IMG/VR virus record: IMGVR_UViG_3300028888_000121
Location: 8,313-72,312 of that record
DNA length: 64,000 nucleotides
Strand: one strand, 5' to 3'
DNA from: a virus
The translations under genes were made by a program, and so were the position numbers. The notes under the pieces are model-generated. The model was not told where the DNA came from. It searched no databases and saw only the letters and a program-made list of their open reading frames with translations. Shown here piece by piece: positions 1 to 64,000 of the stretch (within the stretch, counting starts at the first letter, position 1; every line of letters begins with the position of its first letter).

Positions 1-1
1 C

Positions 2-2161
2 GAGCAGAAGTTTGAAGAGTCTTGGCAGCGATGCATGACGGACAAGTTCCATCCGCCCGGACTTACGAAAGACAGCGTTGTCCAGCATGAGTATTCTCAT
101 CAGATGGACGACTACATGTCAGATGCCTTAAAGCTCCACAGCGGTAATTTTTCCACGCTGGTGATGAACGAGGTTATGTCCAAACTCGGAATGAGCAGGG
201 ACGAGTGCAAGAGAGCCGTGTCCGTATACTCCGTCAACAACAAAAGCGGCGGTGACGTCGAGTGGTTTGCGGAAGCGATGTCCGAGTATACGGGCAGCGC
301 GAATCCGAGACCGGTTGCGGTTGCGGTCGGCGAATGTGTTATGAAATACGCCCAGCAACTTCAGACGCAGCGTCATGATGCCGCTGATGACGATGGACGG
401 TGGGTCACCACAGAAAACGACCATCATGTGCATATCAATGAGGAGGGAGTCCCCGACAAGGGGAATCCTTATGTGCTTGCCACGATGCGCGGCGAGGGAC
501 CAAACCCGAAAAGCCGCGAAGAACTGGTGAGAAACCGACTCCGGAAAAAGAGCAAGCAGGTAAAGGCCCTGTTCCAGAACCTTGAAGATGCGGAACGCGA
601 CGAAGAAGCCGCATACGACGAGAGAAACAAGGCGGACAACGCACTTCGCCGCTTGAATCTGCAGCGGAAGATCGTTGAAAACGACAAGAAGATGCTTGAA
701 GACATAGGCTATGGCGAAGGCGATAAAGAGGTCATGGAGAGAGACCTTGAAGAGCTCAAATCCGAAATGGACAGCATTCTTCAAGGCAGGAGCAAGTGGA
801 GCCTCCAAGACGAAGAGAAAAAATCATTCACCGAAGTCGAAGCCAAGTACAATAAGCTTGACTTTGCGATCAAGTCTTATGACGAGTGCTATGGTCCGGA
901 TGCTTTCTCTGAGGAAAAGGTGAGTCAGGCGGAGGAACACGCAGCCAAGGCCAGACAGAGGGCCCACGACGCAACCGTGAGACGAGAGAAGGCGCACAAG
1001 GAAGCACATGCTGTTTCCGAAAAGCTGGATCAGGAGCGGTTTCTTACAAGTGATGAGAGGTCATCCGCGATTCAGGAGATCCAGCATTCGTCTACATGGG
1101 ACGGAATGTCCGAGGAGGCGAAGACGTCTGCGTTTGAAAGCCTGCAAGGGGCGTCTGATGCGCAGCTGCTTCTGTTGCAAAAGACAGCCGGTCATGTTAG
1201 AATCATGGACGGCGAAGGAAGAGTTTCTCCCTCCGGCGCTGATTCGTTCTATTCCAAAGGAACAGGGACGATCACGATGTCCAAAGAGGACATGCAGAAG
1301 CCAAGTATCCTGTGGCATGAATACGGTCACTATCTGGATGACCCGGATCAGAGCGACTGCTATTCACATAAGAAGCGGAACTTGTCCAGCGATACGGAAT
1401 ACAGGTCTTCTCTTTCACAGGCCTTGTATGATGGAAGCGCGATGCACAGCAAAGAATCCGCAGCCGATATGAATAAGCTGCTGCAGGAGTCCGGTGTGGA
1501 AGACTACACAATCGAAGAGAGTCCTTACGGACATTATCTCATTGTGAAGAATTCCGAGGGCGGTATGATAGAAGACGCCTATGATACGGCGTTCTTCAAG
1601 ATCGCATCTGCTGTGGACAGCCAGTTCAACAAGTTCCAGTTCTCCGACAGCGAGTATGACGACTACCTGAGGTCAATCGGATGCCCGCTTTCCAGCGAAG
1701 AGCCAAAGTATGGCGACTACATAGAGTTCTATTATACGCCGAAGCGGAGACTTCTCCGGGAGCGTGAGAAACACAAGGGCGCAAGAGAAGAGTACAATCG
1801 TCTGCATCGAGAATACAGAGAGAAGAGAGAAGCCGCGATTGCCAAGAACACGGACGAGTACTACGACAAAACCCGGGAATACGAGGAGCGGTGCAGGCAG
1901 CGCGAGAAAATGATCGGTCCGGTTTCGGATATCATTTGCGGTATGTTTAACGGACGCGGACCTTGGGTTTGCGGCGGTCACAGTTCGGACTATTATTCCA
2001 GAAGCACAGCACCATACAGCGAGGCAGTAGCTAACTACCACCAGATGCGTATGATGGGCTGGACCGAAGGACTCAACCTCCTGAAGTCTATTGCGCCGAG
2101 TGTCCACAACAGTCTTGAAAAAGCCTATGACGAATGGCTTTGGAGGAATGTAGACCTATGA
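2..2161 (+). CDS. large head-morphogenesis-region protein, 5'-truncated by the window edge; two HExxH motifs and a central coiled-coil/charged region
   Basis: Frame is open from nt 2, so the gene begins upstream of the window. The 708-aa ORF carries HEYSH near its N-terminus and HEYGH near aa 430. K/E/R-rich predicted coiled coil spans aa 170-330. It sits immediately upstream of the scaffold and capsid genes. Confidence 0.4.
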   Translation, partial: EQKFEESWQRCMTDKFHPPGLTKDSVVQHEYSHQMDDYMSDALKLHSGNFSTLVMNEVMSKLGMSRDECKRAVSVYSVNNKSGGDVEWFAEAMSEYTGSANPRPVAVAVGECVMKYAQQLQTQRHDAADDDGRWVTTENDHHVHINEEGVPDKGNPYVLATMRGEGPNPKSREELVRNRLRKKSKQVKALFQNLEDAERDEEAAYDERNKADNALRRLNLQRKIVENDKKMLEDIGYGEGDKEVMERDLEELKSEMDSILQGRSKWSLQDEEKKSFTEVEAKYNKLDFAIKSYDECYGPDAFSEEKVSQAEEHAAKARQRAHDATVRREKAHKEAHAVSEKLDQERFLTSDERSSAIQEIQHSSTWDGMSEEAKTSAFESLQGASDAQLLLLQKTAGHVRIMDGEGRVSPSGADSFYSKGTGTITMSKEDMQKPSILWHEYGHYLDDPDQSDCYSHKKRNLSSDTEYRSSLSQALYDGSAMHSKESAADMNKLLQESGVEDYTIEESPYGHYLIVKNSEGGMIEDAYDTAFFKIASAVDSQFNKFQFSDSEYDDYLRSIGCPLSSEEPKYGDYIEFYYTPKRRLLREREKHKGAREEYNRLHREYREKREAAIAKNTDEYYDKTREYEERCRQREKMIGPVSDIICGMFNGRGPWVCGGHSSDYYSRSTAPYSEAVANYHQMRMMGWTEGLNLLKSIAPSVHNSLEKAYDEWLWRNVDL

Positions 2162-2481
2162 TGACAGAACAGAACGAACTAATCAAGCTGTTGAATGACG
2201 GCTTCTTTAACGATGCTGAATTCTTCCAGAAAGCCTACATCGACAAAAAGGGCGTCATGGATATGGACGGCGTCACGAGGCTTTGGGAGTCTTTCCGTGG
2301 CAGAAAGTACACGATGAAGTACTATATGGTCCACGGGAACACGATCCCAACATGGGGAGTACCAAGCAGGTACAGAGACCCCGACGAAGCAGAAAAGGTT
2401 TACAAAGCCTGCCTTGAAGAAGGCGTAACTTGGCAGGAGAAGCTTAAATATAAGCCTCCGAAGTCAAACGAGGTTTGGTAA
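2158..2481 (+). CDS. hypothetical protein
   Basis: The ATG overlaps the upstream stop as ATGA. GGAGGA RBS lies upstream. A terminator follows. Confidence 0.45.
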   Translation: MMTEQNELIKLLNDGFFNDAEFFQKAYIDKKGVMDMDGVTRLWESFRGRKYTMKYYMVHGNTIPTWGVPSRYRDPDEAEKVYKACLEEGVTWQEKLKYKPPKSNEVW

Positions 2482-2502
2482 ACCGCATAATATTGTGAAG
2501 AA

Positions 2503-2531
2503 GCACTGAGCAAAAAGCTCGGTGCTTTTTT
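2503..2531 (+). terminator. rho-independent terminator
   Basis: gcactgagc-aaaaa-gctcggtgc forms a 9-bp stem with one G-U pair, followed by TTTTTT. Confidence 0.55.
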
Positions 2532-2599
2532 AATACCTGCGAGATGCTTAAAAGCGTTTTGCGAAAGCTGCACTGTTTCTTGGAAGGAGAGATGCAGAG

Positions 2600-4171
2600 A
2601 TGATACTTCACGGAGTCGTGCGCTACGACAGCATGCCCATGCCGAGAGCGTACTTCACCCCCGAAGGTTACCTGAAGGACAGGCCGATTCTGACCTCCTG
2701 CGGAATCTTCGAGTATACAAATCCTGACGGGAGCGTCAGGCGGGAGCTCCGGCTTCCGGAGGATGTTTTTTCTCCTGAAAGCCTGAGAAGTTACATCGGA
2801 AAGCCTGTTGTTCTGACTCATGAAGCGGGACTGATTGACAAGAACAACGTGGCTGAAAACCAGATTGGAACGATTCTCAGCGAGGGAGAGCGAAGTGGCA
2901 ATGACGTCAAGGCCGAGATCATCATCCATGACACGGACGCTATGAAGTCTGCTGGGCTGAAAGAGCTGAGTCTTGGATATAACCTCGATTTGGATGAAAC
3001 GCCCGGCGTCTGGAATGGTCAACGCTACGACGCTGTTCAGAAGAACATCCGCATTAACCACCTTGCTCTTGTTCGCGAGGCGCGAGCAGGAGAACAGGCG
3101 CGGCTGAATCTTGACAGCCGCGACCAAGTAAATTTGCTCAAAGGGGGAAAAAGAATGAGCAAGAAAACCAAGCGCGTTCCTCACGCTGATGCCGTTCTTA
3201 CTGACGAAGAGCTGGATAAGGCGCTTGAGGAGTACGACAAGAAGTACGGCAAGACCGAACCCGCTGCCCAGACCGATGCAGACGATGAAGAGGTTGTTAA
3301 AACCGAAGAAGTCGTCGAGCAGCCCGCCCCGTCTGATGACGTGGAAGCAACGGTCGAGGCAGTCAAAGCACGCCGCGACAAGCGCGACGAAGAGGGAGAT
3401 CCGGAAGACGTCGATGCTGCAATGGGCATGATTGCACATCAGGACGAAGACATCCAGACCCTTATTGATCTGGTGGACACCCTCCGTGCCCGTCTGGACA
3501 TGACCAAAGCCGCCAATTCCGACGAGGAAGAAGTCCCGGCTGAGGAAGAGCCCACCGAGGAAGTTCCCGAGGAAGAAGTCCAAGCGGACGAAGTTGACGA
3601 CCTCGAAACCCTGAAAGGCAACGAGGACGCAGACGACGTCGTCGAGGAAGAAATTCCTGAAGACGAAGAGGAAGAGCTTGTGACCGACGCCGACGAGGAC
3701 GAAGAGGTTATCCCCGAAGACGAGGAAAACCTTGACGAGGACGACACCGTGGACGAGGAAGAAGAGGAAGATCTGTTCGCCGAAGACGGCGAGGATTGCG
3801 AAGACTACACCGGCAAGCGTATGAACGCCGATTCGGTGGAGCGTCTGGTCAACATGAAGATCGCCCTCGGCGAACTCGGTGACAGAGTCGGAATCAAGGG
3901 CCTTGCCCGCAAGCCTGTCCGTGATGCAAAAGTCGCTATCATCCGTGCTGCCGGTCTCAAGACCCGTATGGACGGCAAGAGCGACGTCTACGTCAACGAG
4001 GCTTTCAAAGCCGCCCGTGACATCATCAAGTCTCGCAGCCGCAAGACCACTGCGGACCAGAAGAGACAGATGTACAACAAGAAAACTGCACACATGGATT
4101 CTGTTGACGGCGGATCTGCCTTCGAAGCCCGCGAGCGCATGATCGCCAAATACAACAAGGATCGCAAGTAA
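2600..4171 (+). CDS. putative capsid scaffolding/assembly protein, possibly a protease-scaffold fusion, with an extreme Asp/Glu-rich central region
   Basis: 523-aa ORF with AGGAGA RBS and a conserved-looking N-terminal ~180-aa domain. An acidic low-complexity stretch at nt ~3500-3790 is followed by a basic helical C-terminus. It lies directly upstream of the decoration and capsid genes, matching the lambda C/Nu3 position. Confidence 0.5.
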   Translation: MILHGVVRYDSMPMPRAYFTPEGYLKDRPILTSCGIFEYTNPDGSVRRELRLPEDVFSPESLRSYIGKPVVLTHEAGLIDKNNVAENQIGTILSEGERSGNDVKAEIIIHDTDAMKSAGLKELSLGYNLDLDETPGVWNGQRYDAVQKNIRINHLALVREARAGEQARLNLDSRDQVNLLKGGKRMSKKTKRVPHADAVLTDEELDKALEEYDKKYGKTEPAAQTDADDEEVVKTEEVVEQPAPSDDVEATVEAVKARRDKRDEEGDPEDVDAAMGMIAHQDEDIQTLIDLVDTLRARLDMTKAANSDEEEVPAEEEPTEEVPEEEVQADEVDDLETLKGNEDADDVVEEEIPEDEEEELVTDADEDEEVIPEDEENLDEDDTVDEEEEEDLFAEDGEDCEDYTGKRMNADSVERLVNMKIALGELGDRVGIKGLARKPVRDAKVAIIRAAGLKTRMDGKSDVYVNEAFKAARDIIKSRSRKTTADQKRQMYNKKTAHMDSVDGGSAFEARERMIAKYNKDRK

Positions 4172-4191
4172 TTAATAGGGAGGATATCCAA

Positions 4192-4680
4192 ATGAGTGCA
4201 CAGACTGTTTATCGCTTCACTACCCCTGTCGGTCAGGCCGGTGGCATTTACGACCTGGCCCCGTATGAGGTCAACTCTTTCATGAATGAATCTGCTGACG
4301 GTGCTCTGAAGTTCGGCATGGGCGTCGTGCAGGGGGCCCAGCCCGGTAAGGGCATTGCCGTTCCTACTTCCACTGCCACTGCCGCCAAGTTCGAGGGTAT
4401 TGTCACCAACCGCCGCACTTCCGAAAATGCCATGTTCGGCGGCGTCGAGCTGAATCAGCACATCACCGTTGGCGTTATGCGCTATGGCCGTATCTACGGT
4501 CTGCTGGCCGCAAACGAGACTCCGGCTTACGGTGATCCCGTGTATCTGGTCGTCTCCGGCAATGACGCCGGTTGCTTTGCGAAGACCAGCACCAACAACG
4601 TTGCTGTGAAGGGCGTGTTCCTCAGTGGCGCTCAGGACGGCATTGCGCTGATCGAGCTCTTCCACCAGGCTCAGGCGTAA
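4192..4680 (+). CDS. putative head decoration protein
   Basis: 162-aa ORF with GGGAGG RBS, placed between the scaffold and major capsid genes as lambda gpD is. The protein is Gly/Ala/Val-rich and beta-rich. Confidence 0.4.
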   Translation: MSAQTVYRFTTPVGQAGGIYDLAPYEVNSFMNESADGALKFGMGVVQGAQPGKGIAVPTSTATAAKFEGIVTNRRTSENAMFGGVELNQHITVGVMRYGRIYGLLAANETPAYGDPVYLVVSGNDAGCFAKTSTNNVAVKGVFLSGAQDGIALIELFHQAQA

Positions 4681-4709
4681 TCCGAGAATTGACAGGAGGA
4701 TAATGGATC

Positions 4710-5747
4710 ATGAAAAAGACTCACAACAAGTACGACCGTTTTGAGGCCGCTACCATCAAGCGCTCCGCAATCCCTGCGTCGCTGCTCCAGATCGAAGGCC
4801 TCGCTCGTTTCGACAGCGCAGACGCCGCTTCCATCTGGTTTGCCCGCGAACTTGACTATGTCAAGAGCGAAGCCTACGAAGCCGAATACCCCGAGCTGAT
4901 GGCCTATCAGCTCTTCCCGATCGACACCGAGGCGGATGCTGGTGCAGAAACCATCACCTACTACGTGTACGATAAGGAAGGCACTGCGAAGGTCATTGAC
5001 AACTACAGCACTGACCTTCCCCGTGCTGATGCCTTCGGTAAGCCCAGCACCGCGTATGTGAAGTCCATCGGCGTAAGCTATGGCTACAGCGCTCAGGAAA
5101 TGCGTGCTTCCCGTATGGCCGACAAGCACCTCGATGCCCGCAAGGCTGACAGTGCCCACTACCAGATCGACGCCGAGATCAACCGCATTGCATGGGCTGG
5201 CGATCCCGACCACAACCTGCTTGGTATTCTGTCCGCTGGTCAGAATGTCCCGACCTACACCATCACCGCAGGCGCCACCACCGGCCAGACCTCTTGGCTG
5301 AAAAAGGATGCTGATGAGATCCTTCAGGACCTCATGAACATGTATTCTCAGGTCTCCAAGACCACCAAGAACATCGAGCGTCCGGACACGCTGGTCCTCC
5401 CGACCAACATTCACACCGCCCTGTCCATGAAGCGTGTCGGCGACACCGCCGATACCGTCCTGACCTTCATTCAGCGCAACGCTCCGTGGCTGAAGAAGAT
5501 CGAAATGGCCGCTGAACTGAATGACGACGAAACCAGCACCAACCCCTATGCAGCCGCCTCCAACGGCTCCGGCGTTGCTCTCCTGTACACCAACGACAAG
5601 AAGAAGCTCGCGATCCACAATCCTATGGCCTTCCTTCAGTACCCGGTGCAGGTCCGCAACCTCGAAACGATCGTTCCCTGCGAAGCTCGTACCGCAGGCC
5701 TGATCATTCCTTACCCGATGTCCGCGCTGATTGCGATTGGCGTGTAA
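4710..5747 (+). CDS. major capsid protein, lambda gpE-like in size and position
   Basis: 345-aa ORF with AGGAGG RBS. It follows scaffold plus decoration and is followed by a strong terminator, consistent with a highly expressed gene. Confidence 0.65.
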   Translation: MKKTHNKYDRFEAATIKRSAIPASLLQIEGLARFDSADAASIWFARELDYVKSEAYEAEYPELMAYQLFPIDTEADAGAETITYYVYDKEGTAKVIDNYSTDLPRADAFGKPSTAYVKSIGVSYGYSAQEMRASRMADKHLDARKADSAHYQIDAEINRIAWAGDPDHNLLGILSAGQNVPTYTITAGATTGQTSWLKKDADEILQDLMNMYSQVSKTTKNIERPDTLVLPTNIHTALSMKRVGDTADTVLTFIQRNAPWLKKIEMAAELNDDETSTNPYAAASNGSGVALLYTNDKKKLAIHNPMAFLQYPVQVRNLETIVPCEARTAGLIIPYPMSALIAIGV

Positions 5748-5766
5748 TCGGCATAGAGTAACCGCA

Positions 5767-5802
5767 AGGGGCTTCTCCACCACAGGAGAGGCCCCTGTTT
5801 TT
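5767..5802 (+). terminator. rho-independent terminator after the capsid gene
   Basis: ggggcttctcc-accaca-ggagaggcccc forms an 11-bp stem followed by TGTTTTT. Confidence 0.65.
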
Positions 5803-5833
5803 CAACAGACTTTTTAGAAGGAGAGACAAAAAC

Positions 5834-6172
5834 ATGAATATTACCAATACCACTGATAGAGCAGGAAACGCCCCGAAAGTGATCGGCTTTGGAAGCAGGT
5901 TCTTTGCCCAGCCCGGTGAAACGATCCAGATCCCGGACCGCATCGCCTACTGCGACGAGTACGATGAAGACGGCAACAAGACCGGCAGAAAAGTCATTCT
6001 TCCCGGCATTCTGGCACAGGCCAAGCTCGGCATGCTGACCTACGAAGAGACCAAGGCCGCAAAGGCTGAGCCCGTCAAGGAAGAGGCTCCTGCCGAAGAG
6101 GCTGCTGCTGATGCTGCGGCAGAACCGGAGAAGAAACCCGCACGCGGAGGCCGGACCAAGAAGGCTGAGTAA
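5834..6172 (+). CDS. hypothetical protein in the head/neck module, with an Ala/Glu-rich C-terminus
   Basis: 112-aa ORF with AAGGAGAG RBS. Confidence 0.45.
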   Translation: MNITNTTDRAGNAPKVIGFGSRFFAQPGETIQIPDRIAYCDEYDEDGNKTGRKVILPGILAQAKLGMLTYEETKAAKAEPVKEEAPAEEAAADAAAEPEKKPARGGRTKKAE

Positions 6173-6184
6173 AGGAGAACGTCC

Positions 6185-6619
6185 ATGACTGCATTCACCG
6201 AAGAGGAATACACGAAGTTAATAACGATGATCAAAACCATCGGCGGCGGAGAGTTCGACTCCATGTCCGAAGAAGATTTGAAGTTCTGGATTGACTTTGT
6301 GCAGCCGATGGTGAGCAGAAAGCAGTTTGGAAACCTTTACTATCAGGCGATTACTCTGATGATCTGCCACAAGCTGAAAATGGCCGGATTCGGTGAAAAC
6401 ACACTCGGCGACCTTGGAAAGATCGGAAACGCCTATGCAGCGTCCAGTGTGTCTGACGGCGGAAGCTCTATCAGCTTTGCAAGCGCCGGTCCGGGCAACC
6501 TGCAGGCGGACGCGGAATACACCATGACGATCTACGGTACGCAATTCCTGCAACTGAGACGCATGGCGATTGTTCCGATCCACGTCTCCGGAGAGGAGAA
6601 CTTCTATGGCAGGGTTTGA
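6185..6619 (+). CDS. putative head-tail connector/adaptor protein
   Basis: 144-aa ORF with AAAGGAGAA RBS. Position follows the capsid genes. Confidence 0.35.
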
Positions 6620-7118
6620 GGCGATCTACAAACAGACAGTAACGCTGTTCAATCGTGTTCCGATAGCTCACGACAGCGGAGAGTTCATCTGGTACCCGAC
6701 TGTGCTGGAAGGTGTGCACCTTGTCACGGACGAGTCCGCATCGTGGAACAACAACGGCGGTATGAAAAACGACAATGTGCGGCTGCATATCCGGTATCTG
6801 GTGTCCGGGACCGACGCGCTGATCAAGTGCAGAAACCCGGGCGAAACAGAGGCTGTGCAGAAGAAGTACTACCTTCCGAAAGAGTACCGGCGTCTGCTGG
6901 CCCCGGAAGAGGCTATCACCTTCCAGTTTGGGAACAAGTACTACGACTTCTTCATAGAGGGCGAGCTTGACGAGGATTTTCCCGTTCCAATCAGTGATGT
7001 GTCCTTTACAAGGCAAGGATTTCTGGACTACATGAACACGCGGTACGACCATGTGTTCGTGATTACGTCAGTATCCCGATACAATCTGATCCCGCATTTC
7101 GAGATCATGGCGAGGTGA
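6606..7118 (+). CDS. putative head closure / neck protein
   Basis: Chosen ATG at 6606 has a GGAGAGGAG RBS. It overlaps the upstream gene end. Confidence 0.35.
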
Positions 7119-7123
7119 TAAGC

Positions 7124-7537
7124 ATGGCGATTCTGGGACCGACTTTCAAAGACCTCACGATGAAAGACCAGTTCATGACCTGCAACATTCACTTCGCGAG
7201 ATTCAACGGAAACTTCCGGCGTGCTCAAATCTGGTTTGACAGAACGCTTGTGGAAAAGATGCAGCCCTTTGTACCACGTAAAACCGGCGAATACCTGAGA
7301 AAGATCAATCAGGAAAACGCTGGCAAGTGGGGAACCGGAAAGATCGTAACCACGGTCCCGCCTCAAGGTAAGCGGCTATATCCGGGAATCAACCCGAATA
7401 CAGGGCGACCGTTCCACTGGACGAATCCGAACACGCAGCCGAGATGGGGAACTTACACCTATGAACGCTATAAAGCTGATTTCCTCAAGGGAATCAAGCA
7501 CATCATAGTCAAAGGGGAGTATCCGAAGAATGGCTGA
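7124..7537 (+). CDS. putative neck / tail-completion protein
   Basis: ATG at 7124 follows a GAGGTGA RBS and overlaps the previous stop. Confidence 0.35.
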   Translation: MAILGPTFKDLTMKDQFMTCNIHFARFNGNFRRAQIWFDRTLVEKMQPFVPRKTGEYLRKINQENAGKWGTGKIVTTVPPQGKRLYPGINPNTGRPFHWTNPNTQPRWGTYTYERYKADFLKGIKHIIVKGEYPKNG

Positions 7538-8030
7538 GAAACAGTATCAGCAAGATGTGGATGGTTATGAAGAAGTAACCAAGGCTCTGATGAACATGGT
7601 CCGAAACTATCCAGGACTCCGCGAGGATGAGGTTGTCATGTTCAACACGGCAGAGCCGGAAAATGGGGTTACGGTGTTTGCGACATCCGGTTCGTTCATC
7701 ATGGATGACCATGAGAGCATAACCGGGCATGTTTGGCAGACCTGCCTGTATCCCTTTACGATCATTTATAGGGCTTCCGGATTGAATGAGCGCAGGAAGA
7801 TTGAAGTTCAAGAATGGATGGACACCTTCGCAAAGTGGCTTACCAGACAGCCCGTTAATATAAACGATCATACCGAGTGGCTGAGTGACTGGCCGAAACT
7901 TACGGGAAACCGGAGAATCCGACAGATCAGCCGCCAAACGCCTGTCTACCTCAGTCAGGAGGAAGACAGCAAAGTAGAGAACTGGATCATGCAGCTGCAA
8001 ATCCAGTATCTCAATGAATTTGACCGATGA
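7530..8030 (+). CDS. putative tail terminator / neck protein
   Basis: 166-aa ORF placed just before the major tail genes. Confidence 0.35.
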   Translation: MAEKQYQQDVDGYEEVTKALMNMVRNYPGLREDEVVMFNTAEPENGVTVFATSGSFIMDDHESITGHVWQTCLYPFTIIYRASGLNERRKIEVQEWMDTFAKWLTRQPVNINDHTEWLSDWPKLTGNRRIRQISRQTPVYLSQEEDSKVENWIMQLQIQYLNEFDR

Positions 8031-8042
8031 GGTGATGCAGAT

Positions 8043-8615
8043 ATGCTTGAAAGAAAATATCTCGTTCATTACGTCAAGGTGCCGACCAATGTTGACGACT
8101 ATGCGACAAAAATCGGCACCACAAACGAAAGTCAGATTCAGTGGACCTGGGTTCGCATCGGTCAGCACCTCGAAAACTTCGCTGAAGAAATGAACCCGCA
8201 GGTCGATATCCGGAAGAACATCTGGGGTTATCAGACCGCAATCCACAACGGGTATCAGGTCAGCAGCAACGTGGACACCTTCTACGAGACTGACCATGAA
8301 TCTGACAACGACTACTATCTGGACAAATTCCTCGAAGCGATCGTGCTTCATCGCTGGCAGGGTGACATGTGCAGGACCGAGCGCGTTGATGCTCGTGTTT
8401 CTCTGGATGTCATCACGGGCGGCGTGATCAGCTCTGAGGCCGGAAACCTTCTGTGGGCATGGAAAGAGGATTGCTACCTCGTTCCGCAGTCTCACGGCGG
8501 CGATACTTCCGGTGCGCAGATTCCGTTCCAGATCTCCAACCTTGGAAACAGGGAAGATGTGACGACCAAGTTTACTGTCACAAACAAAGTCATGGCAATT
8601 GCGTCTGGAAGCTGA
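8043..8615 (+). CDS. major tail protein, paralog 1
   Basis: 190-aa ORF with GAGGTGA RBS. It shares clear motifs with the next ORF: ERKYL-H, EE(M/L)NPQVD, VDTFY, W(A/V)(W/Y)KED-VPQ and GGDTSG-Q-PFQI. Confidence 0.55.
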   Translation: MLERKYLVHYVKVPTNVDDYATKIGTTNESQIQWTWVRIGQHLENFAEEMNPQVDIRKNIWGYQTAIHNGYQVSSNVDTFYETDHESDNDYYLDKFLEAIVLHRWQGDMCRTERVDARVSLDVITGGVISSEAGNLLWAWKEDCYLVPQSHGGDTSGAQIPFQISNLGNREDVTTKFTVTNKVMAIASGS

Positions 8616-8644
8616 GCTCGCTTTACATCTGCAAAGCGAGGTGA

Positions 8645-9181
8645 GTGTCTTTGATTGAAAGAAAGTATCTGGCGCATTTTATTGACGCAAATCACGTCTA
8701 CACGCTTGACGCAAGCAACCTGCCGAACAACTTCACGACTTCAACGAACTACACTCGCCTTGGCGAGCACCTTGAACAGTACAGCGAGGAATTGAATCCT
8801 CAGGTGGACGTTCACAGGAACATTCTCGGAGAGCCGTATGTGATTCATGCAGGATACCAGCCGCAAAGCTCTGTAGATACTTTCTACGTCTCGAACAAGC
8901 CTACTGACGCAAACAAAGCGCTCAGCGATTGGATTCAGAATATTGTGCTCGAACGTCTCACTGGAGACGATACGAGAACGACCATGATCGATGCAATGAT
9001 CGACATGGGTGATCCGACCGGTCTTGCTGTTTGGGCGTACAAAGAGGACGTTCTTGTCGTGCCGCAGACATTCGGCGGAGATACGTCCGGTATACAATCG
9101 CCTTTCCAGATCATCAAAGCCGGAAAGAGAGTGAAGGTGAAATTCAACCTCTCCACTCTGAAGATTACAGGATTGGCGTAG
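8645..9181 (+). CDS. major tail protein, paralog 2 (tandem duplicate)
   Basis: 178-aa ORF with a GTG start, homologous to ORF 8043..8615 along its whole length. A terminator follows. Confidence 0.55.
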   Translation: MSLIERKYLAHFIDANHVYTLDASNLPNNFTTSTNYTRLGEHLEQYSEELNPQVDVHRNILGEPYVIHAGYQPQSSVDTFYVSNKPTDANKALSDWIQNIVLERLTGDDTRTTMIDAMIDMGDPTGLAVWAYKEDVLVVPQTFGGDTSGIQSPFQIIKAGKRVKVKFNLSTLKITGLA

Positions 9182-9193
9182 CAGTATAGCTTG

Positions 9194-9223
9194 GGCCGGT
9201 TCTGATAAAGAATCGGCCTTTTA
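9194..9223 (+). terminator. rho-independent terminator after the tail tube genes
   Basis: ggccggttct-gataa-agaatcggcc stem-loop followed by TTTT. Confidence 0.5.
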
Positions 9224-9267
9224 GCTATTTGTAGGGGCAAAACGATTCAAGAGGAGGTAATTGAATC

Positions 9268-9771
9268 ATGGAAGAACGTAAAACCGCAAATCTTACGCCG
9301 GGTGAAGACGGCCTGTTCGTAGAAGACGGTTATATCAGGATACCGGTATATAACCAGCTCAAAGAACAGATTGGAACATTCAAGTTCAGCCCGACCGACG
9401 TCAACATCATCAACCGGTACAACGAAGTAGCAGATAAGTTTGGAACGGTCGTGAAACCGCTTAGAAACACAAGCATTGATCCGAACGGCGAGGCTGCGGA
9501 CGACGATTCCGTCAGGGCTCTCAATGAGGCCGAGAATGCAATGATCGAACTGTTCGACTATCTGCTTGGCACCGATTCCAGAGAAGCGTTTTTCAGTCAG
9601 GTGCACGTTTTCACGCCGGTCAACGGCAACTTCTACTGTGAGAACGTCTTCAAGTCCATAGGGGCTTATCTGGAAAAGAAATTTCAAACTGAACTTAACA
9701 AGATCGATGCCCGAATCGATAAGCATGTGCACGGGTATCGAACTGGAAGACATAGACGCGGCGACCGATGA
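9268..9771 (+). CDS. putative tail assembly chaperone
   Basis: 167-aa acidic protein with GAGGAGG RBS, in the chaperone position between the major tail protein and tape measure genes. Confidence 0.4.
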   Translation: MEERKTANLTPGEDGLFVEDGYIRIPVYNQLKEQIGTFKFSPTDVNIINRYNEVADKFGTVVKPLRNTSIDPNGEAADDDSVRALNEAENAMIELFDYLLGTDSREAFFSQVHVFTPVNGNFYCENVFKSIGAYLEKKFQTELNKIDARIDKHVHGYRTGRHRRGDR

Positions 9772-10337
9772 ACTATCGGCTTCCGCAAACTCTCACTGTA
9801 AACGGACGGGAAGAGCCGATCCGGTGGGAGTATACAGCAGTTCTGGATGCTATTGCGGCACTTAATGACGGGGACCTTGAAGACTCGGAAAAGGTCCTCG
9901 CTTTTTTGTGGATTATCTACGAGAACTTTGAGCACTTCCACAGAGAAGACTATGCGCCTGCATTTGAGGCAGCTATGAACTTTGTGAACAACGATCTTGA
10001 TGAACAGAAAAAAGACAACATCAAGATGGTCGACTTTGAACAGGACTTCAGGCTGATTGTCTCGGCGATCAACCGCGTGTCGGGAAAAGAGATCCGGGAT
10101 GAGGACGACGTCCACTGGTGGACCTTCCTGTCGTGGTTTATGGAAATCGGAGAATGCACCTATTCAACGGTGCTGAGTATCCGAAGCAAAAGAGCGAAGG
10201 GAAAGAAACTGGAGCCTTGGGAAAAAGAATTCTTTGAAGAAAACAAAGACATCGTGCTGCTGCATCCGAAGCTTACGGCGGAAGAGCGCAGACAGCTTGA
10301 AGAGGATGAACGCATACTGAAAGAACTGCTTGGATAA
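9768..10337 (+). CDS. putative tail assembly chaperone-like protein
   Basis: 189-aa ORF that overlaps the upstream stop as ATGA and sits directly upstream of the tape measure gene. Confidence 0.35.
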   Translation: MNYRLPQTLTVNGREEPIRWEYTAVLDAIAALNDGDLEDSEKVLAFLWIIYENFEHFHREDYAPAFEAAMNFVNNDLDEQKKDNIKMVDFEQDFRLIVSAINRVSGKEIRDEDDVHWWTFLSWFMEIGECTYSTVLSIRSKRAKGKKLEPWEKEFFEENKDIVLLHPKLTAEERRQLEEDERILKELLG

Positions 10338-10360
10338 AAAAGCAAAGGTGGTGATGGCTT

Positions 10361-12796
10361 GTGGAAGATGCGATTACAGTAATGGCGAATCTATCCACAA
10401 AAGGCTTTGAAAAAGGCACAAAAGAAATGACGCAGGCGATCAAGTCGCTGACCAGAACCGCGAAGTCTTTTGGTAGAACAATGCTTTCCACGATCGTCGG
10501 TGTCGGCTCGGTTATTGGTGTTCTGACGAAGTCCATCAGCACCTACATGTCACAGAATGAAGCGCTCAGTCAAAGGATGAACGCGATCTGGACGGCTCTC
10601 GGAAATGTACTCGGTCCTATCATCGAGCAGATTATTGAGTGGATTTCCACAGCGGTATCGTATTTTCTTGGATTCCTGCAATTACTTGGTGTTACCGGAA
10701 AGTCTGCTTCCGAACTGTCGAAGCAGGCAAAGAAGAATACGCAGGAACTTCAGAGAACCTTGCTTGGGTTCGATGAACTGAATGTTTTGCAGGACAATAC
10801 GCAGCAAGATAAAAGCAACCCATTGCGGGACCTTGAACCGTCCGAGTTCATGAAGAAGATTGCCGACCTGCTGAAAAACGGAATGTTTGAAGAGGCCGGA
10901 AGAGAACTTGCACGAAAACTGAATGAGATGATAGCGAAGATCCCGTGGGGAGAACTTGGTGCAAAGCTCCGGTACTACTTCATGGGGCTCCTCGATTTGC
11001 TTTATGGGTTCGTCGATGAATTCGACTGGAAGGCGCTTGGCGCAGGAATCAGGGACTTTATTGTAAACCTGTTTTCAAATCCTCAGGAGATTGCAGAGAA
11101 GATCATGCGGCTGATCAAAGCTGCGTGGGATGCAGTGCTTGATTTTATCTGGGGCCTGTTCTGGGGAGATACGGAAGAGGAACCCCCTCTGATTGCAGCC
11201 TTTAGAAAACTCGGCGATAAGATCTATGAGCTGGCGCAGGATATTCTTCCGATACTGGAACGGCTGTACAACGACTTCATAAAGCCGACTATCGACTGGC
11301 TGGTAAATGAGGCGCTTCCGAAAGTTGTAGACTTTCTTACGAAGGTCGTAGACAAGATCGATGCATGGATCAACAAAAACCCTGATAAGGCAGTAGAACT
11401 CTTGAAGGGTGCTGTAGAACTGCTGATCGGTCTGAAAGTTGGTGCATGGTTTAGGGATCTGATTACCGGCGCGACGAACGCAATCAAGCCGGTCACTGAC
11501 CTTGTGAAAGCTCTGGCCGGAGGCGGCGCTGCTGGTGCCGGTGCAGCCGGAAGTAGTGTTGCAGGAGCTTCCACTGCAGCATCTACGGGGGCGGCTGGCG
11601 CTGCATCAGCAATTGGCGTTTTGGGCGCTGCGGCTGGCGGTGCTGCTGCTGGACTTGGAGTTTATGCTGTTTCTTTGTGGGATGCAAAACTCAGTTCGGA
11701 TTATGCCAAAGAAGCGATGGATGAGACGGGCGGCTCTGTCGAACTGATGGCGCAGAAGATGAACGAATTCCAAGTGACCGCAAGTCATTTGGATGAGTGT
11801 ATGAACGACACCACCGGATACACTACCGCACTTGGATGGAGCATGCAGGAAAGCAGATATGCTATGGAAGCATATAACGAATTCCTGCCGATCCTCGCCG
11901 AACAGCTTGGACTTACCACAGAACAGCTTCAAGCTCAGATTGAAGCCGCAGGCGGAGACGTTACGAAGATCGAAGCCCTCGGGAATGCGATGGCTACTTC
12001 CGCGCAGGCGATGGAAGAAAACCGGGAGTCGATTGCGAAAACCAATGAGGAGTACAAAACCACATCTGGCGAAATCACGCAGAACGCTCAGGAAATGGCT
12101 GCTGGCGTAAACGCTGCGACCGAAGAGATCAAGACTCAGACGGAAGCCAACACGGCAGCGGCAAACACTGCGGCAACCCAAAACGCAGAGGCTATGAATC
12201 AGAACGTGTCTGGACAGTACAGCGAACTGGAAGGCGAAGCGGCAACTCACGCTGAAAACATTCTGACAAAGACCGATTCGACATTCCAGCAGGTAGCCGG
12301 AAACGCAAGCATCTGGGGCTCAGATATGGTAGGCAACTTTATTTACGGTATTCAGTCGCAGATGCCTGCGCTCGAAGCACAGCTTCAGGCAATCGCGAAT
12401 ATGATCAACGCCTACATTCACTTCACGAAGCCGGACAAGGGACCTCTGGCGGACTTTGACACCTACGGCCCTGACATGATCAAGGAATTCGTCGGCGGCA
12501 TTGAAAGCCAAAAGGGAAGGCTGGAACAGGCTATGACGGACATTGCGGAAACTGTATCGTTCCGGATGCCTGCTGTTGCTGGCGGCTCTGTTGTCCCGTA
12601 CAGCGTGTCCAGCGCTGGCGGAGGCTCTGGCGGAGCGGACCTTGGAAGCATGATGGAGCGGTTCATGTCTGCACTGGATACCTTTGAGGATTCAATCCAA
12701 AACATGCAGCTTGTCGCCCAGTTCGGCAGTTTCCGTGTCATCGCGGAGGCAGTGGAAAAAGAGATGCGGCGAAAAGCGAGATCCGAAGGGAGGTAA
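10361..12796 (+). CDS. tail tape measure protein
   Basis: 811-aa ORF with a GTG start after an AAAGGTGGTGA RBS. It is helical, with a hydrophobic/Gly-Ala-rich central segment, and sits in the canonical position. Confidence 0.8.
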   Translation: MEDAITVMANLSTKGFEKGTKEMTQAIKSLTRTAKSFGRTMLSTIVGVGSVIGVLTKSISTYMSQNEALSQRMNAIWTALGNVLGPIIEQIIEWISTAVSYFLGFLQLLGVTGKSASELSKQAKKNTQELQRTLLGFDELNVLQDNTQQDKSNPLRDLEPSEFMKKIADLLKNGMFEEAGRELARKLNEMIAKIPWGELGAKLRYYFMGLLDLLYGFVDEFDWKALGAGIRDFIVNLFSNPQEIAEKIMRLIKAAWDAVLDFIWGLFWGDTEEEPPLIAAFRKLGDKIYELAQDILPILERLYNDFIKPTIDWLVNEALPKVVDFLTKVVDKIDAWINKNPDKAVELLKGAVELLIGLKVGAWFRDLITGATNAIKPVTDLVKALAGGGAAGAGAAGSSVAGASTAASTGAAGAASAIGVLGAAAGGAAAGLGVYAVSLWDAKLSSDYAKEAMDETGGSVELMAQKMNEFQVTASHLDECMNDTTGYTTALGWSMQESRYAMEAYNEFLPILAEQLGLTTEQLQAQIEAAGGDVTKIEALGNAMATSAQAMEENRESIAKTNEEYKTTSGEITQNAQEMAAGVNAATEEIKTQTEANTAAANTAATQNAEAMNQNVSGQYSELEGEAATHAENILTKTDSTFQQVAGNASIWGSDMVGNFIYGIQSQMPALEAQLQAIANMINAYIHFTKPDKGPLADFDTYGPDMIKEFVGGIESQKGRLEQAMTDIAETVSFRMPAVAGGSVVPYSVSSAGGGSGGADLGSMMERFMSALDTFEDSIQNMQLVAQFGSFRVIAEAVEKEMRRKARSEGR

Positions 12797-12802
12797 TAGT
12801 CA

Positions 12803-13180
12803 ATGACGGCAAAACAGAATAGCTATTACTTCTATATCGGGAATACCAACATCGCGCCGTTTATCGAAGAATTTAAGTGGGAATACAACGATGTGGACGC
12901 GCCGAAATCCGGGCGTACACTTGACGCGGTTATGCACAGAGGAAGGGTGACGGACAAGCGGAAGATCTCCATCAAGCTTGTGCCGGTCACCCTTTCCCAG
13001 TGTACGAAGATCATATCAGCGCTGAGGACGCAGTATATAGGCATTAATACCAACATGCTTCCGGAAGGAGCCGTGTCATTCACCGCTTATAACAGTTCAA
13101 GAAACGGCGGCATTGGATTCATCGACACGAGCGGCGCGGTGATGAACCGGGACGTATCATTCAATATCATCGAGAGATAA
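12803..13180 (+). CDS. hypothetical tail protein
   Basis: 125-aa ORF with GGGAGG RBS immediately after the tape measure gene. Confidence 0.4.
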   Translation: MTAKQNSYYFYIGNTNIAPFIEEFKWEYNDVDAPKSGRTLDAVMHRGRVTDKRKISIKLVPVTLSQCTKIISALRTQYIGINTNMLPEGAVSFTAYNSSRNGGIGFIDTSGAVMNRDVSFNIIER

Positions 13181-13195
13181 AAGCGAGGTGGACCG

Positions 13196-13942
13196 ATGCA
13201 AGAGGTAAACTCCACCTACCGAGAAATATTCGACAGCGGAGATTATATCTCCGAGGCCTATGTGGTCATCAACGGAGTAACCTATCAGCAATCAAAGCTG
13301 TATAGCATGTGCACACGAAAGAAGCTCTTCAAAGAGAAAAAGCCCATGTTCGGAAATGCGATTGCCGGTGAGATTGAGATTTCGATGGAAGACCCGGAAC
13401 GGGAGATCCCGCGCGGGGCTTCCATCAAGCCTTATTTCCGACTGAGAAGCGGAAACAAGGTATCTCCGTGGTATCAGAAGGGCGAATTCTTCATCAATAC
13501 CAGAGAAGCAGACGACGAAACGGGACGGCTGGAAATCTACGGCTATGATGCTTTGCGAAAAGCGGAAAGAGACTATCCGTCATCGACTCTGTCGTGGACG
13601 GCGACAAGCCCGAACGCTTACACCGTCGTCAAAGAAATCGTTGCGCACATGTTCGGAGTGTCGTATTCAACAGTCAACGGCAGACCGACAAACTATATTG
13701 AGCAAGACACCATAACAAAGCTGCAAGCGGCAACGCATATCATCGGATTCCCTGCACAGTATACGATGCGGGAAGTTCTGGAAAGCATTGCGACCATGTA
13801 CGGCGGCAACTTCATCATGTCCGATACCGGCAAGCTCAGCCTTGTCGGATTTGTCGATATGCTGGAAGAGACCTTCTATCTCATTACGGAGAACGGAAGG
13901 CGAATTACCTTTGGCGGAACAAGAATTCTGCTGAGGGCGTGA
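13196..13942 (+). CDS. putative distal tail protein (Dit-like)
   Basis: 248-aa ORF in the position after the tape measure gene, with GAGGTGG RBS. Confidence 0.45.
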   Translation: MQEVNSTYREIFDSGDYISEAYVVINGVTYQQSKLYSMCTRKKLFKEKKPMFGNAIAGEIEISMEDPEREIPRGASIKPYFRLRSGNKVSPWYQKGEFFINTREADDETGRLEIYGYDALRKAERDYPSSTLSWTATSPNAYTVVKEIVAHMFGVSYSTVNGRPTNYIEQDTITKLQAATHIIGFPAQYTMREVLESIATMYGGNFIMSDTGKLSLVGFVDMLEETFYLITENGRRITFGGTRILLRA

Positions 13943-13959
13943 AAGGAGAGTGATGCGGA

Positions 13960-15930
13960 ATGTCTGACAGCGTAACATTGGAATACGGGGCAGGTCAATT
14001 CAGCACCTCTCCAAAATTCGCGCCCTATGACATGATTATCCTTGCTCTGGATGAGAACAACTACATCTCCAGCCCGGGAGCGAAGATCCTTGAAGTAACC
14101 GATTCATCCGCCATGACGGATACCTCGAAAAGCTACGCCTACACCGGAAGTGAAAGAGGTTACACGACAAACAAGTGGTATTCCTACAGCGGCAGCGCAT
14201 GGGTTGCCGGAAGCAACTACACACCGTGGGCCAACCGGAATACGGGGACCTACACCTTTACTTGGAATACGACGCAGAACAAGTGGCGGTACAACACTTC
14301 GAGCACCTACTACACGACGGAGCAACTGTACTCCACCTACGGCATAGAGGTCCACTTCGCAAGCGTAACCGGATTCACGGACCAGCCAAAGGATGGAGAC
14401 GTGATTACGGTTGTGCTGATCAAGACTACCGACTCGAACGTCAATGACAAACAGAACGTTTCTTTGAACATCACCATGACCAGAAGCGGCACCTGCATGG
14501 AAGCAGCGTGCCCTCTGGTCAAACCGGCAGAACGTCAGTCCGTGGCGGACAACCTTCTGAAAGACCTGTATGGCTATGAGTATCAGCCGTATTCGGCGAC
14601 GACAGCGATTGTAGACCCTGCTGCGGAGATCGGAGATGCGATTCATGCTTACGGATACTACAGCGGAATCTACGAGCAGGAATTGACCTTCGACTCCATG
14701 ATGGCGTCGGATATCGGGGCCCCGTGGGAAGAAGAGGTTGACAACGAACTGGAATATGAGTCCAGCACGGACCGCAACTACAAGCGGAAGTTCGCCGATA
14801 TTGCGGCGGAGTTCCTGATTAAAGCCGATGAAATTTCCGCACGAGTTACCAAAGAAGGTGCGGGAGACGGCTTTAGCTGGTCTCTGGTATACGACAGCTG
14901 GACGGTCAAAAAAGGAAATACAGAGGTCCTGAAGGTCGATGCGAACGGGCTTCATGTAACCGGAGACGGTACGTTCACCGGAACGATTTATGCGAACGCC
15001 GGTGAGTTTACCGGCGACATCAAAGGCGGCACCATCCATATTGGAAACAACTTTTCTGTTGACAGTTCCGGAAACATGAATGCGTCGAACGCGACATTCA
15101 GCGGATCGATCTCCGGTTCTACCATAACAGGCGGCACCATCAATATTGGAAACGGGAACTTTTTTGTTGACAGTAATGGAAACTTGACTGCGAACAATGG
15201 TACGTTCGGTGGCAATGTAAGCGCAAAGAATGTCTTGTGGGATAGTGCGAACGGTACTCATGGACTTTATTCTGGCCTTGGCTTGGTCGGTAACAGTATT
15301 ACAACAGGTCAAACCTCAGCCGGAATCAACACATCTCTTGGTTACGCTAATTTCTCAAACGGCGTTTTTAACAATACGGAAAAAGCAACGTATGTAAATG
15401 CCGGAAGATACTATGGTGACTCGTACTGGCTGCGATATACGCGGTCCAATGGCGGCGAAGCACTCGGCCTTCTTGATAACCATACACACTACATGTCCGA
15501 GAGCAACGGAAATATTGTTATAAGTGGGCCGGATTTTGAACATACCAGCAATTCTTTTAAGATAGCCAATACCCAGACATATAAGGACATGGTATTGGCG
15601 CTTACTATTACGTCCTTTAGTACGAATAATGCATATAGTACATACAAGGGGTCAGACAACAACTATTATGCATCAATTTCGATTTCTGCCAAAAACGCCG
15701 ATGGAACAGCCAAATACACACACACAGAAACAATCAATGTGACGTCTGTTGTCAACTGGGCCAGACAGGGATATACGCAAGGAACGTTCACACAGACGAG
15801 TGTGTGGCTCGGATACAACGCCGGATATAATTACCCGAAACTGTACACAGAAGATGGCGCGTATTATTACGATGCGCATACAGGACTTGGAAGCGACAGA
15901 GGAACGGCAACGTATTATGTTAAAAGTTGA
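13960..15930 (+). CDS. tail fibre / tail-associated protein with beta-helix-like short repeats
   Basis: 656-aa ORF. Its N-terminal motif YAYTGSERGYTTNKWYSYSGSAWV is shared with ORF 32651..34798. Repeated FTG(T/D)I-GGTI-IGN-F-VDS-GN units occur later. Confidence 0.55.
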   Translation: MSDSVTLEYGAGQFSTSPKFAPYDMIILALDENNYISSPGAKILEVTDSSAMTDTSKSYAYTGSERGYTTNKWYSYSGSAWVAGSNYTPWANRNTGTYTFTWNTTQNKWRYNTSSTYYTTEQLYSTYGIEVHFASVTGFTDQPKDGDVITVVLIKTTDSNVNDKQNVSLNITMTRSGTCMEAACPLVKPAERQSVADNLLKDLYGYEYQPYSATTAIVDPAAEIGDAIHAYGYYSGIYEQELTFDSMMASDIGAPWEEEVDNELEYESSTDRNYKRKFADIAAEFLIKADEISARVTKEGAGDGFSWSLVYDSWTVKKGNTEVLKVDANGLHVTGDGTFTGTIYANAGEFTGDIKGGTIHIGNNFSVDSSGNMNASNATFSGSISGSTITGGTINIGNGNFFVDSNGNLTANNGTFGGNVSAKNVLWDSANGTHGLYSGLGLVGNSITTGQTSAGINTSLGYANFSNGVFNNTEKATYVNAGRYYGDSYWLRYTRSNGGEALGLLDNHTHYMSESNGNIVISGPDFEHTSNSFKIANTQTYKDMVLALTITSFSTNNAYSTYKGSDNNYYASISISAKNADGTAKYTHTETINVTSVVNWARQGYTQGTFTQTSVWLGYNAGYNYPKLYTEDGAYYYDAHTGLGSDRGTATYYVKS

Positions 15931-15953
15931 ATTAGTCTTTATGGAGGTATGAT

Positions 15954-16187
15954 GTGGAAATAATGACGGCAAAAGGGAAAAAGTTTGAATACGATATGTT
16001 AGTGGAAAATCCGACTCCACCAAGACTCTATATCCATATCATAAATTCGAGCTTGCCCGAGGTTGCTGTGGTGTTTACTGATCAGAGTGAACTACCAATT
16101 GTCGGAATGCCAAAATATACAGAGTTTCAAAGCATTTCTGCTACTCCTTATGGCGTGAATGTTGCTTTGAAAGTCGAGGGGACTTAA
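15954..16187 (+). CDS. hypothetical small protein
   Basis: 77-aa ORF with GGAGGT RBS. Confidence 0.35.
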   Translation: MEIMTAKGKKFEYDMLVENPTPPRLYIHIINSSLPEVAVVFTDQSELPIVGMPKYTEFQSISATPYGVNVALKVEGT

Positions 16188-16207
16188 ATAACAATCGGAG
16201 GTAAAAC

Positions 16208-16441
16208 ATGGCGAAGAATAAGTATTGCATGATTGAGAAGGGTTTGCTTGCAAACCTGATCGGCACATTGAAGCAACTGAATGTGCAGGGCTACGACAGC
16301 ATGAACATGCTTGTCGGCTGCGTATCGCTTCTTTCTGAAATGCATGAACATGGCGTAGTTGGTGCTGCGCCGGGTGACTTTGTTCCGGAAAAGAACGAAG
16401 GACCTGAAAAAGTGGAAGAAGACTCCGAAGAGGAGGGATAA
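16208..16441 (+). CDS. hypothetical small acidic protein
   Basis: 77-aa ORF with GGAGGT RBS. Confidence 0.35.
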   Translation: MAKNKYCMIEKGLLANLIGTLKQLNVQGYDSMNMLVGCVSLLSEMHEHGVVGAAPGDFVPEKNEGPEKVEEDSEEEG

Positions 16442-16444
16442 TGT

Positions 16445-17062
16445 ATGGCTGATGCCGCGATAAGCTCTCTTGCTGCTGCTGAAAACATAGGTAACGCTGA
16501 CCTGTTCGTGCTGGAGCAGAACGGGCAGGCCAAGAAACTGAGCGGCGCGACTCTTGCAAGCTTCATCAACCGCGATGTTATGTCGGTGACGGTCAATGAG
16601 CTCCTGACGACCGAATCTCCAAGCGTGGACTATGACCTCATCACAGGCGCTCTGATCCTCGGAATCCCGAAAGGGAACAGCATTGTCCGCGCCTATGTGG
16701 ACAACAATTATCAGCTGATCATGGAGTGGGCGGACGGCACGACAACCTCCGTTGGTACCGTGCAGGGTGAAACCGGTAAATCGGCTTATGCCTATGCGGT
16801 AGAGCAGGGATACACGGGCTCGGAAACGGACTTCGCAACGCTGCAAATCAATCTGTACAACGCTTCCTTGAACGAGGATGAGCGCGTACAGGCTGAAAAC
16901 GAACGCAAGACCGAGTACGCCTACATGATTCAGCGAATGAACGATAAAATTGCCGCTATGGACGCATTGGTTAATAAGGCCGATGCGTCCGTGTCCGGTA
17001 CTACCCTGATAATCACAAGACTTGGCACGTCAGTCGTCGATACCACACTGATGATTGCCTGA
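16445..17062 (+). CDS. hypothetical tail protein
   Basis: 205-aa ORF with a GAGGAGGG RBS upstream, immediately before the giant tail gene. Confidence 0.4.
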   Translation: MADAAISSLAAAENIGNADLFVLEQNGQAKKLSGATLASFINRDVMSVTVNELLTTESPSVDYDLITGALILGIPKGNSIVRAYVDNNYQLIMEWADGTTTSVGTVQGETGKSAYAYAVEQGYTGSETDFATLQINLYNASLNEDERVQAENERKTEYAYMIQRMNDKIAAMDALVNKADASVSGTTLIITRLGTSVVDTTLMIA

Positions 17063-17076
17063 TGTGAGGTGAAAGC

Positions 17077-20000
17077 ATGGCTAACAGACCTATTGAACAT
17101 GTCTATGTAAACGACACCACATACGATGTCAAAGACATCTACGCAGAGCGCTCGGAAAACAAGGCGAGCGCTTTTTCTGCGGTCCCCGGTGACACAAAGT
17201 TCCCGACTGAGAAACTGGTCAAGGACAATCTGGACCTGAAAGAGAATGCCGCAAACAAAATTACCACCTTCGCCGGAATTGTCCCGAACGACACCCAGTA
17301 TCCGTCTGCGAAACTGGTAAAGGACACCATCGATCAGGTTGTCACGGACCTTGGCGGCAGCATCGACGGAATCGACTTCACGCCTTATGAGCGTCATGCC
17401 AACCGTGTTTCCGTTTTTCAGGCTACCCCGGATGATACACACTATCCGTCTGAAAAACTCGTCAAGGACAATCTGGACGCCCTCAGCACTGGCGTTTCCA
17501 ACGTCAGAACGGTTGTTGTGTCCGCACTTCCTGCAATCGCAGACGCGTCTGAGACGGTAAACTACGTCCTGTACACGAGCGGCCTTGCCCTTCTGTATAA
17601 GAAGATCGAGGGCGCATGGGTCCTGATCAGCGGTTCCAAGGCCTATGTCGGAGACAACCTTCCGTCTACCGGCGATATCTTCACGGAATACTATATTCCG
17701 AACCCGACCGGCGACAACTACCTGCATTATCGGTGGGCTGATCCCATTGCCGCAGACCCGGAGCACGGCACTGAGGCTGTCCCGGGCCGGTTCTATGCAA
17801 TCGGGTCCGACGCGTACTCCAAAGCAGAGGTCGACGAGATCCTTGCCGATTACGAAGTGCTGTCGAATAAGGTTACGTCTATCACTTCCGCATCGACGGA
17901 CACTCAGTATCCTTCCGCAAAGGCCGTCTATACGTCTCTGCAAAGCCTTCAGAGTGCTCTGGAAGGTAAGGTGGAAGATTCCACGCAGGTTGTTTCGAGC
18001 GTTCCTTCGGCTGCTTCTGCCGACGAGAACGTCAACTATGTCGTGAAGCAGGGGACCGGCGCTCTTCTGTACCGCAAGATCGACGGCGTCATGAAGATGA
18101 TCGGTGGCGCGATGGTAAAGGTAGTGTCTGCGCTTCCGGAGGACGGGAACGGCGATCCTGACGGCGATGAGTTCACGGACTACTATGTGGCGACGACAGA
18201 CCCGAAAATCTATCTGCACTATCGGTGGTCCGACACGCTCGGTGACTTCTATGCTGTCGGTGCGGATGCCTACTCAAGAACACAGATCGATAACAAGCTG
18301 TCTGAAATCACCACCAATCACTCCACGGATATCAGCGGTATCAATGATGCCGTGAACGGCCTCGGCAGAGCAATCGAGAGTGCAAATGCCGATATCGACG
18401 AACTGCGCGGGGATATCAATGAGTATTCCATGTCTCTTGTCCAGAACGGCGACGTGTACTTGATTGAGATGTATGAGAACGAAGACACGGAAAACCCGGT
18501 CAGTACCATCACGCTTCCTCATGGAACCGGTGGCGGTGGCGGAACGAGCGGCACAACGATCATGACGGTCGAACGCATTACGCCGACGCCTCTGTCTGTG
18601 ATTCCGACTGATACAATCGTTCTTCAGGTCAACTATTCTTCTGTTGACTCGGACAATGAGACGGTAGACGGATCGTATGTCCTCAAAATGGGCAACGCTG
18701 TTGTTATGACCGGCGCAATGGTGCAGGGCCTCAATAGTTTTAATGTCACCAACTTCTGCACGGTAGGTTCTCAAAAGTTCACCCTCACCGTCACGGACGA
18801 CGGCGGGTCCATGAACACAAAGTCTTGGACTGTGCAGGTTGTCGACGTCCGTATTGAATCAGCCTTCAGCGACAGATACACGAACGCAACCGGGAAGGCT
18901 GTCAACGTCACATACACGCCTTACGGCTCTGTCCCGAAGGTAGTTCATTTCAAGCTGGATGGCGGGGATCTTCCCTCCGTGACGACCTCGGCTTCCGGTA
19001 TCCTTCAGAGTTATTCCGTCCCGGCGCAGTCCCACGGCGCACACCTTTTGGAATTCTGGATGACAGCAACAGTCAACGGTGAAAACCTCGAAACCGACCA
19101 CATCTTCAAAGATATCATCTGGTACGACGAAGCCAGCGACGATCCGGTGATCGGCTGCATTTATCGGTATGACCATTATGGCCTTGCCAATGTGAAGCAG
19201 TACAACACCTTCAATATTCCCTATGTTGTCTATGATCCCAGAACTTCAAACCCGACCGTGGAACTTAGAGTAGACGGCAATCTGGTAAGCGAACTGCATC
19301 TCAGCACGGCGTCCAACACATGGTCCTACAAATCCGATGTTGTAGCAACCCATATCCTGACAATCACCTGCCGCACGACTACGGTTACGCTGCGTGTGAA
19401 TGTGCAGGAGCTTGGATATGACATTCAGCCTGTGACCGCAAACCTTGACTTCGACTTCAACCCTGTCGGAATCACGAACGCGTCTTCAAACAGGCTGTGG
19501 ACCGATGCGAATAACCCGGATGTTAAACTTACGGTCTCCGACAACTTCGACTGGAACAACGGCGGATATCAGGTGGACAGCGACGGAAACCAGTATTTCT
19601 GCGTCCGGTCCGGAACAAGAGCCTATATCTCTCACCATCTGTTCGGAACCGATCCGAAGCAGAACGGCGAAGAGTTCAAGATCATCTTTAAGGTGTCGAG
19701 CGTCCGTGATAAAGATGCGACCTTCCTGACCTGCCTGACCGGCGCGGCCAATGACAAGGTCGGCTTCAAGATGCAGGCCCATGAGGCGACGATCTACACC
19801 TCCACCGGCTCTCTTGTGACCAACTACTGCGAAGACGATATCATCGAATTCGAGTACAACATCAATTCCATCGACCTTGAGACTGACGGCGCGACATCGT
19901 TTATCATGACCTACGAAGACGGCGTGGCCGCGAGACCTCTGCTGTACTCCAACGCGGAAGACTTCCTGCTGTATCAGCTGAACCCGGTGAATATCACCAT

Positions 20001-23000
20001 CGGTTCTGATGACTGCGACGTTTACATCTACCGCATGAAGTCCTACAGTTCCGCCCTGACCGACAGCAATATCCTGTCCAACTTCATTGCGGACGCAAGA
20101 GACTCCGAGACCATGATCAGCCGGTATGAACGCAATCAGATCTACAACGAAAACAATGCGCTCACACCGGAATCCGTTGCTGCGGCGTGCCCGGACCTGA
20201 AAATCATCAAGATTTCCTGCCCGCATTTCACGAACGACAAGAAAGACTATGTCAGAGACACAACGGTACAGTGCCTCCACATGAACGGCGATCAGGTCCT
20301 TGACAACTGGACCATGAGGTATATGTATCACGCCGGACAGGGAACAACCTCCAACCGTTACGGTCTTGCCGGACGCAACATCGATATCATCGGCGGTTTT
20401 GACGGAGAAAGTCAAGTGGTAAGCAAAATTCCATTTGACAGCACCTATATCACGGAGCTTACGCTTGGCGATGGCAGCAAATACTATGGGCAGGACGCGA
20501 AAGTCGCTCTGACCCGGACCTCGGAACCGAATACATGGTTTAACATCAAGGTCAACATCGCTTCCTCCGAAAACGCGAACAACGCGCTTCTGCAGAAGAG
20601 ATATAACCAATACATCCCGTACAAGACCCCAGCGCAGAGAAGAAACTCCAAGCTGAAAAACAGCATGGAATTTGTGAACTGCGTCATCTTCCTTCAGGAA
20701 AACGATCCAGACGTCACCACTCACAGAGAATTCGATGATACCAACTGGCATTTCTATGCGCTCGGCAACATCGGCGACTCCAAGAAAACGGACTTTACCC
20801 GCGTCAATGATCCCACGGACCAGAATGAGTTTGTAGTTGAAGTATCGGACAACACCCTGCCGAACAGCACCTTCGATACCGGATACTACAACGCGGACGG
20901 AAGCATTCGGTACCCGATCTCCATGGCCGAATGGACCGCGACCAATGGATATTCCGAAGTCACGGACTCCACGCTTCTGAATATCAAGAATCTGGGCCTC
21001 CTCTACGAGAGAAGCGGAAACACCTACAGAAAAACCACTGACACCAGCATCGACTCCGGAAAGACCTATTACATGGTCAATTACGTAAGTCCGAAGTATC
21101 GGTCCCTCTATATTGACGAGTACCGTTATAACGTGGACAAGAACGAGTACGACCAGATCAGCGGTTGGGACGCCTCCTTCGAGTTCCGTTATGACGCGTC
21201 CGGTACGAAAGACGGAGAGTCAATGTCCGGCAGCGAAGTCAAAGCACTTCAGACCAGACTCAAACAGGTCTTCCGGAATATGTACGAGTTTGTCATCACG
21301 TCCAGTGATACAGATTTCGTGACGCATTTTGGAGACTGGTTTATCACCGAATCACCGCTGTACTGGTACCTGTTCACAGAACGGTACACGATGATTGATA
21401 ACCGTGCAAAGAACTCCTTCTGGCACTGGGGCAAAACGTATATCACCACGGCAGAAGCTGCGGAGCTCGGTGACGCAAACATCAATGCGGACGGAAACCA
21501 AATCTATATTGTGGATGATGCGGCAGCGGCGATCAATGACGGCTACCGTTTCGACCTGTGGGACTACGACAACGACACCGGCCTCGGTATCGACAACAAC
21601 GGCGAACTGAATATGACCTACGGTCATGAAGACATCGACTACAAGGTAGACGGCGACCCGTCCTCCGGCTGGATCTTCAACGCTGCGGACAGCGTCTTCT
21701 GGCGCAGAATTCGCGGACTGATGGGATCTCAGCTCAGAACGATGTATCAGAGCCGTGAAAGCTTGAACTGCTGGTCCGCAACCTCCCTGATCAACGAGTT
21801 CGACGCATGGCAGGAGCAGTTCCCGGAAGAGCTCTGGCGTCTGGACGTTGAGAGAAAGTATCTGAGACCGTACTATGTCGGCAACCCTGTTGCAGGCATG
21901 GGAGCGACCGCAGACTTCCTCCAGAACATGATGAACGGACGCAAGCGTTATCAGCGCCGTCAGTTTGAACGCGACCAGGAAATCTACATCGGCACCAAAT
22001 ACTTCGGCATGAATCAGTGCGCAGACTCACAGGCAATCTCCTTCCGCTGCAACACGCCTCAGAGTGCTGTGGTTAAGCCGGATTACACCATCAGGATTGT
22101 ACCGTACTCCGACATGTATCTGTCCGTGGCTTATGGTAACTCTTCGCCTCAGACGGTACGTGCCAAAGCCGGTGTGGAGTACACCTTCACCACCACGCTT
22201 ACCACGATGGACGATACGCAGATCCTTATCTACTGCGCTGAAAACATCATGGCCCTGAATGACCTTTCGGCCTGCTATATCAGAGCAAACAACTTCTCGC
22301 AGGCCAAGAGGATGAAGACTCTTGTGATCGGCAGCAACACTCCCGGATACGCCAACAACTTCATCACGGCGCTGCAAATTTCTGGCGGCAACGCTCAGGA
22401 TACGCAGACCCTTGCTCTGGAAACGCTGGATATCCGCAACTGCCCGAACCTCACCGGATCTGTGAACTTCTCCAACTGCCCGGACCTCAAAACGCTTCTG
22501 GCAGAAGGAACGTCCTTGTCCGGCGTCACCTTCGCAACGAACGGCAAGATTCAGACCGCACATCTCCCAAGTACAATCGCCGGTCTGACTCTGAGAAACC
22601 TGAATTACCTGACCGACCTTGAACTGGCAGGGTACGACAACCTCGTTACTCTTGTAAGTGAATACTGTGCTATGGACCCGCTTTCCATCGTATATGCGGC
22701 CCAGAACTCACTCCAGATTCTCCGAGTGCTCGGAATCAACTGGCAGTCCTACAACACAGATCTGCTGAATAAGATTTACGCAATGAGCACGTCGGTACTG
22801 AGCGGTACATGGGAAGTCACAGGGTATATTCGTCAGTCTGAAATTGATCGGTTCGGCACCAAGTGGACCGACCTCGACCTGATCTACAACGAAGACAACA
22901 TCATCCCTCAGCAGATTGTAACGTATCGGAACTGGGACGGCACCGAACTGGCAAGGACCCTCGTAGACACCGGCTCCAACCCGCCCAACCCGATTGACGC

Positions 23001-24945
23001 GGGAATCATCACGGAAATCCCCACAAGAGAACCGGACGCCCAGTATGTTTACACATACAGCGGATGGGACGGACTGGACCAGATCGTTTACAGCAGCACG
23101 GACGTCACTGCCGCATTCAGCACGGAGCTTCGTGAATACGAGGTTTCGTGGTATATCCACGTCGGTGACCTTCCTCTCCTGACAAAGAAGGTCACTTACG
23201 GAGACGAGGCAATCTATGACGGCGAGACGCCCACGGATAACACGGCAGAAACCGTCAGCCACACATACCGCGTCTTTAGAGACTGGGACAAGAGTACCGG
23301 CTGCGTCACAGGCAATCTGTCCGTTTATGCGCAGTTCGATGAAGCAACGATTCCTCCGGTTGGAAAAGAGCTTGCGGACATGACAGACGCGGAGAGATAC
23401 GCAATTCGCAGAAACGGTCTGGCGAGTTCGAGGTATACGGTTGGAGACTACTTCAATGTCGTGCAGGGCTATGATCCGGAATTTATAGACCCGAATCCTT
23501 ACGCAGACGGATCATATCACCCGGGGTACGTGAAGCAGCAGATGCTTCTTGAAAACCGGTGGTTTGACGGAACGGACTACTACGACACCGGCATTAAGCT
23601 GTTCGATGCGAATTCCCCGTCCTTCACGCTCGCGATTGACTACGAATTCGTACTGGGCAACATTGCCGGGGCAACCTTGGCGTCCTGCGTCGACACGAAT
23701 ACGAACGTCGGGTTCATGCTCAATTTCAGCCTGAATACATCCACAAGAACAAGCTCCTTCTCAAGAATCACGTGGGGCAGCAACACACATCAGAGATGCG
23801 GCTTCTGCGGGCAGAGAAACATTATTGTTCTCAGATATACCAAAGGCTCCAATAACCTGATGGTTTATTCCTTCAACGGCACGTCAAGCTCTTCGTATAA
23901 TATCTACGACACGGATACCGCAAGGAACCTGATTGTCGGCCCCAAAGCAGCGACCCATTCACAGAGCTTGGTATTCGGCGGAGTTGTTTACAACGAGGCT
24001 GGGTACATCACAGGAAACCTCGCAAAAGGCTGGATACACTACGCAAAAGTCTGGTACGGCGATCTTGGCGACGATGTGTGCAAGCAGATTGTCAACTGGC
24101 CGCACGAGACCATGAAATGCGTGTATGTCGGAAGCAACCGTCAGTTTGTCGCCGGAAGCAATATCACCAGAGCAGACGCACAGTTCGTGTTTGCATCCGC
24201 GATGCCCTACATGAAAGCATTCAGCAACACGTCGGCCACATCGGAGTCGTGGGAAACGGCGACACTTCGCCAATTCATCCATGACAGAATCGTGAAGTCG
24301 CTTCCGAAGACGCTGCAAAGTGCCCTGCAAAAGGTCCGGATTGTAACGAAGGCAGGCAGCTACACCAACCTTCAGGTCAATACGGACGACTACATGTATC
24401 TTCTGTCTATCCGTGAAGTCTATGGAGATATAGGAAGCGGATACTTTGACCCCGAACAGGAAGCCGGGTATCTCTCTTATTACTCTTCCGATTTCGCGAA
24501 AGCGCAGGTCTATCTCCCAGGAGCGCAGCTTGAAACAAGACAGAGCAATGTTCCCGGAAGAAGAATCTTCTCACAAAGCACAGACCCGACGAGAAGCGGC
24601 GAGCAGGTCAAAGAAGGCGATATCTGGATTGACACTTCTTATTCCTACTATTATGTTTATTACTTTGTGTCTCAGGACACGGTGAATAAGCATAGTATGC
24701 TTGGCGGCAGAGTGATCAACAACGGCACGTCTACGACCCAGAGCTATTGCAGAATCCCGTATGACAGCAACGGCTCTCCCGGACTGTGGGTGCAAGGGTA
24801 CGAATACTGGATGACCAGATCTCCGTACTACTACAACGGCAGCTCCAACTATGACGCCTATCGGTACTACAGGTATCGCATGAACAGCACGACCTACGTG
24901 AGCGGGACAACAAGTGAACCGTTTGTTGTCGGCTTCTCAATCTAA
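17077..24945 (+). CDS. giant tail fibre / host-recognition protein, 2622 aa, with internal duplications and an LRR-like segment
   Basis: Single uninterrupted ORF with GAGGTGA RBS. The N-terminal ~420 aa repeats a D-T-x-[YF]-P-[ST]-x-K-[LA]-V-[KY] motif four times. That region also carries duplicated VNYV-G-LLY-KI-G and YLHYRW-D-FYA-G-DAYS modules. An LRR-like run (CPNLTGSVNFSNCPDLKTLLAEGTSLSGVTF..., nt ~22440-22680) lies in the second half. Confidence 0.75.
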   Translation: MANRPIEHVYVNDTTYDVKDIYAERSENKASAFSAVPGDTKFPTEKLVKDNLDLKENAANKITTFAGIVPNDTQYPSAKLVKDTIDQVVTDLGGSIDGIDFTPYERHANRVSVFQATPDDTHYPSEKLVKDNLDALSTGVSNVRTVVVSALPAIADASETVNYVLYTSGLALLYKKIEGAWVLISGSKAYVGDNLPSTGDIFTEYYIPNPTGDNYLHYRWADPIAADPEHGTEAVPGRFYAIGSDAYSKAEVDEILADYEVLSNKVTSITSASTDTQYPSAKAVYTSLQSLQSALEGKVEDSTQVVSSVPSAASADENVNYVVKQGTGALLYRKIDGVMKMIGGAMVKVVSALPEDGNGDPDGDEFTDYYVATTDPKIYLHYRWSDTLGDFYAVGADAYSRTQIDNKLSEITTNHSTDISGINDAVNGLGRAIESANADIDELRGDINEYSMSLVQNGDVYLIEMYENEDTENPVSTITLPHGTGGGGGTSGTTIMTVERITPTPLSVIPTDTIVLQVNYSSVDSDNETVDGSYVLKMGNAVVMTGAMVQGLNSFNVTNFCTVGSQKFTLTVTDDGGSMNTKSWTVQVVDVRIESAFSDRYTNATGKAVNVTYTPYGSVPKVVHFKLDGGDLPSVTTSASGILQSYSVPAQSHGAHLLEFWMTATVNGENLETDHIFKDIIWYDEASDDPVIGCIYRYDHYGLANVKQYNTFNIPYVVYDPRTSNPTVELRVDGNLVSELHLSTASNTWSYKSDVVATHILTITCRTTTVTLRVNVQELGYDIQPVTANLDFDFNPVGITNASSNRLWTDANNPDVKLTVSDNFDWNNGGYQVDSDGNQYFCVRSGTRAYISHHLFGTDPKQNGEEFKIIFKVSSVRDKDATFLTCLTGAANDKVGFKMQAHEATIYTSTGSLVTNYCEDDIIEFEYNINSIDLETDGATSFIMTYEDGVAARPLLYSNAEDFLLYQLNPVNITIGSDDCDVYIYRMKSYSSALTDSNILSNFIADARDSETMISRYERNQIYNENNALTPESVAAACPDLKIIKISCPHFTNDKKDYVRDTTVQCLHMNGDQVLDNWTMRYMYHAGQGTTSNRYGLAGRNIDIIGGFDGESQVVSKIPFDSTYITELTLGDGSKYYGQDAKVALTRTSEPNTWFNIKVNIASSENANNALLQKRYNQYIPYKTPAQRRNSKLKNSMEFVNCVIFLQENDPDVTTHREFDDTNWHFYALGNIGDSKKTDFTRVNDPTDQNEFVVEVSDNTLPNSTFDTGYYNADGSIRYPISMAEWTATNGYSEVTDSTLLNIKNLGLLYERSGNTYRKTTDTSIDSGKTYYMVNYVSPKYRSLYIDEYRYNVDKNEYDQISGWDASFEFRYDASGTKDGESMSGSEVKALQTRLKQVFRNMYEFVITSSDTDFVTHFGDWFITESPLYWYLFTERYTMIDNRAKNSFWHWGKTYITTAEAAELGDANINADGNQIYIVDDAAAAINDGYRFDLWDYDNDTGLGIDNNGELNMTYGHEDIDYKVDGDPSSGWIFNAADSVFWRRIRGLMGSQLRTMYQSRESLNCWSATSLINEFDAWQEQFPEELWRLDVERKYLRPYYVGNPVAGMGATADFLQNMMNGRKRYQRRQFERDQEIYIGTKYFGMNQCADSQAISFRCNTPQSAVVKPDYTIRIVPYSDMYLSVAYGNSSPQTVRAKAGVEYTFTTTLTTMDDTQILIYCAENIMALNDLSACYIRANNFSQAKRMKTLVIGSNTPGYANNFITALQISGGNAQDTQTLALETLDIRNCPNLTGSVNFSNCPDLKTLLAEGTSLSGVTFATNGKIQTAHLPSTIAGLTLRNLNYLTDLELAGYDNLVTLVSEYCAMDPLSIVYAAQNSLQILRVLGINWQSYNTDLLNKIYAMSTSVLSGTWEVTGYIRQSEIDRFGTKWTDLDLIYNEDNIIPQQIVTYRNWDGTELARTLVDTGSNPPNPIDAGIITEIPTREPDAQYVYTYSGWDGLDQIVYSSTDVTAAFSTELREYEVSWYIHVGDLPLLTKKVTYGDEAIYDGETPTDNTAETVSHTYRVFRDWDKSTGCVTGNLSVYAQFDEATIPPVGKELADMTDAERYAIRRNGLASSRYTVGDYFNVVQGYDPEFIDPNPYADGSYHPGYVKQQMLLENRWFDGTDYYDTGIKLFDANSPSFTLAIDYEFVLGNIAGATLASCVDTNTNVGFMLNFSLNTSTRTSSFSRITWGSNTHQRCGFCGQRNIIVLRYTKGSNNLMVYSFNGTSSSSYNIYDTDTARNLIVGPKAATHSQSLVFGGVVYNEAGYITGNLAKGWIHYAKVWYGDLGDDVCKQIVNWPHETMKCVYVGSNRQFVAGSNITRADAQFVFASAMPYMKAFSNTSATSESWETATLRQFIHDRIVKSLPKTLQSALQKVRIVTKAGSYTNLQVNTDDYMYLLSIREVYGDIGSGYFDPEQEAGYLSYYSSDFAKAQVYLPGAQLETRQSNVPGRRIFSQSTDPTRSGEQVKEGDIWIDTSYSYYYVYYFVSQDTVNKHSMLGGRVINNGTSTTQSYCRIPYDSNGSPGLWVQGYEYWMTRSPYYYNGSSNYDAYRYYRYRMNSTTYVSGTTSEPFVVGFSI

Positions 24946-25005
24946 ACGGCACAAGGGCGGGCACCGACAAGGTGTCCGCCTTACTCTAAACGGAGGTAAA
25001 AACAA

Positions 25006-25749
25006 ATGACTTACTACAAGGTCCTGACCGAAGACGGCTTTATAGGAGTCGGAACAACAGAAAACCTCGTAAAATACCAGAAAAAGCACAATACGACCAT
25101 CGGGTGTCCGGCAGAAGAGGCGGAGTGCATCATGATTGGTGGTACCCTGTACCATGACCGGTGGATGCTCCCGTTCAACACCACGGAATATGAATATTCC
25201 AATGCAGACGTTCAGGTGATTGAAAAGGACGAATATGATGCTTTGCTTTCCGCGATGGAGAACGGCGAGGAGATCAAGACTGTGGAAGAGCCGCAGGAAG
25301 TCACAGAAGAACCGGACGAAGCCAAGACAGAAGATGTGACGGTTGACTACGTCCGGTCTGTCAAGCTCAAAGAGCTTGGGTTTGCCTGCAATAAGGCAAT
25401 CACGACCGGTTTTGATATCGAACTCTCGGACGGTGAGCAGCATCACTTCTCTCTGACCTTGCAGGATCAGCAGAACTTGAACGAGATTCAAGCAAAAATC
25501 CTGATGGGCGATACAGTCCTGTATTATCATGCGGACGGCGAAGAATTGAAACAGTTTTCAGAACAGGACATGCTTGCCGTCATCGGTGCCGGAAGCCAGC
25601 ACAAGCTCAGGCACCTTACCTATCACAACTGCCTGAAGGCTTGGGTGAAGTCCCTGACGAGGATTAAGAACATCCAAGCGATTGAATACGGCAGTGAGAT
25701 CCCGAAGAAATATCAGTCGGCCTTGTACAAGAACTTGTACGCTGGCTGA
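25006..25749 (+). CDS. hypothetical protein
   Basis: 247-aa ORF with GGAGGT RBS. Confidence 0.45.
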   Translation: MTYYKVLTEDGFIGVGTTENLVKYQKKHNTTIGCPAEEAECIMIGGTLYHDRWMLPFNTTEYEYSNADVQVIEKDEYDALLSAMENGEEIKTVEEPQEVTEEPDEAKTEDVTVDYVRSVKLKELGFACNKAITTGFDIELSDGEQHHFSLTLQDQQNLNEIQAKILMGDTVLYYHADGEELKQFSEQDMLAVIGAGSQHKLRHLTYHNCLKAWVKSLTRIKNIQAIEYGSEIPKKYQSALYKNLYAG

Positions 25750-25796
25750 TTTTTTATTATGAGCACGAAAAGTAACTCGGAAGGAGGTAGAGGAGA

Positions 25797-26798
25797 TTGT
25801 CTGTAGCAAGTAACGTCACGATCGTCACATTCAAACCGGGCAAAAGACACGCGATTGTAGATCCTCCGCTTTGGCAATACGACGTGGGGCAGATTTTGAA
25901 GTTCGGAGACCTTGACCTTCCTTCTGTGTATGAAGTCCAGTTCTCCAACGAACCGTTCAAAGGGAAAGCCAAGCCTCAGATTGGCGGACCGGACGGGGTG
26001 GAGATCCCGAACGAGTATTTTCTGTCCGGCGCTTCGATCCACGCATGGCTGTATCTTCATGTTGGAGCGAATGACGGTGCGGTTGAATACCATGTCGAAA
26101 TCCCGATCAACCGCAAGTCCGAACGCGTCGAAGAGGAATTTACGCCTGTCCAGAGAGACTTTGCGGAACAGACCCTTGCAGCACTCACACAAGTTTCGGC
26201 GGAGGTTACGACCGCGAGAGATGAAACCATCGAGGCCGCAGAAAGTATCCTTGGTGCAGAAGAAAGGGTTGCCGCCCATGCGGATCAGGTAGCCGCAAAC
26301 GCCCAAGCGGCGGCTGAGTCGGAGGTCAATGCGAAAGCCTCGGAAGACGCGGCGAAACTGTCTGAGGACAACGCCAAAGTATCTGAGGACAACGCGAAAG
26401 AGTCCGAAACCAAAGCCAAGGAATACGCGGATGCAGCCAAGGTCTCTGAGGACAACGCGAAAGAGTCGGAAGACAATGCAAAGCTGTCCGAAACGAACGC
26501 GAAGTCTTCTGAGGAAGCCGCGCAGCAGTCACAAGAGACTGCTGCAACCTCGGAATTTCACGCTGTAGCCGCGAGAAATGCGTCAGAAGAAGCGAGAGAC
26601 GCTGCCTATGATGCAAGGGACCAAGCGGCGGACTATGCTGAGGCGGCGCGGCAAGTAGCGACAGAGATGGGATTTGTCAACTTCTACATTGATGAGAACG
26701 GCGACCTGATCATGCTGAAAACCATCAATGTTACGGATATCAACTTTACTCTTGAGGAAGGAGATCTGATTTTTCATGCCTACTATCGAGGAACATGA
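25797..26798 (+). CDS. tail-fibre-associated protein with 8-aa (S-E-D-N-A-K-x-x) tandem repeats
   Basis: TTG start after GGAGGTAGAGGAG. The nt ~26332-26520 region holds about seven imperfect 24-nt repeats encoding (A/V)SEDNAK(E/L). The ORF overlaps the DGR target gene start. Confidence 0.45.
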   Translation: MSVASNVTIVTFKPGKRHAIVDPPLWQYDVGQILKFGDLDLPSVYEVQFSNEPFKGKAKPQIGGPDGVEIPNEYFLSGASIHAWLYLHVGANDGAVEYHVEIPINRKSERVEEEFTPVQRDFAEQTLAALTQVSAEVTTARDETIEAAESILGAEERVAAHADQVAANAQAAAESEVNAKASEDAAKLSEDNAKVSEDNAKESETKAKEYADAAKVSEDNAKESEDNAKLSETNAKSSEEAAQQSQETAATSEFHAVAARNASEEARDAAYDARDQAADYAEAARQVATEMGFVNFYIDENGDLIMLKTINVTDINFTLEEGDLIFHAYYRGT

Positions 26799-29700
26799 CG
26801 GTCTCGTCGATGTAAAAACCAATCTCGGTCATGTCAGCGCCTACGCCATTGCCAAAGCTCACGGTTTTGAGGGGACTGAGGCAGAATGGGAGGCTATGAT
26901 TGCAAACGCCGGTACCTACGGACAGCAGGCTATGGCTTCTCAGGCAGCAGCCGAAACGGCGAAAAATGCAGCAGAAACCGCGCAGGCTGCTGCGGAAGCT
27001 GCGCAGGCGGCAGCGGAAGACGCAAGGGACCGGACCGGCGAAGAACTTGCAAACAAGGTTGACGTTGTCGCCGGTAAAGGACTCAGCAGCAACGACTATA
27101 CCGATGCCGAAAAAGAAAAGCTGGCCGCGATTGAGGAAGGCGCGAACAAGAACGTCACCGTCGACTGGAACGCGACCTACGGCGACGCCTTCATCCGAAA
27201 CAAACCGAGAAATCTGGTCCAAGACGAGAATTACGTCCACACAGACAACAACCTGACGGATGCGCTGCTGGAGAAACTGGAAAACATCGAGGCCGGTGGT
27301 CAGGTGAACGTGCAGGGGGACTGGACCGAGACTGACACCGAGTCCGATGCCTTTATCCGGAACAAGCCCGAAAACCTTGTACAGGATGCCAACTACGTAC
27401 ACACAGACGAGAACTTCACCAGCGCACAGAGACAGAAGCTTCAGAACATTGAAGCCGGTGCCGAAGTCAACGTACAGGCGGACTGGACCGCCGTTTCCGG
27501 CGACGCCGCAATTCTGAATAAACCGGAACATCTTGTCCAGGACGCGGATTATGTGCACACGGACAACAACTACACCACGGAAGAAAAAATGAAGCTTGCC
27601 GGGGTGGAGGCTGGCGCGGAAGTCAATGTGCAGGCTGACTGGGCAGAGACGGACAGCACGAGCGATGCGTTCATTAAGAACAAGCCTCTGACCGACGTAG
27701 ATAACGCTCTCAGTGATACGTCCACTGATCCTGTACAGAATAAGGTCGTCAAGGCGGCTCTGGATGAAAAGGTAGATAAGGTTGCCGGGATGCAGCTCTC
27801 TCAGAACAGCTTCACGAACGGTGAGAAAGAGAAGCTTGCGTCCATTGAAACAGGAGCAACAAACGTTACGGTTGACTCCGCAATCTCGCAGAATTCCGAT
27901 AACCCGGTATCGAGTAAGGCTATCTACACAGAGCTTTCCAAGAAGGTTAATTCAAGCGGATCGAAGCAGCTTTCCGATGAGAATTTCACTTCTGAAGAGA
28001 AAACAAAGCTTGCCGGTATCCAGAACGGCGCTACCAACGTAAGCGTTGATGTTGCAATCACTCAGAACTCCAACAATCCGGTCACGAGTGCGGCAATCTA
28101 CGCGGAGCTTGCGAAGAAGGTTGACGCGGACGGCGGTGCTGGGCTCTCAGACAATAATTTCACCGATGCTTATAAAGAAAAGCTTGATGGAATTGCCTCG
28201 GAAGCTACAAAGACGATTGTAGATGCTACGATCACCGAAAATTCCACGAATCCTGTTACCAGCGCGGCAGTATTTGCAGCACTGGCAACGAAAGTGGATG
28301 CGGACGGTGGAGCCGGACTCTCGGATAACAACTTCACAGACGCATACAAGACAAAGCTGGAAGGAATTGAGGCCGGTGCTAACAAGATCACGGTAGATTC
28401 CGCGACTTCCACGACTTCCACCAATCCGGTGCAGAACAAGGTCATAACCGGAGCTGTCAATACCGAAAATACCAGAGCCACAACGGCAGAGAACGATATC
28501 AAGAACAATCTGATTGCCGTTTCCGATACTCAGCCGACCGCTGCAACTACGAAGCTGTGGGTCAATACGAATTCTGATGAAGACACCGTCATGATTCCGA
28601 CTCTGGAAGATGTGGCGGCTTCTTGGTTTGTGGATTCCGATTACAAGGCCAAGATGAAGAAGTACTTTGAATTGAGCGGCTGCAATGCAATGCAGGATCT
28701 TACCTCCATCTGCGATAAGTGGTACAGAGCGACAAGAACCGGATGGACAGGCGGTGTGAGATTTGCGGTCCCTGCTTCCGGCGCGGCAGCGAACTCAGAC
28801 GGTACAAAAACCGGAGACAATGCCGGACTGACCTGCGTTCCGTCTACCACAGAACAGGCGAATACGGACGATTACAAGAACCTTCCACTGTTTGCCTGTG
28901 TTGACTGCAATGTATATCTGGATGATACCGGAAAGCCGCACATTACCGGCATTGATGGCGTCGGCGGCGTGTTCGAGCGGAACAATCCGGAAAAGATTGT
29001 CGGCGTTCTGCAAATGGCTGGATGGGTGCGGTTCGTCAACAACGGCGAGACCTATGGATGGGACTACACCGATGAAGAGAATGCGAGCGGCTTCCATCCG
29101 TTGAGTGAAGCGGTAGAGCTTGCGGACAACTCGGTCCGAAGTTGGGTTGTGCATGGCAAGTACAACTTTGGCGAGAACTGGACCTGCTGTTCCGGCGTCA
29201 AAACAAAGGTTTGGAATGTGTCCCACAACACACAGCTTTCCGGCGTTCGGACCCAGTGGGGAACAAGGTACTGCGGCGCAACGAGCGCGGATGACGCATG
29301 GCTCAAACTGATGCTTTATCTCAAATATGGTCAGCTCGATTCCGACCGTATTCTCCACGGCTGCAATAACTACAACTATGAGTACCAGCCTGCCCTTGCC
29401 GAAACCGGAGTGGAAAGAATCCTTCTCACGACCGCGCAGGCCGCGAACCTGATTGTCGGTTCAACGATTGTCCTTGCAGCATCGAAACGTGCTCAGAGCA
29501 ACGTTCTGGACCGCGTGAGAATCACGGAAATCCGGACAGTCGAAGTAGATGGGGCTTCTTACGGCGCTGTTTATGTGGACAATGGCGGCACCACGTTTGA
29601 TACGACAACGGAAATGTGGCTGTCTACCATGCAGTGGTATACCGGCAGCACGGACGACGTCCTCGGCAATGACGGCGGTATCGATCCCGCCTCGGATAAG

Positions 29701-30183
29701 TACCCGGTCAAGCTTCAAGGAATTGAATACATGGTCGGATGCTACGAGGCGATGGGAGATACCATGCTGATCTACGGTGCCAACAACGGAGTGAACTGCT
29801 GCACGCCTTGGGTATGCAGAGATGCCACAAAACTGTCTACGAGCAAGACGAGCGATTATGTGAGCTGCGGTCTTGGCATTCCGACACCGGCCTCTGCTGC
29901 GTGGCAGTATCCGAAACAGATGCACGGAGACAATGACCTGCCAGAACTGATCTTCCCAGTAGATAACGGCGGAAGCACCTCCGGTGGCCCACGCGATGGT
30001 TTTTACACGCTTGCCAATACGAGCGGCACCTATGAGTGGCTGCGCCTCGGCCGCCTGTACTACGGCGTCGGGGATGCTGGGTTGTCGTGCGGTCTCGGTG
30101 GCTGCGGCCTCGCGTACGCGTACTGGAGCATCGGCGGGCGGCTTTCTGTAACCGGTAATAGGGGTGAATTCCAAGCGGCCTAA
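26776..30183 (+). CDS. DGR target protein: 1135-aa tail fibre/receptor-binding protein with a C-terminal variable region
   Basis: AGGAAGGAGA RBS. The N-terminal part has two families of ~50-aa tandem repeats. The C-terminal 36 codons (nt 30036-30141) form the VR cognate of the downstream template repeat. Positions that are AAC/AAT codons in the TR are diversified here. Confidence 0.85.
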   Translation: MPTIEEHDGLVDVKTNLGHVSAYAIAKAHGFEGTEAEWEAMIANAGTYGQQAMASQAAAETAKNAAETAQAAAEAAQAAAEDARDRTGEELANKVDVVAGKGLSSNDYTDAEKEKLAAIEEGANKNVTVDWNATYGDAFIRNKPRNLVQDENYVHTDNNLTDALLEKLENIEAGGQVNVQGDWTETDTESDAFIRNKPENLVQDANYVHTDENFTSAQRQKLQNIEAGAEVNVQADWTAVSGDAAILNKPEHLVQDADYVHTDNNYTTEEKMKLAGVEAGAEVNVQADWAETDSTSDAFIKNKPLTDVDNALSDTSTDPVQNKVVKAALDEKVDKVAGMQLSQNSFTNGEKEKLASIETGATNVTVDSAISQNSDNPVSSKAIYTELSKKVNSSGSKQLSDENFTSEEKTKLAGIQNGATNVSVDVAITQNSNNPVTSAAIYAELAKKVDADGGAGLSDNNFTDAYKEKLDGIASEATKTIVDATITENSTNPVTSAAVFAALATKVDADGGAGLSDNNFTDAYKTKLEGIEAGANKITVDSATSTTSTNPVQNKVITGAVNTENTRATTAENDIKNNLIAVSDTQPTAATTKLWVNTNSDEDTVMIPTLEDVAASWFVDSDYKAKMKKYFELSGCNAMQDLTSICDKWYRATRTGWTGGVRFAVPASGAAANSDGTKTGDNAGLTCVPSTTEQANTDDYKNLPLFACVDCNVYLDDTGKPHITGIDGVGGVFERNNPEKIVGVLQMAGWVRFVNNGETYGWDYTDEENASGFHPLSEAVELADNSVRSWVVHGKYNFGENWTCCSGVKTKVWNVSHNTQLSGVRTQWGTRYCGATSADDAWLKLMLYLKYGQLDSDRILHGCNNYNYEYQPALAETGVERILLTTAQAANLIVGSTIVLAASKRAQSNVLDRVRITEIRTVEVDGASYGAVYVDNGGTTFDTTTEMWLSTMQWYTGSTDDVLGNDGGIDPASDKYPVKLQGIEYMVGCYEAMGDTMLIYGANNGVNCCTPWVCRDATKLSTSKTSDYVSCGLGIPTPASAAWQYPKQMHGDNDLPELIFPVDNGGSTSGGPRDGFYTLANTSGTYEWLRLGRLYYGVGDAGLSCGLGGCGLAYAYWSIGGRLSVTGNRGEFQAA
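30036..30141 (+). repeat. DGR variable repeat (VR)
   Basis: The 106 nt are collinear with TR segment 1 (30261-30324) plus TR segment 2 (30518-30559). There are 15 mismatches and every one falls on an adenine of the TR. The 3' end is the GC run GGCGGGCGG. Confidence 0.85.
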
Positions 30184-30195
30184 GACGCTTGGAAG

Positions 30196-30212
30196 AGGGG
30201 ACTTTGTCCCCT
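30196..30212 (+). promoter_or_regulatory. GC-rich hairpin downstream of VR (candidate DGR homing-associated hairpin, or a transcription terminator)
   Basis: aggggac-ttt-gtcccct forms a 7-bp G/C-rich stem 55 nt after the VR end and 13 nt after the target stop codon. Confidence 0.45.
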
Positions 30213-30260
30213 TATAAAACAATAACAAATTGGGATGGATTGTGCATCCGCTGGTGCCCG

Positions 30261-30324
30261 GTGGCTGCGCCTCGGCAACCTGAACAACGGCGTCGGGAAT
30301 GCTGGGTTGTCGTGCGGTAACGGT
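30261..30324 (+). repeat. DGR template repeat, 5' segment (TR-a)
   Basis: 64 nt matching VR 30036-30099 with 7 mismatches, all at TR adenines. In VR phase it reads W L R L G N L N N G V G N A G L S C G N G. Confidence 0.85.
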
Positions 30325-30517
30325 AAGCAAATTGCCCCTTCATATGGCGACATATGATTGAACTTCGAATAACGGGGGAAGCCTAAATCTTGAAAAAGAC
30401 AAGGTAATCCCGTGGCGTCAACTATGAAAATAGAACGCCCGAACGACTGACAAGAAGCATCTCTTTTGTGGAGATGATGATACAGTCTACTCCATGCGGA
30501 AACGTATGGTAATCAGG
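30325..30517 (+). other. 193-nt intervening sequence splitting the DGR template repeat; candidate self-splicing (group-I-like) intron or other excisable structured RNA
   Basis: It has no counterpart in VR. The flanks join exactly between codons (ggt|aac) and together reconstitute a continuous 106-nt TR. The 5' exon ends in U and the insertion ends in G. Two GNRA-capped hairpins are present: catatg-GCGA-catatg (30341-30356) and ccatgcg-GAAA-cgtatgg (30492-30509). There is no ORF, and stops occur in the TR frame. Confidence 0.45.
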
Positions 30518-30559
30518 AACAACGGCCTCACGAACGCGAACTGGAACATCGGCGGGCGG
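30518..30559 (+). repeat. DGR template repeat, 3' segment (TR-b)
   Basis: 42 nt matching VR 30100-30141 with 8 mismatches, all at TR adenines. It reads N N G L T N A N W N I G G R. It shares the GGCGGGCGG 3' end with VR, after which the sequences diverge. Confidence 0.85.
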
Positions 30560-30787
30560 ATTTTTAGAATGATTTTGACACGAATTTGATGAGAGGCGAT
30601 ATGCCTCAAGCACAATTATTCCCACGCTGCGGCGAAAATGTGTCGTTCCGGCACCGGGGGCAGTTATGAGATTTGAAACTGATCCCCGGGTGTATGACGA
30701 ATAAGGTCATGCACGGGCTTAGTAGAAAAACCGAAAGGCCCTGAGATTCAAAAAGATTCTTTGCCATTGGAGGGATAGACCTTAAAC

Positions 30788-31975
30788 ATGAAAACGTACT
30801 GCAAAAAGGTAGATCCCTCTGATGTTTCTACGATTGAACCGTTTATTTATGATGCTTTGTATTCCAAGCTTGGCCGCAAAGACTATTCTGACTTTGTTTC
30901 AAGATACTGCGACATGCGCCCGAAAGAGATTCGAAAAAAGAAGCATGAAGGTATCGCGCACTATCCGGAACTGGAAAAGGCGGTCAGAAACATTGCGCTG
31001 GATATATCTTTGAGGATCAGGCAGCGGTCATTGGATTTGGAGCCTATACGGTTTTCTGTGCGCACGGATGGCCTGAGCAAGAAAACGAGAATTATAGGCA
31101 TTGAGAGCGTGATACAGCAGATCATTGAACATGTTGCTGTCGGCTGCATGACTGAGCTTTGGAAAGCAAAGTATGAGTATCACCAGTATGCAAGTATCAA
31201 AGGGAAGGGTCAACTAAAGGGCGCAAGGGCAATACAGAGATGGACAGAAGAGGGCAAGACAAAATACTTCGTAAAGTTGGATGTGAGAAAGTGCTTCCAA
31301 AGCCTGAGCCGCGAAACTGCGATGCGCTGGCTTAAAAGAGATATTGGGAAAAACGGTCAAATGCTTTGGCTTGTGGACTCTCTCTTGACAATGCACGGAG
31401 AAGGTCTTGTGATCGGAAGTCTTCTGTCACAGTTCTTATGCAACTATTTTATGAGTTATGCGTATCGGTATGTGATGTCGCTTTCAAAAGAAAGACGGGG
31501 TAAGAAAATTAATATGGTTTCCTGTGCTCTGTTCTATATGGATGACATATTGCTGTGCAGCAATGACCGAAGAAATCTCGTCATGGCGGTAAGAAAACTG
31601 ATCGCCTATATGAAGAAAAGTTTTGGACTGGACATCAAACCAGAATGGCATGTCAAGCGTCATGTGGACTGCGGCATTGATATGATGGGGTATGTGATCA
31701 AGTATAACGGCAAACTGAGAATACGTCCCAGAGTGTTCATACGGGCCCGCAGAGCTTTCGTGCGGTCTGCAGAAGGTGATAACTCAATCAAGATTCAAAC
31801 TCGCGTAGCGTCTTATTACGGCTTCTTCAAAGCGGCAAGGATTATGAAGCTGAGGACGGTACATTTTATTCCGAAAACCGGAAAGAGACGAACAGTCAAC
31901 GTCCGGGCAATGCAGAAGAAATCAGCTATACTGACAGGTGCAGAAGCAAGGAGGGAAATGGAATGCGCTGCATAA
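30788..31975 (+). CDS. DGR reverse transcriptase
   Basis: 395-aa ORF with the catalytic YMDD motif (LFYMDDILL) and the DGR-characteristic (I/L)GxxxSQ motif (VIGSLLSQFLCNYF). It begins 228 nt downstream of the TR. Confidence 0.9.
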   Translation: MKTYCKKVDPSDVSTIEPFIYDALYSKLGRKDYSDFVSRYCDMRPKEIRKKKHEGIAHYPELEKAVRNIALDISLRIRQRSLDLEPIRFSVRTDGLSKKTRIIGIESVIQQIIEHVAVGCMTELWKAKYEYHQYASIKGKGQLKGARAIQRWTEEGKTKYFVKLDVRKCFQSLSRETAMRWLKRDIGKNGQMLWLVDSLLTMHGEGLVIGSLLSQFLCNYFMSYAYRYVMSLSKERRGKKINMVSCALFYMDDILLCSNDRRNLVMAVRKLIAYMKKSFGLDIKPEWHVKRHVDCGIDMMGYVIKYNGKLRIRPRVFIRARRAFVRSAEGDNSIKIQTRVASYYGFFKAARIMKLRTVHFIPKTGKRRTVNVRAMQKKSAILTGAEARREMECAA

Positions 31976-32292
31976 GTGTATCTGCTGAGAAGCAGAAAGA
32001 TGTTGAAGTAAATATCTTTGATGGAACTGCGCACATCTATCTCAGAACCGGTCATGTAGAAAAGACCGGCGAAGGTGAAGGCTCTGAGGGCGGAAACTAC
32101 TGGGAATGCGAAGAGGCATATATGACCTGCGATGCGGATGACGCTCCGGCAATTGATGAGATCGGAGAAGCGTTTGACGCGTGGTTTGGTTATGTGTCTG
32201 ACTGGCAGGCACCGAAAGAGAAGACCCTGAAAGAGCTTCAGGCAGATATCGAATATATAGCGGCAATGTCCGGTATTGATTTGGAGGTGTAA
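31963..32292 (+). CDS. hypothetical acidic protein overlapping the RT 3' end
   Basis: 109-aa ORF rich in Asp/Glu. It is not Avd-like, since Avd proteins are basic. Confidence 0.35.
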   Translation: MRCISVSAEKQKDVEVNIFDGTAHIYLRTGHVEKTGEGEGSEGGNYWECEEAYMTCDADDAPAIDEIGEAFDAWFGYVSDWQAPKEKTLKELQADIEYIAAMSGIDLEV

Positions 32293-32295
32293 CCG

Positions 32296-32466
32296 GTGGC
32301 ACTTCACAGCAAAAACTATCTTATGATCAAGAGAAATTTTGACCGGCAGCTTTGGAGCGTTGACAAGGTCAGAAGCCTTGTCGGTGTGCCGAGAACCGGA
32401 ATCACAGCGGCGGAATTCTTTGAGATAACAGGCGAGGAATTCGGCCCAGAGACTACCGAAAGCTGA
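32296..32466 (+). CDS. possible small protein (56 aa)
   Basis: GTG start 5 nt after a GGAGGTG RBS. It falls below the 60-aa cutoff of the ORF track. Confidence 0.3.
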   Translation: MALHSKNYLMIKRNFDRQLWSVDKVRSLVGVPRTGITAAEFFEITGEEFGPETTES

Positions 32467-32479
32467 GGTTGTACTTGAC

Positions 32480-32647
32480 ATGAAGAAAGCTTTGGTATTG
32501 GAAAAAGAAGACATTCGCAAGATCCTTGCTGAGAAGTACAAGGTGGACAGCAAGAGTATTATCACAAATGCTTATTCGTACACGGTTGTTCTGGATGACA
32601 TAGAAGATACGGATAAGCCCGATAATTCAGTAGAGGGCGGTGGTTAA
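32480..32647 (+). CDS. possible small protein (55 aa)
   Basis: ATG ORF ending 3 nt before the next gene. It falls below the ORF-track cutoff. Confidence 0.25.
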   Translation: MKKALVLEKEDIRKILAEKYKVDSKSIITNAYSYTVVLDDIEDTDKPDNSVEGGG

Positions 32648-32650
32648 TCT

Positions 32651-34798
32651 ATGGCATTGGAGTTCAAAAGAAACAAGCTCAATGTAAAAGACGGAACCGG
32701 TACATTCGTTGAGATTCCAGTTCTCGGTGAGCAGGAAACCGAAAAAGCAACTGCCGGTGAGCTCGCAATTGAGGTAAGCAGAGCGACTGCTGCAGAAGAT
32801 GCTCTTGCAGAGCAAGTCAGCCGTCTTCAAAAAGTGGTGGGTTCTCCGTTCGTTGCGAACACTGCTGCGAGCATGACAAACACTGACAGAGTGTATGTGT
32901 ATACCGGCAGCGAATCGGGTTATACAGCGGGCAATTGGTACTACTACGACGGCAGCGCTTGGGTGTCTGGCGGTGTATATAATTCCGCAGGAATGAATAC
33001 TGACACGACGCTTGCAATGGCCGGAATTCCTGCTGACGCAGAAGCCACGGGAGAAGCGGTTGCTGAGTTAAGTCGCCAATTAAGTGACTTAGAGGACACC
33101 GTCACCGACTCCACCACCGGACTTGACACCAAAGCTCCTGTGATCTTGGAGACAGCCTCCGGAGCAATCGCCAGCTTTTCCGACGGTGCGGATTCAATGC
33201 CTATCAAGAAGCTGGTGGCGCAGATCGAGCCTGTGCAGGATTTGCACGGGTATAGCAATCCGTGGCCTGCGGGTGGCGGAGCTAACAGATGGGATGAAGA
33301 GTGGGAAGATGGAAATATTGATGCCAACGGTAATAAGGTAACTGCTACAACTCTTATAAGGAGCAAGAACTATATTCAGGTCGAACCTAACACAACGTAT
33401 TGTACAAATGTTTTCAGAGTGTTTGAGTATGATGAGAGCAAACATTTCCTGTTAAGGACGCAGGTGGCAAACGATTTTACAAAGACCGAAGTATTTACAA
33501 CGCAAAGCACCACCCGTTATTTGCTGTTCGTTATGGCTACTTCATACGGCACAACATACAACAACAACATCGCTATCAACTACCCATCAACAGTAACCAC
33601 CTACTCCCCCTACTCCAACATCTGCCCGATCAGCGGATGGACTGGGGCGGAGATTGAGCAGACGGGTGTGAATGTGTGGGATGAAGAGTGGAGAATTGGA
33701 TATTATACATCTACGGGCGAGTATTCAAGAGTTGATAATTGTATTGCGAATGTAAATCCAATTAGTGTTAAGCCAAACACACGGTATTATTTATATATGG
33801 ACTCGAGATATGTAAATAGTGCGCGCGTTGTGTACAGGGATTTAAACCGTAACTTCATATCAGCCGTGAGTCTTGGGAACGTATTTGCTTTTACAACCCC
33901 TAATAACTGCTATTTTATTGATTTCGGCACCTTCACAGCACCGGCTGTAACTGCATATAACAACGACATCAGCATCAACTACCCAGCAACAGACACCACC
34001 TACCACCCCTACACCGGCAACCAAATCTCCGTCAACTGGGAAGACGAAGCTGGGACAATCTACGGTGGCACGGTCACGCTCAATGAGGATGGGTCTGCGG
34101 ATGTAATAAGTCGTTATCAACTTAAAGCACTTAATGGTAGTGAAACTCCACAGGGGGGATATGCCGTAAATGCAAATACTGTTAGCAGATATTTCACTAT
34201 ATTACCTAGGACTCCTATTAATAACCCAGCATCTATTTCCGAAGAAGGATACATGCCTTTTCTAAAAAGTAATTTGTTCCAAGTGAAAAGTAGAAGTGTT
34301 TGGGGTTCTGCGGCAGAAAATAATGTTTGGTGTTGGACTATTAATAACTATGATCAGTTGCACTTAGCTTTCAGTAATAATGCATTGGGCATTACAACTG
34401 AAAGTTCTTCCGCAGAAGTTGATGCCGCTGTAAAAGCGTGGCTTGCGAATAACCCTTGTTATTTCACTTTGCCATTAACGGAAGAGAACTATCAAACCTA
34501 CCATTTCGACAACATCGGCCAGCTCTACACCTTCCTCGGCACAAACAACGTCTGGTGCGATACCGGAGACGTAGAGGTAACTTATCCCGCTGACACCAAG
34601 CTGTTCATCGAGAAGCTCACCCAGCCGACAGAGGATGATATGACGGCAAATGCCAACATTGCCGCGAACACCTTCTTCATGATCGGCAACACCTTGTATT
34701 TCAGCACTGCCGCAATCGCACAGGGAGCAACGATTATTCCAGGCACTAACTGCAATGTGGTAAGCCTTGCAGATGCACTCAATCAACTCAATACCTGA
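32651..34798 (+). CDS. tail fibre protein, paralogous in its N-terminal module to ORF 13960..15930
   Basis: 715-aa ORF containing YVYTGSESGYTAGNWYYYDGSAWV, which matches YAYTGSERGYTTNKWYSYSGSAWV in ORF 13960..15930. No VR-like C-terminus is present. Confidence 0.55.
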   Translation: MALEFKRNKLNVKDGTGTFVEIPVLGEQETEKATAGELAIEVSRATAAEDALAEQVSRLQKVVGSPFVANTAASMTNTDRVYVYTGSESGYTAGNWYYYDGSAWVSGGVYNSAGMNTDTTLAMAGIPADAEATGEAVAELSRQLSDLEDTVTDSTTGLDTKAPVILETASGAIASFSDGADSMPIKKLVAQIEPVQDLHGYSNPWPAGGGANRWDEEWEDGNIDANGNKVTATTLIRSKNYIQVEPNTTYCTNVFRVFEYDESKHFLLRTQVANDFTKTEVFTTQSTTRYLLFVMATSYGTTYNNNIAINYPSTVTTYSPYSNICPISGWTGAEIEQTGVNVWDEEWRIGYYTSTGEYSRVDNCIANVNPISVKPNTRYYLYMDSRYVNSARVVYRDLNRNFISAVSLGNVFAFTTPNNCYFIDFGTFTAPAVTAYNNDISINYPATDTTYHPYTGNQISVNWEDEAGTIYGGTVTLNEDGSADVISRYQLKALNGSETPQGGYAVNANTVSRYFTILPRTPINNPASISEEGYMPFLKSNLFQVKSRSVWGSAAENNVWCWTINNYDQLHLAFSNNALGITTESSSAEVDAAVKAWLANNPCYFTLPLTEENYQTYHFDNIGQLYTFLGTNNVWCDTGDVEVTYPADTKLFIEKLTQPTEDDMTANANIAANTFFMIGNTLYFSTAAIAQGATIIPGTNCNVVSLADALNQLNT

Positions 34799-34813
34799 TA
34801 GGAGGATAAAACA

Positions 34814-35083
34814 ATGAAGTATCTTGTAACTGAAATCCAGAGCTTCCACGGTGGTGCTACCGCCACTCCGACCTATGCGTATGACAGCGCAAACTATGAC
34901 ACTCAGGACAAAGCCCAGCAGGCCGCAAGAGCGAAGTATCACCAGCTTCTCGCCGGTGCGGCTGTCTCTCAGGTTCCCATGCACACCGTCATGATGTACA
35001 CGGATGAGGGCTTCTTCATCGATTCTGAGAAGTTTGAGCATGAGGTTCAGCCAACGCCCGAACCGACTCCTGAACCGGCTTAA
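34814..35083 (+). CDS. hypothetical small protein
   Basis: 89-aa ORF with GGAGGA RBS. Confidence 0.4.
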   Translation: MKYLVTEIQSFHGGATATPTYAYDSANYDTQDKAQQAARAKYHQLLAGAAVSQVPMHTVMMYTDEGFFIDSEKFEHEVQPTPEPTPEPA

Positions 35084-35592
35084 GAGGCATAATCGTTTGT
35101 CACTAAAATGGAACGGCTTATGACAGAAGAACAAGCAATAGCCTTTTTCATCCTGCAAGCTCTGCAAATATATCTATTGTGGGGCATCTTTATGAATATG
35201 AGAAAGTGATTTAAAGGAGAGCGAAAAATGATCAGAATCACGAAGGACGGCATATACGAATACCATCTTGTCTTTTGGCGAATATGTATTTGCAAGAACA
35301 GGAAACACCCGGTCATGAAAGGTAAGACTCTAGTCACTTAACGGAGGACGAAGACATGAATCAAGAAGACATAAATCAAGAAGACATAGCGTGCATCATG
35401 AATGCCATCAACGATGCTATAAGTGGACTTGGATATATCGCTGTTGGGTATGACAATACTAATACGTTTTTGAACGTAACTATTGAGCATAACTGATTTA
35501 GCGACTTCATTTAACGGGCCTAATTAGGTGATTCAGGAACCCAATTATTGACCCGGAACACCGGGCATGATAAAATGAAGAAGGGGCGAGAC

Positions 35593-35793
35593 TTAATAGC
35601 CTCGCTCCTCCAACCACGGGATGATGGCCTTACTTAATGCCCACGCTTTGGAACGTTCTTCGTCTGTGCAATACTTGTCGAGCCTTGCATAGACATCAGG
35701 AGGAAGAGTGCAGCTGAACTTGACGAACTTCTCTCCGGCTTCCTTTGCCGATCCAAAACGGGGGCGGCCTCGCTGAGTTTCTTTCTCAGTCAT
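35593..35793 (-). CDS. putative ribbon-helix-helix (CopG/Arc-like) DNA-binding protein
   Basis: This is the only convincing minus-strand gene. It has a GAGGTGA RBS. The N-terminal RGRPRF-type basic stretch followed by two helices is typical of RHH regulators. Confidence 0.5.
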   Translation of the reverse strand: MTEKETQRGRPRFGSAKEAGEKFVKFSCTLPPDVYARLDKYCTDEERSKAWALSKAIIPWLEERGY

Positions 35794-35945
35794 AGGGCAT
35801 CACCTCAGATCAATAATACCATGACTGTCAAGGAGGACGCTATGATCAACTGGGAAGTTGTTGATGTTTTTGCGAGGATTGCAACATGCATCGGATTCGG
35901 AATGTTTCTGCACTGGCTTATCTTTGAGGACAGGAGATAATCAAA

Positions 35946-36194
35946 ATGGATTGTAGATGTTGCAAGCACTGGTATTCTTGCCCACTTGGAAAGTCAGGGC
36001 ATGACAGAGGAACGTCTGTTGGGTATTCCAGTGGCGTATGTACGGAATGGGAGGAAAGCAAACTCCGAACCTATATCGAGCTAATCAAAGAAGGAGTTAC
36101 TCCGTGGAGTAGATTTACCATCTTTCTCAGAATCGTTTGGAACAGTCTCCCACGCCGCCGCCTGTATTGGCACAACGGTAAGCGGTATGATTAA
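35946..36194 (+). CDS. hypothetical small Cys-containing protein
   Basis: 82-aa ORF. Confidence 0.35.
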   Translation: MDCRCCKHWYSCPLGKSGHDRGTSVGYSSGVCTEWEESKLRTYIELIKEGVTPWSRFTIFLRIVWNSLPRRRLYWHNGKRYD

Positions 36195-36432
36195 TCAGGA
36201 AGTCGAAGCCGTTAAGAATCTATGTGATCAGATAGGATATGGTAATGCAATGCTGATCGCAAGCGCATTGTGGAAAATTCAGCTCATAGAGTCTGGACTT
36301 TCTGAAGAAGCCGCAAGCGATGCGGCATTCGTTCCGACATGTTTGCCGTTCCTCAAGAAGAAGTGGCAAAAAACGACCGCCGGGGAACGTGATAACATGA
36401 TGCGATTGATTGACAACGGCAAAAACGCTTAG
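36187..36432 (+). CDS. hypothetical small protein
   Basis: 81-aa ORF overlapping the upstream gene. Confidence 0.35.
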   Translation: MINQEVEAVKNLCDQIGYGNAMLIASALWKIQLIESGLSEEAASDAAFVPTCLPFLKKKWQKTTAGERDNMMRLIDNGKNA

Positions 36433-36749
36433 TCACTTAAATGGGTTTTCGTGCATGGGCTGAAAATGCCCGTAAATACTGGGGTTTTCAGGCCTCGAAA
36501 ATTGACAGGCCTACTTAAAAACCTAAAAATTTTTGAAGTAAGCTCCAACGGGTCCATGTTTTTTGGACTTGTTGGAGCCTTCTTCGCGGCGAAAATATAA
36601 GCCGTGACTGTATGTTTATAAGTACGCGAAGCGCGGAGATTCCGCACAGAATGCGGACAGCAATGCCGTGAGCAGCAACGCAGCCAGAGACAAAAAATGA
36701 GGCGAAGGTATATCTCCATTATATCACATGTTCTCTCAAAACTGAAGTC

Positions 36750-36777
36750 TTGATATGTACAAATATTAGTGTATAAT
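36750..36777 (+). promoter_or_regulatory. sigma70-type promoter upstream of the recombinase gene
   Basis: TTGATA, then 16 nt, then TATAAT with an upstream TG. It lies 32 nt before the recombinase RBS. Confidence 0.5.
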
Positions 36778-36808
36778 TGAGGCGAGAACATGAAAGGAGG
36801 ATACCTAA

Positions 36809-37801
36809 ATGTCACTGGATTGCAAAGAGAGATTTGCGAACATGGTAAGGCAGGAATTGGAAGAGGTTTTGACGGTAAGGCAACTGGAAAATGTGATGGG
36901 GACGATATGGAGCACGTTATCGGCGGTTGATATGACAATGACATTCCGCGAAGAGAACGGCGACCTATCGAGTGATGAGCTGCTGCAGGCGTTTTTACAG
37001 GCAAAGCGAGTGGAAGGAAGATCCGCGTCAACATTGGAACATTACAGGTACATCGTTACGCGGTTTTTGGAGGCGACAAAGGTTCCGATATCGGATACCA
37101 CAGTAAACACGATTCGCTCTTATTACACAAGCGAGTTAGACCGTGGAATTTCCGAAAAAACGGTTCGCGGATATCAGACGGTGTTTAGCTCAATGTATGG
37201 GTGGCTCTGGCGGGAAGGTTTGATTCGGAAAAATCCGTGTGCGAACATCGGTGTAGTCAAGGTCCCGGACACGAAAAAGCATCCGTATTCTACAGTGGAA
37301 ATAGAGCTCATCAAAGAGAACTGCAAGAATCTGCGGGACAAGGCGGTAGTCCTCTTCTTGATGTCGACCGGATGCCGAATCTCGGAGGCGACGCAAACAA
37401 ACTGGAAAGACATAAACTTTCAGGATAAAGAACTTGTGGTTTTTGGTAAGGGCAGTAAAGAAAGAACTGTGTATTTGGATGACGTGGCTTGCGATGTGCT
37501 GAAAAAGTATCTGTCAACACGAGCGGACGATAACCCGGCTCTGTTTATCGGAAAAGGCGGAGGCAGAATTACACCGGGCGGTATCCGAGTGATGCTGAAG
37601 CGACTTGAACGGGTCTCACATGTGCAAAATATCCATCCGCACAGATTCAGAAGGACACTGGCAACAAATCTTGCTACAAAGGGAATGCCTGTGCAGGAAA
37701 TTGCGTATATACTCGGACACGCCAAAATTGATACGACAATGAGATACATCTGCGTACAGGCAATTAATGTGAAAAGTCACTATCAGATGCTTGCTGCATA
37801 A
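36809..37801 (+). CDS. tyrosine site-specific recombinase/integrase (XerD-like)
   Basis: 330-aa ORF with AAAGGAGGA RBS. The catalytic signature is present: R in GCRISEA, H-x-x-R in HPHRFRRT, and GHAKIDTTMRY with the nucleophilic Tyr. An N-terminal SAM-like core-binding domain is also present. Confidence 0.85.
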   Translation: MSLDCKERFANMVRQELEEVLTVRQLENVMGTIWSTLSAVDMTMTFREENGDLSSDELLQAFLQAKRVEGRSASTLEHYRYIVTRFLEATKVPISDTTVNTIRSYYTSELDRGISEKTVRGYQTVFSSMYGWLWREGLIRKNPCANIGVVKVPDTKKHPYSTVEIELIKENCKNLRDKAVVLFLMSTGCRISEATQTNWKDINFQDKELVVFGKGSKERTVYLDDVACDVLKKYLSTRADDNPALFIGKGGGRITPGGIRVMLKRLERVSHVQNIHPHRFRRTLATNLATKGMPVQEIAYILGHAKIDTTMRYICVQAINVKSHYQMLAA

Positions 37802-37826
37802 TCTCAAGAACAGAAGTAAAGAGGAA

Positions 37827-37859
37827 AAGACGCGGTGGTTTTTCCACCGTGTCTTTTTT
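37827..37859 (+). terminator. rho-independent terminator after the recombinase gene
   Basis: aagacgcggtgg-ttttt-ccaccgtgtctt forms a 12-bp stem followed by TTTTTTA. Confidence 0.6.
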
Positions 37860-37903
37860 ATACAGAACCCAAAGATTTCTCTGACTGAAAAGGAGGAAAC
37901 AAT

Positions 37904-38374
37904 ATGGACCTAACCGCATTTGCGATGCCGAGGAAATGTGAAGTTCCGGAAGGTGCCTACGGAGTCTGGCAGATTCCGGACTTGAACATCATGATGCCTG
38001 TCTACAAAACAGGCGGCGGTGCAAGCGCACAGAAGGTGGTCGACAAAGAGGAGGCCGCGAGCATGTTCCCCTATGGCTGCGGCAAAATCATCGCGGACCA
38101 TGCAGACTCCAAGTATCACGCAAGCAGCGGAGCATGGAAAATCGGGAAGGTCCGTCCGGACTATGTGGCGTTCATGGTCAAACCGGACGGAACGAAAGAA
38201 CGGTATGTCTGTAATCAGGTTGCAAGGGTAGACGTCCACAGAAACGGATATACCTTAGACGGTCAAGGTATTTATCCTCGGTCAGCGACGGATATCATCT
38301 GCGTCTGCTGCGCCAATGCCAGAGGCACCGAAAACTACTGGGCCGTCTTTAAGTATAAGGGGAAAATGCCATGA
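37904..38374 (+). CDS. hypothetical protein
   Basis: 156-aa ORF with AAAGGAGGA RBS. Confidence 0.45.
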   Translation: MDLTAFAMPRKCEVPEGAYGVWQIPDLNIMMPVYKTGGGASAQKVVDKEEAASMFPYGCGKIIADHADSKYHASSGAWKIGKVRPDYVAFMVKPDGTKERYVCNQVARVDVHRNGYTLDGQGIYPRSATDIICVCCANARGTENYWAVFKYKGKMP

Positions 38375-38710
38375 CATCAGATGATCTTGACTCGTGGGTG
38401 AACTGGCTTCTTGAAAATCGGTGATGGCAGAGGAGATGATCAGCCTATGCCGGAATACACATTTGGAGCGATTCTTATTTTAGCTGTCGTCACTTTTTTA
38501 TGGAACGACAGAAACAATCATTTTCGGAGGTAAGCGATTGTGTTGATGAATCAATTTCGTTGCGATTCGACAGGAAATATGTACGGACCGCACAAGGACA
38601 GACCGCAATCCGCGCAAGACGGACAGACGTACTATGAAACGGATACCTGCATGATGTTTCGATACAGCGCGGAACAGTGCAAGTGGGTTCTCGCTGTGTA
38701 GGTGATTCGA

Positions 38711-39001
38711 ATGAAACCAATGATCATCTACATCAAAAAAGACGGAAACCTTGACCTTACGCCGGAAAAGCTGGAAAAGCTGATATCCGATGCATTTCAG
38801 CAGGGCTATGATGAAGGATTCTACGCAGGAACGAAGGTGAACACCTTCACTTATCCAGAAGTCCCGAACTGGAACAAAACGATCCGTTACGATCAGGTGA
38901 CGTGCGACACCAACAGCAGCTTCAAGCAGCAGGGGTCCGGTACCTGCTTTACAACCGCACAGAGTGCGGCAAGCGCCGTCGAAACCGCGTCTGAGCCATA
39001 G
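38711..39001 (+). CDS. hypothetical protein
   Basis: ATG after an AGGTGA RBS. Confidence 0.4.
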   Translation: MKPMIIYIKKDGNLDLTPEKLEKLISDAFQQGYDEGFYAGTKVNTFTYPEVPNWNKTIRYDQVTCDTNSSFKQQGSGTCFTTAQSAASAVETASEP

Positions 39002-39102
39002 CATCATCCCAAGCCGCGCCTGCGGCTTATTATTTTATGAAAGCACGAGGTATGGTCCAATGGGCAATTATGGTCGTCATCTGAATGCAGGAGGTGATCT
39101 GC

Positions 39103-39618
39103 GTGACTTTTGCTGATTTCCTCCAAAAGATCGGATTGAGCTACACGACTTTCTGGGGAATCCTTGCGTTTGCAATGTCAATCGGTATTGAGATTATCCC
39201 AAAAATCAAGTGGAGCCCGTGGAGCGCATTGTTTCTCTGGATCGGGGGCAAAATCAATGACAAGATTGACAAGAAGGTCTCCGAATCGATGAAGAAGATC
39301 GAATCCGTGGAGTCAAAGGTTGACAGACTTCAAAATGAACTGAATTCTCACATTAAAGAGTCAGAGGACAAAGCGCTTCAGGAGAAGCGCCGGGATATCC
39401 TTGATTTCTCAAATGCATGCCTGAACAAGCGGAAACACACCAAAGAGCAGTTCGAGTTTATCATTTCCCTTTGTGACGAGTACGAACTGTATATTGAAGA
39501 GAACAAAATCAAGAATGGAGTGATAACATCCGCGATCAAGGACATCAGGCGTCTCTATGACAAGTGCCGAGAGGAACGAAGCTTCCTGAGCAATGAAGAA
39601 GAGAAGGATCGGCCTTGA
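39103..39618 (+). CDS. membrane protein with an N-terminal transmembrane segment and a C-terminal coiled coil, possibly lysis-associated
   Basis: GTG start after CAGGAGGTGA. A hydrophobic helix (TFWGILAFAMSIGIEIIP) is followed by a K/E-rich coiled coil. Confidence 0.3.
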   Translation: MTFADFLQKIGLSYTTFWGILAFAMSIGIEIIPKIKWSPWSALFLWIGGKINDKIDKKVSESMKKIESVESKVDRLQNELNSHIKESEDKALQEKRRDILDFSNACLNKRKHTKEQFEFIISLCDEYELYIEENKIKNGVITSAIKDIRRLYDKCREERSFLSNEEEKDRP

Positions 39619-39806
39619 ACGGAATCTATGCTGAGAAGGTCGTCCAAGACAATGTTTCGTTCTGGACCGTCAAGGATGCGAAAACCAATCAGATCATATC
39701 AGTTGGACCTACAATTTCCAGTGCGGTAGAAAACTATGAAACCGTCCTTGAAAATGAAAGAGTGGCGGAGGAACTTGGCATGCCGATGGACGATATGGAT
39801 CTGTAG
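39615..39806 (+). CDS. hypothetical small protein
   Basis: 63-aa ORF overlapping the upstream stop. Confidence 0.3.
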   Translation: MNGIYAEKVVQDNVSFWTVKDAKTNQIISVGPTISSAVENYETVLENERVAEELGMPMDDMDL

Positions 39807-39918
39807 CGTGTGAAGGATGAGTTTAACTTTTTCGACCAGAAAAGTTGAACTCATTCTTCGTTTATGTGAAAAAACGCGGTATTTCAGAAATGAGTTGATA
39901 AAAAAGGAGTGATTTGCT

Positions 39919-41445
39919 GTGACATTCGCGGAATATATCTATCAGCAATTGCGAAAAGCCGGTGTCACAAAAGAGGGGGCCTGTGCTGTGCTCGGAAATG
40001 TGCAGGCCGAAAGCGCGTTTCGAGCCAACAACCTGCAAGACAGTTTCAACAGCCGCCTCGGGATCTCCGATGATGAGTTCGTGCGTAGAGTTGACGCCGG
40101 GGACTATTCGCTTTTCATGACGCGGGACCTCGGATTTGGCGCGGCGCAGTGGACTTATGGACCGAGGAAAGAAAAATTCTACAGATATGCCAAGAGCACC
40201 GGACGGTCTATTGCAAATGAGAAAATGCAGGTCGAATTCCTGATCAAAGAGTTCAAGGAAGACTTTGCCGGTATCTGGAAACTGATCTGCACAAGCACCG
40301 ATCTCATCGCGTGCACCGACAAACTTCTCGAAGTCTGGGAGAATCCTGCATATAAGGACTACTCAAACAGGCGAAAAATGGCGAATAGCTGGTATGCAAA
40401 GGTGGATCAGCTTGAAGCGACGGCAGCAAGCGAAACTGCAAACTCATCAAGCAAAGGCGGTGGTGGTATGTCCAAGGTTGAGCAATACACCCGGGAGGCA
40501 GAAAGTATCGCGGCAGACAACAGCCATGGATACAGCCAGAACAGCAGGTGGGGTCCTGACTATGACTGTAGTTCACTCGTTATTCAGGTCGTCCAGAACG
40601 CCGGAATCCCGGTCCGCACAAACGGTGCGTCTTATACAGGGAACATGCGTTCCGCGTTTCAAAGGTGCGGATTTCAGGATGTGACAGCGTCCTGCAACCT
40701 TGCAACCGGCGCTGGAATGATTCGCGGCGACGTTCTTCTGAATGATTCCAGCCACGCGGCAATCTATGTCGGCAACGGCAGGGTAGTCCATGCGAGGACC
40801 GACGAAGGCAATTCCATGACTGGCGATCAGTCCGGGAATGAGATCCGGGTCCAGTCTTATTGGAACTACCCGTGGAGCTGCGTCCTGCGGTATCCGGGAG
40901 GCGGATCTTCATCCACACCCGGTGCTGCAACGTATTCCGCAGGCCAGAGCGAAACCAGCGCGGTGGTGTCTACAAATCTCCGCAAAGGTTCTAAGGGAGA
41001 AAAAGTCAAGGAACTTCAGGACAACCTCATCAAGCTTGGCTACAGCGTCGGAACGTGGGGTGCGGACGGCGACTTTGGAGAAGACACAAGAGCCGCCGTG
41101 ATCGAATTCCAGAAAGATGCGTTCCCGGACAACAAGGCGGAGTGGGACGGCATTGTCGGTAAGAACACGAGGGCCGCGATTGAAAAAGCGCTCGAAGCTC
41201 TGAACTCAAAGGCACCTGAAACAAAGAAGACAGTTGGAAAAGGCGACGTCGTCAACTTCAAGGGCGGGCTTCAGTATTTGACTGCGAAATCTGAGATTGG
41301 CAGCAAGGCCAATGCCGGAAAGGCAAAAATCACACAGATCTACAGTGGAAAAGGCGTGAAGCATCCTTTCCACCTCGTCAGAGTGGCCGGAGGAGGCTCC
41401 AATGTCTACGGCTGGGTAGATGAATCAGATATCGAGGCGATCTGA
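39919..41445 (+). CDS. multidomain endolysin (lysozyme-like N-terminal domain, Cys/His peptidase NlpC/P60- or CHAP-like, PG_binding_1, SH3-like C-terminus)
   Basis: GTG start after AAGGAGTGA. The Cys/His region reads DYDCSSLV...SSHAAIYVGNGRVVHA. The peptidoglycan-binding motif is KGEKVKELQDNLIKLGYSVGTWGADGDFGEDTRAAVIEFQ. The C-terminus is an SH3-like beta domain. Confidence 0.85.
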   Translation: MTFAEYIYQQLRKAGVTKEGACAVLGNVQAESAFRANNLQDSFNSRLGISDDEFVRRVDAGDYSLFMTRDLGFGAAQWTYGPRKEKFYRYAKSTGRSIANEKMQVEFLIKEFKEDFAGIWKLICTSTDLIACTDKLLEVWENPAYKDYSNRRKMANSWYAKVDQLEATAASETANSSSKGGGGMSKVEQYTREAESIAADNSHGYSQNSRWGPDYDCSSLVIQVVQNAGIPVRTNGASYTGNMRSAFQRCGFQDVTASCNLATGAGMIRGDVLLNDSSHAAIYVGNGRVVHARTDEGNSMTGDQSGNEIRVQSYWNYPWSCVLRYPGGGSSSTPGAATYSAGQSETSAVVSTNLRKGSKGEKVKELQDNLIKLGYSVGTWGADGDFGEDTRAAVIEFQKDAFPDNKAEWDGIVGKNTRAAIEKALEALNSKAPETKKTVGKGDVVNFKGGLQYLTAKSEIGSKANAGKAKITQIYSGKGVKHPFHLVRVAGGGSNVYGWVDESDIEAI

Positions 41446-41446
41446 T

Positions 41447-41764
41447 ATGGGCAAGCACGAGAAAAAACCGTCCACGACGGTAGAGCACCCCAAGAAAGAG
41501 TTTTCCAAAAAAATTGCGGTCATTGCAATCGTGATGTGGGTGTCGGTAAACATCTACGGCATGGTGATGATGGCAATAACGCTGGACCTGTCGCCGCTGA
41601 TGTATATTGTCGGCAGCGTCGACGCGGTGGTGGCAATCGTGTACACCACTTATTCCATCAAGGCAAAAGCAGAAAACATGATCAAGCTCAAAAAGATTTA
41701 CGGCTATGATGCCGAGTCTGTCGTTGACGCGGTTCTTCGGGAACGCGAATACTACGACGACTGA
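41447..41764 (+). CDS. holin (two transmembrane helices)
   Basis: The ATG overlaps the endolysin stop as TGATATG. Two hydrophobic helices are followed by a charged C-terminus. Confidence 0.55.
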   Translation: MGKHEKKPSTTVEHPKKEFSKKIAVIAIVMWVSVNIYGMVMMAITLDLSPLMYIVGSVDAVVAIVYTTYSIKAKAENMIKLKKIYGYDAESVVDAVLREREYYDD

Positions 41765-41806
41765 TCAAACAATATGAAAACCCGATAGGGAAAGGAGAAA
41801 CATACA

Positions 41807-42166
41807 ATGGATAAATCTGTCATTCTCAACATCGTCCTGATCGTCCTTTGCGCCGCTTTGTACGGTCTCAGACTCTATTTCAAGACCAAAGGCAGCGTGT
41901 TTGAAGCAGCCAGTCAGTTCATTGCTGACATCGAGAATTCCGGTCTTGTTGGTCCGGAGAAAATGGCCTATGTGGTATCACAGCTCTTTGCTCTGATCCC
42001 TATTCCTCTGAAAAGCATCTTCACAGAAAGCCGACTGCAGGAAATGGCGCAGGAGGTTTTTGATACAATGAAAGAATACGCCCTGAAATATGCCAAGCGT
42101 GTTGACGAAGAAGCGAAGGCGAAAGAGGACGTAAAGCCCGAGGAGCAAGAACCAACAGAAGCCTGA
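41807..42166 (+). CDS. membrane protein (one transmembrane helix), possible holin or lysis accessory
   Basis: 119-aa ORF with AAAGGAGAA RBS. It has an N-terminal transmembrane helix and an acidic C-terminus. Confidence 0.4.
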   Translation: MDKSVILNIVLIVLCAALYGLRLYFKTKGSVFEAASQFIADIENSGLVGPEKMAYVVSQLFALIPIPLKSIFTESRLQEMAQEVFDTMKEYALKYAKRVDEEAKAKEDVKPEEQEPTEA

Positions 42167-42260
42167 TGCTCTGACGCAGCACAAAATCAATCAGGCAACA
42201 TCCGGAGTCTTACCTCCACTCCGGTTTTGCACCGCCAGGCTGTACAAGGTCTGGCGGACC

Positions 42261-42302
42261 GCCCGTCCCGGCCTGTGTCGGGGCGGGCCTTTCTTTTTTT
42301 GG
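42261..42302 (+). terminator. strong rho-independent terminator ending the lysis operon
   Basis: gcccgtcccg-gcctgtgt-cggggcgggc forms a 10-bp GC stem followed by CTTTCTTTTTTT. Confidence 0.7.
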
Positions 42303-42311
42303 AATTTCCTC

Positions 42312-42340
42312 TTTCACTTAGCGGAATAATATGGTATACT
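42312..42340 (+). promoter_or_regulatory. extended -10 promoter (TGGTATACT)
   Basis: TG-n-TATACT at 42332-42340. The -35 element is weak. The motif recurs at 42743-42751. Confidence 0.4.
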
Positions 42341-42385
42341 ATACAACAGATCATCCAACAAACAGTGGAGAGGAGAAGACGTATA

Positions 42386-42612
42386 TGGCAAAAGTCAGAT
42401 GTCCGGCCCTCGGATGCAGAAGCACAGACTGCACCCCGTTGACCGAAAAGAACAAGTACAAAGCCGGTAAAGGAATCGTTGGCGGCGCGGTCGGCGCTGT
42501 CGCTCTTGGTCCGGTTGGCCTGCTGGCCGGTGCCGCATCCGGATTCAGCGGCAAGAAGAAAATCAAGTTCATGTGCAATAAATGCGGCAAAGTCTTTGAA
42601 ATGAAGATCTGA
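42386..42612 (+). CDS. small Zn-ribbon / glycine-zipper protein
   Basis: 75-aa ORF with GGAGAGGAG RBS. It has CP..GC and CNKCG cysteine pairs around a Gly-rich hydrophobic segment. A T-rich hairpin follows it. Confidence 0.45.
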
Positions 42613-42722
42613 ACATCAGCAACACAGCCCGTCCTGCAAACCAAAGCAGGGCGGGCTTTTTCTTTTTGTCTTAAATGTCAAATTGCACGAAAACATGGTC
42701 AAATATTTGTACATAAAGTCAA

Positions 42723-42751
42723 TTGCATTTATAAGTGCTATTTGGTATACT
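42723..42751 (+). promoter_or_regulatory. promoter: TTGCAT, 17 nt, then an extended -10 (TGGTATACT)
   Basis: The spacing is right. The -10 element is identical to the one at 42332-42340. Confidence 0.45.
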
Positions 42752-42796
42752 ATAGATGCTGAGGGGCACTTGACGGCCCTGATGAGAGGAGGTGTT

Positions 42797-44125
42797 ATGA
42801 TGCGGTATTCGATCCCGGAATGGAACATCGAGTCTCTGGAGAAGAAGATCACGAAGATCCGGAACAAGTGCGAGAAGTACGGCTGCGAGTTCAAGTACGA
42901 GCGGATGGGGGAGCACTTCGACGAAGTGACCTTCTCCTACGTCGATGAATTCACCGGCACCACAAAGCGCTACAAGCAGGTTGTGAAGTTCATTGATGTG
43001 GAGGCTGAGGGAACTGCCGCGATCAACGGATGGCGATTCGCCGCGACTCTGGAATACACGAAGCAGGGAAACATCATTGATGCGGTGCCCGGAATTGAGA
43101 TTCCGAAACGCTTCTATGACTGCGGACCGTGGTGCGAGCACTGCAAGACCAACCGCGACAGGAAATACAGCTTCGTGGTCTTCGAGGAAGAGACCGGAGA
43201 GTTCAAACAGGTTGGAAAGTCCTGCCTGAAGGACTTCACCGGTGGGCTGAGCGCTGACAATGCAGCGTACTTTGAGAGCTTCTTCAAAGAGATCAAAGAG
43301 GCAACCGGGCTTGGCGGGTACTACGGGTTCGGCAAAAAGTACTACGAGACCAAAGAACTGATGACCTACTTCGCCGAGACCATCCGCGTCTTTGGGTATG
43401 CCAAGACTGACAGCCTGTACAGCACGGCTGATCGAGCTCAGACGTACTACGATGTTGACCACAACATGCTTCGCGGGAAGTATGCTGAGGAAGCGCTGGA
43501 AGAGAGGGAAGAGGCAAAGGGCAAGGGCTTCAATCCGGAGAATCCGGAGAGCGTTGCTCTGGCTGGTGAGGTCATCGACTGGATCATCAACAACGAGAGG
43601 GACGACAATTACTTCCACAACATGAAGGTTGCGCTGTCTCTGGAATACAGCAGCGCGAGAAACTTCGGCCTTCTGGCGTCCGCGTTCCCGGCCCACAACA
43701 GGGATATTGAGCGTGAGGCAGAACGCCGCGAGCGTGAGCGGAAGGAAAGAGAGGCCGGAGAACTGAGCAAGCACGTCGGTGAGGTCGGAAAGCGCGTCAG
43801 TTTCAAGCCGACCGAGGTTGTGGCTCTGACAAGCTGGGAAACGCAGTTCGGAGTTACGACGGTGTACAAGTTCGTGGATGAGTCCGGCAATGTGTTCACT
43901 TGGAAGACCGGAAACTGGGTGGATCAGGAACTTCCGGTTCTGAAAATCACCGGCACGGTCAAGGAACACAAGGAGTATTGCGGTGTGAAACAGACCGAAC
44001 TCACAAGGTGCCGGATCGAGTATGGCAAGAAGCCGGAGAAGCAGCCGACGAGAGAAGAACTGGAAGCCAACGCAAAGGCTATGGCTGAGATAGATAAGGC
44101 TCTGGACGAACTGTGCTGCGCCTGA
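42797..44125 (+). CDS. hypothetical protein with a CxxC...CxxC zinc-binding cluster
   Basis: ATG after a GAGGAGG RBS. It carries the cluster CGPWCEHCKTNRDRK and a helical basic/acidic C-terminal half. Confidence 0.45.
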   Translation: MMRYSIPEWNIESLEKKITKIRNKCEKYGCEFKYERMGEHFDEVTFSYVDEFTGTTKRYKQVVKFIDVEAEGTAAINGWRFAATLEYTKQGNIIDAVPGIEIPKRFYDCGPWCEHCKTNRDRKYSFVVFEEETGEFKQVGKSCLKDFTGGLSADNAAYFESFFKEIKEATGLGGYYGFGKKYYETKELMTYFAETIRVFGYAKTDSLYSTADRAQTYYDVDHNMLRGKYAEEALEEREEAKGKGFNPENPESVALAGEVIDWIINNERDDNYFHNMKVALSLEYSSARNFGLLASAFPAHNRDIEREAERRERERKEREAGELSKHVGEVGKRVSFKPTEVVALTSWETQFGVTTVYKFVDESGNVFTWKTGNWVDQELPVLKITGTVKEHKEYCGVKQTELTRCRIEYGKKPEKQPTREELEANAKAMAEIDKALDELCCA

Positions 44126-44146
44126 TTGTGCAGGAAGGAGGACACT

Positions 44147-44593
44147 GTGACAAGACAACAGAAGTATCCGGACACGAAGACATTTCACTTCTACAACGCC
44201 AATCCGAAGAACAGGATTACGGGAGATTGCCGAATCAGGGCAATTTCGACAGCAACCGGCGTGGAGTACAACAAAGTCGTTCTTGCACTGGCTCTCATCC
44301 AGATGGAAACCGGGTATGATCAGTGTACGAATCAGGGAATCGATATCCTGATGGACGCTCTCGGATGGAAGAAACAAAAGCAGCCGCGCAAACCAAACGG
44401 AAAGAAGTACACAGGAAAAGAGTTTTGCAGGGTCCTGCAAAAAGGTGTTCCAGAAAACGGAATCGTTATTTCGCCAAGGATCTTCTGCAACATTGGTGGA
44501 AACCATGAGGTTGCCGTTGTTGACGGGAAGGTCTGGGACACTTGGGACAGCACGGAAGGATGCATCGGAAACTACTGGACTAAGGAAGCGTAA
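44147..44593 (+). CDS. hypothetical protein
   Basis: GTG start after AGGAAGGAGGA. Confidence 0.4.
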   Translation: MTRQQKYPDTKTFHFYNANPKNRITGDCRIRAISTATGVEYNKVVLALALIQMETGYDQCTNQGIDILMDALGWKKQKQPRKPNGKKYTGKEFCRVLQKGVPENGIVISPRIFCNIGGNHEVAVVDGKVWDTWDSTEGCIGNYWTKEA

Positions 44594-44606
44594 GGGAGGG
44601 CTCTCA

Positions 44607-44765
44607 ATGTACGAAATCATCTATGATTACGATAACGAGTACGACACCGAACGCAACATCATGGAGACTTTTACTGGTGATTGGTTTGAACTTCAGGATT
44701 ATATCAAGCAGATGAAGGCGAACGGGTGCTATAACATCTCCGCTTCTGCGGTAGGTGATTGGTGA
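44607..44765 (+). CDS. hypothetical small acidic protein
   Basis: ATG after GGGAGGG. 52 aa. Confidence 0.35.
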   Translation: MYEIIYDYDNEYDTERNIMETFTGDWFELQDYIKQMKANGCYNISASAVGDW

Positions 44766-44780
44766 AAAGGAGGACGCAGC

Positions 44781-45038
44781 ATGAAGTACTTTAAGCGAGT
44801 GAAGGGCGAGGACGAGTGGAAGGAAGTCAACTATGACACGGCGCTTTGGACGATTCTCACGACGTACAAAGACAATGACATGACGCGGGCAATGCTGACT
44901 GTCGGAAACCTTATTCCGTGTGCGTGGTCCGAGATTCGGGTGTACAACGATGACGGGTTGACGGCAATGGCTGGCCTGAGCAATCTTCTTCCGGATGACT
45001 TTCATGAGGAAGACACAGACAGAGACAAGGAAAAATGA
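44781..45038 (+). CDS. hypothetical small protein
   Basis: 85-aa ORF with AAAGGAGGA RBS. Confidence 0.4.
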   Translation: MKYFKRVKGEDEWKEVNYDTALWTILTTYKDNDMTRAMLTVGNLIPCAWSEIRVYNDDGLTAMAGLSNLLPDDFHEEDTDRDKEK

Positions 45039-45235
45039 CATTCTCTGAAAAAGAAGTCGTGATCCGCGCTCTGCGTTCCTACTCGGATCAGCAAACAAGA
45101 AAAGCGAAAAACGCAGAGAAGCAAGGAGAGTCGGGCAAAGCATCACAATTCATGTCAGAAGCCGAAAAAGCAAGTGGCCTGATGCACGTATTTGCCGGAC
45201 TGCTGACGGTCCCGTCCGGAGAGGGAAGAATATAG
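45035..45235 (+). CDS. hypothetical small protein
   Basis: 66-aa ORF overlapping the upstream stop. Confidence 0.3.
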   Translation: MTFSEKEVVIRALRSYSDQQTRKAKNAEKQGESGKASQFMSEAEKASGLMHVFAGLLTVPSGEGRI

Positions 45236-45321
45236 CGAGGCCTCCAATGACGACCGCATATACCGGGCTCAACGGTTTGATAAAAAGTATCCTGGTGGCA
45301 TTATTCTGAATGAGGAGGATT

Positions 45322-45522
45322 ATGATGGGCCAGCATAAATATAACCCGACTGCGATTGCTGCTAAAAATGGAGAAATTCCACCGAAGCCAAAACCGCCAT
45401 CTAAAAGAGAACGTGAAGCTATTACTTATGCCGCTTTTCAGGATGCAATGCACAAAAGAGGTTTACTTACACCGTTTGACATGAATACTCTTCTGGGCGT
45501 TGATAACACATACCTAAATTAA
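45322..45522 (+). CDS. hypothetical small protein
   Basis: ATG after GAGGAGGA. Confidence 0.35.
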   Translation: MMGQHKYNPTAIAAKNGEIPPKPKPPSKREREAITYAAFQDAMHKRGLLTPFDMNTLLGVDNTYLN

Positions 45523-45558
45523 AGGGCAAATAAAAAGTCTTAAAAGTTGCCAAAAACA

Positions 45559-45587
45559 TTGACAAACGGCTGTAAATACGGTATAAT
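45559..45587 (+). promoter_or_regulatory. consensus sigma70 promoter
   Basis: TTGACA, 17 nt, TATAAT: a perfect -35 and -10 with ideal spacing. Confidence 0.6.
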
Positions 45588-45629
45588 TGAAACGCTGGGA
45601 TCAGCTATTTCTTTTGATCCGAAGATGCT

Positions 45630-45908
45630 ATGAAGCATTCAACAAAAGCTAAACGGAGATGCAGCCGGATGAGATTTACGCAGTACAAGCAGCCGCCTTG
45701 TAATGGCTGCGATAGACGTAAGGTAGGATGTCACGCGAAGTGCGGCGATTATAAAGAATGGCTATCAGGATACAGGGCGGATGCGGAGCGTGCAAGACAA
45801 TACGACAATGCCCAAGATTTTATTGTGAGCAATCGAATGGACTGGGCGTCGAAGGTTCAAAAAGGAATCGGACGTGGCATTAAGGTCCGAAACGTTTGGG
45901 GTAGATAA
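45630..45908 (+). CDS. Cys-rich small protein (CNGC...C...C cluster), possible regulator
   Basis: 92-aa ORF, or 79 aa from an internal Met. It is the first ORF after the consensus promoter. Confidence 0.4.
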   Translation: MKHSTKAKRRCSRMRFTQYKQPPCNGCDRRKVGCHAKCGDYKEWLSGYRADAERARQYDNAQDFIVSNRMDWASKVQKGIGRGIKVRNVWGR

Positions 45909-45910
45909 CA

Positions 45911-46450
45911 ATGATTTTAACAGGTCGCGAAATTCAGTGGCAAGTAAAGGAAGCCGGAGGAATCCAGATTGACGATTTCGACGAGTCGCGTCTGAATCCG
46001 AACAGCTACAACCTGCGCCTTCATAACCAACTGATGGTCTACAAAGACACTATGCTGGATATGAAGAAAGACAATCCGGCCCGGACAATTGAGATTCCGG
46101 AGAGCGGACTGACTTTGTTCCCGGGAACGCTTTATCTGGGACGAACGGTTGAAAGGACTTTCACCGACAAGTATGTGCCGATGTTGGAAGGGAGATCGTC
46201 TGTCGGACGGCTTGGTGTCTATATCCATGTGACGGCAGGGTTTGGAGACATCGGCTTTGACGGCTTCTGGACGCTTGAAATATCCTGCGTGCAGCCCGTT
46301 ATCATCTACCCGAACGTGGAGATCTGCCAAATCTACTTTCACACTGTGGAAGGTAATGCTGGCATGCAGTACAAAAGTGGAAAGTACCAGAACAACTCCG
46401 GAATCCAGACGAGCCGGATGTGGATGGACTTCCAGAAGGAGAATGTATGA
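45911..46450 (+). CDS. dcd: dCTP deaminase (dUTPase superfamily)
   Basis: 179-aa ORF. The N-terminus (MILTGREI) and the GRSSVGRLGV...HVTAGFGDIGFDGFWTLE core match the Dcd family. Confidence 0.7.
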   Translation: MILTGREIQWQVKEAGGIQIDDFDESRLNPNSYNLRLHNQLMVYKDTMLDMKKDNPARTIEIPESGLTLFPGTLYLGRTVERTFTDKYVPMLEGRSSVGRLGVYIHVTAGFGDIGFDGFWTLEISCVQPVIIYPNVEICQIYFHTVEGNAGMQYKSGKYQNNSGIQTSRMWMDFQKENV

Positions 46451-46791
46451 AGGCAAAAGACTACTTCGACAAATTCATCGGGCCTATCAAGGAATGCGAG
46501 AATGACAATCAAAAGCTGATGGCTGTCACCAACGCGATTTACGTGAACTTCCAGTACGAGCTCAATCAGATCGTTGAACAGCGGAAGATCAAGTTCCTGA
46601 ACGCGGCTATCAGTGTGATTGATGAGCAAAACCGGAAGTGGAACGCTTTGGAGAGGCTTATTGAGAAGGCTGGTGTTCCGCCTGTGCTGAAAATCAACGG
46701 GTTCCGGAACGCCAAAGCAATGCAGGTCCCTGAAATCCGAAAAATCTATGAGAGCCGGGGCATTGAGTTCCCGTTTGAGGACAAGAAATGA
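46447..46791 (+). CDS. hypothetical protein
   Basis: The ATG overlaps the dcd stop as ATGA. Confidence 0.4.
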   Translation: MKAKDYFDKFIGPIKECENDNQKLMAVTNAIYVNFQYELNQIVEQRKIKFLNAAISVIDEQNRKWNALERLIEKAGVPPVLKINGFRNAKAMQVPEIRKIYESRGIEFPFEDKK

Positions 46792-46973
46792 CTTTTTTCC
46801 GATTCGTTTATTTCTGCTATGCCGTTGTGAATGTCGCGCTCATAGCCGGAATCGTGAACGCTGCCATGTACTTCGATAAGTGGCCCTTGCTGTGGTTTCT
46901 GATCATTGTGCTTCTGAATCACCCGGGGGATCTGGAATATCGTGAAAGTGGAAAGCAGAAAGATGATGACTGA
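46788..46973 (+). CDS. small membrane protein
   Basis: 61-aa ORF with two hydrophobic segments. Confidence 0.3.
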   Translation: MTFFRFVYFCYAVVNVALIAGIVNAAMYFDKWPLLWFLIIVLLNHPGDLEYRESGKQKDDD

Positions 46974-47310
46974 TGGCCTGCGTGCCGCAGCAGAAAGCAT
47001 GCAACTGTACTACGATTGCTTTGCTATTGAGTTTGTGGATGAAAAAGACCCGTATGCGCCGCCTGGAAGATATATTCGTTACGGAACGACCGGAACGGAT
47101 GATCAATATGTCGAGCATTGGATCGGCGAGCGTGATGTCCAAGTCACTGTCCGATACTCGGAAGGCGAGATTGAAGCGCATAGAGTAGAGGAAATGAGAC
47201 GGCGAGAGGCAGCGGCAATGGGAACGAAGATTCGATTGATGACCGAGTTTGAAATTCCATTGCCAAAGTGGAAGGAGCTTATAGAACAAATACAAAGGAG
47301 TGAACGATGA
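46963..47310 (+). CDS. hypothetical protein
   Basis: The ATG overlaps the upstream stop. Confidence 0.35.
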   Translation: MMTDGLRAAAESMQLYYDCFAIEFVDEKDPYAPPGRYIRYGTTGTDDQYVEHWIGERDVQVTVRYSEGEIEAHRVEEMRRREAAAMGTKIRLMTEFEIPLPKWKELIEQIQRSER

Positions 47311-48014
47311 AACCGATCTATGAGCCAAAGGGAGCGGCGAAAGAATACGGGGATCTCGCAATCAACATTTATCAGAACTGCGACAACGCCTGCTATTATT
47401 GCTTTGCTCCGAGCGTTCTTCACAAAGCGAAGGAACAGTTCTGGGGTCCGGTCAGAGTCCGCGAAGGGATTGTGGAGGCCACAAAACGTCAGATCGAAAA
47501 TGAACACATTACAGGAAAACTGATCCACCTGTGTTTTTCCTGTGATCCATTTCCCCGCCGCGCAGACAATACACCAACGCTGGAAATCATCCGTCTGCTG
47601 AAAGAGTACGGGAACCATGTCCAGATTCTCACAAAAGGCGACGGAAGAGCCGCGCTTCCGCTTTTGAATGAGAATGACTGGTTTGGCGTGACAGTCTCAT
47701 GCATGGGACGATTGGCCGAATCTGCGGAGCCGGGAGCACTGCCGCCAGAGGGGAGACTGTGGCAGTTGGTAGACGCAAAGCACGAAGGAATCAAGACGTG
47801 GGTATCGTTCGAGCCAGTCTTGTGCCCGGACGACGTCATGAATGTGATCCGCGTGTATCACAACTTCATTGACAAAGCCAAGATCGGCAAGCTCAATTAT
47901 CATCCATCTGACATTGACTGGAAAAAGTTCGGGCAGGACGTCGAAAAGCTTTGCACGGATCTCGGCATGGACTTTTATATCAAAGACAGCCTGCGGGCTG
48001 AGATGCTGAAGTGA
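47307..48014 (+). CDS. radical SAM domain protein, function unknown
   Basis: 235-aa ORF with the CxxxCxxC motif (CDNACYYC) near its N-terminus. Its ATGA start overlaps the upstream stop. Confidence 0.65.
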   Translation: MKPIYEPKGAAKEYGDLAINIYQNCDNACYYCFAPSVLHKAKEQFWGPVRVREGIVEATKRQIENEHITGKLIHLCFSCDPFPRRADNTPTLEIIRLLKEYGNHVQILTKGDGRAALPLLNENDWFGVTVSCMGRLAESAEPGALPPEGRLWQLVDAKHEGIKTWVSFEPVLCPDDVMNVIRVYHNFIDKAKIGKLNYHPSDIDWKKFGQDVEKLCTDLGMDFYIKDSLRAEMLK

Positions 48015-48172
48015 AATAATAGCAGGTGCCACGAAGCGCGGCCATTACTTGGAGTTATTGCCAGACGTAAGTTGGTTTGCGATACAGAAGCAGTGGTAAA
48101 TGGAATGTGATAAACAGCCTGCTATAAATAATAAATACGATAGAGGAACGACAAAACAGAAAGGAGAAAACA

Positions 48173-50227
48173 ATGCAGTTTCATGACCTGCAGATCATGG
48201 TACGCGAGAGATTCGCGGACATGGTCAACAAGTACAAGGTTGCGTATCAGACGGATGTCGACCCGGACACGCTCTGGAACACCTACCTTGAAAGCTTTCC
48301 GGAAGAGAAAAATCCGATCTTCCGTGTAAGACGCGAGCACGATTGCTCTTGCTGCCGCCACTTCATCAAGCGCATCGGCGGAATCGTCTTTATCGACGAA
48401 GAGCAGAAACTTCACACCATCTGGGGATTCGCTGTTCCTGATGACGGATATCAGGTGGTGCTTGACGCGGTGGATGCTCTTGTGAAGAGCTCCAAGATCA
48501 CTCAGGAGTTTATCACCAACGAGTACAGCATCGGCACCGAGAAAAGCCGGGAGTACGATCAGGACTACGAGCTTGTCACTACGTGGGAGCACTTCTATCT
48601 CGAAGTTCCGAAGGAGTGGCAGTATCGCGGGAGAGATACCATCGACTCAGAACGCTCGAGGAGACGGAGCGCCGCAGAGGTTTTCGGTCGTGCTCTCAGA
48701 GAAATCACAATGGACTCCATCGACACCGTCCTTGAGCTGATCCGGTCCAATACGCTCTATAAGGGCGCAGAGTGGGAGAAGCAGATCACGGACCTCCGGA
48801 AGATGAAGACCGATTATGAGAAGATTCCGGAAGAGCAGAGAGAGCTCTATGTGTGGAGAATCGCGCCGAGTGTCGGCCCTGTTATGAGCCGCATCCGCAA
48901 TCATTCCATCGGAACGCTTCTGACTGATATTTCCGAAGGAATGGAGCTGAATGAGGCTGTTCGGCGGTACGAAGCGATTGTAGCACCCGCAAACTACAAA
49001 CGCCCGAAGGCTATCTTCACCAAGAAGATGCTGGAAGAGGCGCAGAAAACCGTGCAAGAGCTCGGATACATGGATTCTCTGCGCCGCAGGTACGCAAAGC
49101 TGGACGACATCACGGTGAATAACATCCTGTTTTCCAACCGCGACGCGTCCAAGCGAATCAAGGGCGGAAACGTGTTCGACGATATGATGTCAGAGGCGAA
49201 GTCCTCGCCGAAGAAGTTTGACCGTGTACAGGAAATCGGGATTGAGCAGTTCATCTCGGACGTGCTTCCGGACGCAGTCTCGGTCGAGGCTTACGTGGAG
49301 AACAAGCACGAAAAGAACATGTGCTCACTGATCACGTCATCCGATCCGTTTGCTCCGTCCATGTTCAAATGGGACAACCCGTTTAGCTGGGCCTACTCCG
49401 GCAATATTGCTGACAGCGACATCAAGCAGAACGTCAAGAATGCTGGCGGAAACGTGATTGCGGATCTCCGGTTCTCGATTCAGTGGAACGACGGAAGGAT
49501 TCCTCACAGTCAGAACGACCTTGATGCCCACTGCATTGAGCCGAACGGCCACGAGATCTTCTTCGGTAACAAACGTTCTACAAATACTGGCGGCTTCCTT
49601 GATGTAGATATCATTCATCCGGTGCTCGGCGTGCCCGCCGTGGAAAACATCGCCTACGCCACAAAGAGTCACATGATTCCCGGCGAATACAGATTTTTCG
49701 TACACCAGTATTCAAATCGAGGCGGGCGAGACGGCTTCCGGGCCGAGATTGAGATGGACGGTCAGATCTTCCGTTATGACTACGACAAAGAGCTCCGCCA
49801 GGGCGAGGAGGTCAAGGTCGCGACGGTCACGCTTGGCGCGGATGGGAAATTCACCATCAAAGAGCACCTTCCGTCCACGACAGCTTCCCGCGAGATTTGG
49901 GGCGTCAAGTCTATGGAATTTGTTCCGGTCACCGTGATCATGTACAGCCCGAACTACTGGGATGAGCAGAAAGGCATTGGAAACAAGCACTACATGTTCA
50001 TGCTGAAAGGCTGCGTAAACCCGGAACAGCCGAACGGATTCTATAACGAGTTCCTGAAGCAGGAACTTGCAGAACACAAGCGCGTCTTTGAAGCACTTGG
50101 AAGCAGGATGGCCGTAGAAGCCACGGATGATCAGCTTTCCGGACTCGGGTTCAGTTCCACACTGAGGAACGAACTGATCGTCAAGGTCAAGGGTTCCACG
50201 GAACGCCTGATGAAGATTAAGTTCTGA
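48173..50227 (+). CDS. large hypothetical protein (684 aa)
   Basis: Uninterrupted ORF with AAAGGAGAA RBS. I recognise no family. It lacks the glycyl-radical motif, so it is not NrdD-like. Confidence 0.5.
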   Translation: MQFHDLQIMVRERFADMVNKYKVAYQTDVDPDTLWNTYLESFPEEKNPIFRVRREHDCSCCRHFIKRIGGIVFIDEEQKLHTIWGFAVPDDGYQVVLDAVDALVKSSKITQEFITNEYSIGTEKSREYDQDYELVTTWEHFYLEVPKEWQYRGRDTIDSERSRRRSAAEVFGRALREITMDSIDTVLELIRSNTLYKGAEWEKQITDLRKMKTDYEKIPEEQRELYVWRIAPSVGPVMSRIRNHSIGTLLTDISEGMELNEAVRRYEAIVAPANYKRPKAIFTKKMLEEAQKTVQELGYMDSLRRRYAKLDDITVNNILFSNRDASKRIKGGNVFDDMMSEAKSSPKKFDRVQEIGIEQFISDVLPDAVSVEAYVENKHEKNMCSLITSSDPFAPSMFKWDNPFSWAYSGNIADSDIKQNVKNAGGNVIADLRFSIQWNDGRIPHSQNDLDAHCIEPNGHEIFFGNKRSTNTGGFLDVDIIHPVLGVPAVENIAYATKSHMIPGEYRFFVHQYSNRGGRDGFRAEIEMDGQIFRYDYDKELRQGEEVKVATVTLGADGKFTIKEHLPSTTASREIWGVKSMEFVPVTVIMYSPNYWDEQKGIGNKHYMFMLKGCVNPEQPNGFYNEFLKQELAEHKRVFEALGSRMAVEATDDQLSGLGFSSTLRNELIVKVKGSTERLMKIKF

Positions 50228-50232
50228 AATCC

Positions 50233-50640
50233 ATGGAAAATTTTCAACTCACCAGAGAAGAGGCTACCGTTGCTGCTGAGTGGTGGGCGTCCAAGATAGA
50301 CGGACGTCACCACCACGACAACGGAGACCGGAGCAGCACCGGAGTAATGAGCATGTTTCTTGCCGATATGTGCATGGAAGCACCGACAAAAGAGCAGATC
50401 GAGCAGTTCAAAGAATCTCTGATTTCGCATCTTTTGGATGATGAAAATTGGAGTTTGCTGGGATTTGGCGGGCTTCATTGTGATTATGGTCCCGGTCTGT
50501 TTCTTCGCGATGCTGCGGAAGAAGCCGGTATTGAAGAGCTCAATTTTCCGTTCAAGACATCTATGTATTTCCAAAATGGAGAGATTCTGGTCCGCGATGG
50601 TTACATGGCTCCACCGAAAAAGATTTATCCGGCAGATTAA
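50233..50640 (+). CDS. hypothetical protein
   Basis: 135-aa ORF. Confidence 0.4.
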   Translation: MENFQLTREEATVAAEWWASKIDGRHHHDNGDRSSTGVMSMFLADMCMEAPTKEQIEQFKESLISHLLDDENWSLLGFGGLHCDYGPGLFLRDAAEEAGIEELNFPFKTSMYFQNGEILVRDGYMAPPKKIYPAD

Positions 50641-50663
50641 AAAATAAGAAAAGGAGAACGACT

Positions 50664-51041
50664 ATGGCAGCGAATTTTGAACTTGCAACAAAAGAGAAAT
50701 ACCGGTTCCCGTTCAAGGGAATGATCGGCGTGGAGGATCTGTGGGATCTTGACGTCAATCAGCTTGACAGCGTTTTCAAGGCGCTGAACAAGGAGAAGAA
50801 GAGCTCTGATGAGGAGTCTCTTCTGAGCAGCAAGCAGACGAAGGCGGATGTAGTTCTGACAAACAAGATCGATATCGTGAAGTACATCTACAATGCGAAG
50901 CAGCTTGAAATTCAGGAGCGGCGCGAAGCCGCCAAGAAGCACGAGCGCAATGAGCGCATCAAGGAGCTTCTTGCCAAGCGTCAGGACGAGGCTCTGGCCG
51001 GACTTTCGACCGAAGAGCTTCAGAAGCTTCTCGAAGAGTAA
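50664..51041 (+). CDS. hypothetical coiled-coil protein
   Basis: 125-aa ORF with AAAGGAGAA RBS. It is followed by a perfect inverted repeat ttgccgtcctctgg/ccagaggacggcaa. Confidence 0.4.
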   Translation: MAANFELATKEKYRFPFKGMIGVEDLWDLDVNQLDSVFKALNKEKKSSDEESLLSSKQTKADVVLTNKIDIVKYIYNAKQLEIQERREAAKKHERNERIKELLAKRQDEALAGLSTEELQKLLEE

Positions 51042-51102
51042 TTGTATATGTTGCCGTCCTCTGGGAAGACCAGAGGACGGCAACACACGCTGAAGGAAGG
51101 AG

Positions 51103-51924
51103 ATGGGGATGGAGCAGGTAATTAATGTTGCCCTATACGGGCAGGGGACAAGAAACAGCAGGCTAAGAGCGGAGTATATTTCGTGTAACTGCGCTCAGGA
51201 ATGTTCTTTATACAAAAGCGGACAGTGCTTCAATGTAACCGTTCCGTTTGGACGATCCTGCAAAAAAGGACATGTGCAGTGCGTGGACGGTGGAATAAAC
51301 CGGTCAAAAAGCTACGACCGCGTTTGGAATGCAGCAAAAAGCAATCCAGAGTATCACAAATTGCAATATCCGAATTATGCTCTGATATCGAAGGTTGGAG
51401 AAGAAGCACTGCTGTCTGTTCACTATGTGAACATTGAGTGGAAAGACGAACAGTTCCGTGTGAAAGATCCCGGATTCAGTGACGGATATCCAACTGCGGT
51501 TCCGCGTGAAGTTCTGACTCCGGACAACATCCATAAAATCGTCAAATTCAGGCCGAATTCTCTGATGGGAGGGCGTATTGAAAAGTACGCCACAACTACG
51601 GTTCCGAATTTCCTGCATCAATTATCCGTACAGTTTCCGGACAAGTATGACGCTTATATTCGGGCGTATCCGGAGAGCGCAGAAATCAAACCGAACTGGA
51701 TTGGCAGGCGGGCGAAGCTTTGCACATGCAACCGGGCTCTGACCTACAAGGAAGGCGGAAACATCTGGAGATTTGACGGAGATGATCTCGTGTGTGATAA
51801 ACGATGCAGCTCGTTCAATCCTTTCACCGGAAAGCCGGTAGAAATGCGAGTAAAGGTGACAGAGGACATGTTTGTAGACATCACTGACAACGACCAAGTC
51901 CTGCCGGAAACTGAGTTTCTATGA
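51103..51924 (+). CDS. hypothetical Cys-rich protein
   Basis: 273-aa ORF with GAAGGAAGGAG RBS. Confidence 0.45.
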   Translation: MGMEQVINVALYGQGTRNSRLRAEYISCNCAQECSLYKSGQCFNVTVPFGRSCKKGHVQCVDGGINRSKSYDRVWNAAKSNPEYHKLQYPNYALISKVGEEALLSVHYVNIEWKDEQFRVKDPGFSDGYPTAVPREVLTPDNIHKIVKFRPNSLMGGRIEKYATTTVPNFLHQLSVQFPDKYDAYIRAYPESAEIKPNWIGRRAKLCTCNRALTYKEGGNIWRFDGDDLVCDKRCSSFNPFTGKPVEMRVKVTEDMFVDITDNDQVLPETEFL

Positions 51925-52442
51925 CCGAACCTAAAGAAGAAAAGAAGGCTGTGATCCTCAGCATCCGGCCAGAGTGGTGCCGGAAGATTCTTCTCGGCGA
52001 AAAGACCATCGAGGTTCGGAAAACAAGACCGAAGATATACGATCCGTTCAAATGCTACATCTACTGTACGCTTTCAGGAAGCAACGAGTTCTTCAAAGAT
52101 GCCCTGCGCGGTGACGTTGCCCTTTGGAACTCTGAAAAATGGTGGGAAAAGAAGGGCCATGTCGTCGGAGAATTCATTTGCAACAGGATCTATGACTACA
52201 CTGCGTTCTGGGATTTCGGAAGCAATATTTCAGAATATGAAATGCTGCAACGTTCCTGCCTGACAAAAGAGCAGATCAAGAAATACGAAAATCCAAAAGT
52301 GATCGACGGAACAATGTACTGCGGTGTACACGCATGGAGTATCGAAAAGCTTGTCGTATACGACACTCCGAAGGCGCTGAAAGAATTCGGACTTGTTCGA
52401 GCACCGCAAAGCTGGGCGTACTGCAAGGAGATTGCCGCATGA
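51921..52442 (+). CDS. ASCH (PUA-like) domain protein
   Basis: The N-terminal sequence SIRPEWCRKILLGEKTIEVRK is typical of the ASCH fold. Confidence 0.5.
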   Translation: MTEPKEEKKAVILSIRPEWCRKILLGEKTIEVRKTRPKIYDPFKCYIYCTLSGSNEFFKDALRGDVALWNSEKWWEKKGHVVGEFICNRIYDYTAFWDFGSNISEYEMLQRSCLTKEQIKKYENPKVIDGTMYCGVHAWSIEKLVVYDTPKALKEFGLVRAPQSWAYCKEIAA

Positions 52443-52624
52443 AGAAAACGAAAGAACGGATTGCGCTTGACGAAGCCTGCCGGTGGCTCGAACAGTCCGG
52501 CGCATGCACTCACTATCCCGGATTCATGTGCGACAAGGAGTTTTCCAAAGAAGGTGTCTGCGCCAAGTGTCTTGCGCAACACTTTCTCCGCATGGCGAGA
52601 AAACAGATGATGGAGAAGAAATAA
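52439..52624 (+). CDS. hypothetical small Cys-containing protein
   Basis: The ATG overlaps the ASCH stop as ATGA. Confidence 0.35.
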   Translation: MKKTKERIALDEACRWLEQSGACTHYPGFMCDKEFSKEGVCAKCLAQHFLRMARKQMMEKK

Positions 52625-52625
52625 C

Positions 52626-53084
52626 ATGGAAGAAATCGTTTATTTCGAGTTGAATAACTGGTTTACAGGGAGAGATTATCCTCCTTGCGAACCGATTGCG
52701 TCATGGGTCCATGAATACCGATTCAACAAGGATGAGTGGTGCAAGGAAAACAAGCTGTGCGTTCTTGCTGGCAATATCGACATGTCGCAGAATTGGTGCA
52801 TTACAGCGCCGATAGGATGGGTTAAAGAAAACTTTCCACAGTTACTTTCGGAAGAGCGATACACCTATACGGTCATGACCTACCGGTATGGGAATCATCC
52901 AGAGAAGCAAAATATCGAAAAGGCATATTCCGATTTCCGCAGACTCCCAGACGAAGACGGAGAAGTCTTGGGCCAGTTCGATTGGCGGTTCCTTGATTAC
53001 GAGGAAGATAATTTCGGCGTCCGGTGGTGCAACGAAGACGAAAGCATGGACGAAGACGTAGACGAGGACGATGGAGAAGGCTGA
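52626..53084 (+). CDS. hypothetical protein with an acidic C-terminus
   Basis: 152-aa ORF. Confidence 0.4.
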   Translation: MEEIVYFELNNWFTGRDYPPCEPIASWVHEYRFNKDEWCKENKLCVLAGNIDMSQNWCITAPIGWVKENFPQLLSEERYTYTVMTYRYGNHPEKQNIEKAYSDFRRLPDEDGEVLGQFDWRFLDYEEDNFGVRWCNEDESMDEDVDEDDGEG

Positions 53085-53215
53085 GCGCTGCTGCAAAACC
53101 TGCAAATGGTATTATGACTGGTTTGGCGTCTTCTTTAACGGTGACAGCGAGTGAAGAGGAGGCACGCCGTTGTATCCTGACGAAAGAGTATGCGAGTGCT
53201 GGGAGGAAAAGACGG

Positions 53216-53563
53216 ATGGATGAGATAGGGAAGTATCGCAAGCGGAAAAATCAAAAGTCAAAGTCGGAAAAGCGGTCTGATCATAAGCACGAGTATGAGC
53301 GAACGATACTGATGCGTGTGAACTCGGTCAATAACCATATCGACGGATATAGCTGGAGCACGCACTGCAAAATATGTGGCCGGTTAGGAGAAAATAACGT
53401 TTTTGACGACGATGATTTCCGCAAACCGGAGTGGCAGGGAAAAGCTCGCTGGTGGTCTGCGGATATGTACCTTCCGTTCAAAGAAATACAGAAAAAGTAT
53501 CCGGATGTTCCGGTATATCGTATGGACCCGCACGACTGGAAAATGGGGATACGAGTCAGATGA
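53216..53563 (+). CDS. hypothetical protein
   Basis: ATG 8 nt after a GGGAGGA RBS. The longer track ORF starting at 53024 is less likely. Confidence 0.35.
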   Translation: MDEIGKYRKRKNQKSKSEKRSDHKHEYERTILMRVNSVNNHIDGYSWSTHCKICGRLGENNVFDDDDFRKPEWQGKARWWSADMYLPFKEIQKKYPDVPVYRMDPHDWKMGIRVR

Positions 53564-53739
53564 AGATAATGTATGACAAAGACGGGAATCTGATTGGTTA
53601 CTTCTTGGAGCCGCTTTCTGAAGAGGAAATAGAACAACTTTTGAATGGTAAGTGGAAATTTGGACTGCGGTACCGCTTGAGACGCTTTTTCGCTGCGGTA
53701 CAGAAAGGGGTGCGTTCGGCGAAACAGAATGTACATTAA
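53560..53739 (+). CDS. possible small protein (59 aa)
   Basis: ATGA overlap with the upstream stop. Confidence 0.3.
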   Translation: MKIMYDKDGNLIGYFLEPLSEEEIEQLLNGKWKFGLRYRLRRFFAAVQKGVRSAKQNVH

Positions 53740-53839
53740 AAGAAGAGAAGAGAAACTGTTGGAGACGACCCTGATTGCTTCCATAAACCGCAATGTATCG
53801 CGAAGATCCGAATGACTTCCGGAAGGAGATTCGTTTATT

Positions 53840-54424
53840 ATGAGCCGCATGAGCTCACCGAAAAAATATCTCTGCGGGAAATGCGCTTCTTATGATTCTA
53901 TGCACGGCCTCTGTCTGTGCTCGGACAGCAGTGCGTTTCGAAGCACGGTCAACAACTATAAAATAGCCGGATGCGGATGTTTCGAAAAGAAGAAAGGGAA
54001 AGCCAAACAGGAAGAAATAATAGGCACGGTAAAAACAGGACCATGTATCTGCAAAAACTGTGGCGCGTATATCCCAACCGGTAAGAGTGCGTGCATAGCG
54101 TGCGGGATGCCCATTGGAACAGAAAACAGACAGAAACCGCATAGCAATACCGGCGGAAACGGTTTTGCGCCTCCCGTAACAAGGGAGCCGCCTCCGGCAC
54201 CAGATTTGCCAAAGCGGAACGCAGAAAATGTGCTTGACATCGACCTTGACGCTCTTCAAAAAGGACGGACCGTTGTACGAATAAAGCGACACGGGGAGAT
54301 AAAGAATTATCTCGCCTATCCTACGACAACGAGCTTAGATTTTTATATCTATCCATACACAAGGTGCAGTGATATTAGGCTCGTTTTAGAGCTTCGAGCT
54401 CTTGATGTTATAGAAGGAGAGTGA
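53840..54424 (+). CDS. hypothetical protein with multiple CxxC Zn-ribbon motifs
   Basis: 194-aa ORF with AAGGAGA RBS. Confidence 0.45.
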   Translation: MSRMSSPKKYLCGKCASYDSMHGLCLCSDSSAFRSTVNNYKIAGCGCFEKKKGKAKQEEIIGTVKTGPCICKNCGAYIPTGKSACIACGMPIGTENRQKPHSNTGGNGFAPPVTREPPPAPDLPKRNAENVLDIDLDALQKGRTVVRIKRHGEIKNYLAYPTTTSLDFYIYPYTRCSDIRLVLELRALDVIEGE

Positions 54425-54442
54425 TAGCGCATCGAAACAACA

Positions 54443-54625
54443 ATGAATAAGGAAAAGATTCTGGAGACAGCCATGCGTGCTGCCCTTCATCGAAAAGACT
54501 ACTACGCAAGCGTACAGAGCGAATGCGGAGATTCTTACTACGCGAAGAAATATCGAGAAGCTTGTCAGGAGTGCGTCGAAGCCTGTGAAAGGTTGTTCAT
54601 GCACTACACTGCTGGCAATAAATGA
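54443..54625 (+). CDS. hypothetical small protein
   Basis: 60-aa ORF. Confidence 0.3.
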   Translation: MNKEKILETAMRAALHRKDYYASVQSECGDSYYAKKYREACQECVEACERLFMHYTAGNK

Positions 54626-54641
54626 AAAAGGAGAATAAAAA

Positions 54642-55172
54642 ATGGCAAAGCTGAAACTCTCTGCACCGTGGATCATCTTTTACCGCGAGATCGAAGCAAT
54701 GTTTCAAGGAGACCCGGAAGTCCGCGTCGTCTTCGACGAAGACAACCTGACAGTCAAGCTTTACGTGGATGATGGGGAAAAGGCCCTTGCACTTGACACC
54801 CTCCTGCCGCCTGCCAAAAAGTTTGGCAGGACTACGCTGAAAATCAACGTTATCCCCGCAAACGACCATTTCGTCGACGTGAAAGGAAACATGTTCGAAG
54901 CGGCTCTTGAAGGGAACACCGCCCTGTCGTTCATCAGAACGATTTCCGGGATCATGTCGAACCCGATCACATACGTCGTTTTCAAGAAGGCGGTTGTCCA
55001 GTATTACACCGACGACCTCGGTGACTACTTCGGTATTCATTCCACGCTTTTCCAAGACGTCGCAAAGGATGTTTTCGGCGACCCGGACGGCGTGTTCTTC
55101 TGCACCGATACGGCAGACAACAATCTGTTCAACGGAGAAAGAATCGGAGCACCGCTGGGCGAGTGGCCCTGA
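54642..55172 (+). CDS. hypothetical protein
   Basis: 176-aa ORF with AAAAGGAGAA RBS. Confidence 0.4.
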   Translation: MAKLKLSAPWIIFYREIEAMFQGDPEVRVVFDEDNLTVKLYVDDGEKALALDTLLPPAKKFGRTTLKINVIPANDHFVDVKGNMFEAALEGNTALSFIRTISGIMSNPITYVVFKKAVVQYYTDDLGDYFGIHSTLFQDVAKDVFGDPDGVFFCTDTADNNLFNGERIGAPLGEWP

Positions 55173-55208
55173 TTTTGAATCGCGATTACTCCTTTGGAGA
55201 TGAAGTTC

Positions 55209-55787
55209 ATGATTACAAAGGTAATAGACGGACACACTGTGTCAATCGACTGGAAAGAAGATGCTGAGCGCTATTACGTATACGTCGACTCAAAATACGC
55301 AGGAAGCGCAGACACGACCAAGGAAGCTACGCTTCTTGCTACCGACCACATTGAAATTGAGAACGACAGCAGGCATGTTCTGAAGGTGATGCTGGACGAA
55401 GGAGCCTATGAGCCGGTCCGCGCACATCCGACAGACGCCGGACTGGACTTCAAATCGACAAGAAACTTCTGGCTGCATCCAGGTCACCAAGAGTTTGTCG
55501 ATACAGGAGTCCACTGTGAGATCCCGGTTGGTTATGTCGGTCTTTTAGCGTCAAAAAGCGGTCTGATGAAGGATGGAATCACGACCAGAGGAGTAGTAGA
55601 TTCCGATTACAGGGGCAGCATTGGTGTCGTGATGTATAACCACGGCAAAGAGGGAATCATGATTGAAGCAGGCCAGAAAATCACGCAGATGGTGATTCTG
55701 CCGTGCATCACTCCGGCTGTGCAGATTGTGAATGAGCTCAGTGAGACCGAAAGAGGCGACGGAGGCTTCGGCAGCACAGGAAAATGA
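55209..55787 (+). CDS. dut: dUTP diphosphatase with a ~55-aa N-terminal extension
   Basis: All five dUTPase motifs are present: DAGLDF, ASKSGL, GVVDSDYRGSIGVVMYN, KITQMVI and ERGDGGFGSTG. Confidence 0.85.
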   Translation: MITKVIDGHTVSIDWKEDAERYYVYVDSKYAGSADTTKEATLLATDHIEIENDSRHVLKVMLDEGAYEPVRAHPTDAGLDFKSTRNFWLHPGHQEFVDTGVHCEIPVGYVGLLASKSGLMKDGITTRGVVDSDYRGSIGVVMYNHGKEGIMIEAGQKITQMVILPCITPAVQIVNELSETERGDGGFGSTGK

Positions 55788-56122
55788 CCAACTGTATCAA
55801 CTGCGGTGCTCCGCTTTCAGGAGACAAATGTGAATACTGCGGTACAGTCTACGTTGAACGCGCTTCCTACAGAGAAAATTCAGGGTTCCGTGCAAACGGC
55901 ACTCTGAACGTGGCGGGAAAAACGTTTACCGATGAACAGGGACGCTCGTTACGAACACAACCGCTGGACCCAATGATTGCAAAGGTTGTGGAATGGGATC
56001 TTGATTCTCTCCGAAAAGAACTGGAGATGCTTGATTTCGATGATGACGAAGACGTTTCTACAAGTGCCGGGAGAGATATCAGTGGAAGAATGATTCGCCA
56101 TCGTATCACAAAAAGACGGTGA
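55784..56122 (+). CDS. hypothetical Zn-ribbon protein (CINCG...CEYCG)
   Basis: 112-aa ORF overlapping the dut stop. Confidence 0.4.
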   Translation: MTNCINCGAPLSGDKCEYCGTVYVERASYRENSGFRANGTLNVAGKTFTDEQGRSLRTQPLDPMIAKVVEWDLDSLRKELEMLDFDDDEDVSTSAGRDISGRMIRHRITKRR

Positions 56123-56134
56123 TAGAGGTATCTA

Positions 56135-56485
56135 ATGCAAGAAAACAAAGAGTTCATATTAACTATCCTTGGTGAGAAGTGGACTTTGAAGTTTGTCCAT
56201 GAGCAGGACGATAAGTACCTGAAAAATGCTGATGGATATACGGACAAGACCACACGAAAGATTGTCGTGTTGGGCTATCCGCCAGAAGACTCAGAACTGG
56301 AAGACTGGGAATCTTATCTCAAGAAATGTATACGTCATGAGATTATCCATGCGTATCTGTTTGAATCCGGCCTTGCCGAGAACTTCCATCATCAGGAGTT
56401 TGGACACGATGAGACGATGATTGATTTTATCGCAATCCAGTTCCCAAAGATCCTGCAAACTTTTGAAGACGCTGAGGCCCTTTGA
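56135..56485 (+). CDS. hypothetical protein with an HExxH motif (RHEIIHAYLFESG), possible small Zn-metallopeptidase-like protein
   Basis: 116-aa ORF. Confidence 0.35.
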   Translation: MQENKEFILTILGEKWTLKFVHEQDDKYLKNADGYTDKTTRKIVVLGYPPEDSELEDWESYLKKCIRHEIIHAYLFESGLAENFHHQEFGHDETMIDFIAIQFPKILQTFEDAEAL

Positions 56486-56522
56486 GAGCCTACATTATTA
56501 TAATTATCAGGAGGAACAGAAC

Positions 56523-57503
56523 ATGTTCGCTATCGTATTGTCGGTTGCCCTTATCATTGCAGGAATTGTCCTGTGCTTTGTTGTTCCTGCTATGAAGTAC
56601 GGCGATAAGAAATTCACGCCGTGGCCTCTCCTTGCAGCCATTATCATTTCAGCAGTGCTCTTGACACTGAGCTGCATTGCGATTGTGCCGACCGGATATA
56701 CTGGAATTTTGACGACCTTTGGCCGCGTAGAAGACAGGACGATCAGTTCCGGCTTCAACTTTATTGCGCCGTGGCAGCAGATTGTGAAAATGGATAACCG
56801 GACGCAGAAAGTGCAGTTATCCACGTCCGCATTTTCGAGCGATATCCAGCAGGTAGACGTGGCTATGTCCGTAAACTACTGCATTGATCAGGAGACGGCG
56901 CAGGAGCTTTACAGGACGGTTGGTACCAATTACTACGACAATGTGATGTTCCCGCGTATTCAGGAAAACACGAAGGCTGTTTTTGCTGCGTACTCCGCTG
57001 AAAACCTGATTGCCAAGCGAGACAGCCTGTCGGACCAGATTGCAGAAGCGATGTCCAAGGATCTCAAACGATACGGCATTACAATCGTCTCCATTGCCAT
57101 TGAGGACATCGACTTCACGGACGCTTTCACGAATGCCGTGGAAGCAAAGCAGGTTGCGGCTCAGAACAAACTGACTGCCCAGACTGAGCAGGAACAGAAA
57201 ACGATGGAAGAGCGTGCTACGGCTGAGCGGGCAAAAATTGCGGCCCAAGCCGACGCCGATAAGGCGATCATCTCGGCCAATGCCGACCTCGAAGTTGTGA
57301 AGGTACAGGCGGAAGCCGCACTTTATGCGGGCGAGAAGGAAGCGGAAATGAACAAGCGCATTTCCGAGTCCCTGACCGGCGAACTGACGGACTACTACTG
57401 GATTAAGCAGTGGGATGGAAAACTCCCGACCACAGTTCTGAGTGATAACGGGAACTACATGCTGTCACTGAATACAGAAGATTCCGCAAAGGATTCTGAA
57501 TAA
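56523..57503 (+). CDS. SPFH/band-7 (HflK/C-, prohibitin-like) membrane protein
   Basis: ATG after GGAGGAACAGAAC. It has an N-terminal transmembrane region and an SPFH-like core (YTGILTTFGRVEDRTISSGFNFIAPW). A long Ala/Gln/Glu-rich coiled coil follows. Confidence 0.65.
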   Translation: MFAIVLSVALIIAGIVLCFVVPAMKYGDKKFTPWPLLAAIIISAVLLTLSCIAIVPTGYTGILTTFGRVEDRTISSGFNFIAPWQQIVKMDNRTQKVQLSTSAFSSDIQQVDVAMSVNYCIDQETAQELYRTVGTNYYDNVMFPRIQENTKAVFAAYSAENLIAKRDSLSDQIAEAMSKDLKRYGITIVSIAIEDIDFTDAFTNAVEAKQVAAQNKLTAQTEQEQKTMEERATAERAKIAAQADADKAIISANADLEVVKVQAEAALYAGEKEAEMNKRISESLTGELTDYYWIKQWDGKLPTTVLSDNGNYMLSLNTEDSAKDSE

Positions 57504-57519
57504 ACACAGGAGGTACAAA

Positions 57520-57861
57520 ATGAGCAACACATCCATGATTCCGGCAGCGTCCGAGGCAAAGCCCCTGGCACAGCTCAAACCACGCCCAATGCCGACAATG
57601 AAGACCATCGTCCGGCAGATCTCCGACATAAACGGCCACATCATGCGCAATTTGCTCCATCCCAGCAAGGTCCTGAAGGTGGGCCGCGTGACCGTCGTCT
57701 TCTGGAGCGACGGGAGCTCCACAGCGGTCAAGTGCGGTGAGAGCGAGATCCCTGACGATTACGTCGCCTTCTGCGCCGCTCTCGGTAAGAAGGTCTTCGG
57801 CAGCAACACCGCGCTGAAGCGTGCCTTCATGGACGCGCCGCACGAGACCAGAGAACCCTGA
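57520..57861 (+). CDS. hypothetical protein
   Basis: 113-aa ORF with AGGAGGT RBS. Confidence 0.4.
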   Translation: MSNTSMIPAASEAKPLAQLKPRPMPTMKTIVRQISDINGHIMRNLLHPSKVLKVGRVTVVFWSDGSSTAVKCGESEIPDDYVAFCAALGKKVFGSNTALKRAFMDAPHETREP

Positions 57862-57883
57862 CAATGACATATAAAGAAAAGCA

Positions 57884-58567
57884 ATGAGCAAAGATTGCGT
57901 GGTGTGCGGGACTTGCGACTACTGCGTGCCGATTGCAGGAACAGAGAAAGACGGACGACCGCCATTTCATATCTGCTTGAACAAAAAGTCTCCGTTCGGT
58001 TCCTACATCGTCCCGTTTTTAGGCGATGCGTGTGCGAAGTACACCAGAAATGGGGCGTGCCAGACATGTGAGAAAAAAGATACTGGCTGCATGGACGAAC
58101 GCAAAGCGTGTATCCACCCTCAGGGGTTTGTTTCTTTGAACGAGATCGACTATGACAAACCGGAAAAGAAGACCGTTGTTTTCGACTTTGATGGCGTGAT
58201 CCATAGCTACCAGCACCCGTACACAACAGAATGGGACATCCCGGACCCTCCGGTCCCGGGAATCGCAGATGTGATAGATAACCTCAATAAAGACTTCAAG
58301 GTTATCGTGTGTTCTACGAGGTGCCGAACAAGCGCAGGAAGGTCCGCCGTAGCTGATTGGCTGTTCAAGAACGGGATTGCCGTATATGGCGTGGAAGCGG
58401 AAAAACCGCCTGCGGTCTGCTATGTGGATGACCGCGCTATTCGATTTGATGGTACAACAGACTGTTTGGAAGAGAAAATCCGGTACTTCAAAAGCTGGGT
58501 AGAGGATCGTGATGAACATGGAGAACAAAACAATTCAGATACCGCATGGAGCCAGGAAGATCCTTAA
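57884..58567 (+). CDS. HAD-superfamily hydrolase, likely a 5'(3')-deoxyribonucleotidase-type enzyme, with an N-terminal Cys cluster
   Basis: The HAD motif I DxDG(V/T) is present as VVFDFDGVIH. A Rossmann-like core follows. Confidence 0.5.
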   Translation: MSKDCVVCGTCDYCVPIAGTEKDGRPPFHICLNKKSPFGSYIVPFLGDACAKYTRNGACQTCEKKDTGCMDERKACIHPQGFVSLNEIDYDKPEKKTVVFDFDGVIHSYQHPYTTEWDIPDPPVPGIADVIDNLNKDFKVIVCSTRCRTSAGRSAVADWLFKNGIAVYGVEAEKPPAVCYVDDRAIRFDGTTDCLEEKIRYFKSWVEDRDEHGEQNNSDTAWSQEDP

Positions 58568-59876
58568 CGTGCTGCGTGCCTATGGCTATGAGGCTTATGT
58601 TGTTGGGGGCTGTGTCAGAGACAGCCTCCTCGGCCTCGAACCGAAAGACTGGGATATATGTACGAGCGCAAGGCCGGAAGAGGTCAAGGCAATCTACTCT
58701 CCGCGTTCCAGAGTGATTGAAACCGGGCTCAAACACGGAACAGTCACAATCGCTTTGGACGATGGGCAGTATGAGGTGACAACCTACCGGACGGACGGAA
58801 CCTATACAGATCACCGTCATCCGGATGAGGTCCATTTTACGACCAGCCTTCAGGAGGACCTGTCGCGCAGAGATTTTACCGTCAATGCGATGGCTTATAA
58901 CAACGTGGACGGCCTTGTGGACCCGTTCGGCGGCAGAGAGGATCTTGATCACAGACTCATTCGCTGCGTGGGGTATCCGGACCATCGATTTGAAGAAGAC
59001 GCCCTTCGCGTTCTCCGGGCTCTCCGGTTTTCGTCTGTATATGGATTTGTCATAGACGATTCAACAGCGCGTTCCGTTCATAGGAACGCCAGATCTCTTC
59101 AATATGTGGCGAGAGAAAGAATCCGAGAGGAACTATGCAAACTCCTTTCCGGCAAAGCATCTTATGAAGTCCTGATGGCGTATAGCGATGTCGTGTGCCA
59201 GATCATCCCGGAACTTCGACCTTGCTGCGGATTTGTACAAAACAATCCATATCATTGCTTTACAGTTTACGGCCACATTGCAAAGGTTGTCAGCGCATAT
59301 AGTGGAAATGATACTGTTGTAAATATGGCATTGCTCCTGCATGATATCGGGAAGCCAGAGTGCTATACGGAAGACGAGACTGGCAGACACTTCAAGGGCC
59401 ACGGACCGGTCAGCGCGTCGATTTCCGAGAAGGTTTTAGACAGTCTTCGGTTTGATAAAAGATCCAAGAACGATATTGTGCAGTTGGTACTATACCACGA
59501 CATAGAATTCATTCCTACAGAAAAGTTCGTCAAGAAATGGCTGAATAAAATCGGCCAAGAGCAGTTCGAGCGCTTGATTGAAGTCAGAAACGCTGATATT
59601 GCCGGACACCATCCGGACATGCAAGAAAAAAGCTATGAGATTGTAAGGCAGATTTCCAGCATTCTTGATAAGGTCCTCGAAGAGAAACAGTGTTTCACCA
59701 TCAAAGACCTCAATATTAACGGAACAGACATCATCAAACTCGGAGTCCCGGAAGGAAAAAAGGTTGGAGATACGCTGCGCTTTCTGCTTGACGGAGTGCT
59801 TTCAGGAGAGATTCCCAATGATTATGATGAACTTCGACATGCTGCAATCTGCTACAACGGCTCATTCGAAACTTAA
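58512..59876 (+). CDS. cca: CCA-adding enzyme (tRNA nucleotidyltransferase) with an HD domain
   Basis: Class II nucleotidyltransferase head: VVGGCVRDSLLG, DWDI and RRDFTVNAMAY. The HD motif reads LLLHDIGKP. 455 aa. Confidence 0.85.
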   Translation: MNMENKTIQIPHGARKILNVLRAYGYEAYVVGGCVRDSLLGLEPKDWDICTSARPEEVKAIYSPRSRVIETGLKHGTVTIALDDGQYEVTTYRTDGTYTDHRHPDEVHFTTSLQEDLSRRDFTVNAMAYNNVDGLVDPFGGREDLDHRLIRCVGYPDHRFEEDALRVLRALRFSSVYGFVIDDSTARSVHRNARSLQYVARERIREELCKLLSGKASYEVLMAYSDVVCQIIPELRPCCGFVQNNPYHCFTVYGHIAKVVSAYSGNDTVVNMALLLHDIGKPECYTEDETGRHFKGHGPVSASISEKVLDSLRFDKRSKNDIVQLVLYHDIEFIPTEKFVKKWLNKIGQEQFERLIEVRNADIAGHHPDMQEKSYEIVRQISSILDKVLEEKQCFTIKDLNINGTDIIKLGVPEGKKVGDTLRFLLDGVLSGEIPNDYDELRHAAICYNGSFET

Positions 59877-59889
59877 AGGAGACTAAAGT

Positions 59890-60066
59890 ATGACAGAATT
59901 AGACAGAGATAATTATTGCAGAGATTGCGACCATAGCATTTATGGAAAAAATCCAAGCTGCGACATCAACATCGAAAACAATGGCAAGTATGTCATGGCA
60001 GACGACAAGTGCTATTGTAAGATCAAAAACGGGAAGATGGCCGAGAAATATCCTTGGCAAAAGTAA
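59890..60066 (+). CDS. small Cys-rich protein (58 aa)
   Basis: AAGGAGA RBS with CxxC pairs (CRDCDH and CYCK). It falls below the ORF-track cutoff. Confidence 0.45.
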   Translation: MTELDRDNYCRDCDHSIYGKNPSCDINIENNGKYVMADDKCYCKIKNGKMAEKYPWQK

Positions 60067-60102
60067 CTTAGCGATCGACGTTGAAAAATCGGAGGAGATG
60101 CA

Positions 60103-60318
60103 ATGGCAAAGGTAGCGCGACTGAGAAGTGATTATAGTCCAAAAACCGTCTTGACTATGGTCTTGACTGATGACGGAGACGTCTGCATGCGCATCTTCGG
60201 AGATGGGGAAATGCGTATTGCCACAAGCGGATCTCGGCTTAAAGGCGAGGATCACCTTCGCGTTCTTGAGGCGCTGCACACGCTGATCGACGCAGTTGAA
60301 TCAGCAGAGAAAGGATAG
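60103..60318 (+). CDS. hypothetical small protein
   Basis: 71-aa ORF with GGAGGAG RBS. Confidence 0.4.
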   Translation: MAKVARLRSDYSPKTVLTMVLTDDGDVCMRIFGDGEMRIATSGSRLKGEDHLRVLEALHTLIDAVESAEKG

Positions 60319-60321
60319 AAT

Positions 60322-60573
60322 ATGGACGGAGAAGTACTGGCGATTGTAAGAAACTACATCTTAGAGCACCTTGACAAGAGTGACGGAACTCCTGACTTCA
60401 GTGTTTATACCGTCTGGAAGTGCAAGACGCTTCAAAACTGGAAATACCTGCTTGCAAGCACTTTGAACGACGGTATGTATTATGAGATGACCTATAACGG
60501 GGATAAATGCGAGTGGTATCTGGATGCCTATAAAAAGTTTGAAAACCGTGTAGTTCCAAGCCTGCCATATTGA
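60322..60573 (+). CDS. hypothetical small protein
   Basis: 83-aa ORF. Confidence 0.4.
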   Translation: MDGEVLAIVRNYILEHLDKSDGTPDFSVYTVWKCKTLQNWKYLLASTLNDGMYYEMTYNGDKCEWYLDAYKKFENRVVPSLPY

Positions 60574-60584
60574 AGGAGTGGAAA

Positions 60585-61016
60585 ATGGGAGTAACCGTTC
60601 AATGCAAGAAAACTGGAAGAAGTCTTGATATGGGTTATGGAGGGTTCAACCGCTGGCGCAGCAAGATTGCAGAACTGTACGGCGGAGAGTGGTGGGACCA
60701 TTACAAAACAATTGACGATGCCCCGTTTTTGGACACCCGTGGACAGAGAACAGCATTCTTTGAGGCGTTTGATCGCAGGACTCTTCAACTTATAACCGAG
60801 AAAAGGGCCGACATCAAAATTGTAGACTTTTGCCTTCAGCCTGACAGCGACGGGAGCGTCAACTATGGTGCTTGCAAGAACATCCTGAAAGCAATTGGAG
60901 ACTACACCGACAATCTGGTATATGGCTATGCTGCCTATGCTGACCATGACTGGGAACGCCTCAAAGCAATACTTCAGGAGTGCGTGGACACAAAATCGAA
61001 ACTTATTTGGGGTTAA
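60585..61016 (+). CDS. hypothetical protein
   Basis: ATG after AAGGAGTGGAAA. Confidence 0.4.
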   Translation: MGVTVQCKKTGRSLDMGYGGFNRWRSKIAELYGGEWWDHYKTIDDAPFLDTRGQRTAFFEAFDRRTLQLITEKRADIKIVDFCLQPDSDGSVNYGACKNILKAIGDYTDNLVYGYAAYADHDWERLKAILQECVDTKSKLIWG

Positions 61017-61018
61017 AG

Positions 61019-61879
61019 ATGGATAGATATAAGGACTTACTCCCGTTTTCAAGGGATGCATCACTCAATAATTTTTCTTACTGGTATCCGAAGGTCAAAG
61101 ACTGCGGACTTCCAGTACCAAAATCCTGCATTATTCAGATTCCGGATGACCTGACTGACCGTGGAGTGTTCTACATGGAAAACATCCCGGAGAGTCAAAA
61201 AGCGGTGGATCAGTTTGTCACTGAGAAGGTTCTTCCTGCACTGGAAGAATCCGGTATCACAACAGCACACCTGTTTGTGAAGAACGGGGCCTTTTCAAAT
61301 AAGTTTGACGCAGAAAAAGGATGCCTTTGCCTTTACGATAAATATGATCTCGTTCGCAGTATTCTCAATATTCAATACAACTCCGCCATGTTTGAAACCG
61401 GAGGAGAAGAGGAGATCGTTATCAGAGAGCGAATCGGGTACAATTCCGAGTTGATTCCCTGCATCTACCACGGACTTCCCTTGCGACCGGAATTCCGAGT
61501 CTTCTACGATTTTGACATTCACGAGGTCCTGTTTGTGGCGAACTATTGGGACTACGACTACTGCCGAGACCATATTATGGACGCAACGGACAAAATCGTC
61601 TTCGATAAAATGAAAGACTACTTGTACTGCGCGTTCGAGCGTTGGAAAGATGATGTCGCAGACAAGGTGTCACAGTGCATGAAGAATGTCACAGAACTGT
61701 CCGGACCGTGGTCTGTCGATATCATGATGACGAATTATCCGGAAAACATTCAAAGAAGGATGATGGAAGATATCGGAAATAAATATTCTTCTGTGCAGCA
61801 TCCAGTTGGATATCTGATCGATATGGCGGTGGCTGAGAGAAGCGCCTATTGGGACCAGAGGCCCCAAAAAGAGGAATGA
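61019..61879 (+). CDS. hypothetical protein
   Basis: ATG start. The alternative GTG start at 60980 lies inside the previous gene. Confidence 0.4.
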   Translation: MDRYKDLLPFSRDASLNNFSYWYPKVKDCGLPVPKSCIIQIPDDLTDRGVFYMENIPESQKAVDQFVTEKVLPALEESGITTAHLFVKNGAFSNKFDAEKGCLCLYDKYDLVRSILNIQYNSAMFETGGEEEIVIRERIGYNSELIPCIYHGLPLRPEFRVFYDFDIHEVLFVANYWDYDYCRDHIMDATDKIVFDKMKDYLYCAFERWKDDVADKVSQCMKNVTELSGPWSVDIMMTNYPENIQRRMMEDIGNKYSSVQHPVGYLIDMAVAERSAYWDQRPQKEE

Positions 61880-62079
61880 AATACAGCCTCGAAGAAATCA
61901 AACGAGCCGCCAGCAAAGGAGTTCTTCCGAACGACATGGATGTGCATGAGAGGGTGATATTCTATACGGCCAGATATTGCTACAAAACGTACAGAAAGAA
62001 TCCGACAGAAGCCACGAAAAAGCGTCTGGAAGAATTCCTTGCACCGGTAGTCGAATTTCACTTCCAGAGAAAGGACTAA
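61876..62079 (+). CDS. hypothetical small protein
   Basis: The ATG overlaps the upstream stop. Confidence 0.3.
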   Translation: MKYSLEEIKRAASKGVLPNDMDVHERVIFYTARYCYKTYRKNPTEATKKRLEEFLAPVVEFHFQRKD

Positions 62080-62085
62080 CCAAGA

Positions 62086-62943
62086 ATGAAGATACAATCG
62101 CTTTCAATTGTCGTCCCTGCGGAGCGGTGCTGGAACAAATGCCCGTTTTGTGTATCCAGAATGCACTGTGAAAACTACGGCGAGTCTATCATTGAAAATG
62201 GGGAGCAGATCCCGGAATCGTACTTGAACAGGATGGAGTTCGTGCGTGATGAGGGCTGCAATTCCATGATCATCACAGGAGACACCGAGCCACAGCAGAA
62301 CATGAGCTTTATTCGTCAAGTCTTGTATGCAAACAAAACTATGATGAAAAAGCCGTTTTACAACATCTCCCTGCAAACAACAGGCAGCAACCTGAACGGC
62401 ACTGATATTGCCGGAATGGCGGATCTCGGGCTTACGACCATCTCATTTTCCATCAGTTCCTTTGACCCTGAGCGGAACGCGGAGATAATCGGGATGCCTG
62501 AGAAGGCGAAGAGAGACCTGTATGACGTTCACAGATGGGCAAAGCGGCAGAATCTTGTGACACGCGCGTCCATTAATTTGACCGATGAATTTGAGAAGTA
62601 TAGTCCTGCGGACTATTTTGACTGGGCTCAGATGAACGGATTTGACCAGATCACGTTCCGGAAGATATATGCTGACGGCGATAACGCTCAAAGCCGGTGG
62701 ATCGCTCAGCACGCCTTCCCCGAGGAACGATACAACGCAATCCAAAAATACGTCATGATGAATGGCGTTGCAATCCTGCGTCTCCCGTTTGGTCATATCA
62801 AATACAGTGTGCACGGTATTTCCACAGTGATTGATGACAACTGCATGAGCAAAGACAATATAGACGATCTCAAGTATGCGATTCTGCGTCCAAACGGCCA
62901 TCTGTATAGCAGGTGGGACGATCCGGGCAGCTTGATTTTCTGA
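62086..62943 (+). CDS. radical SAM domain protein, function unknown (second copy of this family in the window)
   Basis: 285-aa ORF with the CxxxCxxC motif (CWNKCPFC) near its N-terminus. Confidence 0.6.
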   Translation: MKIQSLSIVVPAERCWNKCPFCVSRMHCENYGESIIENGEQIPESYLNRMEFVRDEGCNSMIITGDTEPQQNMSFIRQVLYANKTMMKKPFYNISLQTTGSNLNGTDIAGMADLGLTTISFSISSFDPERNAEIIGMPEKAKRDLYDVHRWAKRQNLVTRASINLTDEFEKYSPADYFDWAQMNGFDQITFRKIYADGDNAQSRWIAQHAFPEERYNAIQKYVMMNGVAILRLPFGHIKYSVHGISTVIDDNCMSKDNIDDLKYAILRPNGHLYSRWDDPGSLIF

Positions 62944-62950
62944 TTGACAA

Positions 62951-63535
62951 TTGTCGCGAGAAGGAAGTATACTTTTCAAAAAGACACTGACGTTCAGAAG
63001 AAGCGAGGAAAGAGATGTGACCGATAGCCAATACATAGATCGGATGATATCTGTTCTGGAAAGCGCAATGAAATACAATGGCATCTCTTATCCGCAGGTA
63101 GCAGAGATGCTTACTGCTGACGGCAAGAAGGCGGCTCGGCAGTCAATTTTCAAAAAGGTCAAGTCCGGTACACTTCGGGCAACGACAATGCTTCATATTC
63201 TTGATACGCTTGGCGTGAAAATGAAGATTGAGAAGGACGGAAAAGAGATCCCGGTCCGGTTGCCAGCAGGAGACCGGGTCAGAAAGACAGTAAAAGGAAA
63301 AAAGTACGATACGAAGCGGTGCCTTCCGGTTGCACATTCATTTTACGCTGACGGTGAAAACAAATATCGGCCTGATAACGGTCAGGCCGAAGAGCTCTAC
63401 TATGATCCGTCCGGAGACGAATATTTTCTGGTACATTATAATGATGGGCGGAAGATGAAGCGCAGATTTCCTTGGATCGAAGTACTGACTCAGGACGAGG
63501 CGGAGACCGTAAAGTTTGCCTATCAGATGCGCTGA
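62951..63535 (+). CDS. hypothetical protein
   Basis: 194-aa ORF with a TTG start. An internal GTG at 63016 or ATG at 63043 are equally possible starts. Confidence 0.35.
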   Translation: MSREGSILFKKTLTFRRSEERDVTDSQYIDRMISVLESAMKYNGISYPQVAEMLTADGKKAARQSIFKKVKSGTLRATTMLHILDTLGVKMKIEKDGKEIPVRLPAGDRVRKTVKGKKYDTKRCLPVAHSFYADGENKYRPDNGQAEELYYDPSGDEYFLVHYNDGRKMKRRFPWIEVLTQDEAETVKFAYQMR

Positions 63536-63589
63536 TTTTTCCGACAGTTTTTCCGACAGTTTTTGTTTTTCCGACAATTTTTCCGACAA
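63536..63589 (+). repeat. iteron-like direct repeats, four copies of TTTTTCCGACA(G/A)
   Basis: The 12-bp units are at 63536, 63548, 63566 and 63578. Two more copies lie at 63796-63819. Confidence 0.6.
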
Positions 63590-63795
63590 CGCGAAAATAT
63601 GAAATGACACAAAATAGTTCGGTTTTCTGCGCCTTACAGCACTACAGAGACGCTTTGACACGGGAAGAAATGACGGTGCAATAATTCGAAGCCTTCTTCC
63701 CCTGCCATGAATATCGCTTGAAATTGTTGCTGATTTCAGGCGATATTTCATTTTCGGCCTGCGAATGCCCTGCAAATAGTTATAATATCTTATGG

Positions 63796-63819
63796 CTCCG
63801 AACGCTTTTCCGACAGTTT
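63796..63819 (+). repeat. second cluster of the TTTTCCGACA(G/A) direct repeat (two copies)
   Basis: Same unit as at 63536-63589. It lies ~210 nt downstream and flanks an A/T-rich region with an 8-bp inverted repeat (aatatcgc/gcgatatt). Confidence 0.55.
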
Positions 63820-63842
63820 TTCCGACAACGGGAAATTTTTGC

Positions 63843-63874
63843 CCCCCTCCGAGGATCATTCGGAGGGGGTTTTC
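63843..63874 (+). terminator. rho-independent terminator-like hairpin
   Basis: ccccctccga-ggatcat-tcggaggggg forms a 10-bp GC stem followed by TTTTC. Confidence 0.5.
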
Positions 63875-64000
63875 TCTTCTTCATCAGGCTGCGGTTTTTG
63901 AATAGTGCTGTTAATATAAGACTGCATGCGAGAGGCAGATTCAGACTTCATGCGGTCCGTGGTGTGACCGTAGATGTCCAAAGTAAATGCTGCGCTGGCA

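Follow-up and report, generated by a model that had tools for sequence, protein, structure and literature searches.

The closest described counterpart of the locus reported here is the diversity-generating retroelement (DGR) of Bordetella phage BPP-1, which comprises the variable repeat (VR) of mtd, a template repeat (TR), the reverse transcriptase bRT and Avd. The td group I intron of phage T4 was reportedly inserted into the BPP-1 TR at an earlier stage by Guo et al. in 2008. When an engineered td intron is present in the BPP-1 TR, it is spliced and A-mutagenised cDNA is obtained (Naorem et al. 2017, PMC5703328). In this system only the ligated exons reach the cDNA and the VR while splicing-defective or inverted introns give no product (PMC5703328), so a route through an intron-split TR is mechanistically possible. 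The td-tagged TR is artificial, however, and leaves a 36-nt exon tag. To our knowledge, the known group I introns of bacteria and phages sit in protein, tRNA or rRNA genes, and our literature search found no published case of a natural group I intron in a DGR TR.

The locus lies in a 64-kb window, the whole stretch of viral DNA that was analysed, and we consider it highly probable from its sequence that it is a phage DGR rewriting the ~35 3′-terminal codons of a gene for a tail-fibre-module protein, and that a compact group I intron lacking an ORF has inserted itself into its TR and is removed from the RNA before copying. As in BPP-1, the order is target-VR, TR and RT, the mismatches between the repeats are restricted to adenines, and what is diversified is a receptor-binding or tail-fibre-module protein of the phage. 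The first-pass annotation had proposed a 1135-aa target with the VR at its 3′ end and an RT with IGSLLSQ and YMDD, and both ORFs are present at 26776–30183 and 30788–31975, on the plus strand like the repeats, intron, spacer and VR-flanking elements described below. The 395-aa RT contains ‘LVIGSLLSQF’ and ‘FYMDDI’, that is, the motif 4 signature [I/L]GxxxSQ together with the YxDD catalytic motif by which DGR-type RTs were recognised, and it matches Pfam RVT_1 (E 5e-15) and PHROG 1423 (reverse transcriptase). Among solved structures it is closest to PDB 8ub7_A, a 328-aa chain deposited as ‘Reverse transcriptase’, which we take to be the BPP-1 RT (bRT); IGSLLSQ/IGSLTSQ and YMDD are aligned between the two, although they share little sequence identity (E 5.7e-10).

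The N-terminal half of the target carries repeated tail-fibre-like motifs, and weaker PHROG matches in its N-terminal part are to tail-protein and tail-fibre families. Tail-fibre PHROGs are matched both by these N-terminal repeats and by the genes adjoining the target. The C-terminal ~500 aa are covered by PHROG 17147 (function not assigned in PHROG; E 1.6e-114), while a Pfam search with the target ORF returned no family. In contrast to BPP-1, no match of the C-terminal domain to Mtd or to the CLec fold was detected, either by sequence or by fold. The adenine-specific mismatches, the relationship of the RT to 8ub7_A and the tail-fibre PHROGs support the earlier proposal that the target is a tail-fibre-module protein and that the DGR acts on its C-terminus.

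The VR (30036–30141), encoding ...WLRLGRLYYGVGDAGLSCGLGGCGLAYAYWSIGGR, forms the 3′ end of the target ORF, with 42 nt between its end and the stop codon. The TR lies in two pieces separated by 193 nt (30325–30517): exon 1 (30261–30324) ends in ...AACGGT, and exon 2 (30518–30559) starts with AACAACGG and ends with the GC run CGGCGGGCGG that is common to the VR. The VR aligns without gaps only to the joined pieces, 30261–30324 plus 30518–30563, the homology of exon 2 running on to 30563 with A30560 opposite C30142. MAFFT likewise places a single 193-column gap in the alignment with VRs and intron-less TRs. Every one of the 15 mismatches in 30036–30141 falls on a TR adenine (hypergeometric P 2.6e-13), as do 16/16 when 30142 is counted, the other 87 positions being identical (P = 3.5e-14). 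Therefore, the sequence copied into the VR would be the phage's own TR minus exactly 193 nt, a joined TR of 106 nt whose junction codons, GGT followed by AAC AAC, run through in the VR without a scar.

The first-pass annotation had counted the same 15 of 15 adenine-directed differences, a count that stands only with the 193 nt removed; its canonical layout with one contiguous TR does not, since the TR is split by the intron. Its reading of the residues now encoded at the variable codons (R, Y, Y, D, L, G, C, A, Y, Y and S) was correct, whereas the corresponding TR codons, given as 10 AAC and 1 AAT, are actually 9 AAC, 1 AAT and 1 ACG. A twelfth A-containing TR codon, ATC, varies in another genome, and we estimate that ~9e12 protein variants are possible from the 12 A-templated codons of the VR. 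The exact position of the junction is ambiguous by 0–2 nt because AA is present on both sides, and it is settled only by the U/terminal-G rule of group I introns.

On its sequence and predicted fold, the 193-nt interruption is a group I intron. It contains no ORF and is matched over the full length of Rfam RF00028 (model positions 1–253). The 37.2 bits fall short of the family's gathering score (50), with E 9.6e-8 when the region alone is searched and 6.8e-6 for the whole window, in which no other Rfam match occurs. All core helices, including the P3/P7 pseudoknot, as well as P1 and P2, were confirmed base by base: P1 (30322–26/30332–36), P2 (30341–46/30351–56, GCGA loop), P3 (30363–66/30454–57), P4 (30372–77/30408–13), P5 (30381–84/30402–05), P5a (30388–91/30396–99, GAAA loop), P6 (30414–18/30435–39), P6a (30422–25/30430–33, GAAA loop), P7 (30445–49/30483–87), P8 (30458–64/30470–76) and P9 (30492–98/30503–09, GAAA loop), so that four loops are of the GNRA type. 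The minimum free energy fold yields P1, P2 and P4–P9 (z = -4.9). At the 5′ splice site, U30324, the last base of exon 1, forms the U·G pair of P1 with G30334, and the intron ends in the terminal G30517, with P9.0 (30490–91/30515–16, CU/AG) and P10 (30332–33/30518–19, UU/AA) at the 3′ side. P1 contains only three exon base pairs and P10 only two. The base before the intron is T (GGT) only in the intron-bearing lineage and the codon is GGC in all intron-less relatives; this lineage-specific T has been copied into the VR.

Searches with a covariance model of the core picked up homologous sequences from phages of Enterocloster, Bacillus and Enterococcus (E 9e-10 to 4e-7). In the core alignment, 92.6% of the cells are paired compared with 31–46% in slid controls, and compensatory changes occur at 21/42 core pairs in homologous cores from three Firmicutes phages. 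The covariation values observed with 4 homologues were reached in 0/500 shuffles, with the alignment having been fitted to the model.

The flanks of the repeats resemble those of BPP-1 in having a GC-rich 3′ boundary that differs between VR and TR, a hairpin after the VR and a structured spacer between TR and RT. The VR boundary (30132–30165) consists of the GC run CGGCGGGCGG (30132–30141) followed by VR-specific sequence, and we term it IMH-like. As the first-pass annotation had noted, the repeats diverge after the shared run; the next base is C30142 in the VR and A30560 in the TR. The same distinction (VR base C, TR base A or T) is seen in the window, in L001 and in the nine relatives with an assessable VR (L003, L004, L005, L007, L009, L010, L014, L015 and L016), the TR base being T in L009 and L007. 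Downstream, a hairpin at 30169–30194 with the stem TTCCAAGCG/CGCTTGGAA holds the target stop codon in its loop. Its stem is kept by different sequences in relatives, TTCAGCCC/GGGCTGAA and ATCAGGC/GCCTGAT, and thus covaries; by analogy with BPP-1, it may have a role in target recognition. It is followed by a terminator-like hairpin, GGGGAC-TTT-GTCCCC, at 30197–30211.

The 228-nt spacer from the TR end to the RT start (30560–30787) is a conserved structured RNA, for which RNAalifold predicted 47 pairs from 8 relatives, 14 of them with compensatory changes. A long-range helix pairs ATTTTTGA right after the TR with TTCAAAAAG right before the RT start. The spacer is presumed to be where the RT binds the DGR RNA and where priming occurs, as modelled on BPP-1 (PMC5703328). 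In BPP-1 terms an avd gene would be expected between VR and TR, where there is no ORF here, and none was recognised nearby: Pfam gave no Avd match for the ORFs on either side or for ten small ORFs within the 64-kb window, and Pfam and NCBIfam gave none for a 109-aa ORF coupled to the RT. Avd could be encoded elsewhere in the ~147-kb genome, beyond the window. Because no Avd-type accessory gene was found, the cDNA machinery may also differ from that of BPP-1.

In twelve related DGR loci, whose RTs are 61–84% identical, the TR is uninterrupted and collinear with the joined pieces, and no split TR was found in the other assessable related loci, so that the intron is seen in one phage lineage only. 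Within this lineage, we compared four assemblies of the same phage that come from different sources and assemblers, namely the window (whose target protein is in a 72-kb JGI/IMG record), L001, L061 and L062; besides the JGI/IMG record, the sources are IMG/VR (146 kb), ENA (148 kb) and Logan (6.7 kb). In these independent assemblies the intron and the TR pieces are identical and occupy the same site, yet the VR is present as three alleles. Between L001 and the window, the VR changes at 13 positions, every one of them A-cognate, with 5 on the exon-1 side of the junction and 8 on the exon-2 side; ~10 further differences are spread over the surrounding ~4.7 kb outside the VR. Over 7188 nt, only 2 positions set L061 and L062 apart from the window, and these are A-cognate (P ~1e-5) and fall in the two codons just 3′ of the junction. 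The population test suggested in the first-pass annotation thus came out in its favour, with near-identical assemblies whose VR alleles differ only at A-cognate positions. The DGR is real and apparently active. Since A-cognate VR alleles coexist with an invariant intron-split TR, diversification most likely went on after the arrival of the intron, and this requires splicing before reverse transcription.

From these features we propose the following route. The TR region would be transcribed as exon 1, intron, exon 2 and spacer, and the intron would remove itself by two transesterifications, with the 5′ splice site after U30324, paired with G in P1, and the 3′ splice site after the terminal G30517, which P9.0 and P10 would hold in place. 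Ligation of the exons would give a 106-nt TR with the same layout as the uninterrupted TRs of related phages. The RT would then prime in the structured spacer, copy the spliced TR and misincorporate at adenines, and the cDNA would replace the VR as far as the GC-rich IMH-like boundary. That splicing is autocatalytic, and that it precedes reverse transcription, we infer from the sequence of the intron and repeats; the priming site in the spacer is placed by analogy. Precise exon ligation is suggested by the three VR alleles and the twelve intron-less TRs, all of which fit an exact loss of the 193 nt.

A recently inserted intron might instead have disabled the DGR, in which case the VR alleles would be older and the intron-bearing TR would have spread by recombination or homing. 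Such a history would suit the restriction of the intron to one lineage and the 2-nt VR difference between the window and L061/L062, which is unlike the product of one full retrohoming event. We regard it as unlikely because the identical intron and TR lie in a ~99.8–100% identical block while 13 A-cognate VR differences flank the junction on both sides. It would need crossovers no more than ~100 nt from either edge of the VR, or else several independent homing events, for which no homing endonuclease is visible, and the lineage-specific splice-site T is already present in the VR. Still less probable is that the RT skips the interruption by a template jump from the start of exon 2 to the end of exon 1, with no RNA splicing. 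Retroelement RTs can switch templates, and a folded intron would bring the exons close via P1 and P10. However, the interruption has all the parts of a catalytic group I core, the covariation among homologues shows selection for the group I fold, the boundaries fit the U·G and terminal-G rule exactly, and such precision in three independent alleles is not expected of jumping.

The adenine-only mismatches hold for each TR piece alone (6/6 and 7/7 in L001), as they would if the pieces were independent half-templates, each retrohoming to its own half of the VR, with an unrelated insertion between them. Yet TR piece 1 is followed by neither an IMH*-like 3′ end nor a spacer, the relatives carry one contiguous TR, and the junction codons are unbroken in the VR, which together make this arrangement highly improbable. 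An assembly artefact is hardly credible: VR/TR repeats do break assemblies, and the L002 contig stops exactly at the TR 3′ end, but the 193 nt recur at an unchanged position in all four assemblies, which differ in source and assembler.

If the TR is spliced before copying, as we favour, the locus would be a natural counterpart of the experiment showing that DGR information passes through RNA, with the VR a copy of the spliced template and not of the template DNA. This implies an order on the DGR RNA, splicing and then priming and cDNA synthesis, and splicing might also serve to limit or regulate mutagenic homing. In a doubtful extension of this reading, the intron would act as a gate on hypermutation: because only spliced TR RNA gives usable cDNA, splicing efficiency (GTP, Mg2+, folding, host factors) would set the timing and frequency of tail-fibre rewriting, while the TR, being never overwritten and constrained in sequence, would be a safe harbour for the intron. 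Were this true, the locus would be a natural ribozyme-controlled diversity generator and a new type of niche for group I introns. DGR finders that need one contiguous TR/VR alignment would return a 64-nt or 41-nt half-repeat here, or miss the element, and therefore other split templates may be hidden in existing data. The arrangement also suggests a design for engineered DGR diversifiers with an intron marker and no scar.

The intron itself is, as far as tested, not closely related to td, and unlike the td construct it is natural, has no tag and would restore the ancestral TR sequence exactly. Its relatives are unannotated introns of Firmicutes phages, namely Enterocloster phages CB457P1/P2 and CB473P1-3, Bacillus phage Crookii and Enterococcus phage EF1, which share homologous P4-P5-P6, P7 and P9 (≤87% identity over P4-P5) with compensatory helix changes. 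These introns are longer, with peripheral insertions that probably represent ORFs, and are located inside protein-coding genes or in the gaps between them, whereas the intron here has no ORF and interrupts a non-coding RNA that has no known role other than as a template for reverse transcription. The Enterocloster phage intron has the same ...CAGG 3′ end.

The template repeat (TR) of the diversity-generating retroelement (DGR) is very probably split by a true group I intron, which would be removed by splicing before reverse transcription, and this intron-split TR, overlooked in the first-pass annotation, is the most interesting feature of the locus. A repeat finder returned two pairs between the variable repeat (VR, 30036-30141) and the TR instead of one, 30036-30099 with 30261-30324 and 30105-30145 with 30523-30563, and the distance between the copies is 225 nt in the first pair and 418 nt in the second. 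The TR sequence reads ...GCGGTAACGGT, then 193 unrelated bases (30325-30517), then AACAACGGCCTCACG.... When 30261-30324 was joined to 30518-30563, we obtained a gapless 110-nt alignment with the VR in which 16 of the 16 differences are at TR adenines, 15 of these within 30036-30141; the chance of adenine-only mismatches, with 23 adenines in 110 positions, is 3.5e-14. The first-pass annotation was right to call a DGR and right in its count of 15 of 15 differences at TR adenines, but that count holds only after removal of the 193 nt, which it did not mention, and the canonical layout that it described has to be replaced by a TR in two pieces 193 nt apart. It had also listed ten AAC and one AAT as the variable TR codons, where we counted nine AAC, one AAT and one ACG; an additional variable codon, ATC, varies in another genome, and the variable codons together permit about 9e12 protein variants. 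The window VR is identical to its own TR at all 87 non-adenine positions and matches no relative's TR there; therefore, the template was the split TR of the window. Immediately 5' of the intron, the lineage that carries it has T; every relative has C there, and the window VR has T.

When 30000-30900 was searched with the full set of Rfam families, one match was significant, to the group I catalytic intron family RF00028, at 30315-30509 on the + strand, covering model positions 1-253 of 253 with 37.2 bits and an E-value of 9.6e-8. It was also the sole Rfam match of any family at E ≤ 0.01 when the whole 64-kb window was scanned (E = 6.8e-6). Since 37.2 bits falls below the Rfam gathering score of 50 for this family, the structure was checked independently. 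The minimum-free-energy fold by itself gives P1, P2, P4-P5-P5a, P6-P6a, P7 enclosing P8, and P9, with a z-score of -4.9 against shuffles, and a base-by-base check located P3 (CUUC/GAAG), which forms a pseudoknot with P7, as well as P9.0 (CU/AG) and P10 (UU/AA). In P1, the final base of the 5' exon, U30324, forms a U·G wobble with G30334, which is a mark of group I 5' splice sites. The last base of the intron, G30517, is the terminal guanosine, four intron loops are GNRA tetraloops, and no ORF was found in the 193 nt. Insertion of the intron into TR RNA by reverse splicing, with the reverse transcriptase (RT) of the DGR itself completing the event, was considered and rejected, because DGR cDNA goes to the VR and not to the TR, and would scramble the adenines of the intron.

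The P4-P5 core gave short blastn matches in unannotated intergenic stretches of five Enterocloster phages, Bacillus phage Crookii and Enterococcus phage EF1. A covariance model of the core finds the Enterocloster, Bacillus and Enterococcus phage homologues at E-values of 9e-10, 6e-9 and 4e-7, while Rfam makes no call on these cores at E < 0.01. In the alignment of four sequences, which is fitted to the model, pairing is seen in 92.6% of cells, and both sides have changed in 21 of the 42 pairs; none of 500 shuffles attains these values, and slid controls are 31-46% paired. The covariance-model homologues and the paired, covarying core together assign the 193-nt interruption, on comparative grounds, to a group I intron lineage circulating in Firmicutes phages. 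The unannotated cores detected by our custom model lie at 1390-1715 of the collected locus from Enterocloster phage CB457P1 (OP172753.1), between CDS 00063 and 00062, at approximately 940-1190 of the locus from Crookii, and at approximately 985-1105 of that from EF1. The two CDSs beside the core in CB457P1, annotated as 'hypothetical protein', may be two halves of one split gene.

The empty site is seen in the relatives of this DGR. RT protein searches returned 26 viral and 27 metagenomic loci, and in 12 viral loci (L003-L012, L014-L016), whose RTs are 61-84% identical to that of the window, the TR aligns with the joined window TR as a single collinear match. This match is gapless over all 110 nt in ten of the 12, at 73-92% identity, and spans 98 nt in L012, where it is ended by the contig. 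The empty site reads ...GGCAACGGC|AACAACGG..., and a MAFFT alignment of the genomic TR with three VRs and six intron-less TRs contains a single 193-column gap. When each collected locus was compared with itself, L001/L027, a single contig from another assembly of this phage, was the only one to show a two-piece TR; the TR is contiguous in about 25 other loci in which a VR/TR pair could be assessed. The metagenomic RT relatives consist of intron-less loci or incomplete contigs only. Pattern searches for the intron elsewhere in viral contigs, three with exact or gapped patterns and one with a degenerate pattern, recovered only the already known IMG/VR contig; the degenerate pattern found nothing in metagenome contigs, and blastn of the whole cassette against GenBank phages gave no match. 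Three bacterial-genome matches to the degenerate pattern were taken as chance because Rfam gives no support for them as introns.

The identical intron and identical TR pieces are present in four independent assemblies, which are the window, a 146-kb IMG/VR contig (L001), a 147.7-kb ENA contig (L061) and a Logan contig from SRR9006805 (L062); for the window, the exact target protein is on record from a 72-kb JGI/IMG contig. Over 8.3 kb, L001 and the window share 98.2% identity, and in the nearly identical block 28250-33000 the two differ at about 10 positions outside the VR and at 13 inside the 110-nt VR. All 13 are A-cognate, that is, opposite a TR adenine (P = 4e-11), with five templated by exon 1 (30261-30324) and eight by exon 2 (30518-30559). 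In L061 and L062, just two of 7188 positions are unlike the window, 30101 and 30104, both of which are A-cognate and lie in the two codons directly 3' of the junction (P about 1e-5). VR variation confined to A-cognate positions, which the first-pass annotation had proposed to look for, is therefore present across the four assemblies. Because each of these VR alleles is linked to one and the same intron-bearing TR, the sequences are most simply read as a sign that retrohoming went on after the intron arrived, for which the intron would have to be removed from the RNA. The two-base difference is unlike the product of a single full retrohoming event; it could have come from a short conversion tract, from the consensus of a mixed population or from selection on point mutations. 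A search for more VR alleles in viral contigs with the VR-flank pattern returned only L027, the L001 contig.

An intron has been placed in a TR by design: Naorem et al. 2017 (PMC5703328) put the T4 td intron into the TR of Bordetella phage BPP-1 to detect spliced, adenine-mutagenized cDNA, and obtained no product when the intron was inverted or defective in splicing. This engineered case is the only one in the full-text literature that we searched, which covered few subscription journals, and within that literature a naturally occurring TR intron seems not to have been described. A large DGR survey does not mention interrupted, split or inserted TRs (Wu et al., PMC5758913), and the other candidate papers mention introns and DGRs separately.

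The intron sits 42 nt upstream of the TR 3' end and touches neither the boundary, the hairpins nor the spacer structure. The VR ends in CGGCGGGCGG-C-TTT and the TR in CGGCGGGCGG-A-TTT, with divergence beyond the TTT, in the window, in L001 and in the nine relatives whose VR could be assessed; this pattern agrees with the IMH/IMH* logic of BPP-1. Two relatives, L009 and L007, have T in place of A after CGGCGGGCGG in the TR. The target stop codon lies in the loop of a hairpin at 30169-30194, whose stem is preserved in the relatives by compensatory changes and after which comes a terminator-like hairpin. The spacer between TR and RT (30560-30787, 228 nt), compared among the window and seven relatives (L003, L004, L009, L010, L014, L015 and L016), has a conserved fold with 14 covarying pairs, a long-range helix in which ATTTTTGA just past the TR pairs with TTCAAAAAG just ahead of the RT start, and the invariant block CGCTGCGGCGAAAATGYGTCGT. 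In this DGR family the spacer probably serves as the scaffold to which the RT binds and where priming takes place.

Several relatives showed irregularities of their own. L009 (5294-5637) and L007 (1621-1965) carry ~230 extra nt between VR and TR, giving a spacing of 452-454 nt versus 225-264 nt in the others, and this extra sequence holds an imperfect direct repeat, GTTATGTAAACCGATTTCG / GATTATGTAAACTGCTG; the L007 VR also has a 3-nt deletion relative to its own TR. In L011 (copies at 5435-5544 and 5687-5796), the copy at the TR position has lost most of its adenines, with 11 A versus 22-25 in others, and of the 19 mismatches between the two copies only 8 fall on an A of this copy, so that this locus is either a decayed DGR or a pair of VR-like copies with the true TR elsewhere. 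A 99%-identical contig (L002, IMGVR_UViG_3300021399_000169) stops exactly at the TR 3' end, its position 1 corresponding to window position 30563, probably because the VR/TR repeat or VR heterogeneity broke the assembly there.

The ORF list confirmed the 1135-aa target (26776..30183, +) and the 395-aa RT (30788..31975, +) with the expected IGSLLSQ and YMDD motifs, here LVIGSLLSQF and FYMDDI. The RT matches Pfam RVT_1 (E = 5e-15) and PHROG 1423, and its best solved relative is chain 8ub7_A (328 aa, 'Reverse transcriptase', E = 5.7e-10), which we take to be the BPP-1 RT (bRT) and whose IGSLTSQ and YMDDI align with the window motifs. The target gave no family in a Pfam search; PHROG 17147, of unknown function, is matched by the C-terminal ~500 aa, and its N-terminal repeats and the surrounding genes match tail and tail-fibre PHROGs. 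Single-sequence AF2 of the C-terminal 500 aa reached a pLDDT of 33, and an alignment-based model was too weak across the VR for comparison with a CLec fold. The cassette has no Avd-type gene, and a search of the ORFs on either side and of ten small ORFs gave none. We file the locus as a DGR with a group I intron in its TR. An acidic 109-aa ORF (31963-32292, +) overlaps the RT stop codon by 13 nt; every RT relative with downstream sequence has a counterpart, 41-77% identical and overlapping the RT in the same way. The ORF has no match in Pfam, NCBIfam or PHROG. It could be a non-Avd accessory factor, or it may merely be the next tail-module gene, XkdW-like, since an XkdX-like ORF comes next (the small downstream protein is matched to the XkdX family in the gene table of another assembly).

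Other genes of the window code for a major head protein, a protease, a tape-measure protein and an endolysin, and the window therefore belongs to a large tailed phage. Directly upstream in the tail module lies a giant 2622-aa ORF (17077-24945, +) with a tyrosine-rich C-terminus; a search with the joined TR, adenines made degenerate, ruled out this C-terminus as a second VR and found the known VR alone in the window. The N-terminal half of the DGR target contains three 156-162-nt repeats (27183-27646), and a 333-aa tail-fibre-like ORF (25797-26798) contains seven tandem 21-nt repeats of an A-K-x-S-E-D-N-type heptad (26310-26504). The divergence between the window and L001 is mostly concentrated in 26000-27250.

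Follow-up and report, generated by a model that had tools for sequence, protein, structure and literature searches.

A putative group I intron within the template repeat of an apparently active phage DGR

Can a DGR, a protein-diversifying retroelement, still operate when its template repeat (TR) is interrupted by a structured insert that its variable copy, the VR, lacks? The question is raised by a locus in the 64,000 nt stretch of phage DNA analysed here (the window). A first-pass annotation of the window noted a TR split by 193 nt, tentatively called the insert a group I intron, and left open whether the insert is spliced from the template RNA or has recently inactivated the DGR. We favour the view, with a probability of about 0.88, that 30325-30517 is a group I intron in the TR of an active phage DGR and that it is spliced out before reverse transcription; the splicing is deduced from the sequence comparisons presented below.

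A split template and its intronless sisters

The VR aligns without gaps to two TR pieces of 64 and 42 nt, and all 15 mismatches in the window fall at TR adenines (15 of 22 adenines; Table 1), so that both the 106 nt sum and the adenine pattern that had been read from the letters are reproduced. The pieces join between codons (GGT/AAC), and the ligated TR translates as WLRLGNLNNGVGNAGLSCGNGNNGLTNANWNIGG. Its junction, with unmutated adenines, is CGGTAACGGT/AACAACGGCC, which would set TR RNA apart from VR mRNA. The 193 nt insert has no VR counterpart, and the TR frame that runs into it meets a TGA after 10 codons (ORF 30235-30357). The first-pass description of the locus was thus correct in every detail, including the join between codons and the stops inside the insert.

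Table 1. Features of the DGR locus and predicted helices of the insert, in window coordinates
Feature	Position	Strand	Description
DGR target gene	26776-30183	+	ORF, 1135 aa, VR at 3' end
VR	30036-30141	+	106 nt, uninterrupted, from TR alignment
9-bp hairpin	30169-30194	+	TTCCAAGCG/CGCTTGGAA; spans target stop codon, 28 nt after VR; read from the sequence
TR exon 1	30261-30324	+	64 nt, ends GGU; U30324 is the proposed 5' splice-site U
Putative group I intron	30325-30517	+	193 nt, without an ORF
Predicted P1	30322-30326/30332-30336	+	exon GGU and intron AA with UUGCC; U30324-G30334 wobble at cleavage site
Predicted P2	30341-30346/30351-30356	+	catatg-GCGA-catatg, loop GCGA
Predicted P3	30363-30366/30454-30457	+	CUUC/GAAG
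Predicted P4	30372-30377/30408-30413	+	ACGGGG/UCCCGU
Predicted P5	30382-30383/30403-30404	+	encloses P5a, 30388-30391/30396-30399, UCUU-GAAA-AAGA
Predicted P6	30414-30418/30435-30439	+	with P6a, 30422-30425/30430-30433, CUAU-GAAA-AUAG
Predicted P7	30445-30449/30483-30487	+	GACUG/CAGUC, pseudoknot with P3
Predicted P8	30458-30463/30471-30476	+	
Predicted P9	30492-30498/30503-30509	+	ccatgcg-GAAA-cgtatgg, loop GAAA
Terminal G	30517	+	last intron base
TR exon 2	30518-30559	+	42 nt, ends in GC-rich TCGGCGGGCGG, common to VR 3' end
TR-RT spacer	30560-30787	+	conserved in intronless relatives
DGR reverse transcriptase (RT)	30788-31975	+	395 aa; Pfam RVT_1, E 5e-15; IGSLLSQ and YMDD motifs

The remainder of the locus is that of a DGR. 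The RT has 390 homologues at E <= 1e-30 and carries an SQ motif that we take to be DGR-typical. No avd-like ORF lies between VR and RT (30142-30787); an acidic 109-aa ORF at 31963-32292, with no Pfam match, overlaps the end of the RT. The target protein matched no Pfam family. The N-terminal half of its gene (26776-28500) encodes repeated units of about 40 aa, …DAFIRNKPxNLVQDxNYVHTDxNxT… and …NPVxSxAIYxELxKKVD…, typical of fibre-like proteins. The hairpin at the target stop codon is followed by GGGGAC-TTT-GTCCCC and a T/A-rich run (30169-30211), an arrangement that may serve in DGR target recognition, as a terminator, or in both ways; a terminator scan did not return it, and the promoter and terminator scans together were uninformative. 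A further hairpin, GGATG-N7-CATCC at 30233-30249, lies directly upstream of the TR, has arms partly conserved in intronless relatives, and may be part of a 5' element of the DGR RNA. By analogy with the Bordetella phage system, from which the priming role is taken (PMC5703328, PMC6182149), the TR-RT spacer is presumed to form the 3' part of the template RNA and to be the site of cDNA priming.

The true TR might lie elsewhere, as the first-pass annotation recognized. A junction-spanning pattern matched only the VR in the window, which holds no uninterrupted TR copy (0 matches in 100 shuffles), and the exact uninterrupted GGT/AAC TR junction had a single, unrelated match in IMG/VR, a collection that includes the 146-kb genome of locus L001. 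A second template elsewhere was rejected on these grounds.

The ends of the insert are fixed by comparison with related DGRs. A scan of IMG/VR with the RT protein gave 26 related loci, and 12 relatives, with RTs 61-84% identical, have an uninterrupted TR, ...GGCAACGGC/AACAACGG... (GGC/AAC), from which the window's 193 nt are absent. Comparison with these contiguous TRs, the one that had been proposed for the locus, confirms the insertion point to the base. The TR and VR of these intronless sisters are also 106 nt long and mismatched only at adenines. In one of them (L007, 1514-1616) the VR is 103 nt against a TR of 106 nt, owing to a 3-nt deletion in the VR. In another, L011 (IMGVR_UViG_3300032038_000713), the copy at the TR position (3686-3792) differs from that of its near-twin L010 (3686-3792) only at L010's TR adenines. 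The L011 template itself thus looks adenine-mutagenised, which could reflect retrohoming into the TR or a VR/TR read swap in assembly. A protein search with the spliced TR ORF returned only TR ORFs of intronless relatives.

Insert and 3' exon both start with AA, so that three placements of the boundary give the same ligated product; among them, only 30325-30517 has both U at position -1 and a 3' G. Position 30324 is C in all 12 intronless relatives and T in both TR and VR of the intron-bearing clade. A further change of GGC to GGT lies 7 nt upstream and takes no part in P1, and we therefore do not claim the U at -1 as an adaptation to the intron; it may be lineage drift.

Identity and kin of the insert

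Rfam's model of group I introns, RF00028, aligns in its entirety (model 1-253) to 30315-30509 of the + strand, with 37.2 bits (E = 1.1e-7 in a 1-kb scan; 6.8e-6 in the 64-kb window against all 4,227 families). This is below the gathering score of 50, and a default Rfam scan consequently lists nothing. The intron lineage evidently scores poorly against RF00028, since L176, a clear homologue, reaches just 21.9 bits when scanned alone; a joint scan of L176, L172 and L127 gave no match, probably a filter effect. Group II, hammerhead and twister ribozymes were rejected, as none had an Rfam match at E <= 10 in the 1-kb scan. The Rfam comparison suggested at the outset thus returned group I, full-length and on the correct strand, and no other ribozyme family.

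Homologues of the insert were retrieved by two degenerate core patterns. In a Lysinibacillus prophage (L176), an intron 67% identical to that of the window splits a tape-measure-like ORF after ...ACUGGU, and in L172 (identical to L179) an intron splits a gene after ...GYNP; the L172 host gene is cut after ...IGYNP, possibly an RNR-like NPC motif. The match in L127 ends at the contig end, and L184, L185, L187 and L188 hold more distant homologues. An HNH-type endonuclease ORF occupies the P6 loop in L187 (about 6350-6900) and L188 (about 1700-2700), and the L188 intron breaks a Walker-A-like GAGPG/K motif. L185 and L188 have two extra hairpins at the place of P7.1/P7.2 in subgroup IA introns, whereas the window intron has neither such hairpins nor an ORF. 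The L185 contig (IMGVR_UViG_3300021387_000828) is from the same sample as L001 and has three intron-model matches within about 1.2 kb (3697-3952, 4047-4276 and 4751-4888), one gene there appearing to hold several group I introns; the 3' end of the first is nearly identical to P9 of the Lysinibacillus prophage intron.

These phage introns (L176, L172, L185, L187, L188 and a gap in Enterocloster phage CB457P1) share with the window the core sequences GGUAAUCCCG, GACUGACAAG and GAUACAGUC, the P1-P9 architecture, an insertion site preceded by GGU or CGU, and an L9 loop, GAAA, whose receptor lies in P5. The L9 loop co-occurs with the 11-nt-receptor motif, which is canonical (CCUAAG..UAUGG) in L176, L187 and L188 and variant (CCUAAA..CAAGG) in the window intron; L172 has neither loop nor receptor. 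Searched alone against a phage GenBank collection, the intron gave short core matches only, the best in Enterocloster phages. In CB457P1 (L196 1388-1821; OP172753.1 56903-57336) two CDS labelled 'hypothetical protein' are separated by 435 nt that carry no annotation and in which the intron model has a P4-P6 match of 30 bits; in five cultured Enterocloster phages a single gene is probably split here by a group I intron that the annotation lacks. A distant BLAST of 29900-32000 against the phage GenBank collection found no match, and a pattern scan of JGI metagenomes found two, both by chance in coding sequence. A loose IMG/VR pattern had at least 119 matches, nearly all chance, L127 being the one real case.

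A complete group I secondary structure, with P1-P9, the P3/P7 pseudoknot and a terminal G, can be written for 30325-30517 (Table 1), and the minimum free energy of the insert is -59.6 kcal/mol (z = -4.9 against dinucleotide shuffles). The two GNRA hairpins that had first drawn attention to the insert are real and correspond to P2 (30341-30356) and P9 (30492-30509), and the U before the insert and the G at its end are both present. The first-pass annotation had seen no convincing P1 or P7; both are there, as GGU+AA/UUGCC and GACUG/CAGUC. The proposed G-binding pair is G30445-C30487, with C30444 bulged and A30443-U30488 pairable, which is consensus-like by inspection only.

The fold was then compared across an alignment of five sequences made with MAFFT (the window intron, two clade variants, L176 and L172). 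RNAalifold independently returned P1, P2, P4, P5, P6/P6a, P7, P8 and P9, with compensatory changes in 19 of 57 predicted pairs. When the hand-drawn structure was counted on the same alignment, with P3 added by hand and P7 written as a pseudoknot, 94.8% of cells paired, against 34-44% with partners slid by 1-3 columns. Both sides had changed in 16 of 46 pairs, against 0-4 in the slid controls, and none of 500 shuffles reached the observed values. Individual helices are 87-100% paired over the five sequences, with compensatory changes in P3, P4, P6 and P8 and an invariant P7. MAFFT misaligns parts of L172, and the effect is to reduce these pairing figures, not to inflate them. The U-G pair at the 5' splice site is present in all five sequences; the intron-side P1 pair beside the wobble changes from A-U to U-A in L176, and the guide of L172, GCGG, pairs with its exon CCGU when re-aligned by hand.

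A covariance model (R1) built from this alignment scored 198 bits in L176, 134 in L172, 58 in L185, 49 in L188 and 36 in L127. It found exactly one copy in the window and no intron in 24 other DGR loci (L003-L026). The intron has a G+C content of 43.5%, against 54% in the target gene, which fits a foreign origin. With the full-length model match, P1 and P7, the RNAalifold fold and covariation with phage introns, what had been a tentative assignment is now well founded, and we consider the 193 nt insert to be a compact, ORF-less group I intron.

Its P1 has only three exon base pairs and its P10 at most two, and splicing may accordingly be inefficient or helper-dependent. A reading that builds on this is that the intron does leave the RNA in vivo but relies on a phage or host maturase or chaperone, or on particular conditions, and so gates DGR activity; the degenerate P5 receptor agrees with it. 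The core is nevertheless complete, has four GNRA loops for tertiary contacts, and folds strongly. The Azoarcus tRNA-Ile intron, a compact bacterial tRNA group I intron of about 205 nt, also has a 3-bp P1, yet self-splices. The window intron resembles it in very small size, in the 3-bp exon-guide P1 and in GNRA tetraloops for tertiary contacts, a likeness of architecture and not of compared sequence, and the genomic contexts differ. We regard dependence on a helper or on special conditions as possible but unlikely.

Diversification with the intron in place

The clade was defined as contigs encoding the window RT or its cluster mates at >=90%, together with L001 from the IMG/VR scan. In 23 of 23 clade loci that reach the TR, the intron is found at the same site, as 193 nt or as a 192-nt variant. 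The loci come from many samples and assemblers, and an assembly artefact was rejected because SPAdes-style NODE_, MEGAHIT-style k141_ and Logan contigs from different samples have the same structure. The lineage appears in about 20 contigs; these come from several independent assemblies, and the labels of the samples point to rumen studies. A rumen origin and a Lachnospiraceae-type host are our guess from these labels, one annotated homologue and the Enterocloster phage matches.

The 20 loci with complete VR and TR contain 16 VR alleles against 2 TR sequences. All 22 TR-adenine positions vary, and only three VR/TR mismatches lie at non-A sites. Each VR allele carries mutations both before and after the junction, and all 16 have exactly the length of the ligated exons, without heterogeneity at the junction; no VR among those examined contains the unspliced insert with its stop codons. 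Five loci from different samples (L031, L032, L034, L035 and L036) have no differences over about 4,700 non-VR nt, intron included, but differ from each other by 10-16 positions in the 106-nt VR, at TR adenines on both sides of the junction. Similarly, L030 and the window are distinguished by just 2 of 6,682 nt, and each of these is a VR adenine site. Near-identical intron-bearing genomes with different adenine-mutagenised VRs indicate, at the level of population sequence, that the DGR is active with the intron in place, and contradict the suggestion that a recent insertion had inactivated it.

The history of the intron is consistent with this. Intron variants (C/T at position 4, an A deletion at 69, and positions 134 and 141) co-segregate with flanking haplotypes, so that the intron appears to have been inherited with its surroundings. 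The TR of L048 has three private changes in exon 1 (30271 C>T, 30280 C>T and 30306 G>A), and the same three are found in the L048 VR. Between the window and L048, differences number 274/2094 in the target gene, 166/1188 in the RT, 76/625 in downstream genes, 13/119 in the VR-TR spacer and 13/228 in the TR-RT spacer, compared with 3/106 in the TR and 3/193 in the intron. Seven intron sites are polymorphic in the clade, and all the changes preserve structure: three fall in loops, three create G-U pairs (two A>G in P2, one C>U in P8), and the remaining one converts GCGA to GUGA, still a GNRA loop. The low divergence of the intron fits selection for splicing competence, although it could instead reflect a recent conversion tract or lateral spread.

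That last possibility is central to an account in which the insertion killed the DGR, the VR diversity predates the intron, and the intron spread later, by recombination or homing, into phages with different VRs. A conversion tract could leave the intron and adjacent TR far less diverged than their flanks, and relatives of the intron carry homing-endonuclease ORFs. The window intron, however, has no ORF and no endonuclease gene nearby, and each of the five genomes that are identical outside the VR would need its own crossover within the 183 nt between VR and intron. The co-segregation of intron sub-variants with flanking haplotypes and the agreement of the L048 VR with its own altered TR also argue against a DGR that was dead on arrival of the intron, and we consider this history highly improbable.

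If the DGR is active, in what form is its template copied? Priming of cDNA synthesis takes place downstream of the TR in the Bordetella phage system (PMC5703328). If the same is true of the window, only a cDNA that has crossed the junction can bring exon-1 sequence to the VR, and the template must then have lacked the intron. Judging from the VR alleles, we think that the cDNA template must have been ligated-exon RNA. The same product could arise if nothing were spliced and the RT, on reaching the 5' end of exon 2, jumped to the 3' end of exon 1, the two being brought together by the folded insert. The splice sites are close together in a folded group I RNA, and a spliced template and a precise jump are indistinguishable by sequence alone. 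A jump would, however, have to be exact in 16 of 16 VR alleles; it would leave the complete catalytic core, the U-G pair and the terminal G, all kept under constraint, to be accounted for; and homologues of the intron lie in protein-coding genes, where only true splicing restores the frame. We therefore give template jumping very little credence and retain splicing as the preferred explanation.

Proposed mechanism and relation to known systems

In the mechanism that we propose, the TR would be transcribed as exon 1, intron, exon 2 and spacer. P1 would form between exon GGU and the guide GCC and place a U-G wobble at the cleavage site, while P3-P9 formed the core. Two transesterifications, an attack by guanosine after U30324 and then the joining of the exons after G30517, would yield a continuous 106-nt TR RNA with its downstream spacer. 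The RT would copy this ligated RNA with adenine-specific errors, and the cDNA would replace the VR in the target gene. Unspliced RNA would be unproductive, as it would place 193 nt and stop codons in the target. The splicing chemistry, its autocatalysis and its timing before reverse transcription are inferred from established group I chemistry and from the Bordetella phage DGR (PMC5703328, PMC6182149).

How the intron entered the TR is a matter of speculation. Reverse splicing into TR RNA is attractive in that this is the phage's one RNA that is routinely copied back to DNA, but an origin by reverse splicing and DGR reverse transcription is unlikely, since adenine mutagenesis would have scrambled the intron's 66 adenines.

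Use of the td intron as a tag in the BPP-1 TR reportedly began with Guo et al. in 2008. The T4 td group I intron engineered into the BPP-1 TR was spliced from TR RNA and the ligated exons were reverse-transcribed (Naorem et al. 2017, PMC5703328), an experiment used to show that information passes through RNA (PMC5703328). The td construct is artificial and leaves a 36-nt exon tag, whereas the window intron is natural and leaves no tag. It comes from another, much smaller intron lineage, has co-diverged with its DGR, and has reached fixation in a phage lineage known from many samples. The window DGR agrees with BPP-1-type DGRs and the 12 intronless sisters (L003-L016) in several respects: its RT has IGSLLSQ, its TR and VR both measure 106 nt and are mismatched only at adenines, and a large structural gene carries the VR at its 3' end. 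It differs from them in its ribozyme-split TR and in having no avd-like ORF between VR and RT. The T4 td and nrdB introns and those of Staphylococcus phage Twort are phage group I introns in protein-coding genes. The host of the window intron is instead a non-coding retroelement template with nothing translated across the junction, and a failure of splicing would cost hypervariation and not a protein.

The first-pass annotation knew of no DGR template with an intron-like insert. In the literature that we searched, including the DGR surveys PMC5758913 and PMC8144416, we likewise found no natural intron-interrupted TR, which is absence of evidence only, and the engineered td tag was the sole case. 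As far as this literature shows, the locus nests two ordinary elements, a DGR and a phage group I intron of very small size, in a way not previously reported. With its 193 nt, the intron ranks with the smallest complete group I introns. To repeat-based DGR finders the TR would look like a pair of short repeats, 64 and 42 nt long, and split templates may for this reason be under-reported.

Whether the intron is a maintained working part, a ribozyme gate through which every template RNA passes, and not just a tolerated parasite, is a further question, and we hold the first alternative to be rather doubtful. Were it true, diversification would be coupled to the folding of the ribozyme or to the supply of guanosine, and neither unprocessed nor read-through RNA could act as template. 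The intron offers a built-in experimental handle, as mutants of the splice sites or of the G-site should turn the DGR off.

The lineage is a common one, to judge from its recurrence in independent assemblies, and it appears to be a natural counterpart of the td-intron experiment that demonstrated the RNA intermediate in DGR retrohoming: the phage population itself indicates that the information written into the VR went through a processed RNA. It would make a protein-diversifying retroelement dependent on a ribozyme, a natural nesting of these two classes of RNA-based element that was not previously known in the literature searched.
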